From positions 310,001-374,000 of the forward strand of contig CM106586.1 of the NCBI GenBank assembly GCA_048013815.1: 64,000 nucleotides of DNA. Reading direction: 5' to 3'. Shown piece by piece: positions 1 through 64,000 of the stretch (position 1 is the stretch's first letter; each line of letters begins with the position of its first letter). The position numbers and the translations under genes are program-made. The notes under the pieces were generated by a model. It saw only the letters and a program-made list of their open reading frames with translations. It searched no databases and was not told the DNA's origin. The stretch comes from Setoptus koraiensis (lineage: Eukaryota > Animalia > Arthropoda).

Positions 1-215
1 GAAGTGGTGAAGTGCTGAAAGTTATGTCATCCTGCTAATCGTCATCTAGAACGTCAGTCTGGTGGGTTTCAACTCTCTCGTAGCAACTTCAGGTAGAACA
101 GGAACCGGAAGTTTCCGCACTTCCGGACCACTTTTTCTAATGGTTTTGGGTCAAGATGAACCTGCACCGGAAGTTTCATCATGACCGGCGCTAGGACCTA
201 ATCGCTACAACAACC
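1..215. mobile_element. Right part of GG-ended MITE (family M), cut by window start
   Basis: Ends in TIR GGACCTAATCGCTACAACAACC at 215; CCGGAAGT-rich subterminal block is the reverse complement of 1229-1460. Confidence 0.85.
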
Positions 216-521
216 TAAATGAAAAATTGAAAGTGACTGTTCGCCTCTATGTCGAAATGATGAGTGTGAATTTAAAACATGCGCTCGCTTTTTGGTCCCA
301 ATTTTTCGCATTTGGCTGAACTTTACTATGTGCGCATTCTCCCGTGTATTTGAGGCTAAGCATTGTGAGTTGTAAGTGTAAAGTAAAAGTCTGTTTACTT
401 ACTATGTTACACGACTTTATATAGCTTTGGTGCACCCTGGACATACAGGGTGTTACATTGTATGCCATGCGCATAACAGCGCACATCTCCCTCCTTCGTT
501 TGAAGATCGTCCCGATCTTGT

Positions 522-947
522 TCAGCCACTCAACTTTTCCCTGACTGAGGTCCTGTTGTTTAGGTTTTCTACGGTTTGCTGCATCTCCTTCAATTGGTCC
601 TTAACCACTGTCATAGGATTATATTCATTAAATTTTTGAATGTTTTGATCATTCAAAATTGGAATATGCTCTATGATTGGTATACATTGGCAGTTTAGGG
701 TTCTCTTGGCTAGGGCACAGGCTAGGGTTGTTAAATAGTTTACATCGCCTAATATGTAATGTTTGTTTTCTTTGCACAATGACTCAATCATTGCCTTCAA
801 CAGCTCTATTTCTTCCTGGGCCTCTTTCATCGTCCGGGCCGTCCCTTCAATAGATAGAATATCAGTGCTCTTCGCTTCTGATATTACCGAAAGTATTGTA
901 ACCATCAACAGAATGTTCGCTATTGCGTTTAATCTTCGGAAACGCAA
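522..947 (-). CDS. Orphan 141-aa ORF (hydrophobic N-terminal stretch, two coiled-coil-like segments)
   Basis: ORF track, TTG start; LLMVTILSVIS then heptad-like MKEAQEEIELLKAMIESL; no recognisable domain; lies between a MITE end and a HINE end. Confidence 0.3.
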   Translation of the reverse strand: MRFRRLNAIANILLMVTILSVISEAKSTDILSIEGTARTMKEAQEEIELLKAMIESLCKENKHYILGDVNYLTTLACALAKRTLNCQCIPIIEHIPILNDQNIQKFNEYNPMTVVKDQLKEMQQTVENLNNRTSVREKLSG

Positions 948-1154
948 GGGTTGGCGAACGGTCAGGCTATTTGGGGTGTTGGGGTGTTCTTTCGAATAGG
1001 TCTGATGGAGTTGTATACTAAGTTAATTGATTTGATACAATGCTCAGTGTTCTTGAATTACATAAGTGTTTTTATAGTCTAGTGAAAATGATAAGAATGT
1101 TCCCTGACCCAGATAGACTATTAATAGAAAAGTTGTTATAGCTGACTAAATATA

Positions 1155-1228
1155 ACAAGTAATACTGATCTTATCAGCATCAAGAGCGCTTAATTTTGTG
1201 AGTTGATAATTTGCAGATGTCAAAATTT
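1155..1228 (-). mobile_element. 3' terminus of Helentron-type non-autonomous element (HINE), interrupted by MITE
   Basis: ACAAGTAATACTGATCTTATCAGCATCAAGAGCGCTTAATTT = variant hairpin plus subTIR end. Confidence 0.7.
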
Positions 1229-2099
1229 GGTTGTTCTAGCGATTAGGTCCCAGCACCGATGATCTAATGGTTTTGGGTCATGATGAAACCTCCGGTGGAG
1301 GTTCATCTTGACCCAAAACCATTAGAAAAAGTGGTCCGGAAGTGCGGAAACTTCCGGATCCGGTTTGACCTAAAGTTGCTTCTAGAGAGTTGAAACCCAC
1401 CAGACTGACGTTCTAGATGACGATTAACAGGATGACTTAACTTTCAGCACTTCACCTCTTCCGGATCTCTAGTTATAGCGATATCTCAAGAGTTGAGAGA
1501 CCGGAAGTTGACGAATTCATGCTTCGCTACAATCAGGGATGAGCCTGCAATTGTTCTTAGAATTCGGCCTGCGGCCTCGTATTCTGGAGGCCGTCACATC
1601 TCCGTCGTGGCACTCGCGACGACAGCGTGCGCCGGGGCCCCGTCGGGTAGGGGTGTTGAGCGCGTCGGGTATCGGGCTGCCCTCTACCCTCCGCTCACAT
1701 GACTGCAATCCACCCACAAATGAAGGGGCGAATAAAAAATAAGGATGAGACAAGTAGGAACAACTGAATTACATGCTAATACATGGTGTTGCGCAGTCTG
1801 TGCACAGTATGGGCCCGCTTGCCGCAACCGCACAGGCCCGGCCGCACCTCTAATTTCAGTTGAACCTTGATATCTAGCAAACCGGAAGTGATACCGGATT
1901 GATTTAGATTCCATCCTGCTCCGCTGAAGGTCATCTACCTGATTCTCAATGTTCAGAGCTCTAGCTTTAACTTCATGTAAAACCGGAACCAGAAGTTTCC
2001 GCACTTCCGGACCACCTAATCCATGATGTGGGGCCCCTGCGGGGCCCGTGTGTCAAGTTTCGTGGTGATCGGCGCTGGGACCTAATCGCAAGAACACCC
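1229..2099. mobile_element. MITE family M, 871 bp, flanks not duplicated
   Basis: TIRs GGTTGTTCTAGCGATTAGGTCCC / GGGACCTAATCGCAAGAACACCC; left flank CAAAATTT, right flank AAACAATG. Confidence 0.9.
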
Positions 2100-2560
2100 A
2101 AACAATGATACAGAGAAGCCTGAGATGCTAACTAGGTGGATCTAGCACAGCAGGTGGCTAGCTGTTGACAATTAGGATCTAGCGCACGGGAAGTTAGTAG
2201 TCATGAACCTAGGAAATCACAGTACAGTAGAAGCTACTCAAGTTGACAAGTGTCTCGCAGCACAATTTATGCTATGATTGATCGAACTAGGTGTAAGTGA
2301 CGAACTCGAAGCTGAGATGCCCATTAGAATAATTTAGCAGAGCAGAAGGCTACTGATTAATTAGGATCAAGTGCACGAGGATCGAATGACAGCTAGCTTA
2401 CATCATTGGGTCGTAATCAGCACAGTTAGAGGAACATAACTGTGCTGTACTGTGTCATAGATGAGGATGCACAATTTCTCAGCTATGACATGCACAATTA
2501 ATACTGTCAAAGGCACGCAAAAATTTACAGAGTGTCATAGCTGAGAATGCTCATGTTCTC
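2100..2560 (+). repeat. Internal fragment of HINE family (right half of a MITE-interrupted copy)
   Basis: Reverse-complement similarity to the ~192-bp repeats at 5110-5690; begins with AAACAATG. Right boundary approximate. Confidence 0.6.
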
Positions 2561-2929
2561 AGCTTGTTGTGCGCATGCACATTTTTAACCTTATGAAACA
2601 CCCAATATGTACAGGGTGTTCCTTTTTATATATATATTGTAGTGACGTAGAAATAAAGTACAGTACAGTTTGAGAAATACACAAAACAAGTCATAGTTTA
2701 TAACTTGGTGCGGCAACCAAAAAATACCCAAAAGTATTATAGGTTGCATCAAAGTAACAAATCTAAATATACACAACGTGAAAGGGAGAGTATAACTCTC
2801 ATGGACAAGAAAGAACAACCAGATACAAGTAATACTGATCAAATCAGTATTTCGAGCGCTTAATTTTTCGTGTGGACAAGTATTGTTGAAGGATTCAAAG
2901 GAGTTTATGACAGCCTGTTAACTACCGAA

Positions 2930-4380
2930 CTTCAAAATGTGACCATCGAACATTGACCATCGAACACTGACCACAGAACATCGAACGTACAGATGGAACT
3001 GTCATCAGAAATTCGAATTTTCAATTTCGAATTTCGAAGTTCGAAATGTGACCATCGAACTTCGAACTGTGACCATCGAACATTGAACATCGGACACTGA
3101 CCACAGAACATCGAACGGACAGATGGAACTGTCATCAGAAATTCGAATTTTTCAATTTCGAATTTCGAAGTTCGAAATGTGACCATCGAACTTCGAATTG
3201 TAACCACCGAACTTCGGATTGTGACCATCGAACTTTGTACAAGCACCTGGAACTCGTATCGGAAATTCGAATTTTTCAATTTCGAATTTCGAAGTTCGAA
3301 ATGTTACCACCGAACTTCGAACTGTGACCATCGAACATTGAACATCGGACACTGACCACAGAACATCGAACGGACAGATGGAACTGTCATCAGAAATTCG
3401 AATTTTTCAATTTCGAATTTCGAAGTTCGAAATGTGACCATCGAACTTCGAATTGTAACCACCGAACTTCGGATTGTGACCATCGAACTTTGTACAAGCA
3501 CCTGGAACTCGTATCGGAAATTCGAATTTTTCAATTTCGAATTTCGAAGTTCGAAATGTTACCACCGAACTTCGAACTGTGACCATCGAACATTGAACAT
3601 CGGACACTGACCACAGAACATCGAACGGACAGATGGAACTGTCATCAGAAATTCGAATTTTTCAATTTCGAATTTCGAAGTTCGAAATGTGACCATCGAA
3701 CTTCGAATTGTAACCACCGAACTTCGGATTGTGACCATCGAACTTTGTACAAGCACCTGGAACTCGTATCGGAAATTCGAATTTTTCAATTTCGAATTTC
3801 GAAGTTCGAAATGTTACCACCGAACTTCGAACTGTGACCATCGAACATTGAACATCGGACACTGACCACAGAACATCGAACGGACAGATGGAACTGTCAT
3901 CAGAAATTCGAATTTTTCAATTTCGAATTTCGAAGTTCGAAATGTGACCATCGAACTTCGAATTGTAACCACCGAACTTCGGATTGTGACCATCGAACTT
4001 TGTACAAGCACCTGGAACTCGTATCGGAAATTCGAATTTTTCAATTTCGAATTTCGAAGTTCGAAATGTGACCATCGAACTTCGAATTGTAACCACCGAA
4101 CTTCGGATTGTGACCATCGAACTTTGTACAAGCACCTGGAACTCGTATCGGAAATTCGAATTTTTCAATTTCGAATTTCGAAGTTCGAAATGTTACCACT
4201 GAACTTCGAACTGTGACCATCGAACATTGAATATCGGACACTGACCACAGAACATCGAACGGACAGATGGAACTGTCATCAGAAATTCGAATTTTTCAAT
4301 TTCGAATTTCGAAGTTCGAAATGTGACCATCGAACTTCGAATTGTCACCAGCGAACTTGGAAATGTGACCATCGAACTCT
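2930..4380. repeat. TTCGAA-rich satellite, 255-bp higher-order period (~5.5 units)
   Basis: Identical spurious ORFs recur at 3152/3407/3662 and 3304/3559; built from GACCATCGAAC and TTCGAA motifs. Confidence 0.95.
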
Positions 4381-4389
4381 GTCAAATCT

Positions 4390-5087
4390 CCATGGAGATA
4401 ACATTGTTAACGTTTAGATACTTTAACACAGGGAACAGAAAAAATTTTGTTAAAATTAACAAAGTCAAATTCCCATAGAGTTAACATTGTTAACGTTTAG
4501 ATACTTTAACACAGGGAACAGAAAAAATTTTGTCAAAATTAACAAAGTCAAATTCCCATAGGGTTAACATTGTTAACGTTTAGATACTTTAACACAGAGA
4601 ACAGAAAAAATTTTGTCAAAATTAACAAAGTCAAATTCCCATAGAGTTAACATTGTTAACGTTTAGATACTTTAACACAGGGAACAGAAAAAATTTTGTT
4701 AAAATTAACAAAGTCAAATTCCCATAGGGTTAACATTGTTAACGTTTAGATACTTTAACACAGGGAACAGAAAAAATTTTGTCAAAATTAACAAAGTCAA
4801 ATTCCCATAGAGTTAACATTGTTAACGTTTAGATACTTTAACACAGAGAAAAAATCACAATTCATTAAAATCGTCAAAGTCAGATTCCCATAGAGTTAAC
4901 ATTGTTAACGTTTAGATACTTTAACACAGAGAACAAAAAAAATTTTGTCAAAATTAACAAAGTCAGATTCCCATAGGGTTAACATTGTTAACGTTTAGAT
5001 ACTTTAACACAGAGAACAAAAAAAAATTTTTTCAAAATCGTCAAAGTCAAATTCCCATAGGGTTAACATTGTTAACGTTTAGATACC
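4390..5087. repeat. 83-bp tandem repeat (~8 units)
   Basis: TTAACATTGTTAACGTTTAGATAC recurs at 4481, 4564, 4647 and onward. Confidence 0.95.
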
Positions 5088-5109
5088 TTGAATGGTTGAG
5101 CAGTTTCTG

Positions 5110-5690
5110 CTGTGCTATAATCTCTTAGCTATAACGCATCTAGCTTCCCGTGCACTATATCAGAATTGTAGACAGCTTGCCTTCTGCTGTGCTGAATTCA
5201 CCTATTTTACATCTCAGTATTGAGCGTGCTACACTCGTCTAGTTACAGCCACATCAGCATTGACAGTGCTGAGAAGCAGTAGTTATTCTGGATAGTATCT
5301 ACTGTTCTACAATCTCCTAGTTCCAACCCCTCTAGCTTCCAGTGCACTAAATCCGAATCGTATACAGCTAGCCTTCTGCTGTGCTAAATTCATCTAGTTA
5401 GCATCTCATCATTGAGCGTGCTACTCTCGTCTAGTTTTATCTACAATAGCATTAACAGTGCTGAGAAGCACTAGTTATTCTGAGTAGCCTCTACTGTACT
5501 ACAATCTTCTAGTTCTAACGCCTCTAGCTTCCAGTGCACTAAATTTGAGTTGTATACAGCTAGCCTTCTGCTGTGCTAAATTCATCTAGTTAGCATCTCA
5601 GCTTTGAGCGTGCTAATCGCGTCTAGTAAGTGAACGCGCATAGCATTCTATGTGCTAAATTTAACTAATCAATATTGTAAGCTTTGAGTG
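5110..5690. repeat. ~192-bp diverged tandem repeat (~3 units)
   Basis: TCTAGCTTCC(C/A)GTGCACT at ~5139, ~5330, ~5524. Confidence 0.8.
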
Positions 5691-6309
5691 TTCTAAATTT
5701 ATCTAGTTTATTTCTCACACTACAGCTTTCACTGTGCTATTTCTTCCTAGTTGGAAAAAGCACTGATTTGTTCTACCCACGTGAATAAACGTATCTGCCA
5801 GAACCACCCCAATAGCTACTTAATTAAAATTAAGCGCTAAAAAAACAACCAATTACATCACGAATTGTACCGCCAAAAACATCAACACTTGCGCTGCCAC
5901 AACAACCAAGTGCATCAGCTTCTTCTACAGTAAATCAGCCGCAAATAGAACAACTGATAAATATTGAGACGGGACGCGGCCCGACTTACTTCTCTCTATC
6001 AAAACTCAATGACTTTCTTCAAACAAATCACACAATTAACACTATCAAGATGATTGCACACAAAAGACTTAACTAGCAAACACAACGCACGCTTTATTTA
6101 TTGCTTTGCACAAGAAACAAGATGTCCTTTTCATTGTGTTGCTCCTCTTTATATAATCATTTGTGAATGTTTTATCGGCTCCATCTTATGATGACGATTA
6201 TCGTGACGTAACGGCTATCGTCATTATAAGATGGTCGTCATCAGTTTCCCACGCCAAGATGGTGGCTACCGCTATGTGGCTACCACCGTTACACATGCCC
6301 CGTCCTCCT

Positions 6310-6878
6310 CTAAGAGTCGTCCTCGACTTCTTGTTCGCATTTACTATCACTTGGTGCGGTGCTGGTGGTGAGCGCGTGTCTAGATTTATATTTTCGTACG
6401 CCAACCCAAGCCAGATAGGTTGCTATGCCCAGAGTAATCGCAGCAAACAGGACTTGCTGTGTTATGATCAGTGTTTTTCGTGTTTCGATCACCATGTTCT
6501 CCTGTGCCTCCCACGCATGAGTGAGTTCATCCAAATTCATTGGAGGGCTGAATTTGAACTTAACCAGTTCTACGAGTTCCCTTAACGGGGCGAGGTCTTC
6601 CTTAAGGTGAATTTGGCCGAATTCGTAGGTATGCCCCTCTATTATCACCGGCACGTTAATACCTAACTTGAATGGCTTCGTTGGACACGCGTAAGTTTGA
6701 TTGTAGATGGATATTTTGTATGGGAAACATTAAACCACAATGCCATCGATATCTGGATAAACTTGTATTACGTCGCTAGGTGTTAGTTTCTCCCTGGCAA
6801 TTTTCTTAGTGATCCGCCATTGATTTTCTTGTATTAAATTATCTATGCAGCTAGTGTGTGGGGATAGGTAGGCCATAT
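6310..6878 (-). pseudogene. env: C-terminal fragment of gypsy env-like glycoprotein (TM + tail)
   Basis: V*CFPYKISIYNQTYACPTKPFKL matches YCY...YCPTHVFSL of the env at 10799-11665; TM VLFAAITLGIATYLAWVGV; one in-frame stop; runs into gap. Confidence 0.65.
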
Positions 6879-7378
6879 NNNNNNNNNNNNNNNNNNNNNN
6901 NNNNNNNNNNNNNNNNNNNNNNNNNNNNNNNNNNNNNNNNNNNNNNNNNNNNNNNNNNNNNNNNNNNNNNNNNNNNNNNNNNNNNNNNNNNNNNNNNNNN
7001 NNNNNNNNNNNNNNNNNNNNNNNNNNNNNNNNNNNNNNNNNNNNNNNNNNNNNNNNNNNNNNNNNNNNNNNNNNNNNNNNNNNNNNNNNNNNNNNNNNNN
7101 NNNNNNNNNNNNNNNNNNNNNNNNNNNNNNNNNNNNNNNNNNNNNNNNNNNNNNNNNNNNNNNNNNNNNNNNNNNNNNNNNNNNNNNNNNNNNNNNNNNN
7201 NNNNNNNNNNNNNNNNNNNNNNNNNNNNNNNNNNNNNNNNNNNNNNNNNNNNNNNNNNNNNNNNNNNNNNNNNNNNNNNNNNNNNNNNNNNNNNNNNNNN
7301 NNNNNNNNNNNNNNNNNNNNNNNNNNNNNNNNNNNNNNNNNNNNNNNNNNNNNNNNNNNNNNNNNNNNNNNNNNNNNN
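6879..7378. other. Assembly gap, exactly 500 N
   Basis: N run of fixed length, so a scaffold join of unknown true size. Confidence 1.
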
Positions 7379-8730
7379 TAATTTTAATTAAGCAGCTATT
7401 GGGATGGTTCTGGGCTCTACGTTTATTCACGTGACTATGTAATCCTATGGAGGTTTGACTTAGTCAAATTTGTGAGAATCCTGCTAGACATAACACATGT
7501 ATTCCTATGTAGATTCGACTTGGTCTATTATCGCTTCACTCGAAAATATTTTGTATGCAATCCTATGGAGATTTGACTAGGTCACATTTGTGCGGAGTTC
7601 GGTGGTGACAAATCGAACTTCAAAATTGAAAATTCGAATTCCTAATGATAGTTTCATCTGCTCGTTCGATGTTCGATGGTCAGAGTTCGGTGGTCACAAT
7701 TCGATGGTCGCAATCCGAACTTCGAAATTGAAAATTCAGATTTCTGATAAGAGTTACAGCCGCTCGTTCGATGTTCGATGGTCAGAGTTCGATGTTCGAT
7801 GGTCACAATCCGAACTTCGAACTTCGAAATTCGAAATTCGAAAATTGAAAATTCGAATTCCTAATGATAGTTTCATCTGCTCGTTCGATGTTCGATGGTC
7901 AGTGTTCGATGGTCACAATTCGATGGTCACAATTCGAACTTCGAACTTCGAAATTCGAAATTCGAAAATTGAAAATTCGAATTCCTAATGATAGTTTCAT
8001 CTGCTCGTTCGATGTTCGATGGTCAGGGTTCGATGTTCGATGGTCACAATCCGAACTTCGAAATTCGAAATTCGAAAATTGAAAATTCGAATTCCTAATG
8101 ATAGTTTCATCTGCTCGTTCGATGTTCGATGGTCAGAGTTTGATGTTCGATAGTCACAATTCGATGGTCACAATTCGAACTTCAAAATTCGAAATTCGAA
8201 ATTCGAAAATTGAAAATTTGACTTCCCAATGATAGTTTCGTCTGCTCGTTCGATGTTCGATGGTCACAGTTCTCAGTTCGATGGTCACAATTCGATGGTC
8301 ACAATTCGAACTTCGAAATTCGATTATTGAAAATTCGAATTTCTTATGATAGTTTAATCTGCTCTGTCGAGGTTCGATGGTCAAATTCCGAACGTCGAAC
8401 TTGGAAATTCGAAATTGAAAATTCGAATTTCCGATACGAGTTCCAGGTGCTTGTACAGAGTTCGATGGTCACGATACGGAGTTCGCTGGTCACAATTCGA
8501 AGATCGATGGTCACAATTCGAACTTCGAAATTGAAAATTCGAATTTCTGATGACAGTTCCATCTGCTCGTTTGATGTTCGGTGGTCAGTGTTCGATGGTC
8601 TATGTTCGATGGTCACATTTTGAAGTTCGGTGGTTAACAGGTTGTAATAAACTCCTTTGAATCCTTCAACAATACTTGTCCACACGAAAAATTAAGCGCT
8701 CGAAATACTGATTTGATCAGTATTACTTGT
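7379..8730 (+). mobile_element. HINE copy with TTCGAA satellite, inserted in a Tc1 transposase
   Basis: 5' block starts at the gap edge; 3' subTIR + hairpin + ACTTGT ends at 8730, followed by TT. Confidence 0.85.
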
Positions 8731-9313
8731 TTCTGATGAGTTTCCTCTGACGAATTCGAGCCAGTATCAATTACGGTGCCGAAGACCGAAGGGGAAACGA
8801 TTCGATAAGAAATACATCAAACCTTACACCCCAAAATCCATGTCTCTTTCGATGCATGGTTTCATCACCTATGACGGTGTTGGCCTTCTCCAACCTACTG
8901 GTCCGAGAATGGATAGTTGGACCTACTGCAATGAGATTCTCCATCCGGCATTTGATTGGTTAGATGCGAACCGGCCAGACCAGTTCTGGATTTGGCAACA
9001 AGATAATGCTTCCACTCATCGATCTCTATTCACCACATCATTTCTCGAAGATCATTTGCATTATGAACAAATTTTTGAATGGCCGGCCAAGTCGCCTGAT
9101 CTTAATATAATAGAGAATGTGTGGGCCACAATGTGGAGGCGGAAGTGCCAGATTTTGAGGGAAAACCCGGTCAAATCTGAGAAGGAATTGCTTGATCTGG
9201 CGGAGGATGTATGGTCTGGGATTTCTGTAGATTATATTCAGGGCCTGTATAAATCAATGCCACGCCGGCTTAAGGAAGTCATCGATGCGGATGGTTATTT
9301 AACAAAATATTAG
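8731..9313 (+). pseudogene. Tc1/mariner transposase catalytic domain (DD36E), N-terminus lost at HINE junction
   Basis: Frame open from 8732: SDE...WQQDNASTH...WPAKSPDLNIIENVW; 36 residues between second D and E. Confidence 0.9.
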
Positions 9314-10705
9314 TGAGAATTAAATAAAAGTCAACTCAACTGGTCTTCTTTATTCAATTTTGGGTGCTGTGTTTCTTCTTGTTCTTTAATTGCGGTAACT
9401 TTTTGTCACTAAAACTTACTTCCTGTCGGATTATTCGCAATTCTTTTCGAAAGAGTATGTACCGTATATTTCATTTACAGTGGAATCGATCCGGTATCAG
9501 ATAGCGGACCCGACAATGTGCAAGTTAGTTCAAAAAGTTCACTCTGGTGCCTCTGGGAGCCCATACCCGCGTAAATGCGCGCGGTACCCATACTCGCCCA
9601 TGCGCGCGGGTATGGGAGATTATGGGAGCTCCCATGCACACCGCGCACACAGCACTCGACGCACACAGAGTGCAATTTTGAGTGATTAAATTTGGCGCGC
9701 AGTTCTGCGCATGGGGGGCAGGCACGAGTTTTTCCCACTGTCCAAATACTTAATCACACGGGTGTATCATTCGTTGTATGTCCGAATGCCGATGGTTGTA
9801 GCATTTGGCTTTCTGAGCGGCCAGTTTCCTTTCAATTTTTAGGCGCAGGCTATCATCTGAGGCCATATCCTTAGCGGAGGCCCACTCAATATCGTCGTCT
9901 TGATGAGAATTCATTTTGTAGTACGATTATTTGGTACTCGAGTTAGATTGGTGTGTTTCTATTTATTGTTGGATGTTTATGAATATGTTTAATCGACGTG
10001 ATAATATTTGCTTCTAAATTTTCTATTTATTTTATTTAAAATTGTATGATGTGATTAGGACTGGCTGTAATGTGATAATGCGTGATTATGAATTGTTGGA
10101 AGGGCCAGCTTGTTGGCTACTCATTTTTGATCAACAAGTCGGTTTGTGCTACATGTTTGCAACAAGACCCGTAGTGTTGACTTGTGCGACTTGGCTACCA
10201 AGTTGGTTTCAGGCGATGCATTCGCCTCACTAAGATGGCGGCGGTGGCCGTTGTCGATCAACACATGGCCAACATGTGGCTCGCGCTGTTGCGAACTGGA
10301 GTGTGCCCGAATGTGCGACTGAGTTGTATTGATTACGATGGCGAATTTGTTGATCGCCATCGTGATCAACATATCGGCTCAATCGTGCAGTGGTCGCCTC
10401 ATCAAGATGGCGGACACTGCCGATTGTTCTCGAGTGCGACAATGAGTCGCCTCGCGACGACGTATGGTAAACCGCAACACATGGCCAGAACGTAGCACTT
10501 TCTATTATTATTATAGCGCGCCACTTTGGTGCGTGTTGGAGGCACAGTGCATGGCGTTTGGTCTGATTTGTCTGTGTTTTCTTTTGCCATCTTAACTTGG
10601 TGCTTTATTGTCGTGTAAGACGCCAGTGGTCGTTGTTCGTCTATGACATGCTCTGTTTAGCAGTTGTTGATTAGTAGTTGTATGTCGGTCGCGTGTGACT
10701 TACTT

Positions 10706-10777
10706 GTGGTGTCCTAACCGCTAGTACATTGTCGGCTGATTCATTAAATAGATCAGCCAATGTACTAGGGACACCAC
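10706..10777. other. Long hairpin just 3' of the gypsy-1 env stop
   Basis: GTGGTGTCC..CTAGTACATTG..GGCTGAT / ATCAGCCAATGTACTAGGGACACCAC. Confidence 0.6.
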
Positions 10778-10798
10778 ACTCTGACTATTCGTTGTTGC

Positions 10799-11665
10799 CT
10801 ATAGTTGAGCCAAGGCGTGGCCGGGCGGTGGTATGCCGGTCACTTCGTTGCTTCTACTAGTAGCGTGTTGTTGTCGCGTCTTGCGGCATGTGCAACACTT
10901 GGCGCACATCATAGTCAGTTTGTACAACAGTTTCATAGGCCACATGGCCAGTATCAGTAGCGCGATAAATAGTACTAATTTCATGATTAGCACTATCGAT
11001 TCGAGGGCGGTCATATGCGTCTCAATTCTTTCTACATGACTCATGGTTGCTAAATGTAACTGAGCGGCAGCACTAGCGTTGCGCGTTGCCGTCTCAGTTA
11101 TCTTCTTTCTTAGGGCGTGTATTTCATGAATGGCCTGCGTTAGTGTCTCGTCGTTGCGTGGATGGCCTATCGTTGGCATCGTTAATATCTCTTTGCTTGT
11201 CTCAGCAGTTAATTGAGCCTCTTGGGCTAGATAGACTACGCTGTCAGCTTTCCACGCGACTGCGGATGGCAGGGAGAAGACATGTGTTGGGCAGTACTCC
11301 GTCTCATGAGTATCCATATAAGTGATATTAGTGCCATAGCAGTAAATATACACTTGCTCGCGCGTCACCCTATACTGCACTTTCGGCGTCACGCTCTGCC
11401 CTTCCTCCAGACACTTTATATTAATTCTACTATCAAAGTCGCCGTTTTCTGTGTTGTGTTCTTGGCATTGGTTGTTGACAACTTCTTCATAGGGTAGAAT
11501 GGATAGTGCTGACTTGCAGTTTGCAGTAACGTTGTACAGCATGTACATTGGGCCGTCATATTTCGTTAAGCATGGCGTGCCAGTGAGATAAGTCCATACT
11601 TCAAATGCATCTGCCTGGGCGATGGCACTTGTCGGGTCTATCAATCGTTGCTCAAAGCGTACCAC
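10799..11665 (-). CDS. env: Gypsy-1 env C-terminal half (Cys-rich ectodomain, heptad, TM)
   Basis: In frame with 11681-17113 and separated only by one TAG plus 5 codons; TM IVLIMKLVLFIALLILAMW. Confidence 0.8.
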   Translation of the reverse strand: MVRFEQRLIDPTSAIAQADAFEVWTYLTGTPCLTKYDGPMYMLYNVTANCKSALSILPYEEVVNNQCQEHNTENGDFDSRINIKCLEEGQSVTPKVQYRVTREQVYIYCYGTNITYMDTHETEYCPTHVFSLPSAVAWKADSVVYLAQEAQLTAETSKEILTMPTIGHPRNDETLTQAIHEIHALRKKITETATRNASAAAQLHLATMSHVERIETHMTALESIVLIMKLVLFIALLILAMWPMKLLYKLTMMCAKCCTCRKTRQQHATSRSNEVTGIPPPGHALAQL

Positions 11666-11680
11666 TATGGTGTTGTCTGC

Positions 11681-14600
11681 CTAGCGTGAGCATGACACTG
11701 TGTTAGTGGTGGCCTCGTCTAGATCTTTCAGGGGGTTAAGGTTGAACAACTCTACCAGAGCCTTAGACATCTTTCGCCGGCGCCACATGTCGATCACCCT
11801 TTGCATCTTGGCCCCTTGCCATGTTATTTTCGAGTATACGTAAGTAATAGTCCACGATCGTTGTGGAGATACCTCGTCTAACTCATGCAGGCGTTGGGTG
11901 TTTGACGCGACATGTTCAGCCAGGAGCTCGATAGCTTTGCTGTTATGTCGTTCTAGGTTTATTGTCTCATTTAGAGTGATGGCGAGGTCGGTGACGGCGT
12001 TATGTATCTCGTTGATGTCATCAGAATTAGCGTTAACGGCATCGATGACTCTGGAGTCTACCGTAGGCGCTGATCTGTACTGTATCAAGTCTGTCACAGC
12101 CTGCCTCTTAACTAAACGTACTAATTTTACTGGAGTAGGCACAAATTTGTCGTAGCGAGCCCTTCTCCCTGTACTTTCTGCAGCTGGGCACCACTCTTCT
12201 AGACGGTCTAAGATCTCCTGTTTGTATAGAGTGAAGCAACTTAATTTTAGCTTGTATGGCGTGAATAGTGTACCGTTTGGCATCGTATAAGCTAGAGCCT
12301 TGCATGGCATGTCTATTTTGCCAGTGATTTGCCAGGTTTTCGTACCGCGGGACACTATTTTCTTCGTGTCTCGCCATAAGACATCTCCTTCTTTCTGGAA
12401 TGCTGACATCGTCATAATTGGTAATGACAGCATTAATAGGAGCATGAGTAAGTATCTTACGATCGACGTATTAGCGTTACTAGTCGTGGTCGGGTCGTAG
12501 ATTAAGGTCTCGTTGCTGTCACTATCGTTGTCCCCCGAGTCTTTGTACTCTTTCAAACGATCGGCGTGGCACTTTAATATTGAGAATCTCGAATCTTTGT
12601 TGCCTTTTCTGCGATAGAGATCAAGATCCCGGCACTTGTATACGTTGTTGGGCATGAGTTCGATGATTTCAAAGGGTCCCTTGAAGATGGGCGTTAATTT
12701 GACGGCTCTAGCGAGCTTTGTTTCCATCAATACCCTGTCGCCTACCTTGAAGGTGGGTATTTTGACGTTGGCGTCAAATCTTTCTTTAGATTTAGCTTGG
12801 GTCTCTCGAGTGTTGATTAATGCGTCGCGTTGTGTCAGCGCTAATTTTTGCTGAAGGTTTTGAGCGTAAAGGTCTGTAATGCTAGTCCTGTTAATCATTT
12901 CTAATGCTATGTTAGGTTTGAAACCATATATTAGCTCGAATGGCGTGTACCCAGTTGTTTCGTGTCGCGTTGTATTGATAGCGTATGTGATAAGTGGTAA
13001 CGCGTCTGGCCAATCTTCTTCGTTTTTGCTGTTGTCAGCAATATATATAGCCAGTTTTTGAACAAGTGTACGGTTCACTCTCTCAACACAAGGGTTGCCT
13101 CTTGAGTGGTACGGGGTGCAGCGTACATGTTTTGTCTCAATTAGACGGCAAGTCTCAGTCACCGTTTTGCTGATCATTTCGCCTGCGTTGTCGACAAGTA
13201 TGTTTTTAGGAGGGCCGTGGCGACAGTAAATGTTGTTTACCACAAACTTAGCTACTACTTCTGCCACCCTCTGTGAACAAGGCATCGTTTCTAGTAGCTT
13301 GGAGAAATGATCGATAGCAACAAGTATTTGATTGTAACCCTCTTTAGATTGCTTAATTGGGCCGACAAAGTCTAATGCCCATAGCTCGAAAGGTTGTACC
13401 ACGTTGAATGGTGTTAGGTCGCCAAACTTCACGGGTGACTTTTTGAAGAGTTGGCAGCTGTGACAGGCTTCAACAAACTTTTTTGTATCACTGTCAATCG
13501 TAGGCCACCAGTAATCTTGTTTAATCTTATCCAGAGTGGCCTTATAACCACCATGGCCAGCCAGCGGAGTTCTGTGTGCTGAGCTCAGCATTTCTTCGCG
13601 GTGGCCTTCTGGAACATAGATTTTGTCGTCGTTGGAGTAGATGACGCCATTTACTATTTTGACGTTGCCGTTGCCATCGAGTGCGTCAGCGATTAAACCA
13701 CTTGCTTCATCGGTATCGTATGACTCGACCCATGCTTGTTCGTTAAATGGGACAATCATCCTGATAAAGTTTATTGGTAGCAGTGCTTCTTGTCTCCAAT
13801 CATTCTCATCGTTAATTGGAAGTCTAGACAGGCAGTCTACGTCGCAATGCTTTTTGCCACTTATGTATTTGATATCCAAATTAAACTCACTCAGCAATAT
13901 TGCCCAACGTGCGAGTCGGTTTGGCAGTGGCTTTTTAGTAACCATCGCGCAGAGAGCGCAGTGATCGACCCATACTGTCGTCCTTACGCCGAGTATGTAG
14001 GGTCTTAACTTTGTCACGCACCACACGAGTGCCAAGGCCTCTATTTCTGTGGCTGAATACCGTAGCTCACAGTCAGATAGTCTCCTGGAGACACAAGTTA
14101 CAATTTTGCCTTCTTGCAATATCATGCCAGCTATACCCGAGTATGACGCATCCGTCTTCAAGACTACTTCCTTTGCGTTATCAAAGGGTACAACTGCTGC
14201 CGTCAGCAGTTTGTTTAAGATGGTCGTGAAAGCTTGTTGTTGCTTGGGAGTCCATATGAACGTAGCGTTTTTCTTAGTTAACTCGGTGATAGGGCTGCAA
14301 ATGTTTGCAAAATTGAAGATGAATTTACGATAGTATGAGGCTGCGCCGAGAAAGCTTCTCGCTGTTTTCAAGTCGTGGGGTGGTGGTAGCTCTCTGATGG
14401 CTCTAACTTTGTCAGGGTCAGGCGATAAGCCTTCACGTGATACCAGATGGCCTAGAAATTTCAATTTAAACGTACCGAAGATACATTTACTAGGTTTAAT
14501 CGTGAGGTTTGCGTTTCTGAATGCCTGAAGCAGTTCGCCTAGTTGTTCCAAGTGACTTTTCCATGAGTTAGAAAATATGATGACGTCGTCGAGATATACT

Positions 14601-17113
14601 AATATCTCCGACGAGTTGAGTGGCGCGATTATCGTGTTCATTAATCGTTGAAACGTAGCGCCAGCGTTAACTAGGCCGAAGGGCATTCCGGTGAATTGAT
14701 AGTGCCCACTTCGACATCTGAATGCTGTGTATTCCTTAGACTCGTCACTGACGGGAACTTGCCAGTATCCAGAGTTAAGGTCTAGGCTGGAATAGTATCG
14801 TTTGCCAGACGTCTTGTCTAAAATCTCGTCGCACCGTGGCAATGGGTAACACCACGTCTTCGTTACCAAATTGAGTCGGCGATAATCTACGCAAAATCGT
14901 AGGCTGCCGTCGCGTTTCTTTACCATGACGTAGGCCGAGGCCCAACTGCTTTTGCTTGGCTCTATGACTCCAATTTTGAGCATTTCCTTGATCTGTTGTT
15001 CAACAGCTAGTTGTTCTTTTTCACTCTTACGTCGTAGCGGCTCGATGAATGGCTGAGCGCCTGGTAAGAGTTCTATCTTGTGCTTGTCGACGTTGGTATT
15101 GCCGAGTCGGCCGTTGATAGAGAACACGTCACAGTAAGCGTTAACTAGGTTTTTGATATCAGCGACTTGATCGTCGTTGAGCTCATCGCCCACTTCAATG
15201 GTTGTCAGGCCTTCGCGGGTCTCAGCGTCTACCAACATGCGTACCTCTTCGGGTATGGGTAGTTTCTCCCACCTAGCTATTGGGTGGCCTTCTTCGATGA
15301 GCACAGTCGCGGGTAGTGGGTTGAGGACCAGTACCTTTGTGTTACGTTCTACCGGTTTATCGATAGAATTGGCTATGAATATCTCGGAGCTTTTTGGGGC
15401 TAGACCGGATATTATGATTTCGTCCGAGACGTTTGCTATTGCATCGATCCACGCTTGGGATCGGGCTGGAACCAGAACTTTATTTTTGATTGTCACGGTA
15501 CCGTTCGTTGTCTGGTTGGATTCCTGTTCTTTCGTGTCGTTCCTCGAGGTTTTTGGCTTTGATTTCGCTTTTTGTGGTAAGGCGCCATCGTTATACCACA
15601 CTTCTCCAGATTCAAAGCAGATGTTGATTTTTAAGGCCTTAAGCAATTCGTGGCCGATTATCAATTCGCTGCCAAGGTTCTCTACTACGGGGAGGCTAAC
15701 TTTGATGATTTTAGACTCATTTCCTATGCGGAATCGTAGTGTAAGTTTGGTCGTACCTATTGTACGTAGGTGTCTATTTCCGGCCGCTTGGAATGAACGT
15801 TTAGCGCCGTTCGAAACTGTAAGGCCAAGTTCGTTGCATGCTTTAGAGTCTAGGACGGAGGCCGAAGCCCCTGAATCTAGTAAGGCTTGGATCAGTTTTT
15901 CGTTTAGATAGACAGGGTGATGGATGCAGGGGTCTGAGTCCACTGCTCTTATCACTTCGTGCTTCAATCGAACGATTGAAGGTTCGTCCTGAGCAGGTTC
16001 GTTCTCTTCGTGGACTTGTCGTACCTTGGGTCTTGTTTCGTTAGAGGCGTTGTTCGTGCCTCTTCTTTCGCGTCTCGGAGCTCTACAATCTTTCGAGATG
16101 TGTCCGTACTTGTTACAGTTGTAGCACTTGGGACCTTTCTTCTCTTGATTACGTTGAGCGTTATTATTGTTTGTACCGCGGTTGGAGTTAGGTTTTCGGG
16201 ACGGTACCCACTCGCGCTTCTTAAAAGAATTCTTCTCCGAAGAATTGCTAGCGTTGTTACGTTGATTGTCTTGCTTGCTGGGTCGTGAAGCGACAATTCC
16301 TGCTTCTACTTTCTCACATATTTCGAACAAGCTGCTAAACGTTTTTGGTGCAGTGTTCATCACTAAAGGCTTGTATGTCGGAAGTAATTTCCGTATGATC
16401 AAGTTAACCTTCGATTCTTCTGTGAGCTCAGGAGCTGCGTGACGAATCATGGCTTTAACTTCAGTGATGAACGAGCTTACTGGTTCATTTGTACGTTGCG
16501 TGCGGGATTCAAGACGTTCTTGAAGCTTCGATAATTGTTGCGCAGTGCAAAATTGTTTCTTGAATTCGCGTGTAACTGCTGACCATTGTGGTACCGCTAC
16601 TGGTTGGATGTTGTCCCAGTACCAGTCGAATGCTGCTTTCTCAAAGAATGCAGGTAGGTACGTAACCTTTAGCGGATCGGACCAGCGATTAATAGCCGCG
16701 CACATTTCGTACTCGGTGAACCAAATCATCGGGCATGGCTTATTGCCGTCGAAGGTACCAGGTTTGCGTATTGCTTTGGAGATATCGACTGGTTTAGGTT
16801 CGTTTGATTGACCTTCTTGATTTGCCATTATTTTGTAGTGACCGATGAGGTTATGTATTTGTCGTTCAACGTATTTCTTGTCGTCTATTGCTATGTTACT
16901 CGCACTAATTAGTCGTGTTAGTCTTGCGTGTATTAAATCTACTTGTTCACTTCTTGTTGTGTGTTGTGCCGGCGCCTGTTGTCTAGAACTATTATCACCT
17001 CTAGAGGTAGTAGTTGCGGACGTTGTTGTAGCGGAGGCTGTTGAAACGGACGTAGTTGTAGAAGTTGTTGTAGAAGTAGAAGCACTTTCACTTTTCTTAT
17101 CTTCGTTATTCAT
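11681..17113 (-). CDS. gag-pol: Ty3/gypsy-1 Gag-PR-RT-RNaseH-IN-Env(N) polyprotein, 1810 aa
   Basis: CCHC CYNCNKYGHISKDC; LLDSGA; YLDD; TDAS; HHCC + DDE integrase; GPF; then signal-like LLMLLLMLSLPIMTMSA, RLVKR site and heptad repeats. Confidence 0.95.
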   Translation of the reverse strand: MNNEDKKSESASTSTTTSTTTSVSTASATTTSATTTSRGDNSSRQQAPAQHTTRSEQVDLIHARLTRLISASNIAIDDKKYVERQIHNLIGHYKIMANQEGQSNEPKPVDISKAIRKPGTFDGNKPCPMIWFTEYEMCAAINRWSDPLKVTYLPAFFEKAAFDWYWDNIQPVAVPQWSAVTREFKKQFCTAQQLSKLQERLESRTQRTNEPVSSFITEVKAMIRHAAPELTEESKVNLIIRKLLPTYKPLVMNTAPKTFSSLFEICEKVEAGIVASRPSKQDNQRNNASNSSEKNSFKKREWVPSRKPNSNRGTNNNNAQRNQEKKGPKCYNCNKYGHISKDCRAPRRERRGTNNASNETRPKVRQVHEENEPAQDEPSIVRLKHEVIRAVDSDPCIHHPVYLNEKLIQALLDSGASASVLDSKACNELGLTVSNGAKRSFQAAGNRHLRTIGTTKLTLRFRIGNESKIIKVSLPVVENLGSELIIGHELLKALKINICFESGEVWYNDGALPQKAKSKPKTSRNDTKEQESNQTTNGTVTIKNKVLVPARSQAWIDAIANVSDEIIISGLAPKSSEIFIANSIDKPVERNTKVLVLNPLPATVLIEEGHPIARWEKLPIPEEVRMLVDAETREGLTTIEVGDELNDDQVADIKNLVNAYCDVFSINGRLGNTNVDKHKIELLPGAQPFIEPLRRKSEKEQLAVEQQIKEMLKIGVIEPSKSSWASAYVMVKKRDGSLRFCVDYRRLNLVTKTWCYPLPRCDEILDKTSGKRYYSSLDLNSGYWQVPVSDESKEYTAFRCRSGHYQFTGMPFGLVNAGATFQRLMNTIIAPLNSSEILVYLDDVIIFSNSWKSHLEQLGELLQAFRNANLTIKPSKCIFGTFKLKFLGHLVSREGLSPDPDKVRAIRELPPPHDLKTARSFLGAASYYRKFIFNFANICSPITELTKKNATFIWTPKQQQAFTTILNKLLTAAVVPFDNAKEVVLKTDASYSGIAGMILQEGKIVTCVSRRLSDCELRYSATEIEALALVWCVTKLRPYILGVRTTVWVDHCALCAMVTKKPLPNRLARWAILLSEFNLDIKYISGKKHCDVDCLSRLPINDENDWRQEALLPINFIRMIVPFNEQAWVESYDTDEASGLIADALDGNGNVKIVNGVIYSNDDKIYVPEGHREEMLSSAHRTPLAGHGGYKATLDKIKQDYWWPTIDSDTKKFVEACHSCQLFKKSPVKFGDLTPFNVVQPFELWALDFVGPIKQSKEGYNQILVAIDHFSKLLETMPCSQRVAEVVAKFVVNNIYCRHGPPKNILVDNAGEMISKTVTETCRLIETKHVRCTPYHSRGNPCVERVNRTLVQKLAIYIADNSKNEEDWPDALPLITYAINTTRHETTGYTPFELIYGFKPNIALEMINRTSITDLYAQNLQQKLALTQRDALINTRETQAKSKERFDANVKIPTFKVGDRVLMETKLARAVKLTPIFKGPFEIIELMPNNVYKCRDLDLYRRKGNKDSRFSILKCHADRLKEYKDSGDNDSDSNETLIYDPTTTSNANTSIVRYLLMLLLMLSLPIMTMSAFQKEGDVLWRDTKKIVSRGTKTWQITGKIDMPCKALAYTMPNGTLFTPYKLKLSCFTLYKQEILDRLEEWCPAAESTGRRARYDKFVPTPVKLVRLVKRQAVTDLIQYRSAPTVDSRVIDAVNANSDDINEIHNAVTDLAITLNETINLERHNSKAIELLAEHVASNTQRLHELDEVSPQRSWTITYVYSKITWQGAKMQRVIDMWRRRKMSKALVELFNLNPLKDLDEATTNTVSCSR

Positions 17114-17191
17114 TTAACTTTAGTTTCTACCGTTTGCTTATTATCTAATTCTTTGTTTGTAATGTAATCTAGTTATCGTTTAGAATTCGTA

Positions 17192-17205
17192 GGTTAGAAC
17201 CTCCA
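17192..17205 (-). promoter_or_regulatory. Primer-binding site, probably tRNA-Gln (TGGAGGTTCT)
   Basis: Directly follows LTR end ...TTCATAACA on minus strand; same motif at 37191-37200 and 57679. Confidence 0.7.
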
Positions 17206-17244
17206 TGTTATGAAATAAAGGTAGAAACGGCGGGTTTGTATATA
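17206..17244 (-). repeat. U5 end of gypsy-1 5' LTR (interrupted by gypsy-2)
   Basis: Ends ...TAACA next to the PBS; continues at 22800 after TATA duplication. Confidence 0.7.
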
Positions 17245-17539
17245 TTTAGAGGCAGCTGTAGCAGCAGCAGCAACAACAAGCAACAACAGCCAATAGACTA
17301 CAATGAAGACTCTACAGAGTGGCCTTAAAGTCACTCTGTAGAGTCCCCCAAACGCTTGTAACAGGCTCCACTACAGCCTCTACTCCTCAATAGAGGAGCT
17401 GCAGTGGAGCCTGCGACCCACCTAGGGTCTGCCCTTGGCAGTGCTGCACCTTCCCCTATATAAGGGGGCAGCACTGCCAATCTGAATCAGTATCGTTTGT
17501 GAATTCATAAAATAAACATCATAGATATCATTTATTACA
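17245..17539 (+). repeat. Gypsy-2 5' LTR (295 bp)
   Basis: TATATAAG box, TCAGT initiator-like motif, AATAAA; three long internal inverted repeats. Confidence 0.9.
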
Positions 17540-17942
17540 TTCAACCAGTAGGATCTGAATTGTCTCTAGCACACAGCGCGTGAGCTCACGCGCAGGCACA
17601 CAAGCACCTCGCACACAAACACATCGCACACAAACACAAAGTCCACAAACACATGAAGTAGTACACAAACACAAGTACACAAACACTTCTCGCGCAAGCA
17701 CACAACTTGTGATTCACAAGCGCCCGCTAGAGGGCCAACACGATCGCACTGAGCACTCACCAAGTGCGATAGTACACACAATTCAGCACCATATTTCAAT
17801 GGTGTTGTACACCAAGTGACCATTAAGAATAGACACACTATTCTAAAACATCAATAGTTATATTCTGCCATTATCAAGACAGTGTTCAACCAAATTGCAA
17901 CACACACAACACAGTTTGACAAACAAACTCCAATACACAGCA

Positions 17943-18878
17943 ATGGCAGGATCAAACAAATCAACAAAGTCAAGAAGATCAAACAAAGGCAAAAAGACCA
18001 ACCAAGCAACCGAACCAAAAACAGTTCGCGACAGTAGCGCACATTCATCGCTATCCAGAGCAACCGCTCCCACTCAACATCCTGACATGGCGCACCAAGG
18101 CCTAGCGATGAATTACCAGGACTACTATAGAAGACCAATCCTGAAGATTGGACCAGTCTTCGAAGGTCCTAAGGGTGCCTTAGCTCCAACAGCATGGATC
18201 AAACAATACAAGATCCATGCAAAGTGGATGAACTGGTCTGAAGAGGACAAGATCGAGGCAATAGGGATGCACCTATCAGGAGTAGCCCTTAAATGGTACT
18301 CGAGCACTATCCTCGAAGTTCGAGACTTGGACAGCCTCTACTGGGAGGAGTTTGAAGAGTCGTTCCTGGAGAGGTTCGACCACAAAACTGAAAGTCCATT
18401 GGATAAATGGCTGGACTATACACTAGAGAAGTCCAACGACGTAGCCACGTACTTTAACGAAAAAGTACACTTAGGCAACCTCGCCAAACAAAACCTGGAA
18501 AACCAAATCTCTGGTTTAACTCGCGGGATGCCATCCCGATATCGAATGGCTTTTGCAACTGGTGGCCGCATATCCTCAATCAATGCCTGGCTGTCAATGG
18601 CCCAAAAGCTGGAGTCTGCTTATGGCAAGCCAGACAGGGCACCAGTCGGCAAGCCATTCAACCCAATGAAACGGGATGGCAACAACAACACTAAACCGGA
18701 AGTTAGCCGAGCCAGCACTCCGAGAGTCCAATGCCAGATTTGTGCCAAACAAGGCAAGCCAAATCAAATGCACTGGCATAGCAACTGCCCGAATAAGCTC
18801 GTTGGCAGAGTTAATGTCGCCGAGGATCTCGAACAGGAAGAGATCCAGGGAAAAGAGGAAAGCAGCCTAGACAACTAA
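17943..18878 (+). CDS. gag: Gypsy-2 Gag
   Basis: Retrotransposon gag-like W/F pattern (WIKQYKIHAKWMNW...LSGVALKWY); variant knuckle CQICAKQGKPNQMHWHSNC. Confidence 0.85.
   Translation: MAGSNKSTKSRRSNKGKKTNQATEPKTVRDSSAHSSLSRATAPTQHPDMAHQGLAMNYQDYYRRPILKIGPVFEGPKGALAPTAWIKQYKIHAKWMNWSEEDKIEAIGMHLSGVALKWYSSTILEVRDLDSLYWEEFEESFLERFDHKTESPLDKWLDYTLEKSNDVATYFNEKVHLGNLAKQNLENQISGLTRGMPSRYRMAFATGGRISSINAWLSMAQKLESAYGKPDRAPVGKPFNPMKRDGNNNTKPEVSRASTPRVQCQICAKQGKPNQMHWHSNCPNKLVGRVNVAEDLEQEEIQGKEESSLDN
18848..18854 (+). promoter_or_regulatory. -1 ribosomal frameshift heptamer G_GGA_AAA
   Basis: In gag phase (cag gga aaa); pol frame is -1 and open through this point. Confidence 0.7.
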
Positions 18879-21859
18879 TTTACTTACCTGGACGACTAGG
18901 AACTTACAATGTCAAAGTGCTCCTCGACCCCGGAGCAAACATAACATGCATTGATGAGGACTTAGTCAGGAGATTGAAACTAATTGTTCAGAAACACAAG
19001 ATACCAATAAAACAATTAACTTCAACCACTCATAGTCTAGGCTGCGTCAACATATTACTCACCATAGGTAAGATCACACACGAGATAGAGGCTCATGTCC
19101 TCAGAGATCAGCACCACGATCTCATCCTGGGACTAGAAGAAGGAGCTCTATACAAACTCAAACTAAACCTACATCGAAGACAGGTAAAACAGAACGGTCA
19201 AATACTCCACGAGTGCAATAACCGAACCACACAAGTTGGAACTCCCAAGGAGTCAAAACCAACTCACCAACAAACACCCAAACAGGCTCGATGCCTCAAC
19301 ACTCAAGCGCAAATCACTCCAACAGAGCAGGTCACCTTACGAAGTGTCCTAGAAAGATACAATCAATCCTTGGATCAACGAGATCCATCAATATTGTATA
19401 CTGTCCCAAATATTCAGCACAGTCTGCTCCTCACCACTGACATTCCAGTGTCAAGTTGCCCACATCGGCTCTCAATGGATAAGAGGCTAAAGATCAACAC
19501 CATGATCCAGGAGTTGATGGATGAAGGTAAGATCCAAAGATCAGCGTCGCCCTATGCCTCACCTGCTTTCCTTGTAGGAAAGAAGGACGGCAGCTCAAGA
19601 ATGGTCATTGATTACAGAAAACTCAATGATGTCACAGTTGTCGAACCATACCCGATACCACGTATGGACGATCTCTTGGATGGTATGCGAACGCCACGGG
19701 TATTCTCCGTCATTGACCTGAAAGGAGCCTATCACCACATCCGAATGTGTCCGGACGACATCTCTAAAACAGCCTTCGTCACCGCGGATGGGCATTATGA
19801 ATGGCTGGTCATGCCTTTCGGGCTGAAGAATGCCCCAGCCACATTCGCACGATACATGAACCATTTCCTTAGGCAGTATCAACTCAAAAACACCGTAATT
19901 TACTTCGATGACATACTCATCGCAACACACGATCTGGAGAGCCATCTCAAGGCACTAGAAGATCTCTTCTCAGCTTTGGCCAAGGAAAACCTTACAGTCA
20001 ACACCGACAAATGCCATTTCTTGAAGGAATCAGTTGATTATCTAGGTGTCACTCTCAGCAAGGAAGGAATCAAAACACAAGACCAGAAGGTTCAGTCCAT
20101 AAGCGAGATGGCATACCCTAGAAACAAGCATGAAGTGCAACGGTTCCTAGGAATGGTCAACTTCTATCATAAATTCATACCCAATTACGCCTTCCATGCA
20201 ATTCCACTTTACAACCTGCTCAAGAAAGAGGTAACTTGGCAGTGGTCAGATGCTTGTCAGCTATCAGTAGACAAACTGAAGCAACTTCTCATCCAGGGAG
20301 AAGCACTCGTTCCCTTTGTTCGTGGAAGAACAACCATCCTCTACACCGACGCCTCAGGAGTAGGCATAGGAGCCGTATTGAAACAAGTAGTAGAATCACA
20401 AGAAAGACCAGTGAGCTTCTACTCAAAAAGATTGTCATCGGCACAGCAGAGGTACACAACATCGGAACAGGAAGCACTTGCCATAGTTCAAGCCATCCAA
20501 CATTGGAATTATTACCTCGATGGACACAAGTTCATCATCAGAACAGACCACAAACCCTTAACTTGGCTCCAATCAATCACCAACAAGAATAGAAGGTTGT
20601 TCAATTGGTCGATAAAGCTCTCCGTCTATGACTATCAGGTAGAATACCTGCCTGGTGAAACAAACATCGAGGCTGACGCCTTATCAAGAGCACCAATTGT
20701 CAACCTGGTCACATTACAGGAAGTCCGCAATGCCATCCAAAACTCAGAAGATCCAACTCCCATGAACACTTACGAAGAAGATGGGATCATTTACGTAGAA
20801 GTAGATGGTAAGCGTAAGTTGTTCGTCCCAGAATCTCTGAGAAGGACTCTGGTAATGGAGGCGCATAAGCGATTCGGGCATTTAGGAATCAAATCCACCA
20901 AGAATATCATCCAGCTTAAGTACCACTGGCCTCAGATTAACTCCGACATCCACCACTTCCTGGGAGGTTGTGACACTTGTGCCAGGTGCAAGAACTACTC
21001 ACGACCCAGGAAAGGTGAAATGGGACACATGCCCATACCAAGACAACCAATGGAGTTACTATCAATGGACACGGTCAGTGGATTCCGAAACTACGGATCA
21101 CTAAAAACTAACTTGACCGTGATAGTAGATCATGCAACCAGATACGCCTGGACCTTTGCATCAAAGGACATAAAGGATGATCAAGCAATCAATTGTGTCA
21201 GACAAGTCATGCAAGCGATGGGACCAATCAAGACACTCTTGACAGACCGATATCCGGCGTACTTCAGCAGGAGATTTGACAGATTTCTATCACATCACAA
21301 TGTAGAACACAAGTTCACCACCCCTTACCACCCCTCAGGCCAACGGCGTGTGTGAAAGGATTAATAGAACAATCACCAACAAATTAAGATGTTTGAAAAC
21401 GACAATCCACGAGCATCATGGATCAAGTTGCTCAAGGTGGCAACTTCACAATACAACAACACCATACACACCGCGACCAAGTATCCACCAAGTTACTTAA
21501 TGTTCGGCAGATCAACAGATCGGTACATAAATGAAAACAATGAGTTTCCGCCATTAGAACAAGCACGCAATGAAGCGTTGACAAACATTCAGCAACTTCA
21601 TGAGAACAACAAATCAAGATATGATAAACATCAACTTCCAGTGGACATATCAGTTGGTGATCTCGTGTTCACCAAGAGGCCCCAGCAGCTGAATCGGAAG
21701 AAGTTGGATAACCCATTCGATGGGCCTTGGCAAGTTCTCAGCCAGATATCACCAACAGTGTTTGAGATTGCTAAGCGCGACAAACAAAACAACCAACCAA
21801 CAACTTATTTCCACAGCACAATGCTGAAGAAGGCATCAGTGAATGAGATCGATATGTAA
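18848..21859 (+). pseudogene. pol: Gypsy-2 Pol (PR-RT-RH-IN); integrase broken by compensating +1/-1 indels at ~21335-21385
   Basis: LLDPGA, YFDD, TDAS, HHCC, DDE, GPW; ORFs 18917-21355 and 21389-21859 share a frame. Confidence 0.9.
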
Positions 21860-22065
21860 ATATGAAAGCAAACAGCGCCCCTAGTGGAAGAGTTGATAAC
21901 TGTACAAACCTTGTAAAGTGAACACGCGCGAGGATGCCTCTAGTGGAGAAAACGTGAAGCAAGCTCAAACATACATTTAGAGCCGCGAGAACTGGCGCGC
22001 GAATAGATAACTTGCAATCAGCAGTAATAAGCAGCAATCATAGCTCATTAACATTTTACAGTAAG

Positions 22066-22587
22066 ATGGCCAACAACAATTTAAATAATAATATGGAAGA
22101 GCCATGGTGGCTACACAACAACCGCCACAACCAGAACGGCGAGTATTCGCAATTTTTAGGCATGTTGCCACCGGCCACCACCATGTTTGGCGATGATTAT
22201 ATCGCAAACCGGAGAGCCTTGGGCGAGGTGTGGGGTCCAGTAGGTCCGTACCGGGACACTCCGCTCTCCCCGGACAACCGAGTCCTATCGGGTCAGGACA
22301 CGCCGACCCAACAGGAGGCATTAGCCATATTAGCCTGGCTGGCTGAGGAGCCCCCGGCATGGCCGGAATATGTGCCATCTCCGGCACCGGCCAGTGAGGC
22401 CGCGGACGACGACGAAGACGCCGACGAAGACGACCAAGAGGATTCTTCTCCCCCGGAATCACCAATTATTGTGGTTGGGTGTCCACCTCCGGAGGGGGAG
22501 GAATTTAGAGGCAGCTGTAGCAGCAGCAGCAACAACAAGCAACAACAGCCAATAGACTACAATGAAGACTCTACAGAGTGGCCTTAA
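22066..22587 (+). CDS. Gypsy-2 ORF3, 173 aa, acidic/Pro-rich, overlaps 3' LTR
   Basis: ATG at 22066 within ORF-track 22012-22587; reads through the PPT and 84 nt into U3; no TM or signal peptide. Confidence 0.55.
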   Translation: MANNNLNNNMEEPWWLHNNRHNQNGEYSQFLGMLPPATTMFGDDYIANRRALGEVWGPVGPYRDTPLSPDNRVLSGQDTPTQQEALAILAWLAEEPPAWPEYVPSPAPASEAADDDEDADEDDQEDSSPPESPIIVVGCPPPEGEEFRGSCSSSSNNKQQQPIDYNEDSTEWP

Positions 22588-22795
22588 AGTCACTCTGTAG
22601 AGTCCCCCAAACGCTTGTAACAGGCTCCACTACAGCCTCTACTCCTCAATAGAGGAGCTGCAGTGGAGCCTGCGACCCACCTAGGGTCTGCCCTTGGCAG
22701 TGCTGCACCTTCCCCTATATAAGGGGGCAGCACTGCCAATCTGAATCAGTATCGTTTGTGAATTCATAAAATAAACATAGATATCATTTATTACA
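22504..22795 (+). repeat. Gypsy-2 3' LTR (292 bp)
   Basis: Matches the 5' LTR except for a 3-nt indel. Confidence 0.9.
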
Positions 22796-22799
22796 TATA

Positions 22800-23280
22800 T
22801 ATAAGATCTTTATTTGAATTTAGCATGAACAGGAATGGCTATACTCCCTGTGCGCTCGCCTTAAATAGGCGACGGCATAGCGTCGAGCGCACAGGGAGGC
22901 GGAGCGTTACAAGCGCACTACCACACAGCGCTTGTTGTGCGCTCTTGTGTGCGAGTTTATGATTGATTTGGCTGTGTGCTAGCGAGCAGCACAGTGTGTT
23001 TTATATAGGGTGGCTGGAGCAAGCGGGTCATTTTCTACTGTTTATGCTACGCTGCCTTCCACAGTGCATTTTCTTGAACGCACTGTGGTAGCCACACAAG
23101 CACAGATTGTATAAAAGGACACATTGCGCCTGCCGTGGCCCTAATCACACTCATTGCACTCAGCGCAGGAAGAGCACAAATTGTATGTTCTGTGCTTTCG
23201 TGCTGCACAGGTGTTTTTGTACGGTACGGCTTGCTCCAGCCACCCTATAGATGTCCGCTCTGCTTGAAACACCCTTTACT
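22800..23280 (-). repeat. Probable remainder (R/U3) of gypsy-1 5' LTR
   Basis: On minus strand: TATTTAA box in a hairpin, then AATAAA, joining 17244 across the TATA TSD; far boundary uncertain. Confidence 0.5.
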
Positions 23281-23682
23281 ACTTCATGTGCTTGTGGACT
23301 TTGTGTTTGTGTGCGAGGTATTTGTGTGCCTGCGCGTGAGCTCACGCGCTGTGTGCTAGAGACAATTCAGATCCTACTGGTTGAATGTAATAAATGATAA
23401 TATGATGTTTATTTACGAAATTCACAAACGATACTGACTCAGATTGGCAGTGCTGCCCCCTTATATAGGGGAAGGTGCAGCACTGCCAAGGGCAGACCCT
23501 AGGTGGGTCGCAGGCTCCACTGCAGCTCCTCTATTGAGGAGTAGAGGCTGTAGTGGAGCCTGTTACAAGCGTTTGGGGGACTCTACAGAGTGACTTTAAG
23601 GCCACTCTGTAGAGTCTTCATTAAAGTCGTTTAGCTGTTGTTGCTTGTTGTTGCTGCTGCTCCTGCTACAGCTGCCTTTAGA
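23280..23682 (-). mobile_element. Second gypsy-2-family 5' LTR (23386-23682) plus ~100 bp leader
   Basis: Reverse complement of 17245-17660; flanked by TATA at 23683-23686. Confidence 0.85.
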
Positions 23683-23699
23683 TATATGTGCCGAGACCA

Positions 23700-24070
23700 T
23701 ACATATAGCATTATTACACATAGAACTTTATAGCATAAACATATATAAATAAAGCATAGTATAGTAAAACCCTAACAAGCTATCACACGCACAATTAGCA
23801 CGGCCAAAGCTGCATTACTGTACTTCACTGTGTGATAGCTAAGGAGCGGACAGATCCTTGTAATCATGCGTACAATTAGCCTTGACCGCGACGAAAGGAG
23901 TCACATAGTGGTATAGCTGAGATCTCTAGTATTCTTAGCAACTACGTATGCATCAATTCATCGATTGCGAGCGCTAAAAGGTTGTCATAAACTCCTCCTA
24001 ATCTTTCAACGATAATCGTCCACATAAAAAATTTAGCGCTCGAAATACTGATTTGATCAGTATTACTTGT
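23700..24070 (+). mobile_element. HINE 3' portion
   Basis: AAATTTAGCGCTCGAAATACTGATTTGATCAGTATTACTTGT ends at 24070, followed by TTT; left boundary approximate. Confidence 0.8.
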
Positions 24071-25564
24071 TTTGTTGTAATATACCACCTATGCCTGTCG
24101 AGCATGCGTCCGTCTTGATTCTCGTCTCGCGTCTGTGGTCGTAACATGTTACACACAGATTAGATGATAATAACTCTTTCAAACGAACGAAAGTTTTTTC
24201 TTCTAAATCACCCCACTTCCACGCTGCTTTTTTGCGAGTTAGAGCCGAAAGTGGCTCGGTTTACTTAGCGAAATTTGGGACGAGTCTTCGATAATAGGAG
24301 ACCATACCATTAAATCTTTGCACATTGTTTGCGCAGTTGGGAGTTGGCATTTCTTTAATTGCTCTTACGTTCTCCGGGTCCGGCTTTATTCCGTCACTCG
24401 AAATTACGTGGCCCAGAAAAGTTAGTGTGTTTGTGCCTATCGTACATTTCGAAGGCTGGATCACTAAATCAGCCCCTTTTACGCATTGTAATACTTTGTC
24501 TACTGCGTTGACAGGCTCGGTCCATGATTTTGATGCAATGCATGTATCGTCGATGTGAACCATCAGGTCGACTCCTTTTAAGCCACTAAAAACGCTGTCG
24601 ACCAACTTTTGAAATGATGCTCCACTATTACTTAAACCAAATGGCATACAATTAAATTGCCAGTGGCCTTCATGGGTTCTGAAAGCGGTTATCTCTTTCG
24701 AACTTTGCTCCATGGTTATTTGCCAATACTCGCTAGCAAAGTCGAAAAGAGTGAAGTAATTCTTGTTGCCCATGAAGTCAAGACAATCGTCAAGTCTCGG
24801 AAGAGGATATACGTTCTTTTTCGTGACTTCGTTCACTTTACGATAGTCAACGCAAAATCTCCACTGGCCATTTTTCTTTTTCACTAAAACACAAGCGCTG
24901 GCCCAGGGAGATTTCGACTCTTCTATGATACCTTTGTCAAGCATATCGGCTATTTGCTCCCTTACTGCTTTCTTTTCGATTTCAGCGTGGCGTCTCAAGG
25001 GTTCAGCTATCGGCTTTTCTCCTTCGATAAGTTCTATCTTATGCTCAGAAAGGTTCGTACGCCCCAACTGGCCGTTGTACGCGAAGACGGTGCTATATTT
25101 TGTCATTAATTGTTTAACGTCCGCGATCTGTTTCTGGTCGAGGTTTTCGCCGACGTTGATAGTATTACCTTTCTCATCTATTTCGACCAACAAATTTGTG
25201 CTTACAGTTGTGGTTGCCTTTTTGCTGGTCGTAGATTCAAATCTGCCTATGACGGCCCCAGCTTGCACTTGGACGCTACATTGTGTTGGGTTCATTAGTA
25301 CCACTGATTTGTCGTTTTCACTGCCGCAAATTGTATCACCGATCTTTAGTTCGGTGACTGTATTTGTTGGTAGCATGATACATTCACAGTTGCAGGCAGC
25401 CCTTACTGGTAATAATAATTGCGATCGTGGAGGAATTTTAGTTGTCGTTTTAGCGAATATTGGGCCTCCTTCGTCGATCATGTCGATTGCGTTAATCGTA
25501 GTCGTCTCTTCGTCTGCAAACGACAAAGAATCGTCGTTATTATTAACCGACATTTTAAATAATT
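24071..25564 (-). pseudogene. pol: Gypsy-3 pol fragment (dUTPase-like spacer, RT, start of RNase H)
   Basis: FCVDYRK, MPFGL, HIDD, then past a stop KTDAC..GIGGILQQ; bounded by a HINE end and a MITE end. Confidence 0.9.
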
Positions 25565-27994
25565 GGGTGTTCTTGCGAACTGGGCGTAGCTCAGTTCACG
25601 ACGAATTCATGGTATGAGTGTCACTGAGGTCCCTGACAAGAAATATTTTGGACCGGAAGTGTAGAAACTTCTGGTTCCGGTTTTAGCTTCATCTTTGAGA
25701 TACAGCATTGAAACTCGTTATGTTAGTACATCAGACTATGACTACCCCGATGACATCATTATCAAATCTCTACAACTTCTGGTTCTCGAAATATTCAGGA
25801 AAATTGCATGTATGGGCGAATCTAGACTGGTCTGGGTCTGTTCAGGGTTGTTCTAGCGAATAGTGCCACACCCAGATTCTGTTGAAACTTCCGGTATAGG
25901 TTCATCTTGACCTAGATAGAACGAAAAAAGTGGTCCGGAAGTGCGGAAACTTCCGGTTCCGGTTTTACCTTAAGTTAGAGCTAGAGATCTGAAACTCACC
26001 ATAATAGCGTTCCTAAAGACGCTCAACACGATGGCATAATTTTCAGCTCGGTGTAACTTCCGGTTCTCGAAATATTGGCATATTTATTGGTTCAGAAGAC
26101 CGAACCAATGACGAATTTCAGCTTCGCTGCACTCGGGGATGAACTTGCGATGGGTCTGAGAACTCGGCCCGCGGCCTCGTAATTTGGAGGCCGTCACATC
26201 TCCGTCGTCGCTCCCGCGACGACTGCGTGCGACGGGATCCCTTCGGGTAGGGTTGATGAGCGCTTCGGGTATCGGGCTACGCCCTCTACCCTCCGCTCAC
26301 GTGACTGCAAACCACGGAAAATTCTTTGTTGAAAAAATGCGACGATAGAAACTGAATTCATCACAATGATGCGTATCATCAAGAATCGGAGGGATATCAG
26401 GATGAATTGGCGCACGTATATATTCGTGCGCGCGGATGCTTCGTTCCGAGCGGAATACCCGCGCGGTTTTTCCTGAATATCTCTAGAACCAGAAGCCACA
26501 CACAAGTGAAATGAACTCCGTTGCACACAGCACGTCCGCATCCTGCTGTTTATCAAGTTTCATGGCTCTAGATTGAAGTTTGTGTAAAACCGGAACCGGA
26601 AGTTTACGCATTTCCGGACTAGCAAATCCGTTGTTGTGGGGCCCTTCGGGGCGCATGTGTGAAGTTTGGGCTGTTGTAGCGAACTGGGCGTAGTTCAGAT
26701 CGCGACGAAACTCACAGTGTGAGTACTTTGGAGGTCCCTGATGAAAAATTTTTTGGACCGGAAGTGTAGAAACCACTGCTTCCGGTTCTAGCCTCGGCTT
26801 CAAGCTAGAAACTTGAAACTTGGTATGTCGGTATATTCGACCACACTTAGTCCAATGAGATAGATTTCGAATTTCTATAACTTCCGGTTGCAGAGATATT
26901 CAGGAATTTCATGCAGATTAACGTATTCAGACGGTGCTTGCGCGAACCCTAAGCCTAGCTGGCTAGAGCAAGGTTAATTGAGTACATAATTGGTCGAAAC
27001 CCGGCCCGATCACGGGCCCCGCCCACTTGACCCCCAGTCCTCGGGAAGAATCTTTTTTAGTTAGGTGGCCGTCAGTCGTCCCGCCGGAGGCCGCAGGCCG
27101 TAGGCGTGGACGACTGGAGGCCGAACCCCTCCTCCGACCCGGGCCCAAGATGCATGGCAGACGGAAGGGCTATTGTATATTATACACAAGTGAGCATGGG
27201 TACCCCGCGTACCTCGTGCTACCCGCAACGGTCATGCCGCATTCATGCGGTTGTGATTATTACCCTCGCGTAGCCTATTGCATACTCGGATACCCGAAAT
27301 ACCCGGGTAAATCGCAGTATCGCACATCGGGTTCATTTTCACACTTCCGGTATACGATCTCTGAGATAAATATACTTGTCTGTACCTGGCTGTATCAAAA
27401 ATACCTTCAAAAAAAAACAGTGGGAACCGATAGCGGTCGTCGGGTACCTCAAAACGCCCACTGTGCGGTACCTCGGGTAACTCGACAACTGTAAATTTCT
27501 ACATCTTATAGATACCCATTCGGGTATCAGGGCACTAGACCATACTCAAAAATACCCAAAATACCCAGATCGGAACTACGCCCAGTTCGCTACAACAGCC
27601 CAACCCCGGCCTTCGGCCGAGTAATTGTCACACACCCGAACACCAGAAACGATGCGAATGCGTGCCAGGCTGAGTGCGGCTCGTGAGACGTCAGATGTGA
27701 CTCGAATTGCGTGACCGGAAGTTGGTCCAACAGTGAATGGTGACTATCTCCTGAGTGGATGATTGTAAGGGTGAGATTCTAACTGCATGTTAACTGTGGT
27801 ATCTGAACCTATTCGAAAATACCTAAATTTCTAGTCTGAGGCACTCCTGAGGCCTGAAAATGCTTTTCCCCGTTTCTCCGGAAGTAGAAATTTCCGCACT
27901 TCCGGACCTTCAAAAACGTTCTTTGGGGCCGCCCCGCGGCCCTTGTGTGGAGTTTGAAGGAAATCGGGCTTGGCCGTTGTTCGCTACTACACCC
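25565..27994. mobile_element. Cluster of nested or truncated family-M MITEs
   Basis: Left TIRs at 25565, 25846, 26669; right TIRs at 27600, 27994; 26669/27600 share GGCTGTTGTAGCGAACTGGGCGTAGTTC; no matching TSDs. Confidence 0.8.
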
Positions 27995-28328
27995 CAAAGT
28001 TGAAAAGATGGCCACTGCGGAGCTCAGCGAGCTCACAGGTAATACCGAAATTGCGAACATAAACCCAGAAGACACTCAGCTAATTCACATTGGAGAGGGG
28101 GATAGTGAGAATAGCTTAGTTTTTCGTTTTTCGGTCAGCTACGACAGTGATAGTGGACTAAATTGGCTAATTCTTGGTGGATTAGGTCCTTTTATTTTGG
28201 CTTTTCTCCTTGGAACGGTGGTGCGCAAGCTAATAATTTCTTGGTCATGCAAAAAGCAGCAAAAAAGTGGCCAAAGGAAGGACAGAAATGTGAACCATCC
28301 CATGGCCAAGAGAAAACCTCTCTACTGA
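27995..28328 (+). pseudogene. C-terminal fragment of a single-pass membrane protein
   Basis: WLILGGLGPFILAFLLGTVV followed by a basic tail, stop and AATAAA; 5' end cut by MITE TIR. Confidence 0.3.
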
Positions 28329-28615
28329 ATAGAATTCAACAACCTATGTAATACATTTGCCTAGACAATAAAATAAAATTTTATTAAAAATAGCCCATAG
28401 CCTGCCCATAGTCTGCCCATAGCCTGCCCAGAGCAGCCCCCATGCTGCCCGCCGCCCCTACTCTGCCCGTCTCGCCCAAAAACTGCCCGCTCATTTCTTG
28501 CCCATTGGGCGGCTGCCCACCGCCCCTGTGCCGCACACGGGCATGCCCCACCGCCCATCGATGCACATGTGCCTACCCAATGGGCTAGCTATCTGCCCCC
28601 AGCACTACCCGCTAC

Positions 28616-29690
28616 GACACAATAAGGCTCATGTTTGCGATAACATGTCATGAACGCTATGAAATCATGCAATTTGACATTGCTACAGCGTTCTTACATG
28701 GTGACCTCAAAGGGGAGGTGTATCTCTCATCCCTTGCTGGTGTAATCTGCCCGAGAGACAAAGCTTCGCGCCTAAATAAGTCATTTTAACAATCCCCAGA
28801 ATGTTGGAACGAAAAAGTTTAAGCTAATTCTGCAGGAAATAGGGCTGAAAGCAACACAGACAGATCCTTGCTTGTATACAGGAAGTTTTCTGAACAAACA
28901 AGTCCTGCTGGTCATCTATATCGACGACGGGATGGTCGTCGGCGAAGACAAAGAAGTGTTAACAGCACTAAATGATCAGATAAGTCAAAAGGTTCGAACA
29001 AGATTTGTCGAAACCAAGATGTTCATTGGTTTCGAAATGGAAAGGAACAAGGGGATGATAAAACTTCATCAGGCAGGATACATAAAGACGATGCTGGAAG
29101 TGTTCAACTTGAGCGAGAGCAAATCTATCTTAGTGCCTATCGCCAATGTCGAACAATTGCTAAAAGACAACGAAGCAGATATTCCTGCCAGCGCACCGCA
29201 AAGAGAGATAATTGGCGGCCTGAATTACTGTGCCTTATTTGATATTTGCTTTGCCGTCAACCGCTTGGCATCGTTTTCTAACGCGCTGAAAGTCAAACAT
29301 TGGCAAGCGGCAAAACAAATCCTACGGTACATGAAAGGGACGATAGACCATGGCATCGTGTTTGCTCACCACGACAGCCTCACAATCAGATGTTTATCTG
29401 AAGCCGAATTCGGTGGAGACACTATAAACCGAAAATCAACAACAGGCATTCTGCTAGAGGTCAGCCGAGGGCCTGTAGCATATCAGAGCAAACAGCAAGC
29501 GTCAGTGGCATTGTCCAGCACTGAGGCAGAGTTCATAGCGGCAAGCACCGCTGCCAGTGAACTTGCCTGGCTGCACAATATCCTAGATGAAGCGAAACTT
29601 AGACTAGTATCCACTACATTTTTTGCCGACAACCAAGCTGCCATAAGGCTAATTGAGTCAGATGAATTCCGTGCTAGAACCAAGCATAGA
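28616..29690 (+). pseudogene. pol: Ty1/copia RT-RNase H fragment
   Basis: QFDIATAFLHG, YIDD, SSTEAEFIA, DNQAAI, RTKH; stops and frameshifts; ends at MITE TIR. Confidence 0.9.
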
Positions 29691-30040
29691 AGGTGTTGTA
29701 GCGATTAAGTCCCCACTCAGAATCTGATGGAACTTGACACACGGGCCCCGCAGGGGCCATATATTATGGATTGAGTATTCCGGAAGTGCGGAAACTTCCG
29801 GCTCCGGAGATGCAAAAATATTGAGATGGAGAAACTTCAGAATCAGATGGTAGATACATAGCGAAGTATAATGAGATCAAAATTAATCCGCTTTGACTTC
29901 CAGTTCATAAGATATATAGGTTCAACCAAATTTTGGCGTCCGGCCGGCTCTGTGCGGTTGCAGTCAGCGGACCCATACTGTGCTGTGACTGCGCGACACC
30001 ATGTATCCGCCCATGTCTCATTCATTTTGCTCTACAATTC
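29691..30040. mobile_element. Left part of family-M MITE
   Basis: (A)GGTGTTGTAGCGATTAAGTCCCC TIR and CCGGAAGTGCGGAAACTTCCGG core; right boundary approximate. Confidence 0.75.
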
Positions 30041-30196
30041 TCCCATTCTCTATTGTGCGGTTGGCCGGTTTCTTACTTCCATCCGCGTATGGATTGGAGT
30101 AATGTGAGCCGGCAGGGAATTGGATATTTCGTATTGTCGAAAATGTATATACTGTGTTTGGGGAATTAAGTGCAAGGTGATTGCTGAATGAACCAA

Positions 30197-30450
30197 TGAA
30201 AAATTAATGAGCTTGATGTGCTCGCCTTGGATATTGCAAAGGTAACTTCTCTCAATTATCCAGAGATCAAATACAATCAGGACCAGCTCGATCGTGCCGC
30301 TTATTCTTGTCAACAATATTTTGAGAGACCAACTAGGATGGTTCGCCATGGAAAGATACAAGACCAAAGGAAAGTCAAGTTCATGAATGTATCCAATTTA
30401 AGCGCAAGGCCAATCCAACAATTATCAAGAATTACGATGTTGTCAGTTTT
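30197..30450 (+). pseudogene. Diverged paralogue fragment of the 585-aa antisense orphan gene
   Basis: LALDIAKVTSLNYPEIKYNQDQLDRAAYSCQQYFERPTRMVRHG aligns to residues ~58-102 of 44990-46747; after a 1-nt deletion FKRKANPTIIKNYDVVSF matches FKRKANLAIVRNYDVVSF; cut by HINE. Confidence 0.85.
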
Positions 30451-30822
30451 TAGCGCTTAATTTTAATTAAGTTGCTATTCGTGTGGTGATGATGGATACG
30501 TTTATTCACGTGAGTAGAACAAATCAGTGCAATTTTTTATCTAGGGAAAATTAGCACAAGGAAGGCACCTGGAAGCATCTGGTTTGTTATTACAGTGGAA
30601 GCTAGGAGGCGGAGTCATTGGAAAACAATTATACAGTGGAAGCTTAGATGCTTACTAGTCAAAATTAGAACCAAGAATGCTAGCTGTTTACAAATTGGAA
30701 TTAGCACTAGGGAAGCTAGAAAGGCGAAAACTAGGTAGATTTAGTACAATAGAACGCTTAAATGTTGGTTTTTTAAATTTAACACAGGAACAGCTAGGAG
30801 GCAAAATCACTAGGAAACAATG
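30449..30822 (+). mobile_element. HINE 5' portion
   Basis: TTTTTAGCGCTTAATTTTAATTAAG start; ends AAACAATG at MITE. Confidence 0.8.
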
Positions 30823-31702
30823 GGTTGTTCTAGCGATTAGGTCCCAGCGCCGATTATGATGAAACTTCCGGTACAGGTTCATCTTGACCCAAAACCATCA
30901 GGAAAAGTGGTCCGGAAGTGCGGAAACTTCCGGTTCCGGATTTACATAAAAGTTGAATCTAGAGCTCTGAAATTTACTACAGAGACGTTTCAAGATACGA
31001 TGAAAAAGATGACATAAATTTAAGCTATGTGCGAAATAAGGTTTTAGAGATATATAGATAATACTAGGGTTAGAATACCTGAAGTGACAAAATTATTTCT
31101 TCGATGCACTCAGGGGATGCACATGCGGTGTGTCTGAGAACTCGGCCTGCGGCCTCGTATTCTGGAGGCCGTCACATCTCCGTCGTCGCTCCCGCGACGA
31201 CTGCGTGCGACGGGAACCCTTCGGGTAGGGTTGATGAGCGCTTCGGGTATCGGGCTGCGCCCTCTACCCTCCGCTCACATGACTGCAATCCATACACGAA
31301 TGATAGAAAAAGAACGAAATGGGGACGCATGGAAGGCTCTGAACATGTATCCGGCACAGAAAAGGAGCTGCGCATCCTTAAGTGTTGAACAGAATGGGCC
31401 TGATAGCGCACGTATTTGTTCGTGCGCGCGGGTATTCCGTCCCGTCTACGCCCCTGCAGCGGTTTCATCCAGATATCTCGTCAACCGGAAGTGAGACAAA
31501 TTTGAAATTGACGTTATCGTACTCTGCGTGCTCTGATTCACATGTATAGTGAGTTTCAAGCCTGTATCTCATTTTTTTTGTAAAACCGGAACCGGAAGTT
31601 TCCGCACTTCCGGACCACCGAGGTTATTGTTTTTGGGCCCTACGGGCCCCGTGTGTGAAGTTTCATCGAAATCTGACTGGGGCACTATTCGCTACAACAC
31701 CC
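30823..31702. mobile_element. MITE family M, 880 bp, flanks not duplicated
   Basis: TIRs GGTTGTTCTAGCGA.. / ..TCGCTACAACACCC; flanks AAACAATG vs CAATCTTC. Confidence 0.85.
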
Positions 31703-32044
31703 CAATCTTCTAGTTCTGACGCCTCTAGCTTCCCGTGCACTAAATCAGAATTGTCGACAGCTAGCCTTCTGCTGTGCTAAATTCATCTAGTTAGCATCTC
31801 AGCTTTGAGCGTGCTAATCGCGTCTAGTAAGTGAACGCGCATAGCATTCTATGTGCTAAATTCAACTAATCAACATTGTAAGCTTTGAGTGTTCTGAATT
31901 TATCTAGTTTATTTCTCATAGTGCAGCTTTCACCGTGCTATTTTTCCCTAGTTGAGAAAAGCGCTGATTTGTTCTACTCACGTGAATAAACGTAGAGCCC
32001 AGAACCATCCCAATAGCTGCTTAATTAAAATTAAGCGCTAAAAA
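31703..32044 (-). mobile_element. HINE 5' portion
   Basis: Ends TTAATTAAAATTAAGCGCTAAAAA; matches 5500-5843. Confidence 0.8.
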
Positions 32045-33023
32045 TTTGTCCGGAAGCCAGGAAACTTCCAGTTCCGGTTTGACATAAAGTTGAAGCTAGA
32101 GATCTGAAACTCACTAGACCGACGTTTCAAAGAACGCTGAACAGGATGGCATACTTTTCAGCTCTGTGCGACTTCCGGTTTTCAAGATATCAGCATATTT
32201 ATAGGTTTGGAAGACCGGAAGTTGACGAATTTCAGCTTCGCTGCACTCGGGTATGAACCTGCGAAAGGTCTGAGAACTCGGCCTGCGGCCTCGTAATTTG
32301 GAGGCCGTCACATCTCCGTCGTCGCTCCCGCGACGACTACGTGCGACGGGAACCCTTCGGGTAGGGTTGATGAGCGCTTCGGGTATCGGGCTGCGCTCTC
32401 TACCCTCCGCTCACATGACTGCAATCCAGACACTGATGTTTGGAATGGCAGAAGAAAATGATGATACATAGTGCCGCGCATACGTGGCACAGAATGAGTC
32501 CGCTGAACGAAACCGCACAGACTGTTAGAGAGAAACAACACACAGCAGAGTGAGTGCGACCATCTATTATATTGTAAGCACACATTGCGCTTGCGCAACA
32601 TACGCTATATATATGATTGTTAAGCACAAAGATGCACACTAGCCAATATAGCTGCCATTAAATAACGCCACTAGCGAATGTAACTGCATTCAATAAACAT
32701 CTATAGTAAAATATATACAGCCCCAGTCTCTACCTTCTGTTCAATTTTCTCTCATACAGACCCGGCCGCACCCTCGGATCAACTTGGACCTCTTTATCTA
32801 TCGAACCGGAAGTCATAGAAAATTAATTTTGATGCCATTATGTTCCCCGGGGTGTCTCCTATCTAATTCTGAAATTTGGCAGCTCTATCTCGATATTTTT
32901 GTATCTCCGGAACCGGAAATTTCCTGGCATCCGGAATACTTAATTCATAGTATGGGGTCCCTACGGGGCCTCTGTGTGAAGTTTCATCGAAATCCGAGTG
33001 GGGACCTAATCGCTACAACACCC
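32045..33023. mobile_element. Family-M MITE lacking left terminus
   Basis: GC-rich core at 32275-32428; right TIR GGGACCTAATCGCTACAACACCC at 33001-33023. Confidence 0.8.
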
Positions 33024-34240
33024 TTTTGATTCCTGCGAGGTGGTGCAGGCGGTGCTTCTATTGGTTCTGCATTTGTTTGCTCATCAGTATGTGTTGTTTG
33101 CTTGTCCTGTTTATAGTAATAAATACGGCTGACGTGGGCTGTTGTTATTTGTTTCCCTTTGGAATAAACCTCATCTGATAATTTTAATTTATAGATGTTG
33201 TTCGGCAGGCATTGTATTATGCGATATGGGCCTCGAAAACGTTTCGAAAATTTCGTCGTCCCTTCCACGGACTTTTGTGGAAAGAATACTTTTACGATGT
33301 CGTTCAATTTGAACTTTACATCTTGATGTCGATCGTCGTATATCTTTTTGCCGCTGCTGTTGGATTTCATTATGGCTTCTCTGGCCTTTGCATGTACAAG
33401 AGTAAGCTTATTTGCCAGCCCGTCAATGTATATGTCGGCTGTGCTTTTTAGTATTATGGGGTCGTTGGGTATTCGTCCCCTTCTGCCAAATAGAAGCTCG
33501 TAAGGCGTGAAGCCTGTGGACTTGTGCCGAGTGGTGTTTATGGAGAGGGTAGTAAAAGGGAGCGTCTCGTCCTATTGTTTATCTGTGTCATTATCAATAG
33601 ACATGGCTAATTTGTCTTTTACTGTTTGGATAGTTCTTTCCACCATCCCATTGCCCTCATGGTGGTATGGCGTGGAAAAAGACAATTCGATGGACAGTAA
33701 TCGTCCCAAATCTGTGACGATTTTCGCTGCAAAGCAGGGCGCGTTGTCCATATGGAGCTTTTGTGGTGCTCCTAATGTGGGTAAGATTTTGTTGATAATG
33801 AAGTCGGTTACTATTCCTCCGCTGGTTGTCTTTGTCGGCATAGTAATTATGTATCTCGTGAAACAATCCACAGCTACCAGTTGTTCTGCTTTTTGGTCAT
33901 CGAAAGAGGTCCATAGAAGTCTAATGCGAGCATAGAGAGCGGTTCGTAGATCTCGAACGAAGACATCAAGCCTTGCTCTTTTGTTCGTTGTTGTTTATAC
34001 AGCTGGCAAACTTCGCGTGTTTGCACAAACTCTTCAATCTCTTTGCTCATGCCTGGCCAAAAGTAAATTTCTTTTATTTTGAGTACTGTTTGTTCAATGC
34101 CGGAGTGCCCCCCAGCTGCTGTCATGTGTTTGTCGTCTAAGATTTTCTTCCTGTGCTTGGAAGACACATACAATCTATCTTTTTTATAGTTGTAGCCTCT
34201 GATCATAGAGTATTCTGTCTCGCCTCTTTTAACTTGCACT
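33024..34240 (-). pseudogene. pol: Gypsy integrase fragment with stops
   Basis: HMTAAGGH..C zinc finger, DFYGP, HMDNA, YHHEGNGMVER, GPY. Confidence 0.85.
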
Positions 34241-34540
34241 CCTAGCTTCCCTAGTGCTAAATTCAATTTGTAAACAGCTAGTACTATCGCATGCTAATTT
34301 TTACTAGTTAGTGTCTCAGCCTCTATTGTATAATTAATTTCTGATAACTCCGCCTCCTAGCATTCCCTGTACTAACAAATTAGATATAACCTACGATGAA
34401 ACCCACGAGATGCTTCCCGACGCCTTCGCTCTACTAATTTTTTCTAGAAAAAAATAGCACTGATTTGTTCTGTCACGTGAATAAACGTAGTCATAATCAC
34501 CACCCCAATAGCAACTTAATTAAAATTAAGCGCTAAAAAA
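34240..34540 (-). mobile_element. HINE 5' portion
   Basis: Reverse complement of 30449-30730; ends AAGCGCTAAAAAA. Confidence 0.8.
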
Positions 34541-35447
34541 CGTGTTGGTCAACGACAGAGAAGCGACGCAACACTATCTAAAAACGTTGAGCGACAGAAT
34601 ATCGCTCGTAAGGAAAGAGGCGGAAATGAACACCGCGGCAGCAATTGTTCTGGCTTTCTTCATGGGATAGAAGTGATGGCCAATGAAATCGCGACCAGTG
34701 CCAGCGAGTGGCGCTACAACAAGAAAGTCATCTTCAACTTGTTCAACCTGCTGCAGGCCCAAGACAAGTACAGCAGTCTTATAAGTAGGCACGGCAGACC
34801 AATTGCATGTTCGTACCTCAATGATACCTTAATATTGAGCTTCATCACCCACAAGGTGGACGAGAAAACTACGATATTCAAGTTCAACACGTTTAGGCAT
34901 TACACCGGCCCCAAAGAAAATCTGTGTCTGCGGGAGTGGAATGGGCCGACCTTGATCCTTGCCAACACGACGGCAGAATGTTTCAAGACGCTCTCCCTGA
35001 CTGATCTTAGCACCGATCAGACAGTAAGGACAGCCTGCGCGAGCAGTCAGAGCCTTCCACAGTTTGATAAACTCTGGAAAACATCACATTGCGTGAACGG
35101 CTCAGACATCACGGTGGCAGAGCAGACATGGGTGGTCACCAGTGAAGACTTCCACCACATTTACTGCTACACGGAAAATGTCACACTGGCAAGAAAAGGA
35201 GATTACGAATGCCCAAACTTCGTCTTCAAGATACCAGACGACGAGGCATTCCAAATCGGCGCATACAAATATCATGCCGAAAGCATCAAAATAGCAACCC
35301 ACGAGGACTTCAAAAGCACAGCCTCATCGAGGATCCTCTACCAGCTCAACACTAAGGCGGAGCCCATGGTTCTAGAAAAGTTCCAAAAAGGAAAAGAGCT
35401 TATTGACTCGATGAAAGCCACGGAGACCCTTAATTTAAGAAGGGGGA
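34541..35447 (+). pseudogene. env: Gypsy env-like ectodomain fragment without TM, abutting PPT
   Basis: WRYNKKVIFNLFNL, HIYCY, ECPNFVFKIP align to gypsy-1 env WRRRKMSKALVELFNL, YIYCY, YCPTHVFSLP; frameshift near 34665; AAGAAGGGGGA before LTR. Confidence 0.75.
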
Positions 35448-35622
35448 TGTTAGGAAGAGACTGCCACGGCTTCTGACGCGATGTTATACTCGGCACAGAA
35501 GCCAGAAGCCGAACTGTGCTGCGCACAGATCGGCACAACCAATAATGTATCCCTGCTCCGCTATATAAGTGAGCGCAGTGTTCTAAATGAAGCAGACTAG
35601 TTTTCACCTTCTTACACTAACA
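35448..35622 (+). repeat. Compact 175-bp LTR
   Basis: TGTTAG...CTAACA termini, TATATAAG, preceded by PPT. Confidence 0.75.
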
Positions 35623-35624
35623 AC

Positions 35625-35933
35625 TGTTGGGTTTCATCCAGGAAAGTGGCTTTATTTAAGTTTGGTGTGCGATTTATATAGTGTGCATGTATTGGGCCCT
35701 GGTGCCACTCTCCAAGATTTCGTCCTTGTTGGGCATCGGGTAAACCCACTTCTTAGTAGTGCTGTTGAGGCGGCGGTAGTCCATGCAGAATCTGGTGGAT
35801 CCATCGCGCTTCTTAACCAGCACCGGGCTGGCAAATGGGGACGTGGACTCTTTTATTACTCCCTTGCGGAGCATTTCGTCTACTTGATTCTGTATTGTTT
35901 CTTTTTCTTTAAATGCGAGCTGGCGCAGGGGAG
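35625..35933 (-). pseudogene. pol: Gypsy RT fragment fused to R/U5 end of another LTR family
   Basis: GVIKESTSPFASP-VLVKKRDGSTRFCMDYRRLN; 35625-35680 matches LTR end at 37201-37260. Confidence 0.75.
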
Positions 35934-36931
35934 TTTTTAGCGCTTAATTTTAATTAAGCTGCTATTGGGGTGGTGATGATGACTAGGTTTATTCACGTGA
36001 CTATGTAATCCTATGGAGGTTTGACTTAGTCAAATTTGTGAGAATCCTGCTAGATATTACACATGTATTCCGATGTAGATTTGACTTGGTCTATTATCGC
36101 TTTACTCGAAAATATTTCGTATGCAATCCTATGGAGATTTGACTAGGTCGAATTTGTGAGGAGCTCGGTGGTGACAAATCGAACTTCAAAATTGAAAATT
36201 CGAATTTCTAATAAGAGTTTCAGCTGCTAGTTCGAAGTTAGTGGTTGAGTGTTCTTAGTTCTATGGTCAGAGTTCGATGGTCACATTTCGAACTTCGAAA
36301 TTCGAAATTGAAAATTCGATTTCCTGATGATAGTTCCATCTGCTCCGTCGAAGTTCGATGGTTACAATTCGAAGTTCGGTGGCCACAATTCGAACTTCGA
36401 AATTCGAAATTGAAAATTCGATTTCCTGATGATAGTTCCATCTGCTCCGTCGAAGTTCGATGGTTACAATTCGAAGTTCGGTGGCCACCATTCGAACTTC
36501 GAAATTCGAAATTGAAAATTCGATTTTCTAGTGATAGTTTCATCTGCTCTGTCGGAGTTCGGTGGTCAGTGTTCGATGGTCAGAGTTCGATGGCCACAAT
36601 TCGAACTTCGAAATTCGAAATTGAAAATTCGATTTCCTGATGATAGTTCCATCTGCTCCGTCGAAGTTCGATGGTTACAATTCGAAGTTCGGTGGCCACA
36701 ATTCGAACTTCGAAATTCGAAATTGAAAATTCGATTTTCTAGTGATAGTTTCATCTGCTCTGTCGGAGTTCGGTGGTCAGTGTTCGATGGTCAGAGTTCG
36801 ATGGTCACATTTCGAACTTCGAAATTGAAAATTCGATTTCCTGATGATAGTTTCATCTGCTCTGTCGAAGTTCGATGGTCAGAGTTCGATGGTCACATTT
36901 CGAACTTCGAAATTCGAAATTGAAAATTCGA
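35934..36931 (+). mobile_element. HINE 5' part with TTCGAA satellite, cut by MITE
   Basis: TTTTTAGCGCTTAATTT start at 35934; satellite ~36170-36931. Confidence 0.85.
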
Positions 36932-37190
36932 GGTTATTCTATCGAATAGTGACCACGCCCAATTTGGGTATTTTGGGTATTTTCGGGTAGGGTATTGTGC
37001 CCTGAGACCGGAAAAGGTATTTCGGAAGTGCGGAAATTCTTCGTTCCCGAGATACCCGAGGTACCGCATTCTGGGTATTTGAGGGCATATTGACGGTACC
37101 ATCGGCCGCACCGACCCGCCCGAATATCCGGTGATGTACTATTGTCATTATACCGATGGTAAATTGAAAAAATTTCGAGTTCCACTACTC
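36932..37190. mobile_element. Left part of family-M MITE (subfamily like 39878-40883)
   Basis: GGTTATTCTATCGAATAGTGACCACGCCCAATTTGGG resembles 39878-39960. Confidence 0.7.
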
Positions 37191-37431
37191 AGAACCTCCA
37201 TGTTAGGTTTCATCCACGAAAGTGGCTTTATTTAAGTTTGGTGTGCGATGTTATTTTCGTGTAATGTAATTGTGTTTATTCTACTATGTTACACTATATA
37301 TATATGATTAAAAATACATGGTGTTTCAAAAGCGCGGCCAGATTCGCGCATGCGATAGACGACATGTATAACACCGTCTTCTACCTTACTGTTAAGGTGT
37401 TTCAATTCGTCAGTCAATTTATTGCATGATT
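37191..37431 (-). repeat. Gypsy LTR 3' end plus PBS, runs into gap
   Basis: Minus strand ...AATAAAGCCACTTTCGTGGATGAAACCTAACA-TGGAGGTTCT. Confidence 0.7.
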
Positions 37432-37931
37432 NNNNNNNNNNNNNNNNNNNNNNNNNNNNNNNNNNNNNNNNNNNNNNNNNNNNNNNNNNNNNNNNNNNNN
37501 NNNNNNNNNNNNNNNNNNNNNNNNNNNNNNNNNNNNNNNNNNNNNNNNNNNNNNNNNNNNNNNNNNNNNNNNNNNNNNNNNNNNNNNNNNNNNNNNNNNN
37601 NNNNNNNNNNNNNNNNNNNNNNNNNNNNNNNNNNNNNNNNNNNNNNNNNNNNNNNNNNNNNNNNNNNNNNNNNNNNNNNNNNNNNNNNNNNNNNNNNNNN
37701 NNNNNNNNNNNNNNNNNNNNNNNNNNNNNNNNNNNNNNNNNNNNNNNNNNNNNNNNNNNNNNNNNNNNNNNNNNNNNNNNNNNNNNNNNNNNNNNNNNNN
37801 NNNNNNNNNNNNNNNNNNNNNNNNNNNNNNNNNNNNNNNNNNNNNNNNNNNNNNNNNNNNNNNNNNNNNNNNNNNNNNNNNNNNNNNNNNNNNNNNNNNN
37901 NNNNNNNNNNNNNNNNNNNNNNNNNNNNNNN
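37432..37931. other. Assembly gap, exactly 500 N
   Basis: N run of fixed length. Confidence 1.
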
Positions 37932-38050
37932 GATAGTTTGTAATGCGCGCTCCGCCGGAGCATCTGCACGAGCTGACACTGGGTGGCGCTGCTGCTGAAC
38001 TTGCGTTATTCTGATAATTTGTAAAGCGCGCTCCGGTGGAGCGTGCAAAA

Positions 38051-38118
38051 TTGGTTGGTTTGTTTGGTTGGTTGGTTTGGTTGGTTGGTTGGTTGGTTGG
38101 TTGGTTGGTTGGTTGGTT
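38051..38118 (-). repeat. (AACC)n tract at 3' end of non-LTR element, left copy
   Basis: (TTGG)n run immediately after AATAAAAGCCACTT (minus strand). Confidence 0.9.
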
Positions 38119-38342
38119 AAGTGGCTTTTATTTATATATATGTTACATCAAAAGAAGATATGATACATTACATATATATCCGGGTCGTGGTGCAACTCAT
38201 TTGGGATCTATCGACCATGAGTTATATGACCCGCCGGGTTTTAAAGTTTAAAAGAACGTCAGAGCCCGAATCCCTGCGTGTCTTACATCTTATTTCAGCC
38301 GATTACATTAGTTGACAATTGATTAAATTGACTTGTGTTTTG

Positions 38343-39877
38343 TTATCCTTCGTGATTGGTCCCATCATTGATTGCCAATAATGCTATTCGGGAATTCTCG
38401 ATCCAGTCAAGCTTTTTATTCTTATGAATGAATTTCTTGAGCCTGTAATAGGCAGTTCTATCTGCCATAATATCCTTCAGTGTATTGTACCCTTTTGGTT
38501 TGATATACTCTTCCAAGACCTGTCTGTCCTCATTGTATGCCTGGCATTCAAATGTGTAATGTTCCGCATTATCTATGGCCCTGATGTTGCGACTTGCGCA
38601 CGGTTCACAGTAGGGATATCTAACCAGTTCTTGTTTGCTTAGCATATCGTTAAAATAGCCATGGCCTGTTAAAATCTGCGTTATCCGATAGCCCGGAGTA
38701 ATCCATTTCATCTGAAGTCTGTCGATAACATTGGGAAATATTCGTCGGGTGTGCTTGCCCCAGGTTTTTGGATCAGCGTTCTCTCTTAGATAGCAGTCAT
38801 TCCAAATGTCTGCCATCCATTTTTTAACTTGGGCTTTATGATCTTTTACTTTTTCTGAGTCTATGTCGTATATACTTGTGTCTACTTCCGGCCATATCTC
38901 GCTTGTTTCGTGTAGTTTGATGTATTCAATGTTTGCCCAGATCAGCCTGATTGCATTTGCCGAGTCTGAGTTGTTCATATCTCTGTGGATCAGCTCACTG
39001 TATTTGATGCCTGTTGCGTTCTCGAAGTAAATAAAGTGGAACGTTTTGTCGTTTTGGAGCAATCGTCTTCTTTTGAGTTGATCCACAATGTATTCTGTTG
39101 CCAATAGTTGCATTGTAACTGTCGTTCCTTTCCACATTGGTGTCTTCCTAAGTCTATACGCTTTGATAGTCTCGCCAGTTAGGAGATCCAAGTGATATGA
39201 GTATACATGAGTGGCATCCTCTTCAGCCTTAATATAATGATGCTCAATGTGATTTCCTATTGGTGTTGTGAGCAGGCTGTATCCTCTTTTTGTTCTTTTA
39301 TTGTTGACCCGTCTTACGTATGTGTTTGGTGCCGGTAGTTGATGTGTTTTTATTATTTCCGGTATTCCTACCTTGATTCTGCACCTCCTAATTAATGACA
39401 AATTACTCAGTGTTTGTCCCTTGTGCGAGTGTGTATAGCCATGCACATTGCTTAGGTACCAGTTTATGGCTTGTTCTTCGATTAATAAATTAATAGGTAG
39501 GACTCCGCTAACAATGTTTGCTATTGAGCTAGATATCTTTGAGTATGCCCTACAGAGCCTTACTAGTTTCTCTCTCTGCCATTTGACCAGGGCATTAGTG
39601 CATTTTCTACTTTTCACCACCTTGTGCCAGATCGGTGATCCGTACGTGAGTACTGGCTGGATGGCTCCTTCAAAGATTCGTATTGCATTCCTGGGGTCTA
39701 GTCCCCACTTGTTGCTGCAAGCGGGCGATAGTAGTTGCCACTTTGTATTTGCTTTTTTCATTGCTATTTCTACATGTTCGGTCCACGTAAGTTCATTGTT
39801 TATGTATAAACCCAATATTCTAACCAGTTTAGATTCGGTTATTATATGTTTGTCCACCTTGATGCTGAACACATTTG
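38343..39877 (-). CDS. pol: ORF2 C-terminal part (RT thumb, RNase H-like remnant, zinc finger)
   Basis: VRILGLYINNELTWTEH; ITQILTGHGYFN; CEPC..DNAEHYTFEC; rejoins 40884 in frame once the MITE and one TSD are removed (..GRTNV|FSIK..), giving ~1464 aa. Confidence 0.9.
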
Positions 39878-40883
39878 GGTTATTGTTCGGAACACGTACC
39901 ACGCCCAATTTGGGTATTTTGGGTATTTTTTGGTAGGGTATTGTGCCCTGATATCCGAATAGGAATTCCGGAAGTGCGGAAATTCTTCGTTCCCGAGTTA
40001 CCCGAGGTACCGCATTGTGGGTATTTTAGGGTATTTGGAGGCATATTGACGATACAATCGATCGTACCCACCCGAACGGACATCGGTTAGGGTACCAACA
40101 TCTTTATACCGAAGATAGATTGCACCTAGAAGCTCTAGAAGTCGAGTAAAAGCAGTCGAACTGAAGAGGCGTGACCGATGCGTGCGGCGCGGAGTGAAAC
40201 TGCACCCGCAATTAGTCAGACTACACACCGAGTCTCAGCGCGTGCACTATTACTATTTGCTACCAGTTGCGCGTGCCCATTCACGTGTGGACCAGATTCA
40301 CGTACATCACACGATCAGGGATATATCCACAAACTTTTGGGATTTTACCACCGAAAAAGAGTTCCACAGTCGAGCAGGTTGGGCCCGGGCCGGAAGAGGG
40401 GTTCGGCCTCCAGTCGTCCACGCCTACGGCCTGCGGCCTCCGGCGGGACGACTGACGGCCACCTAACTAAAAAAGATTCTTCCCGAGGAATGGGAGTCGA
40501 GTGGGCGGGGCCCGTGATCGGGCCGGGTTTCTTTCATATATGGTGTGAACCCGCTTTAAAGACCGTAACTAGGTGGTAGTACAGCCGAATCGCGTCAGTT
40601 TGCAAACCGGAAGTGTGACTTGCACTTATTGTCCAATCGCCAACGAGTTGATGTAAGAGATTTACCTCAACGCTATCACATAGATAGCATCTGGATCTAG
40701 ACAATCATACAAAAATCTAAGGTCTGGGGCCCCTCAGAGGCCCGGAAAATGCATTTTTCCATATCTCCGGAAGTAGAAATTTCCGCACTTCCGGACCACT
40801 ATATTTGTTCTTTAGGGCCCCTTCGGGGCCCATGTGTGAAGTTTGGAGGAAATCGGGCTTGGTACGTGTTCCGAACAACACCC
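39878..40883. mobile_element. Family-M MITE (1006 bp) in ORF2, 8-bp TSD CACATTTG
   Basis: TSD at 39870-39877 and 40884-40891; TIRs GG(T/G)T(A/G)TTGTTCGGAACACGTACCA. Confidence 0.95.
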
Positions 40884-43751
40884 CACATTTGTCCTGCCTT
40901 TGTTTTTGAGACTTAGGTTTCTTTGTTTGGCTTGCTGTAGGTCTTCTGTAGTTCCCGTAATAGCTTGGTTATCTGTACAATCCATCAGACTCCTATGTCT
41001 TATTTGTTCAAAATACAATAGTTCAGTTTTTTCTGGGCCGAAGCTCAGTTTTACTGATGTGCCCCAGTTTAGGACTCTTTTCAGAGCTCTCTTGATTTTG
41101 CTTTGTAGTAACTCTTGTGTTCTGGCCCATATTATAAGAGTGGCATCATCCGCGTAAGCTACTATGCGAGTGTCCGTATTCTCGTTTGCTATTCGCAGCA
41201 AGTCATTGTAGACTATGTTCCACAGCATAGGACCGGACGATGATCCTTGCGGACAGCCGCGATTAGGTGATTTATCTGAGGTAATGCCATTGTATTCGAG
41301 AATCGCCTTTCTGTCTGCTAAGTATGATTTAGCTAAGCTGAGTAAGTTGTGGCTTATCCCTGATTTGCGTAATTGACGTATGATCTCCGGGTGCCATGCG
41401 TTGTCGAAGGCCCCGGAAACGTCCAGACATATGATAGCCACTACTCCTTCTTTGCGTTTGTCATTGACCGTGTCTACAATCTCTTTTACTGCATGAATTG
41501 TGGACTTGTGGGCCTCGAATCCATTTTGTTCTTGACTAATACCCGTTGTTTGTCGAAATTGTCCCATGATATTGTTGATGACAATCTTATCCAATAGTTT
41601 AGCCATGTTGCTTAACAGACATATGGGACGCCACCCTTTGACCGTCGCTGGGTCTTTGCCTGGTTTGGGGATCATAACCACGAAGGCCACTTTCCATTGC
41701 TTAGGGAAGTATCCTTGTAGTAAGCAATTTTGGATTATGGTAGTGATATGTCTGGTTACTTTCCCTGCGATACCTCGCAGCAGTTCTCCAGTTATTCCGT
41801 CTATTCCCGGAGCTTTCTTGTATGGTAAAGTGTTGATAAGCGTATCTACTTCCTGTTGAGTGATTGTTATATCTTCAAATTGACTATAGTGCTCCTTTCT
41901 GTTGTCCTCTCGGATACATTTTTGTTGTTCCGTATCGGTGTTGATGTCATCGTTTGGAAATGATGCTGCCATTAAGGCGTCTAACACCTGTTTGTAGTCA
42001 GTAATTTGTTTTCCATCCGGAGTGGTGATGGCTTGCATACAAGTTTTGAATTTCCGCTTATTCATAATTGTTTTGTATGCTGATTCCCAAGCGCCTATGC
42101 TCGAGGATATCGATACGTATTCCATCCACGAGTCTTTTCTGGCTTGTTTGATCTCTTTGACATATAGTTTCTTGGCTAAATCCATGTTGGCTTTGACTTC
42201 TGGGTCATTGCCATGCTCGGTGTTGTAATATGCCCTAGCTGCGTTCTTATAAGTGCTACGGAGCTTCGTTAGTTTTGAGTTCCACCATGGTGCAGCGTTG
42301 TCGCTTTTTTTATGTCGCATTTTACCAGATAGTATTTCTCTGGCTTTGCGCTTCCATCTACTGTACCCCTTTTTTGATGTTATAATCTCAAGTGTTATAT
42401 AAATGTTTACCGGTTGTCTAGTATCGGTATTGTTTTCAATGTCCCAAAGTTGTTGAGTTATTCCGGTGATCTGGTATGCAGTGATGGGTTCATTTGTTAC
42501 GCATTTAAATAGATATTTATGGGCTCTGTTATTGTTGCTGCACCTTATTGAGCCGTTTATTGTTATTTCTTGTGTGTATGAGCTTGTTTTTATGTTGTTG
42601 GTGCCTTTTGATGAGCTTATTATAGGTTTTATGTTCGTTGTGGCCTGATACTTTTCAACCGTTGCGTGAATATGATTGGTAAGATCTGCTACCGCATTAT
42701 CGATTTTATGATTGTCTTCCAGTATTGCTGGTATTTTCCTGCTGAGATATTGGTCATCAATTAGGTTATTTATGCTGATAATATCTTGTTGGTTAAGCCT
42801 GCCAAAAGTTTTTCTAATACTTCTGTACCTTGGCTTATTATCATTTATTTCTATGAGGATTGGCGCGTGGTCACTTATGGCCGAGCCTGGATCTATGCGC
42901 CACTCATTTAGTTTTGTCAGAGTGTTCTTATCCACCAGTGTGAGGTCTATATTACTCATGCCTAGTGCGTTACTGTTTGCGTTTGGGTCGATTTGGTTGT
43001 TGGTGGCTCTGTATGTTGCTGACCCTTGTGCGAAGTTAATGGCGTTTAGGTTGTATAATCCATTGATTTCTGCGAAGTTAATCAGTAGATTAGCTCTTGT
43101 ATTATCTATTTGCCTAACAAACGAGTCCCAGCTCGGATGGCGAGTGTTAAAATCTCCCGCTATTATGAGACCTTTGTTTTTGTGTTCTTTAATTAGTTTG
43201 GTGAGGTCACTATATAGCTTGGCCAGATAGCTTGTCTCGGTACCATCATTGTTTAGTATGATTTCGTTACGTTTTGGTTTTACATAGACTGACACTACTA
43301 GGTATTGTCTATCGGCCTCTATTATGGCTGCCGTGTAGTCCAGCGGTGCTTTACCACCTTCTCCTGTGATACAGATGAATGGCATAGCCTTATTGCAGCA
43401 TATTATTGCTGCGGACGTAATTGCCTGTCCAGTTGCTGTTAGCGTCTTCCTGCTACTACATCTGACATTATGACCCATTCCGGTTATCTTTCCGTCTCTA
43501 CTTGTATGCTTCTCGCTAGCAATGATTAAGTCTGCTTTGTAGGTATGAGCTTCTTCTAACAAGGTACAGTTGGCCTCTGAGGATTTGCGACAGTTCGCCT
43601 GAATTATTCTTATACTGCCTTGGTGCAAAGATACGTTTGTGAGTCTTTTTCCCGCTTGGTGTTCTCTTGAGCCAAGTGAGGTACTCTTGGTCTGGTAGCC
43701 AAATCGAACTTTTCGTCGTCGAACTTTTTTGTGTCGAGCCATTGCAGACAT
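40884..43751 (-). CDS. pol: ORF2 N-terminal part: APE endonuclease + reverse transcriptase
   Basis: IRIIQANC, IIASE, IAGDFN, SNIDLTL, SDH; KAPGIDG, WRPICLLS, LDVSGAFD, GCPQGS, YADD. Confidence 0.95.
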
Positions 43752-46700
43752 TCTAACTCGTCATTCCTTGTGCTGTAATAATTCACGTACGATCTATTAT
43801 TTTCAATTCCATTTGTGAATAACTTCGTGTTAATTGAATCATCGATAAATTGGATATTGTATAAATTGTCATCATGGAATATATATTGAATTCTGCATTC
43901 TCTATTGCTCATCCATATAGAATAAAAGTGAGCATATGTCCGAGAATACGAGAGCCGGAATATGTCTGGTGGATTACTCGTATTACTGTGGTGGATATAA
44001 ATATTGAGCAAAGAGGATATTGGCGGCCACGAAACGGACCTTACACCGATTACTATTTTAAGACCAAGGTCGACAAAGATTTCAACGTTACAACCATAAG
44101 GGTCTTGACCAATGAAGACGCCGGCTTCACTATTGATAGCGTGCGATTGTCCGATTGAACCGTCGTTGGTTATATTAGAGAGAACCATCTCCCATTTATC
44201 TTGTAGCATACATATAATAGTTGTTGAAAATAAACTTGCTCTCTTATAACGGGATGAGATTTCATTATTAATAATTATAGTTCTGTCGAGTTTTAAATTT
44301 CTGGGACTTGTTGTTGCATTGATGATTTTTTGCATGTAACCTTGTTTGTATTTATTAACAATCACTTCATTGTAATTGATTAAACATTGTGAATACCTGT
44401 TGCATTGATGAATAATAGTGTTTTGGTTGCTTAATTTGTTTCTATCGTTGTGCAATGGATACCTATTTGGGTTGCATTTGTGCAATTTGATACATCTTGC
44501 ATCATTCTGATTGTAACTTTTGGTGTTGTGCACATTTCTTATTTTCTGCTCATTTGCACAGAGAGCAGTTTTTGTGCTTGTTCTTATGTGTCTGTTCCAT
44601 GTTATTCCTGCGCTTGTTTGCATTCTGTGCATTTTGATGTTTTCTTGTGCCAGGTGTTCTGTTCCTGTGCCAAGAATGTAGTTTGTGCGCGGGACGTGTT
44701 TCTTTGTCCATTTCATATTGATGAGTGGGCCCCGACTTTTTCGAAATATTAATGCCATCTTAATAATAGTTACATTTTTAGAAACCTCATAACACAACGA
44801 TAAATAATCTGCAAAAATTATAATAATACCACGCAAGACCTTCAAATTATTCAACTTTAACGAAATAGGCAAATTCAAGTAATCCAAATTGCAGCAACAG
44901 TTGTTTTCACAACTACATTCCTCCAACCGATTACCAAAATTCCTCATTAAATAATTGAAACAGTTGTTGTAACAACTATATTCTTCAGTATGCCTCCAAG
45001 GAAAACAAGAAAAATTACTGCTAGCTCGACATCTGGTGTCGTAGCTCTTTGTGACAATGAATCTGACCATGAGGATTTGGCTCCTGCCATAAGTGTAACT
45101 AATGATACTTTTTATACCTCGAAGGCCCGAGCAAGAAAATCCACTAATGAGAAAGATCACTTGGCGATAGACATCGCTAAAGTGACTTCGTTGAATTTCC
45201 CAGAGCTTAAATTTTCGCAGGACCAATTGGATCGAGCCGGATTCGCCTGTCAGCATTATTTTGAGAGAGGAACTCGGATGGTACGCCATGGGGCTTTCAA
45301 GGATCAAAGAAGGGTTCGTTTTATGCTTGGTTCCATGTTCAAAAGGAAGGCTAATTTGGCAATCGTCCGTAATTATGATGTAGTTAGTTTCCTCATTCCT
45401 GATGGCGAAGGATTCGGGAACCCATTGCTCATCTCCTGTTTTTATGGAAACAATTATATTGGCTATCGTAACGATAAAAATTCGGAACCATTCCCTGGAC
45501 TGGATGCTAACCATATTATTTTGCAAAGTGTGGTAATTCATACAGTTTCCAACATGACTGCCTATAAGACAATTCCAGTTCACCTTCGCAAGGGAATTCT
45601 CCTGCAGGATCCTCAGTTGGAGGAGGCGGACCATAGTATTAGGTCGTTTGATAAAATATTCTGGTCTATCCGAGTGGTGAAAGCGAAAGAATATACTGAT
45701 AAGATGTTTGTTATAGCCAAGTTGTGTGCCGGATTGGAGAGATATATTGCTCATGATGCCCCAACAAGAGCCATTAATTGCCACGGAGATTATTCTAACC
45801 AGAAGTGGAAGTTCCAAGATACAATGGAGAAGCCCGAGAGTTACATCAAGAGATTTGAGGATCCGGACAATTCTCCCTTTAGAGTGGACAGTATTGATCG
45901 TCACCCGCAATCCGATGAGTCTTTCAATATGCCTCACCGATTGTTGAGTGGCTTGTCTAGTGATACAAAGCCTTCTAGTTTGCCATTCGATCGTTGTTTT
46001 GGTTGTACCGATCCATTTTCTTGCACTGCATTTAACGCCAGCTGTAGGGAATACTTCGAACGGATCTCCCATGGATTTCCAGTTGAATATTATAACGTAC
46101 TTAATTACCGGACCACTGACATTGTAGGAGACAAGGTGACTGAGATCACACGGATTGGTATTCAACCTATTTGCTTTAGAGGCCACTTCATATGGGCTAT
46201 CTTTTTCAATGATAGTGAGCACCTGCCGGTTACCCATTTGGTGTTTTATAAATTTCACAAGGAGATGTACCTGAGTTATGAAGATAGCAAGTCCGTCAAA
46301 GCTATTTTGAGAAGCCGCTTCGATTTTGGTAGCGACTGTTTCTTGCTTGAGGACGAATCCAGCTTGGGACGGTATTGTTATTATGTAAGCTCTACTAGGA
46401 AGTGTCCATGTGTTAATCGACCATGGGAACTTCTTCATTCTGTAATATTTATGTGCCCATTCGGACCAAATGAGATAGATGGAGAACACGGACAGACCTC
46501 TATCATCAATAGACAGAGAAACAATTATCTTATTGAGGAGGCGCTCAATGCCAATCACGTTAATTTTAAGGACTTCTCTGTAGGTGAATTGGCCATTCTT
46601 GGATTGTCTAATGAAGAGGCTAAGGAGATTGCCCATTATTACGAGGACGACTTCCAGCTGACCGTCAAGAATCCGTATCATAATCGGGAGCCATTGCCTG

Positions 46701-47164
46701 AGTTGGTAGGAGATAAAAACGAGTTGTTTTATAATTCGCTCAAGTAAATCATGTATATCCTCAAAATAAATCTGTATAATATCATCCAATTGTATAATAA
46801 GAAGAAAATAAACTTGTGTAATCTTCTCCAATTGTATAAAGGAGAGAAGATAATAAACTTGCACAATATAAACCGTTATTTCATAGTGTGTCACTTCTCC
46901 AATCTTTCCTTTTGTTTCATCATTTTTATCTCTTATGTTATTTTTCTTTTTTGTTCTATTTGTCTCAATAGTCTTTTCCTTTAATTGGAGAAGATTATTT
47001 ACTAATTTAGGTTCACATATGTTATAATCCATCTTAACACTCCTCACGATGTTGTAGTCTCGAGAGATCGACAAGTATACGCATGTGTACCTATAATTCT
47101 CGACAAATAATTTCACCATTTCAGGACCGTATATTGAGAAATAGAAAAAAAAGAAAAATAACAT
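43610..47164 (-). CDS. 1184-codon ORF1-position frame, no recognisable domain, reverse complement of antisense genes
   Basis: ORF track; stop TAA falls at the APE start (IRIIQAN); ORF2 is -1 relative; first ATG at 47119. Confidence 0.65.
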   Translation of the reverse strand: MLFFFFFYFSIYGPEMVKLFVENYRYTCVYLSISRDYNIVRSVKMDYNICEPKLVNNLLQLKEKTIETNRTKKKNNIRDKNDETKGKIGEVTHYEITVYIVQVYYLLSFIQLEKITQVYFLLIIQLDDIIQIYFEDIHDLLERIIKQLVFISYQLRQWLPIMIRILDGQLEVVLVIMGNLLSLFIRQSKNGQFTYREVLKINVIGIERLLNKIIVSLSIDDRGLSVFSIYLIWSEWAHKYYRMKKFPWSINTWTLPSRAYIITIPSQAGFVLKQETVATKIEAASQNSFDGLAIFITQVHLLVKFIKHQMGNRQVLTIIEKDSPYEVASKANRLNTNPCDLSHLVSYNVSGPVIKYVIIFNWKSMGDPFEVFPTAGVKCSARKWIGTTKTTIEWQTRRLCITRQATQQSVRHIERLIGLRVTINTVHSKGRIVRILKSLDVTLGLLHCILELPLLVRIISVAINGSCWGIMSNISLQSGTQLGYNKHLISIFFRFHHSDRPEYFIKRPNTMVRLLQLRILQENSLAKVNWNCLIGSHVGNCMNYHTLQNNMVSIQSREWFRIFIVTIANIIVSIKTGDEQWVPESFAIRNEETNYIIITDDCQISLPFEHGTKHKTNPSLILESPMAYHPSSSLKIMLTGESGSIQLVLRKFKLWEIQRSHFSDVYRQVIFLISGFSCSGLRGIKSIISYTYGRSQILMVRFIVTKSYDTRCRASSNFSCFPWRHTEEYSCYNNCFNYLMRNFGNRLEECSCENNCCCNLDYLNLPISLKLNNLKVLRGIIIIFADYLSLCYEVSKNVTIIKMALIFRKSRGPLINMKWTKKHVPRTNYILGTGTEHLAQENIKMHRMQTSAGITWNRHIRTSTKTALCANEQKIRNVHNTKSYNQNDARCIKLHKCNPNRYPLHNDRNKLSNQNTIIHQCNRYSQCLINYNEVIVNKYKQGYMQKIINATTSPRNLKLDRTIIINNEISSRYKRASLFSTTIICMLQDKWEMVLSNITNDGSIGQSHAINSEAGVFIGQDPYGCNVEIFVDLGLKIVIGVRSVSWPPISSLLNIYIHHSNTSNPPDIFRLSYSRTYAHFYSIWMSNRECRIQYIFHDDNLYNIQFIDDSINTKLFTNGIENNRSYVNYYSTRNDELECLQWLDTKKFDDEKFDLATRPRVPHLAQENTKREKDSQTYLCTKAV
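43874..44158 (+). CDS. 94-aa antisense ORF in register with ORF1 frame
   Basis: ATG start; same codon phase as 43610 and 44990; aromatic, beta-strand-like composition. Confidence 0.35.
   Translation: MEYILNSAFSIAHPYRIKVSICPRIREPEYVWWITRITVVDINIEQRGYWRPRNGPYTDYYFKTKVDKDFNVTTIRVLTNEDAGFTIDSVRLSD
44990..46747 (+). CDS. 585-aa orphan protein, antisense to the retrotransposon
   Basis: ATG-to-TAA intronless ORF; N-terminal PPRKTRK; Cys clusters; AATAAA downstream; conserved paralogue at ~30.2 kb. Confidence 0.85.
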   Translation: MPPRKTRKITASSTSGVVALCDNESDHEDLAPAISVTNDTFYTSKARARKSTNEKDHLAIDIAKVTSLNFPELKFSQDQLDRAGFACQHYFERGTRMVRHGAFKDQRRVRFMLGSMFKRKANLAIVRNYDVVSFLIPDGEGFGNPLLISCFYGNNYIGYRNDKNSEPFPGLDANHIILQSVVIHTVSNMTAYKTIPVHLRKGILLQDPQLEEADHSIRSFDKIFWSIRVVKAKEYTDKMFVIAKLCAGLERYIAHDAPTRAINCHGDYSNQKWKFQDTMEKPESYIKRFEDPDNSPFRVDSIDRHPQSDESFNMPHRLLSGLSSDTKPSSLPFDRCFGCTDPFSCTAFNASCREYFERISHGFPVEYYNVLNYRTTDIVGDKVTEITRIGIQPICFRGHFIWAIFFNDSEHLPVTHLVFYKFHKEMYLSYEDSKSVKAILRSRFDFGSDCFLLEDESSLGRYCYYVSSTRKCPCVNRPWELLHSVIFMCPFGPNEIDGEHGQTSIINRQRNNYLIEEALNANHVNFKDFSVGELAILGLSNEEAKEIAHYYEDDFQLTVKNPYHNREPLPELVGDKNELFYNSLK

Positions 47165-47204
47165 AAGAGATAAAAATGATGAAACAAAAGGAAAGATTGG
47201 AGAA

Positions 47205-50200
47205 GTGACACACTATGAAATAACGGTTTATATTGTGCAAGTTTATTATCTTCTCTCCTTTATACAATTGGAGAAGATTACACAAGTTTATTTTCTTCTT
47301 ATTATACAATTGGATGATATTATACAGATTTATTTTGAGGATATACATGATTTACTTGAGCGAATTATAAAACAACTCGTTTTTATCTCCTACCAACTCA
47401 GGCAATGGCTCCCGATTATGATACGGATTCTTGACGGTCAGCTGGAAGTCGTCCTCGTAATAATGGGCAATCTCCTTAGCCTCTTCATTAGACAATCCAA
47501 GAATGGCCAATTCACCTACAGAGAAGTCCTTAAAATTAACGTGATTGGCATTGAGCGCCTCCTCAATAAGATAATTGTTTCTCTGTCTATTGATGATAGA
47601 GGTCTGTCCGTGTTCTCCATCTATCTCATTTGGTCCGAATGGGCACATAAATATTACAGAATGAAGAAGTTCCCATGGTCGATTAACACATGGACACTTC
47701 CTAGTAGAGCTTACATAATAACAATACCGTCCCAAGCTGGATTCGTCCTCAAGCAAGAAACAGTCGCTACCAAAATCGAAGCGGCTTCTCAAAATAGCTT
47801 TGACGGACTTGCTATCTTCATAACTCAGGTACATCTCCTTGTGAAATTTATAAAACACCAAATGGGTAACCGGCAGGTGCTCACTATCATTGAAAAAGAT
47901 AGCCCATATGAAGTGGCCTCTAAAGCAAATAGGTTGAATACCAATCCGTGTGATCTCAGTCACCTTGTCTCCTACAATGTCAGTGGTCCGGTAATTAAGT
48001 ACGTTATAATATTCAACTGGAAATCCATGGGAGATCCGCTCGAAGTATTCCCTACAGCTGGCGTTAAATGCAGTACAAGAAAATGGATCGGTACAACCAA
48101 AACAACGATCGAATGGCAAACTAGAAGGCTTTGTATCACTAGACAAGCCACTCAACAATCGGTGAGGCATATTGAAAGACTCATCGGATTGCGGGTGACG
48201 ATCAATACTGTCCACTCTAAAGGGAGAATTGTCCGGATCCTCAAATCTCTTGATGTAACTCTCGGGCTTCTCCATTGTATCTTGGAACTTCCACTTCTGG
48301 TTAGAATAATCTCCGTGGCAATTAATGGCTCTTGTTGGGGCATCATGAGCAATATATCTCTCCAATCCGGCACACAACTTGGCTATAACAAACATCTTAT
48401 CAGTATATTCTTTCGCTTTCACCACTCGGATAGACCAGAATATTTTATCAAACGACCTAATACTATGGTCCGCCTCCTCCAACTGAGGATCCTGCAGGAG
48501 AATTCCCTTGCGAAGGTGAACTGGAATTGTCTTATAGGCAGTCATGTTGGAAACTGTGTGAATTACCACACTTTGCAAAATAATATGGTTAGCATCCAGT
48601 CCAGGGAATGGTTCCGAATTTTTATCGTTACGATAGCCAATATAATTGTTTCCATAAAAACAGGAGATGAGCAATGGGTTCCCGAATCCTTCGCCATCAG
48701 GAATGAGGAAACTAACTACATCATAATTACGGACGATTGCCAAATTAGCCTTCCTTTTGAACATGGAACCAAGCATAAAACGAACCCTTCTTTGATCCTT
48801 GAAAGCCCCATGGCGTACCATCCGAGTTCCTCTCTCAAAATATTGCTGACAGGCGAATCCGGCTCGATCCAATTGGTCCTGCGAAAATTTAAGCTCTGGG
48901 AAATTCAACGAAGTCACTTTAGCGATGTCTATCGCCAAGTGATCTTTCTCATTAGTGGATTTTCTTGCTCGGGCCTTCGAGGTATAAAAAGTATCATTAG
49001 TTACACTTATGGCAGGAGCCAAATCCTCATGGTCAGATTCATTGTCACAAATTGCTACGACACCAGATGTCGAGCTAGCAGTAATTTTTCTTGTTTTCCG
49101 TGGAGGCATACTGGAGAATATAGTTGTTACAACAACTGTTTCAATTATTTAATAAGGAATCTTGGTAATCGGTTGGAGGAATGTAGTTGTGAAAACAACT
49201 GTTGCTGCAATTTGGATTACTTGAATTTGCCTATTTCGTTAAAGTTGAATAATTTGAAGGTCTTGCGTGGTATTAATATAATTTTTGCAGATTATTCATC
49301 GTTGTGTTATGAGGTTTCTAAAAATGTAACTATTATTAGGATGGCATTAATATTTCGAAAAAGTCGGGGCCCACTCATCAATATGAAATGGACAAAGAAA
49401 CACGTCCCGCGCACAAACTACATTCTTGGCACAGGAACAGAACACCTGGCACAAGAAAACATCAAAACGCACAGAATGCAAACAAGCGCAGAAATAACAT
49501 GGAACAGACACATAAGAACAAGCACAAAAACTGCTCTCTGTGCAAATGAGCAGAAAATAAGAAAGGTGCACAACACCAAAAGTTACAATCAGAATGATGC
49601 AAGATGTATCAAATTGCACAAATGCAACCCAAATAGGTATCCATTGCACAACGATAGAAACAAATTAAGCAACCAAAACACTATTATTCATCAATGCAAC
49701 AGGTATTCACAATGTTTAATTAATTACAATGAAGTGATTGTTAACAAATACAAACAAGGTTACATGCAAAAAATCATCAATGCAACAACAAGTCCCAGAA
49801 ATTTAAAACTCGACAGAACTATAATTATTAATAATGAAATCTCATCTCGTTATAAGAGAGCAAGTTTATTTTCAACAACTATTATATGTATACTACAAGA
49901 TAAATGGGAGATGGTTCTCTCTAATATAACCAACGACGGTTCAATCGGACAATCGCACGCTATCAATAGTGAAGCCGGCGTCTTCATTGGTCAAGACCCT
50001 TATGGTTGTAACGTTGAAATCTTTGTCGACCTTGGTCTTAAAATAGTAATCGGTGTAAGGTCCGTTTCGTGGCCGCCAATATCCTCTTTGCTCAATATTT
50101 ATATCCACCACAGTAATACGAGTAATCCACCAGACATATTCCGGCTCTCGTATTCTCGGACATATGCTCACTTTTATTCTATATGGATGAGCAATAGAGA

Positions 50201-50489
50201 ATGCAGAATTCAATATATATTCCATGATGACAATTTATACAATATCCAATTTATCGATGATTCAATTAACACGAAGTTATTCACAAATGGAATTGAAAAT
50301 AATAGATCGTACGTGAATTATTACAGCACAAGGAATGACGAGTTAGAATGTCTGCAATGGCTCGACACAAAAAAGTTCGACGACGAAAAGTTCGATTTGG
50401 CTACCAGACCAAGAGTACCTCACTTGGCTCAAGAGAACGCCAAGCGGGAAAAAGACTCACAAACATATCTTTGCACCAAGGCAGTATAA
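47205..50489 (+). CDS. ORF1-position frame, right copy (1094 aa)
   Basis: Mirror of 43610-47164; still stop-free. Confidence 0.65.
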   Translation: MTHYEITVYIVQVYYLLSFIQLEKITQVYFLLIIQLDDIIQIYFEDIHDLLERIIKQLVFISYQLRQWLPIMIRILDGQLEVVLVIMGNLLSLFIRQSKNGQFTYREVLKINVIGIERLLNKIIVSLSIDDRGLSVFSIYLIWSEWAHKYYRMKKFPWSINTWTLPSRAYIITIPSQAGFVLKQETVATKIEAASQNSFDGLAIFITQVHLLVKFIKHQMGNRQVLTIIEKDSPYEVASKANRLNTNPCDLSHLVSYNVSGPVIKYVIIFNWKSMGDPLEVFPTAGVKCSTRKWIGTTKTTIEWQTRRLCITRQATQQSVRHIERLIGLRVTINTVHSKGRIVRILKSLDVTLGLLHCILELPLLVRIISVAINGSCWGIMSNISLQSGTQLGYNKHLISIFFRFHHSDRPEYFIKRPNTMVRLLQLRILQENSLAKVNWNCLIGSHVGNCVNYHTLQNNMVSIQSREWFRIFIVTIANIIVSIKTGDEQWVPESFAIRNEETNYIIITDDCQISLPFEHGTKHKTNPSLILESPMAYHPSSSLKILLTGESGSIQLVLRKFKLWEIQRSHFSDVYRQVIFLISGFSCSGLRGIKSIISYTYGRSQILMVRFIVTNCYDTRCRASSNFSCFPWRHTGEYSCYNNCFNYLIRNLGNRLEECSCENNCCCNLDYLNLPISLKLNNLKVLRGINIIFADYSSLCYEVSKNVTIIRMALIFRKSRGPLINMKWTKKHVPRTNYILGTGTEHLAQENIKTHRMQTSAEITWNRHIRTSTKTALCANEQKIRKVHNTKSYNQNDARCIKLHKCNPNRYPLHNDRNKLSNQNTIIHQCNRYSQCLINYNEVIVNKYKQGYMQKIINATTSPRNLKLDRTIIINNEISSRYKRASLFSTTIICILQDKWEMVLSNITNDGSIGQSHAINSEAGVFIGQDPYGCNVEIFVDLGLKIVIGVRSVSWPPISSLLNIYIHHSNTSNPPDIFRLSYSRTYAHFYSIWMSNRECRIQYIFHDDNLYNIQFIDDSINTKLFTNGIENNRSYVNYYSTRNDELECLQWLDTKKFDDEKFDLATRPRVPHLAQENAKREKDSQTYLCTKAV
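47352..49109 (-). CDS. 585-aa orphan protein, right copy
   Basis: Differs from left copy at only two residues seen (L20I, H89Q). Confidence 0.85.
   Translation of the reverse strand: MPPRKTRKITASSTSGVVAICDNESDHEDLAPAISVTNDTFYTSKARARKSTNEKDHLAIDIAKVTSLNFPELKFSQDQLDRAGFACQQYFERGTRMVRHGAFKDQRRVRFMLGSMFKRKANLAIVRNYDVVSFLIPDGEGFGNPLLISCFYGNNYIGYRNDKNSEPFPGLDANHIILQSVVIHTVSNMTAYKTIPVHLRKGILLQDPQLEEADHSIRSFDKIFWSIRVVKAKEYTDKMFVIAKLCAGLERYIAHDAPTRAINCHGDYSNQKWKFQDTMEKPESYIKRFEDPDNSPFRVDSIDRHPQSDESFNMPHRLLSGLSSDTKPSSLPFDRCFGCTDPFSCTAFNASCREYFERISHGFPVEYYNVLNYRTTDIVGDKVTEITRIGIQPICFRGHFIWAIFFNDSEHLPVTHLVFYKFHKEMYLSYEDSKSVKAILRSRFDFGSDCFLLEDESSLGRYCYYVSSTRKCPCVNRPWELLHSVIFMCPFGPNEIDGEHGQTSIINRQRNNYLIEEALNANHVNFKDFSVGELAILGLSNEEAKEIAHYYEDDFQLTVKNPYHNREPLPELVGDKNELFYNSLK
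49941..50225 (-). CDS. 94-aa antisense ORF, right copy
   Basis: Identical protein to 43874-44158. Confidence 0.35.
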   Translation of the reverse strand: MEYILNSAFSIAHPYRIKVSICPRIREPEYVWWITRITVVDINIEQRGYWRPRNGPYTDYYFKTKVDKDFNVTTIRVLTNEDAGFTIDSVRLSD

Positions 50490-51286
50490 GAATAATTCAG
50501 GCGAACTGTCACAAATCCTCAGAGGCCAACTGTACCTTGTTAGAAGAAGCTCATACCTACAAAGCAGACTTAATCATTGCTAGCGAGGTGCATACAAGTA
50601 GAGACGGAAAGATAACCGGAATGGGTCATAATGTCAGATGTAGTAGCAGGAAGACGCTAACAGCAACTGGACAGGCAATTACGTCCGCAGCAATAATATG
50701 CTGCAATAAGGCTATGCCATTCATCTGTATCACAGGAGAAGGTGGTAAAGCACCGCTGGACTACACGGCAGCCATAATAGAGGCCGATAGACAATACCTA
50801 GTAGTGTCAGTCTATGTAAAACCAAAACGTAACGAAATCATACTAAACAATGATGGTACCGAGACAAGCTATCTGGCCAAGCTATATAGTGACCTCACCA
50901 AACTAATTAAAGAACACAAAAACAAAGGTCTCATAATAGCGGGAGATTTTAACACTCGCCATCCGAGCTGGGACTCGTTTGTTAGGCAAATAGATAATAC
51001 AAGAGCTAATCTACTGATTAACTTCGCAGAAATCAATGGATTATACAACCTAAACGCCATTAACTTCGCACAAGGGTCAGCAACATACAGAGCCACCAAC
51101 AACCAAATCGACCCAAACGCAAACAGTAACGCACTAGGCATGAGTAATATAGACCTCACACTGGTGGATAAGAACACTCTGACAAAACTAAATGAGTGGC
51201 GCATAGATCCAGGCTCGGCCATAAGTGACCACGCGCCAATCCTCATAGAAATAAATGATAATAAGCCAAGGTACAGAAGTATTAGA

Positions 51287-52377
51287 ACAAGTAATACTGA
51301 TCAAATCAGTATTTCGAGCGCTTAATTTTTTGTGTGGACAAGTATTGTTGAAGGATTCAAAGGAGTTTATGACAACCTGTTAACCACCGAACTTCAAAAT
51401 GTGACCATCGAACATTGACCATCGAACATCGAACGAGCAGATGGAAATGTCATCAGAAATTCGAATTTTCAATTTCGAATTTCGAAGTTCGAAATGTGAC
51501 CATCGAACATTGACCACCGAACTCGGACCACCGAACTTCGACAGAGCCGATGAAACTTTAATCAGAAATTCGAATTTTCAATTTCGAATTTCGAAGTTCG
51601 GAATGTGACCATCGAACATTGACCATCGAACATCGAACGAGCAGATGAAACTATCATCAGAAAATCGAATTTTCAATTTCGAATTTCGAAGTTCGAATTG
51701 TGGCCACCGAACTTCGAATTGTAACCATCGAACATCGAACGAGCAGATGAAACTATCATCAGAAAATCGAATTTTCAATTTCGAATTTCGAATTGTTACC
51801 ACCGAGTTTCGAAATGTGACCATCGAACTGTGACCATCAAATTTCGATAGAGCAGATAAAATTATCATCAGGAAATCAAATTTTCAATTTTGAATTTCGA
51901 AGTTCGAATTGTGACCATCGAACTCTGACCATGGAACTACGACCATCGAACTTCGACGAAGCAGCTGAATCTCATTTCAGAAAATCAAATTTTCAATTTC
52001 CAATTTCGAAGTTCGAAATTCGAATTGTCACCACCGAACTCTGACCATAGAACTAAGAACACTGAACCACTAACTTCGAACTAGCAGCTGAAACTCCCAT
52101 GAGAAATTCGAATTTTCAATTTTGAAGTTCGATTTGTCACCACCGAGCTCCTCACAAATTCGACCTAGTCAAATCTCCATAGGATTGCATACGAAATATT
52201 TTCGAGTAAAGCGATAATAGACCAAGTCAAATCTACATCGGAATACATGTGTAATATCTAGCAGGATTCTCACAAATTTGACTAAGTCAAACCTCCATAG
52301 GATTACATAGTCACGTGAATAAACCTAGTCATCATCACCACCCCAATAGCAGCTTAATTAAAATTAAGCGCTAAAAA
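51287..52377 (-). mobile_element. Complete HINE (~1.09 kb), insertion without TSD
   Basis: Both termini present; empty site in the left arm is the T5 run at 42809-42813. Confidence 0.95.
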
Positions 52378-54302
52378 CATTTGGCAGGCTTAACCAACAA
52401 GATATTATCAGCATAAATAACCTAATTGATGACCAATATCTCAGCAGGAAAATACCAGCAATACTGGAAGACAATCATAAAATCGATAATGCGGTAGCAG
52501 ATCTTACCAATCATATTCACGCAACGGTTGAAAAGTATCAGGCCACAACGAACATAAAACCTATAATAAGCTCATCAAAAGGCACCAACAACATAAAAAC
52601 AAGCTCATACACACAAGAAATAACAATAAACGGCTCAATAAGGTGCAGCAACAATAACAGAGCCCATAAATATCTATTTAAATGCGTAACAAATGAACAC
52701 ATCACTGCATACCAGATCACCGGAATAACTCAACAACTTTGGGACATTGAAAACAATACCGATACTAGACAACCGGTAAACATTTATATAACACTTGAGA
52801 TTATAACATCAAAAAAGGGGTACAGTAGATGGAAGCGCAAAACCAGAGAAATACTATCTGGTAAAATGCGACATAAAAAAAGCGACAACGCTGCACCATG
52901 GTGGAACGCAAAACTAACGAAGCTCCGTAGCACTTATAAGAACGCAGCTAAGGCATATTACAACACCAAGCATGGCAATGACCCAGAAGTCAAAGCCAAC
53001 ATGGATTTAGCCAAGAAACTATATGTCAAAGAGATCAAACAAGCCAGAAAAGACTCGTGGATGGAATACGTATCGATATCCTCGAGCATAGGCGCCTGGG
53101 AATCAGCATACAAAACAATTATGAATAAACGGAAATTCAAAACTTGTATGCAAGCCATCACCACTCCGGATGGAAAACAAATTACTGACTACAAACAGGT
53201 GTTAGACGCCTTAATGGCAGCATCATTTCCAAACGATGACATCAACACCGATACGGAACAACAAAAACGTATCCGAGAGGACAACAGAAAGGAGCACTAT
53301 AGTCAATTTGAAGATATAACAGTCACTCAACAGGAAGTAGATACGCTTATCAACACTTTACCCTACAAGAAAGCTCCGGGAATAGACGGAATAACTGGAG
53401 AACTGCTGCGAGGTATCGCAGGCAAAGTAACCAGACATATCACTACCATAATTCAAAATTGCTTACTACAAGGATACTTCCCTAAGCAATGGAAAGTGGC
53501 CTTCGTGGTTATGATCCCCAAACCAGGCAAAGACCCAGCGACGGTCAAAGGGTGGCGTCCCATATGTCTGTTAAGCAACATGGCTAAACTATTGGATAAG
53601 ATTGTCATCAACAATATCATGGGACAATTTCGACAAACAACGGGTATTAGTCAAGAACAAAATGGATTCGAGGCCCACAAGTCCACAATTCATGCAGTAA
53701 AAGAGATTGTAGACACGGTCAATGACAAACGCAAAGAAGGAGTAGTGGCTATCATATGTCTGGACGTTTCCGGGGCCTTCGACAACGCATGGCACCCAGA
53801 GATCATACGTCAATTACGCAAATCAGGGATAAGCCACAACTTACTCAGCTTAGCTAAATCATACTTAGCAGACAGAAAGGCGATTCTCGAATACAATGGC
53901 ATTACCTCAGATAAATCACCTAATCGCGGCTGTCCGCGAGGATCATCGTCCGGTCCTATGCTGTGGAACATAGTCTACAATGACTTGCTGCGAATAGCAA
54001 ACGAGAATACGGACACTCGCATAGTAGCTTACGTGGATGATGCCACTCTTATAATATGGGCCAGAACACAAGAGTTACTACAAAGCAAAATCAAGAGAGC
54101 TCTGAAAAGAGTCCTAAACTGGGGCACATCAGTAAAACTGAGCTTCGGCCCAGAAAAAACTGAACTATTGTATTTTGAACAAATAAGACATAGGAGTCTG
54201 ATGGATTGTACAGATAACCAGGCTATTACGGGAACTACAGAAGACCTACAGCAAGCCAAACAAAGAAACCTAAGTCTCAAAAACAAAGGCAGGACAAATG
54301 TG

Positions 54303-55310
54303 GGGTGTTGTTCGGAACACGTACCAAGCCCGATTTCCTCCAAACTTCACACATGGGCCCCGAAGGGGCCCTAAAGAACAAATATAGTGGTCCGGAAGTG
54401 CGGAAATTTCTACTTCCGGAGATATGGAAAAATGCATTTTTCGGGCCTCTGAGGGGCCCCAGACCTTAGATTTTTGTATGATTGTCTAGATCCAGATGCT
54501 ATCTATGTGATAGCGTTGAGATAAATCTCTTACATCAACTCGTTGGCTATTTGACAATAAGTGCAAGTCACACTTCCGGTTTGCAAACTGACGCGATTCG
54601 GCTGTACTACCACCTAGTTACGGTCTCTAAAGCGGGTTCACACCATATATGAAAGAAACCCGGCCCGATCACGGGCCCCGCCCACTCGACTCCCATTCCT
54701 CGGGAAGAATCTTTTTTAGTTAGGTGGCCGTCAGTCGTCCCGCCGGAGGCCGCAGGCCGTAGGCGTGGACGACTGGAGGCCGAACCCCTCTTCCGGCCCG
54801 GGCCCAACCTGCTCGACTGTGGTACTCTTTTCCGGTGGTAAAATCCCAAAAGTTTGGGGATATATCCCTGATCGTGTGATGTACGTGAATCTGGTCCACA
54901 CGTGAATAGGCACGCGCAACTGGTAGCAAATAGTAATAGTGCACGCGCTGAGACTCGGTGTGTAGTCTGACTAATTGCGGGTGCAGTTTCACTCCGCGCC
55001 GCGCGCATCGGTCACGCCTCTTCAGTTCGACTGCTTTTACTCGACTTCTAGAGCTTCTAGGTGCAATCTACCTTCGGTATAAAGATGTTGGTACCCTAAC
55101 CGATGTCCGTTCGGGTGGGTACGATCGATTGTATCGTCAATATGCCTCCAAATACCCTAAAATACCCACAATGCGGTACCTCGGGTAACTCGGGAACGAA
55201 GAATTTCCGCACTTCCGGAATACCCATTCGGGATATCAGGGCACAATACCCTACCCAAAAAATACCCAAAATACCCAAATTGGGCGTGGTACGTGTTCCG
55301 AACAATAACC
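54303..55310. mobile_element. Family-M MITE (1008 bp), TSD CAAATGTG
   Basis: TSD at 54295-54302 and 55311-55318; same site as the left arm. Confidence 0.95.
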
Positions 55311-57045
55311 CAAATGTGTTCAGCATCAAGGTGGACAAACATATAATAACCGAATCTAAACTGGTTAGAATATTGGGTTTATACATAAACAATGAACTTA
55401 CGTGGACCGAACATGTAGAAATATCAATGAAAAAAGCAAATACAAAGTGGCAACTACTATCGCCCGCTTGCAGCAACAAGTGGGGACTAGACCCCAGGAA
55501 TGCAATACGAATCTTTGAAGGAGCCATCCAGCCAGTACTCACGTACGGATCACCGATCTGGCACAAGGTGGTGAAAAGTAGAAAATGCACTAATGCCCTG
55601 GTCAAATGGCAGAGAGAGAAACTAGTAAGGCTCTGTAGGGCATACTCAAAGATATCTAGCTCAATAGCAAACATTGTTAGCGGAGTCCTACCTATTAATT
55701 TATTAATCGAAGAACAAGCCATAAACTGGTACCTAAGCAATGTGCATGGCTATACACACTCGCACAAAGGACAAACACCGGGTAATTTGTCATTAATTAG
55801 GAGGTGCAGAATCAAGGTAGGAATACCGGAAATAATAAAAACACATCAACTACCGGCACCAAACACATACGTAAGACGGGTCAACAATAAAAGAACAAAA
55901 AGAGGATACAGCCTGCTCACAACACCAATAGGAAGTCACATTGAGCATCATTATATTAAGGCTGAAGAGGATGCCACTCATGTATACTCATACCACCTGG
56001 ATTTCCTAACTGGCGAGACTATCAAAGCGTATAGACTTAGGAAGACACCGATATGGAAAGGAACGACAGTTACAATGCAACTATTGGCAACAGAATACAT
56101 TGTGGATCAACTCAAAAGAAGACGACAAAACGTTCCACTTTATTTACTTCGAGAACGAAACAGGCATCAAATACAGTGAGCTGATCCACAGAGATATGAA
56201 CAACTCAGACTCGGCAAATGCAATCAGGCTGATCTGGGCAAACATTGAATACATCAAACTATACGAAACAAGCGAGATATGGCCGGAAGTAGACACAAGT
56301 ATACGACATAGACTCAGAAAAAGTAAAAGATCATAAAGCCCAAGTTAGAAAATGGATGGCAGACATTTGGAATGACTGTTATCTAAGAGAGAACGCTGAT
56401 CCAAAAACCTGGGGCAAGCACACCCGACGAATATTTCCCAATGTTATCGACAGACTTCAGATGAAATGGATTACTCCGGGCTATCGGATGACGCAGATTT
56501 TAACAGGCCATGGCTATTTTAACGATATGCTAAGCAAACAAGAACTGGTTAGATATCCCTACTGTGAACCGTGCGCAAGTCGCAACATCAGGGCCATAGA
56601 TAATGCGGAACATTACACATTTGAATGCCAGGCATACAATGAGGACAGACAGGTCTTGGAAGAGTATATCAAACCAAAAGGGTACAATACACTGAAGGAT
56701 ATTATGGCAGATAGAACTGCCTATTACAGGCTCAAGAAATTCATTCATAAGAATAAAAAGCTTGACTGGATCGAGAATTCCCGAATAGCATTATTGGCAA
56801 TCAATGATGGGACCAATCACGAAGGATAACAAAACACAAGTCAATTTAATCAATTGTCAACTAATGTAATCGGCTGAAATAAGATGTAAGACACGCAGGG
56901 ATTCGGGCTCTGACGGTCTTTTAAACTTTAAAACCCGGCGGGTCATATAACTCATGGTCGATAGTTCCCAAATGAGTTGCACCACGACCAATGTAATGTA
57001 TCATATCTTCTTTTGATGTAACATATATATAAATAAAAGCCACTT

Positions 57046-57118
57046 AACCAACAACCAACCAAAACAACCAACAACCAAAACCAACCAACCAAACCAACCA
57101 ACCAAACAAACCAACCAA
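57046..57118 (+). repeat. (AACC)n tract at 3' end of non-LTR element, right copy
   Basis: Imperfect AACC run after AATAAAAGCCACTT. Confidence 0.9.
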
Positions 57119-57120
57119 TT

Positions 57121-57678
57121 TTGCACGCTCCACCGGAGCGCGCTTTACAAATTATCAGAATAACGCAAGTTCAGCAGCAGCGCCACCCAGTGTCAGCTCG
57201 TGCAGATGCTCCGGCGGAGCGCGCATTACAAACTATCAAAAATACTCATGTTCACGCACAGCGCCATCCAGTGTCATTTTCCAGACACGCCCCGGCGGAG
57301 CGCGCATTACAAACTATTGGAATAACACATGTCCAGCAACAGCGCCACCCAGTGTCAACTAGTACATATGCTCCGGCGGAGCGCGCATTACAAATTGGGA
57401 GAAACACACGTGACTACACACAGCGCCATCATGCGGACATGGACGCACACGCTCCGGCGGAGCGCGCATTACGAATTGCGAATCAAACACATGATCACGC
57501 ACAGCGCCATCATGCGGACATGGACGCACACGCTCCGGCGGAGCGCGCATTACAAATCATGAGATATCCATTGTCAGAGAATGTAAACCTATGAATCACT
57601 TATACGCATGCGTAGACGCTCCGATATATAAACGGAGCGCACACTTTAAATAAACTCAGATTTGATCACCAGTTCTAA
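57121..57678 (+). repeat. Gypsy-4 5' LTR region with ~81-bp tandem repeats
   Basis: GCTCCGGCGGAGCGCGCATTAC unit ~6 times; TATATAAA, AATAAA, ends TTCTAACA before CGGAGGTTCT; true 5' end not seen. Confidence 0.7.
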
Positions 57679-57771
57679 CACGGAGGTTCTGCCCTCAAAC
57701 TCGTAATAACTACCAAAAGAAAAGTATCGTCATGGACAACAATCAAGAACTACAACGACAAATAGAGTCGG

Positions 57772-58599
57772 GGGTGTTCTTGCAATTAGGTCCCAGCGCC
57801 GATCATCACGAAACTTGACACACGGGCCCCGCAGGGGCCCCACATCATGGATTAGGTGGTCTGGAAGTGCGGAAACTTCTGAATCACAGAACTTCTGAGA
57901 ATCAGGTAAATGACCTTCAGCGGAGCAAGATGGAATCTAAATCAATCCGGTATCACTTCCGGTTTGCTAGATATCAAGGTTCAACTGAAATTAGAGGTGC
58001 GGCCGGGCCTGTGCGGTTGCGGCAAGCGGGCCCATACTGTGCACAGACTGCGCAACACCATGTATTAGCATGTAATTCAGTTGTTCCTACTTGTCTCATC
58101 CTTATTTTTTATTCGCCCCTTCATTTGTGGGTGGATTGCAGTCATGTGAGCGGAGGGTAGAGGGCGCAGCCCGATACCCGAAGCGCTCATCAACCCTACC
58201 CGAAGGGTTCCCGTCGCACGCAGTCGTCGCGGGAGCGACGACGGAGATGTGACGGCCTCCAGAATACGAGGCCGAAGGCCGAGTTCTAAGAACAATTGCA
58301 GGCTCATCCCTGAGTGTAGCGAAGCATGAATTTGGCAACTTCCGGTCTCTCAACTCTTGGGATATCGCTATAACCAGAGAACCGGAAGTGGTAAAGAGCT
58401 AAAACTTATGTCATTGTGTTGATCGTCATCTGGAACGTCATTCTGATGAGTTTCAACTCTCTAGAAGCAACTTAAGGTAAAACCGGAACCGGAAGTTTCC
58501 GCACTTCCGGACCACTTTTCCTGATGGTTTCGGGTCAAGATGAACCTGTACCGGAACTTTCATCATAATCGGCGCTGGGACCTAATCGCTAGAACAACC
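57772..58599. mobile_element. Family-M MITE (828 bp), TSD AGAGTCGG
   Basis: TSD at 57764-57771 and 58600-58607. Confidence 0.95.
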
Positions 58600-59177
58600 A
58601 GAGTCGGTAAACAGATCGAACCCCAGTAGAGAAGACAAACAGAGAATAGTCGAAGCCTTGCAAAGAATCAACGCGCCACCAGTTGAAGAAAATGAAGAAG
58701 TTGACGAAGAAATCGACGACGAGGAAGAAACAATCTCTGGGTCAAGTGCACGTGACCCAGAAGAGCAACAATCCAGCCGCGACTTCGACGACTTTTACAG
58801 CGATGAAATCAACTCGGGCGGCCGAGCACCGGCCCACAAATTCACGACAAAAGAAATGCGACCCGAGGACTTCGATGGAAACACCGCTAAAGCAAGACAA
58901 TGGATGTCAGACTACCATTATTGCGCGACAGTTAATAGGTGGTCAAGTCGACAAAAAGCAGAGAGGCTACCAGCCTTTCTGACCAAAAGTGCGAGAAATT
59001 GGTATAAGGTCTCAATTATGAATCAGCCAATCGACAAAGATTTCGCAAGCATAGAGAGACAATTTAATTTGGTATTCATACCGCATTCAAACAAGGCTAA
59101 CAAAGCGAGAGAAATAGACCTCAGGAGACAGACGCCGAGCGAAGAAGTGAGTAACTTCATAGTAGACATGCGCTCAC

Positions 59178-62139
59178 GGTTGTTCTAGCGATTAGGTCCC
59201 CAACCGGATCTTGATGAAACTTCCGGTATAGGTCTATTCTGACCTAACTAAGACAAAAAAAGTGGTCCGGAAGCCAGGAAACTTCCGGTTCCGGTTTTAC
59301 ATAAAGTTAAAGCTAGAGCTCTGAAATTCACTACAGAGACGTTTCAAGCTACGTTGAACACGATGACATGATTCTCAGCTCTGTGCGACTTCCGGTTTTC
59401 GAGATATAGAGATATTACTGGGGTTAGAATACCGGAAATGACCAAATTATTGCTTCGCTGCGCTCAGGGATGCACATGCGGTGTGTCTGAGAACTCGGCC
59501 TGCGGCCTCGTATTCTGGAGGCCGTCACATCTCCGTCGTCGCTCCCGCGACGACTGCGTGCGACGGGAACCCTTCGGGTAGGGATGATGAGCGCTTCGGG
59601 TATCGGGCTGCGCCCTCTACCCTCCGCTCACATGACTGCAATCCAAACACAGCTGCAGGCGGGAAGAGTGAACGAACCAACTAATTCGTTGATATTCAGG
59701 GTTACAAGTAATACTGATCAAATCAGTATTTCGAGCGCTTAATTTTTCGTGTGGACAAGTATTGTTGAAGGATTCAAAGGAGTTTATTACAACCTGTTAA
59801 CCACCGAACTTCAAAATGTGACCATTAAACATAGACCATCGAACACTGACCACCGAACATCGAACGAGCAGATGGAACTGTCATCGGAAATTCGAATTTT
59901 CAATTTCGAAGTTCGAATTGTGACCAGCGAACTTCGTATTGTGACCATCGAACTCTGTACAAGCACCTGGAACTCGTATCGGAAATTCGAATTTTTCAAT
60001 TTCGAAGTTCGAAATGTGACCATCGAACTCTGTACAAGCACTTGGAACTCCAAATTTCTTTCGCAGCATGATTCACATGTTGATTGCATGCGTACGGATT
60101 TTGGTAAGATTCTAATGGTCAGTTTCGCCACAATGAGTAATTTAGTTAGTCACACAAATTAGTCAATGGCGCACACTTGGTTATTGTGCATCAATTTCGA
60201 ATATCGAAGTTCGAATTGTGACCATCGAACTCTGTACGAGCACCTGGAACTAGTATCGGAAATTCGAATTTTCAATTTCGAATTTCCAAGTTCGACGTTC
60301 GGAATTTGACCATCGAACCTCGACAGAGCAGATTAAACTATCATTAGGAATTCGAATTTTCAATTTCGAAGTTCGAAATGTGACCATCGAACTCTGACCA
60401 TCGAACACTGACCACCGAACTCCGACAGAGCAGATGAAACTATCATCAGAAAATCGAATTTTCAATTTCGAATTTCGAAGTTCGAATTGTGGCCACCGAA
60501 CTTCGAATTGTAACCATCGAACTTCGACGGAGCAGATGGAACTATCATCAGGAAATCGAATTTTCAATTTCGAATTTCGAAGTTCGAATTGTGGCCACCG
60601 AACTTCGAATTGTAACCATCGAACTTCGAATTGTGACCATCGAACTCTGTACAAGCACCTGAAACTAGTATCGGAAATTCGAATTTCCAATCTTCGAACT
60701 TCAAATTGTTACCACCGAACTTCGAAATGTGACCATCGAACATTGACCATCGAACTCTGACCATCGAACTTCGGCGAAGCAGATGAAACTATCATCAGAA
60801 ATTCGAATTTTCAATTTCGAATTTCGAAGTTCGAAATGTGACCATCGAACTTCGAATTGTAACCACCGAACTTCGAATTGTGACCATCGAACTCTGTACG
60901 AGCACCTGGAACTAGTATCGGAAATTCGAATTTTCAATTTCGAATTTCCAAGTTCGACGTTCGGAATTTGACCATCGAACCTCGACAGAGCAGATTAAAC
61001 TATCATTAGGAATTCGAATTTTCAATTTCGAAGTTCGAAATGTGACCATCGAACTCTGACCATCGAACACTGACCACCGAACTCCGACAGAGCAGATGAA
61101 ACTATCACTAGGAAATCGAATTTTCAATTTCGAAGTTCGAAATGTGACCATCGAACTCTGACCACCGAACTCCGACAGAGCAGATGAAACTATCACTAGG
61201 AAATCGAATTTTCAATTTCGAATTTCGAAGTTCGAAATGTGACCATCGAACTCTGACCACCGAACTCCGACAGAGCAGATGAAACTATCATCAGGAAATC
61301 GAATTTTCAATTTCGAATTTCGAAGTTCGAAATGTGACCATCGAACTCTGACCATAGAACTAAGAACACTCAACCACTAACTTCGAACTAGCAGCTGAAA
61401 CTCTCATCAGAAATCCGAATTTTCAATTTCGAATTTCGAAGTTCGAAATGTTACCACCGAACTCTGACCATAGAACTAAGAACACTCAACCACTAACTTT
61501 GAACGAGCAGCTAAAACTCTTATTAGAAATTCGAATTTTCAATTTTGAAGTTCGATTTGTCACCACCGAGCTCCTCACAAATTCGACCTAGTCAAATCTC
61601 CATAGGATTGCATACGAAATATTTTCGAGTAAAGCGATAATAGACCAAGTCAAATCTACATCGGAATACATGTGTAATATCTAGCAGGATTCTCACAAAT
61701 TTGACTAAGTCAAACCTCCATAGGATTACATAGTCACGTGAATAAACCTAGTCATCATCACCACCCCAATAGCAGCTTAATTAAAATTAAGCGCTAAAAA
61801 TGACCGAAACAGACATGGATACAGGGTGTTGCGCGCGCGAGGCACAGGATGGGTCCGCTCATCGCGACCGCACAGGGCCCGGCCACACCCTTTTTTGCGT
61901 TAAACAGCTATATCTAGGTAACCGGAAGTGGCAGAAGATTAATTTTGATTTCATCGTGCTCCGCTAGGCGTCATCTATCCGATTATGAATTTTCAAAGCT
62001 TTATCTCAATCTTTTGGTAACTCCGGAACCGGAAGTTTCCTGGCTTCCGGTCTACTCATTCCCTGATATGGGGCCCCTACGGGACCCATGTGTGAAGTTT
62101 CATCGAAATCTGAGTGGGGACCTAATCGCAAGAACACCC
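59178..62139. mobile_element. Family-M MITE containing a HINE, TSD GCGCTCAC
   Basis: TSD at 59170-59177 and 62140-62147. Confidence 0.95.
59704..61800 (-). mobile_element. Complete HINE (~2.1 kb) with TTCGAA satellite
   Basis: Both termini present; nested gypsy > MITE > HINE. Confidence 0.9.
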
Positions 62140-62734
62140 GCGCTCACTGTGCCTAGAGTATAACGAGTCCATGCCAGAAGTCGAAATGGTGGATAAAATA
62201 AAAGCGAGAGTCCTGCCATCATTCGAGCCGAATCTTACTCAGGCGGACCCTCAAACCATAGCAGATCTAATGAGAACATGCACCCTTCTGGAAGAAGGTA
62301 TGCGAAAAAAGAGCCCGAAGCAAGCCGAGGTTAACATGGTTCAACGAAACCTAGTTTGCTATGAATGTAAAGGTATCGGACATCCCGCAAAAGTATGTCC
62401 TAGTAGAACGAACAATAGCGCAGGAAACAAATTCAATCAACACCCGAAAACACAGAATAACCGATATCGGGAAGGAGACTCAAAACACAACGAATCCAAC
62501 AATAGAAACAAGTCATCGTACCCACCCGCCAACAACAATGCAGCAAACCGAGGCCGAGGAGGGTACAGGAGGCACTCTCACAGATACAATGAGCAGAAAA
62601 ATCCCACAGCAGGCCCCAGTGGCAACACCAATAACAACGATACACCAAGGAATAATCAAGAGAGGAACCAACCACCTAGAAATAACTATCGTGGTAATCA
62701 AAACAACAGACAAGGACACAGAAGGTCAAACTAG

Positions 62735-64000
62735 GCACCGAACATGTGCGCATTCATACGTCCGACCGCACACATCTATACAAAAATAACTGTAAACAAG
62801 GTGAATATCAACGCCATGGTCGACTGCGGCACGACGGTAACAATCATCAATGAAAAAGTGGCGGAGAAGTACAGATGGCCCATCTCAAACAGCGAAAATG
62901 TAAACCTCCAATCAGCAAAAGGCGACCGTCTAGACGTATGTGGCCAAATCATAGCCAAAATATCGCTTAATGTAGAGGACAAGATTTTAACGACGGAACA
63001 CCCCGTCATCGTAACCAAGGATCTGCCCACACAGATGCTACTGGGTCTAGATATATTAGCAGACCTAAACATCCTCATCAACACAAAAGAAGGCTCACTA
63101 CATCTCACAAAGAAAGAAGCATCGACGAGGAAACAAACCATTGTTTCACAGTATCAAACGAAATCATACCTGCGAGAGCATCAGCCTGTATCGAAGCAAT
63201 GTTCCCAAAGTCGGCAGAAGTGAACACAGTGCTCAACAACACATGCCTAGACCCGAACGGTATCGTCATCCCCAACATCATCGTTAAGCCAAAGAAACAA
63301 AAAGCAATGGTCATAGTGACCAACATGAGCGACAAACCTGTAAAGATGAGAGCACGCACTAAATTATCAAGATGGGAAAACATAGAAAGCGACAACAATT
63401 CATCAGTGAACGCGGTCATAAACTGCGGCGACATGATCCTTAATGTCGGTGACCAATTAGACATCAACCAGAAGGAACAAATAAGAAATCTTGTAGCAAA
63501 CAACAAAGACGTGTTTTCCGATGGCGACCACATCGGGAGAACCAATATAACGAAACATAAAATCGACATGGTCGACCGTACACCCATCAATCAGCCGCTG
63601 AGGAGATCAGCCTATACAGAGAGAGAAATCATCCAGGAGAATGTCGACAAAATGCTTAAGGCAGGCATAATCCAACACTCAGAGTCGCCATTTAACAGCC
63701 CGATCGTATTGGTCAGAAAACGCGATGGTTCCATCCGTTGCTGCATAGACTTTAGGGCAATAAATGCGAGAACAAAGAAATGGGCCTTCCCGTTGCCACG
63801 GCAAGAAGATATTCTAGAAGGGTTGGCAGGCTCCAAGTATATAACAACTTTCGACTGTAATCAAGGATACCATCAGATAGAATTAGAGGACTCGTCGAAA
63901 GAACTCACCGCCTTCTCAACACCCGAATCGCATTATGAATACACCGTAATGCCATTCGGGCTGTGTAACGCAGCACAGACATTTCAGCGAACAATAAACA
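62735..64000 (+). pseudogene. pol: Gypsy-4 pol (PR, dUTPase-like spacer, RT), one frameshift ~63145, runs off window
   Basis: AMVDCGT; then SPIVLVRKRDGSIRCCIDFRAIN, FDCNQGYHQI, MPFGLCNA; in frame with gag after one TAG. Confidence 0.9.

Follow-up and report, generated by a model that had tools for sequence, protein, structure and literature searches.

A LINE-like retrotransposon with a stop-free sense frame in place of ORF1, codon-aligned with a conserved antisense gene

In a 64,000-nt stretch of DNA from Setoptus koraiensis (GenBank assembly GCA_048013815.1, contig CM106586.1, positions 310,001 to 374,000; hereafter the window), we found a non-LTR (LINE-like) retrotransposon of the APE type, about 9 kb long and ending 3′ in a simple-repeat tail, in which the position of ORF1 is occupied by a long stop-free sense frame (S) lying in codon register over an intact antisense gene (A; Table 1). 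The opening of S over A is real and beyond chance, and it is maintained in two ways: the codons TTA, CTA and TCA have been purged from A, and stops are lacking in both flanking segments where S alone is open. Judged from sequence comparisons, selection acts on A and not on the S protein, whose frame is open but whose sequence is not conserved. We think that a non-conserved S was probably overprinted on an older antisense A, with translation through S serving ORF2 or the RNA. To our knowledge, antisense overlap in codon register at the kilobase scale had previously been described for only a few RNA viruses (narnaviruses), where its purpose is debated, and our literature search found no earlier description of such a retrotransposon layout.

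Table 1 Features of the element in the window (strand relative to the contig; a dot marks features without strand).
Feature	Position	Strand	Description
A fragment, diverged second copy	30206..30450	+	One frameshift; in-register minus frame open throughout
3′ UTR and (AACC)n-type tail, left copy	38051..38345	-	3′ terminus of element
ORF2 C-terminal part, left copy	38346..40025	-	559 aa, 51% identical to P0001 C-terminus
Foreign repeat DNA splitting ORF2	39939..40886	.	About 0.9 kb, GC 0.53, present in both arms
ORF2 N-terminal part, left copy	40812..43751	-	APE endonuclease and reverse transcriptase, 979 aa
S, left copy	43610..47164	-	1184 aa counted from first ATG; element-sense, in ORF1 position
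S-only segment, A start to ORF2	43613..44989	-	459 codons, 36% GC
A_AAA_AAG heptamer	43724..43730	-	Phase of S; within the 142-nt overlap of S and ORF2
A, left copy	44990..46747	+	585 aa, intact, antisense to element, codon-aligned with S
Palindrome spacer	46953..47146	.	Unique, 194 nt, at the centre; open in left-copy S frame
S frame, right copy	47145..50489	+	1114 codons without stop (ORF 47145-50486)
A gene, right copy	47352..49109	-	585 aa; 2 aa differences from left-copy A
ORF2 right copy and tail	50348..57118	+	Pieces 50348-51325, 52368-54371, 55100-56176; UTR/(AACC)n 57046-57118

The window carries two copies of the element, one in each arm of a palindrome (37932-57237; arms of at least 9.3 kb, 99% identical). 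The right copy mirrors the left one, which is the region singled out by the initial annotation, and the two represent a single inverted segmental duplication rather than two insertions. An N gap (37432-37931) adjoins the left arm. In both copies the 5′ end of the element lies at the palindrome centre, and the spacer found there may be the 5′ end of the left copy. At the opposite end, the (AACC)n-type tail lies about 220 nt past the ORF2 stop (reading as (TTGG)n on the plus strand at 38051-38118, with its mirror at 57046-57118) and LTRs are absent, as is usual for non-LTR elements. The N-terminal part of ORF2 (40815-43751, minus strand) matched the Pfam families PF14529 (2e-15), PF03372 and PF00078 (9e-34), and is 58% identical to P0001, the ORF2 product of a related locus (L001, see below). 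ORF2 is disrupted in both window copies. Specifically, the alignment with P0001 skips from 40887 to 39938, and pieces of the intervening repeat occur in at least 10 other places in the window; the right-copy ORF2 additionally contains a tandem-repeat insertion at about 51290-52373.

A and S both have codon phase 2 mod 3, meaning that their codons are aligned, and over 598 codons neither strand has a stop. A contains 43 Leu and 47 Ser, yet not one TTA, CTA or TCA codon, while these three make up 4.3-6.1% of codons in five other ORFs of the window. Given the amino-acid sequence of A and the codon usage of those five ORFs, 30.7 such codons would be expected (P(0)=2.6e-17); from the third-position A content of A alone, the expectation is 27.6 (P=1e-12). 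A-ending codons are otherwise common in A (36% of four-fold boxes; in pairs ending in A or G, 44% have A), and the only ones missing are TTA, CTA and TCA. The same was true when each gene served as its own reference: across four loci the within-gene expectation was 23-37 against none observed, whereas the controls (ORF2s and the non-ambigrammatic homologue L006) matched theirs (54 vs. 48, 84 vs. 81 and 64 vs. 64.5). The genome does not avoid these codons in general, an outcome that the initial annotation had named as a possible refutation: they account for 4-6% of codons in gypsy elements and in the element's own ORF2.

These results agree with the initial annotation, which had been made from the letters and a list of open reading frames. 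It had described a 1184-codon minus-strand frame in the place of ORF1, ending at the first APE motif, devoid of a CCHC knuckle or other ORF1 motif, sharing its codon phase with a 585-aa plus-strand ORF that lacked TTA, CTA and TCA despite roughly 40 Leu and 50 Ser, and remaining open for some 460 further AT-rich codons and across the palindrome spacer. Each of these observations held on re-examination.

The full stop-free stretch of S (43613-47212) amounts to 1200 codons, the second longest in the window; further in-frame ATGs of the left copy fall within the spacer (47119 and 47032) and are alternative candidate starts. In the S-only segment that separates ORF2 from the start of A, the S frame has no stops while the other two sense frames have 25 and 38 (P(0)=1e-15), and it is likewise open over the spacer (P of about 5e-3). 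On the opposite strand, this segment presumably also holds a putative promoter and 5′ UTR of A. A Pfam search with S (1184 aa) and the overlapping A matched no family, and of the nucleic-acid-binding hallmarks of ORF1 proteins (CCHC, RRM/CTD, coiled coil or esterase) S showed neither a Pfam domain nor a zinc knuckle. The S-only flanks (190-460 codons) could code for a real, fast-evolving protein.

An exhaustive search yielded only 10 relatives, all on TE-like or unannotated eukaryote-like contigs. The A homologues are 21-34% identical to the window protein and come from contigs of other samples. On the opposite strand, seven of the loci keep the in-register frame open or almost open, also across the flanks outside A: L003, L004 and L005 have no S stops over 1003-1784 codons, and L001, L002, L008 and L009 have 0-4 where 9-26 would be expected. 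Specifically, S extends over 748 codons in register with A in L001, across the entire contigs of L003 and L004 (1098 and 1003 codons), and over at least 1784 codons spanning a 1294-aa A in L005, while L008 has a single S stop in 3359 nt. At its 5′ side S is truncated by the palindrome centre or by contig ends, and L001 is decayed. The codon-aligned register is common to L001-L005 and L008. Two homologues, L006 and L010, show no significant depletion of TTA, CTA and TCA; L006 uses them at the expected rate, has no ORF2 nearby and is an ordinary non-ambigrammatic gene. In the tree of A, each of the three supported clades includes ambigrammatic members, and L006 groups with the ambigrammatic L005 as its sister (support 100/99). 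Judging by branch lengths, the A proteins of ambigrammatic members are over one substitution per site apart, and the retention of the ambigram across relatives this diverged indicates selection. Two outcomes that the initial annotation had named in advance as counting against it, i.e., frequent S stops in diverged members and relatives with a gag-like ORF1, were not what we found; L001 and L005 instead share the antisense A with an in-register S. The interpretation given in the initial annotation is supported in this respect. The A/S modules of L001 and L008 have the same short tandem repeats at their flanks.

Three loci (the window, L001 and L005) are long enough for linkage to ORF2 to be visible, and in all three S lies directly upstream of an APE or APE/RT ORF2 (58% identity to the window ORF2 in L001 and 23% in L005). 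APE and RT domains were detected in P0001 and L005 as well. In the window, ORF2 has its ATG at 43751 and the S stop (43610-43612) sits 142 nt further in, at the IRIIQANC motif, where endonuclease similarity starts. In L005 the overlap, taken from the first ATG in the ORF2 frame to the S stop, is 8 nt, and in L001 the S stop is 32 nt into the open ORF2 frame. Relative to S, the ORF2 frame is -1 in the window and +1 in L001 and L005. The heptamer A_AAA_AAG in the window overlap may be a candidate -1 frameshift site, possibly one that arose by chance; it is absent from the L001 and L005 junctions, both of which are in the +1 frame. Given that the frame relation between S and ORF2 is not conserved, no single recoding mechanism is supported.

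We found that similarity between relatives resides in A. Comparisons of A with A gave E-values from 1e-96 to 6e-4, whereas comparisons of S with S over the same DNA were mostly non-significant, and S-only segments compared between relatives and subfamilies had no detectable similarity. Among the seven differences between the palindrome arms within A, five are synonymous in A and one is synonymous in S, while in the S-only part (43634 to 44945) nine of 13 are nonsynonymous in S. The diverged A fragment at 30206..30450 retains 72-78% identity to A in the A frame and 48% in the S frame.

The A protein has an N-terminal domain without a known fold and a C-terminal His/Cys domain, in which Q392, P393, H399, F446, G460 and C474 are invariant. 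Clan CE cysteine proteases (Ulp1/SENP, adenain, poxvirus I7L, YopJ) have their catalytic residues in the order His, Asp/Glu/Asn, Cys, the Cys being at the N-terminus of a helix. In A, His399 and Cys474 do not vary among 9 sequences (at position 423, eight have His and one has Asp), and in the predicted model Cys474 precedes a helix (478-488). When we searched the full-length (pLDDT 58) and domain (pLDDT 73) models against the PDB with Foldseek, nearly all top matches were clan CE proteases, albeit weak ones (E 5e-3 to 1e-1, TM 0.3-0.45). At the sequence level, 13 members of the A family had no match to any Pfam family, Peptidase_C48 and its relatives included, at E up to 5, nor did the family profile match PDB sequences at E up to 10. 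Based on this weak but consistent fold match, the C-terminal domain is probably a clan CE (Ulp1/adenain-like) cysteine protease.

As A is old and has a non-ambigrammatic homologue (L006), we infer that A, an old folded protein, represents the older coding frame, and that changes silent in A opened the S frame on top of it; by analogy, this would be the same route as in ambigrammatic narnaviruses. The likeliest reasons for S to stay open would be the passage of ribosomes to ORF2 or the protection of the RNA, much as the initial annotation had proposed (ribosome transit to ORF2 and/or escape from NMD). In such a scheme, a full-length sense RNA would be translated from near its 5′ end without interruption through S. 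Ribosomes would then reach the S/ORF2 junction, where ORF2 protein could be produced via coupling, reinitiation or frameshifting, and the translation of S would spare the RNA from treatment as an early-stop mRNA with a 5-kb 3′ UTR. Expression of A would be separate, driven by an antisense promoter within the S-only segment. More tentatively, an old and diversified LINE-like lineage may have swapped its ORF1 for a sense ORF that is “empty” and overprints an antisense gene of protease-like type, a reading we find plausible rather than probable. If true, the element needs the translation of a frame whose protein sequence is irrelevant and expresses a trans-acting enzyme from the opposite strand; ambigrams are then no peculiarity of narnaviruses but an answer reached convergently by replicators with an RNA intermediate, which need ribosomes to move along, or cover, a long RNA.

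One alternative is that both strands encode needed proteins, S being an ORF1 protein that is functional and evolves fast. Poor conservation is common among LINE ORF1 proteins, S fills the ORF1 position and abuts ORF2, and in every locus it continues 190-460 codons beyond A on both sides. However, neither the S frames nor the S-only segments are detectably similar between subfamilies, S has no recognisable domain or zinc knuckle, arm differences are mostly nonsynonymous in S (six of seven within A, in addition to those in the S-only part), and its composition within the overlap (Leu, Ile and Ser together 32%) is typical of antisense translation. We thus consider dual coding unlikely. Somewhat less likely again is a narnavirus-like shielding, in which S is translated only to coat and protect the RNA against NMD, RNAi or nucleases (including dsRNA formed with the A transcript) and ORF2 starts independently. 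The in-register geometry and the non-conserved reverse frame are those of narnaviruses, for which translation itself has been proposed to matter (PMC8316113), and the window ORF2 has its own ATG ahead of the S stop; against this, S ends at the ORF2 start in three of three informative loci, neither continuing nor stopping elsewhere, which points to a link with ORF2 expression.

Two further readings are very improbable. The initial annotation had offered as its alternative an ambigrammatic RNA virus segment captured by and fused to the LINE; the one point in its favour is the geometry shared with narnaviruses. That proposal has no support: we found no RdRp or other viral domain, the only viral structure matches were weak ones to Ulp1-like proteases of giant viruses, the exhaustive search gave no viral relatives (all 10 are on TE-like or unannotated eukaryote-like contigs), and the homologue L006 is an ordinary gene. 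In the other, A is a gene of the host or of another TE outside the element, next to which the LINE inserts site-specifically. The 5′ boundary is undefined in every locus and the modules of L001 and L008 share their flanking repeats, as such a scenario would have it; yet it leaves unexplained why a reading frame in LINE sense should stay open across A and its two flanks and stop at ORF2, and fully normal codon usage is seen in just the one A homologue that lacks a nearby ORF2 (L006). Finally, the idea that codon bias (e.g., extreme GC3) opened the reverse frame without selection, a “pseudo-ambigram” as in cases from a brown-seaweed virus (PMC13262655), was refuted by the within-gene expectation test and has a negligible probability, given that A uses A-ending codons freely apart from the three that are gone, that ORF2s and L006 are at expectation, and that the AT-rich flanks outside A are open too.

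A close parallel to the layout is found in Culex narnavirus 1 and other ambigrammatic narnaviruses (PMC8316113; bioRxiv 10.1101/761890). In both systems a kilobase-scale reverse ORF occupies the codon-aligned (-0) frame and is kept open by avoidance of the three stop-complement codons, one frame encodes a conserved protein while the other is open yet non-conserved, and the arrangement persists across diverged relatives. By contrast, the element is integrated in DNA and copied by reverse transcriptase whereas a narnavirus is an RdRp replicon; the overlap covers roughly the 5′ 3.5 of 9 kb rather than nearly the whole genome; and it is the non-conserved frame that lies on the element's own sense strand, upstream of the polymerase gene, with the conserved gene antisense. 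Its counterpart in an element that resides in DNA, replicates by reverse transcription and is clearly under purifying selection would represent an independent origin of ambigrams, making RdRp-specific explanations less likely. As the sense frame ends exactly at the polymerase gene, the idea that translation itself is the function is directly testable with reporter constructs.

Among retrotransposons, A resembles ORF0 of human L1, an antisense coding sequence in the 5′ part of a LINE with an internal antisense promoter; ORF0 has about 70 codons, is primate-specific, lies in the 5′ UTR and is not known to overlap ORF1 in register. A, on the other hand, comprises 585-1294 codons and is conserved at deep divergence under a sense ORF (for ORF0 and the L1 antisense promoter, see the reviews PMC7827607 and PMC5203782). 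NeSL and Utopia elements are non-LTR retrotransposons associated with a clan CE (Ulp1-like) protease domain, comparable to the putative one of A, but there the protease is the N-terminal domain of a single sense polyprotein in elements with a restriction-like endonuclease (PMC4640811). Here the protease-like gene is separate and antisense, the endonuclease is of the APE type, and sequence similarity to Peptidase_C48 was not detected. Antisense proteins are likewise encoded in retroviruses and LTR elements, as with HTLV HBZ and the antisense ORFs of plant gypsy elements. HIV-1 ASP (PMC8781085) is similarly encoded antisense within a reverse-transcribing element; in such retroviral and LTR cases the antisense ORF is young, overprinted or accessory and short relative to the sense gene, whereas here the antisense A is conserved and the sense S appears to be overprinted on it. 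A LINE without a conventional ORF1 protein but with a conserved antisense enzyme gene would widen the range of non-LTR coding architectures, and it carries a warning for annotation, in that the longest ORF of such an element is not the conserved protein.

The long minus-strand frame at the ORF1 position of the LINE-like element (left copy; henceforth S) and the antisense gene within it (henceforth A) lie in a single codon phase, as the initial annotation had read them (coordinates are collected in the table below). S is stop-free over 43613-47212, i.e., 1200 codons, the second longest such stretch among all six frames of the window after a gypsy polyprotein. In an aligned arrangement of this kind only the Leu codons TTA and CTA and the Ser codon TCA give reverse stops, and all of them can be removed synonymously, as described for narnaviruses (bioRxiv 10.1101/761890). 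A contains 43 Leu and 47 Ser (against rough earlier counts of 40 and 50), yet none of these three codons. Their share is 4.3-6.1% in five other ORFs of the window, and with A's amino acids and the codon usage of those five ORFs 30.7 would be expected in A (P(0)=2.6e-17). Codon bias can yield a 'pseudo-ambigram', as shown in a seaweed virus (PMC13262655). We used a stricter, within-gene control based on A's own third positions (A ends 36% of the codons in four-fold boxes and 44% of those in A/G-ending pairs), which expects 27.6 such codons where none is seen (P=1e-12) and which also fits ORF2 of the same element (48 expected, 54 seen). Because A's own third positions expect these codons and predict ORF2, a codon-bias pseudo-ambigram is excluded.

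The openness of S is not confined to A. Beyond A, in the parts of S that we term S-only, 459 codons are open at 36% GC (the initial annotation had put this AT-rich extension at about 460), and the other two sense frames there contain 25 and 38 stops (P=1e-15). S is also stop-free over 68 arm codons past A's stop and, as had likewise been noticed, over the 64 codons of the palindrome spacer. Its end lies 142 nt into ORF2, in which Pfam identifies an APE endonuclease and a reverse transcriptase (RT).

Features of the window and of related loci
Feature	Locus	Coordinates	Strand	Remarks
S	window	43610..47164	minus	1184 aa
A	window	44990..46747	plus	585 aa; inside S, equal codon phase
AATAAA	window	46765-46770		18 nt past A stop
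A_AAA_AAG heptamer	window	43724-43730	minus	in phase with S, inside S/ORF2 overlap
Palindrome	window	37932-57237		arms 99% identical; S/A region is left arm
Palindrome centre	window	46953-47146		unique, 194 nt
Second S	window	47145-50486		right arm
Second A	window	47352-49109		right arm
3' UTR and (AACC)n-type tail	window	57046-57118, mirrored at 38051-38118		element's 3' end
Scaffold gap	window	37432-37931		500 N; abuts palindrome's left end
Repeat DNA interrupting ORF2	window	39939-40886, mirror about 54300-55190
Example sites of the same repeat units	window	1983, 25918, 26590, 27801, 29731, 31586, 32902, 57811, 62018
Tandem-repeat insertion in ORF2	window	about 51290-52373		right arm only
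Tandem arrays	window	36257-36931 and 51388-52053		102/211-bp period
81-bp tandem repeat	window	57127-57556		5 copies
Diverged A fragment	window	30206-30450	plus	isolated second copy; one frameshift
Ty3/gypsy gag-pol polyprotein	window	11681-17113	minus	1810 aa, apparently intact
Second gypsy element	window	17847-21355	plus	adjoins the first; two ORFs
Sense frame upstream of P0001	L001	1035-3278		748 codons
A homologue, two pieces	L001	1071-2189 and 2223-3293		opposite strand to sense frame, same register
Stop cluster in A	L001	2190-2222		three stops within 33 nt
Short tandem repeats	L001	3-428, 3424-3950, 8335-8481
Short tandem repeats	L008	1-129, 3085-3357
Non-ambigrammatic A homologue	L006	4555-7002		long low-complexity stretch at the N-terminus, with poly-Ser and poly-Asn

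A word-indexed homologue search with the 585-aa A returned nothing, and exact-sequence look-ups of the window proteins were negative. An exhaustive phmmer search with A gave 10 true relatives (E 5e-84 to 2e-5) and one false positive, P0034, a bacterial SLH protein with unremarkable bacterial genes around it. Relatives occur in the runs SRR33593474, SRR33594907, SRR18067412 and SRR18067306. A three-row alignment (A1) of the window A with two pieces from contig L001 was too ragged to serve as a search profile. The closest relative of ORF2, the database protein P0001 (58% identity), lies on L001, and upstream of it a long sense frame is again opposed by an A homologue. Expected counts from the within-gene control are compared with observed ones below for the loci bearing relatives of A; the depletion in L010 is not significant (P=0.08).

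TTA, CTA and TCA codons in A and its homologues, against the within-gene expectation
Locus	A codons	Observed	Expected
Window	585	0	27.6
L001 (two pieces)	352 + 373	0 + 0	8.7 + 13.0
L002	529	4	26.3
L003	661	0	22.8
L004	873	0	26.9
L005	1294	0	36.7
L008 (two pieces)	419 + 542	0 + 1	16.2 + 18.2
L009	270	3	8.8
L010	243	9	14.8
L006	815	64	64.5

The frame opposite A is open across the whole contigs of L003 and L004 (1098 and 1003 codons) and over at least 1784 codons in L005 (54% GC, from another sample), where it leads into an ORF bearing APE domains; L008 has one stop in this frame over 3359 nt. The S-only flanks on both sides of A lack stops in every locus (e.g., 189 and 247 codons in L003, 315 and 173 in L005), and the other sense frames of the L003 and L005 flanks carry 9-22. 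The ambigram (i.e., codon-aligned open frames on both strands) and an adjacent ORF2 occur together in all three loci that are long enough (window, L001 and L005). L006, from the same sample as L001, is the one long locus without ORF2 in its 8.2-kb contig, and it is also without the ambigram, the frame opposite A not being open. The ORFs around its A homologue had no Pfam match, with no RT or APE within the 8.2 kb, and this homologue could be a domesticated or an ancestral free-standing version of the gene. In a maximum-likelihood tree of A, ambigrammatic members fall in all three supported clades, i.e., (L005, L006) with support 100/99, (L004, (L001, L008)) with 100/98 and (window, L002) with 91/90. 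With terminal branches of about 0.5-1.8 substitutions per site, silent sites are saturated many times over, and the absence of the three codons must be actively maintained. The structural interpretation of the initial annotation, which had named three findings that would speak against it, is thus supported on each: the opposite frame stays open or nearly open in seven of the related loci (over whole contigs in L003 and L004), the three codons are not generally lacking (as the five other window ORFs and ORF2 show), and the block is no one-off insertion, with L001 and L005 sharing the S/A layout before ORF2.

The A/S module of the L001/L008 subfamily has the same short tandem repeats on either side. 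They are open in the sense frames, supply the N-terminal ~170 aa of the annotated ORF2 protein P0001 and resemble the monomers that form the promoter in mouse L1 5' UTRs. The only breaks in the L001 A gene before its C-terminal extension are the three clustered stops, which may be either a tiny intron or decay. On the A strand the cluster has a 35-nt GT...pyrimidine-tract...TAG span, which we did not accept as an intron because 35 nt, not being a multiple of 3, breaks the frame that both sides share. The C-terminal extension itself (matching residues 685-872 of the database protein P0027) is frameshifted.

S stands where ORF1 would be expected and is open all the way from a point upstream of A's 3' end to where ORF2 begins; the main rival explanation is that it encodes a real, fast-evolving ORF1 protein. 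The palindrome arms differ at 26 of 4144 positions. Seven differences lie within A, five of them synonymous in A and one in S; in the S-only part (43634-44945) four of 13 are synonymous in S, a roughly neutral share. Per site, differences amount to 0.4% in A and 0.9% in S-only sequence, and none creates a stop. Between loci, A matches A with E from 1e-96 to 6e-4, whereas the same DNA translated as S mostly gives no significant match; the sole strong S match (L001-L004, 3e-33) is the shadow of an A pair at 36-47% identity. No conserved protein was found in the S-only flanks; the one similarity, between L001 and L008, came from short tandem repeats. The diverged A fragment elsewhere in the window, beside which there is no ORF2 similarity, retains 72-78% identity in the A frame against 48% in the S frame. 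Taken together, the arm differences, the match statistics and this fragment indicate that amino-acid selection acts on A, and that S is selected only for openness.

No Pfam match was found for A, S or any relative, even at E up to 5, and the family profile had none among PDB sequences. An AlphaFold model of A (13 family sequences) was of moderate quality (pLDDT 58, pTM 0.57), with two folded regions at roughly residues 70-270 and 330-490. In a Foldseek search of the PDB nearly every match was a clan CE cysteine protease or one of the related acetyltransferases (NEDP1, SENP, Ulp1, poxvirus I7L, XopD, SseL and the YopJ family; best match E=8e-3, probability 0.96). The C-terminal domain modelled better alone (pLDDT 72.7) and gave the same list plus adenain (best E=5e-3); in a viral structure library there were weak Ulp1-like matches from giant viruses only. 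Across nine sequences (22-34% identical), Q392, P393, H399, F446, G460 and C474 are invariant, eight carry His at position 423 and the ninth Asp, and Cys474 directly precedes a helix in the model. This order of His, acidic or His, and Cys is compatible with clan CE. We tentatively predict that the C-terminal domain is a clan CE cysteine protease, an assignment that is only probable because the Foldseek scores are weak. The clan CE fold is ancient, and A has a non-ambigrammatic homologue in L006; from both we argue that, of the two coding frames, A is the older and S was overprinted on it.

S ends at the start of ORF2 in three loci, but the frame relation is not constant. In the window the two overlap by 142 nt with ORF2 in frame -1 relative to S; in L005 (+1) the S stop and the earliest ATG in the ORF2 frame overlap by 8 nt, and in L001 (+1) the S stop lies 32 nt into the open ORF2 frame. 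The A_AAA_AAG heptamer within the window overlap is a textbook -1 slippery-site pattern that is not conserved in L001 or L005; such patterns are fairly frequent in A-rich sequence, and it could be a chance occurrence. A start of S is visible in none of the loci. Reasoning from the sequences, we infer that the open S frame may serve ribosome transit to ORF2 and protection of the RNA. Ribosomes would enter the full-length RNA at its 5' end and translate unbroken through S up to ORF2, which would then be made by coupling, reinitiation or frameshifting, and this unbroken translation would hide the RNA from recognition as a premature-stop mRNA with a 5-kb 3' UTR. A would be transcribed from the opposite strand, its mRNA being expected to begin within the S-only segment (43613-44989) and to finish close to the AATAAA.

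By definition the element is an APE-type non-LTR retrotransposon, save that no ORF1 protein can be recognised in it. Set beside A, the antisense ORF0 in the L1 5' UTR is short, and the two cannot be compared in scale. With ambigrammatic narnaviruses, in which selection has been proposed to act on translation itself (PMC8316113), the element shares the aligned frame, codon depletion and conservation; unlike the element, these are RdRp replicons, and the overlap here is limited to the element's 5' third. In NeSL and Utopia a Ulp1-like protease forms an N-terminal domain encoded in sense, and the endonuclease is restriction-like (PMC4640811), whereas in our element the probable Ulp1-like protease is antisense and the endonuclease is APE. 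A full-text literature search for retrotransposons with ambigrammatic ORFs, or with long antisense ORFs in register, led only to narnaviruses, L1 ORF0 and HIV ASP, and within the literature searched the combination of a LINE with a narnavirus-style ambigram is undescribed.

The palindrome arms run on beyond the element's (AACC)n-type tail into flanking DNA, which makes the two copies a single inverted segmental duplication rather than separate insertions; twin priming was rejected as its origin because the arms include DNA past this 3' tail. An assembly fold-back is possible, but the arms differ by 26 substitutions in the inner 4.1 kb, plus insertions. In both arms ORF2 is interrupted by ~0.9 kb of GC-richer dispersed-repeat DNA, probably a short non-autonomous element, and so the window copy is probably non-autonomous. 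At least 10 further sites in the window bear units of this repeat. The right-arm ORF2 has an additional tandem-repeat insertion, into which one of two tandem arrays falls; these arrays are mutually related in inverted orientation. The 81-bp tandem repeat starts straight after the tail, has a GC-rich core (GCTCCGGCGGAGCGCGC) and could be an insertion target or a satellite.

Elsewhere the window is rich in transposable elements, with a DDE_3 transposase, a pair of gypsy elements, and RT fragments of copia and other kinds. No host gene lies in the window, and an Rfam search of it gave no match. The gypsy polyprotein comprises gag, zinc knuckle, protease, RT, RNase H and integrase domains. Its best relative (69%) is on a contig from SRR18067562, and its other matches, at about 39% or less, are to pseudoscorpion, frogs and mite.
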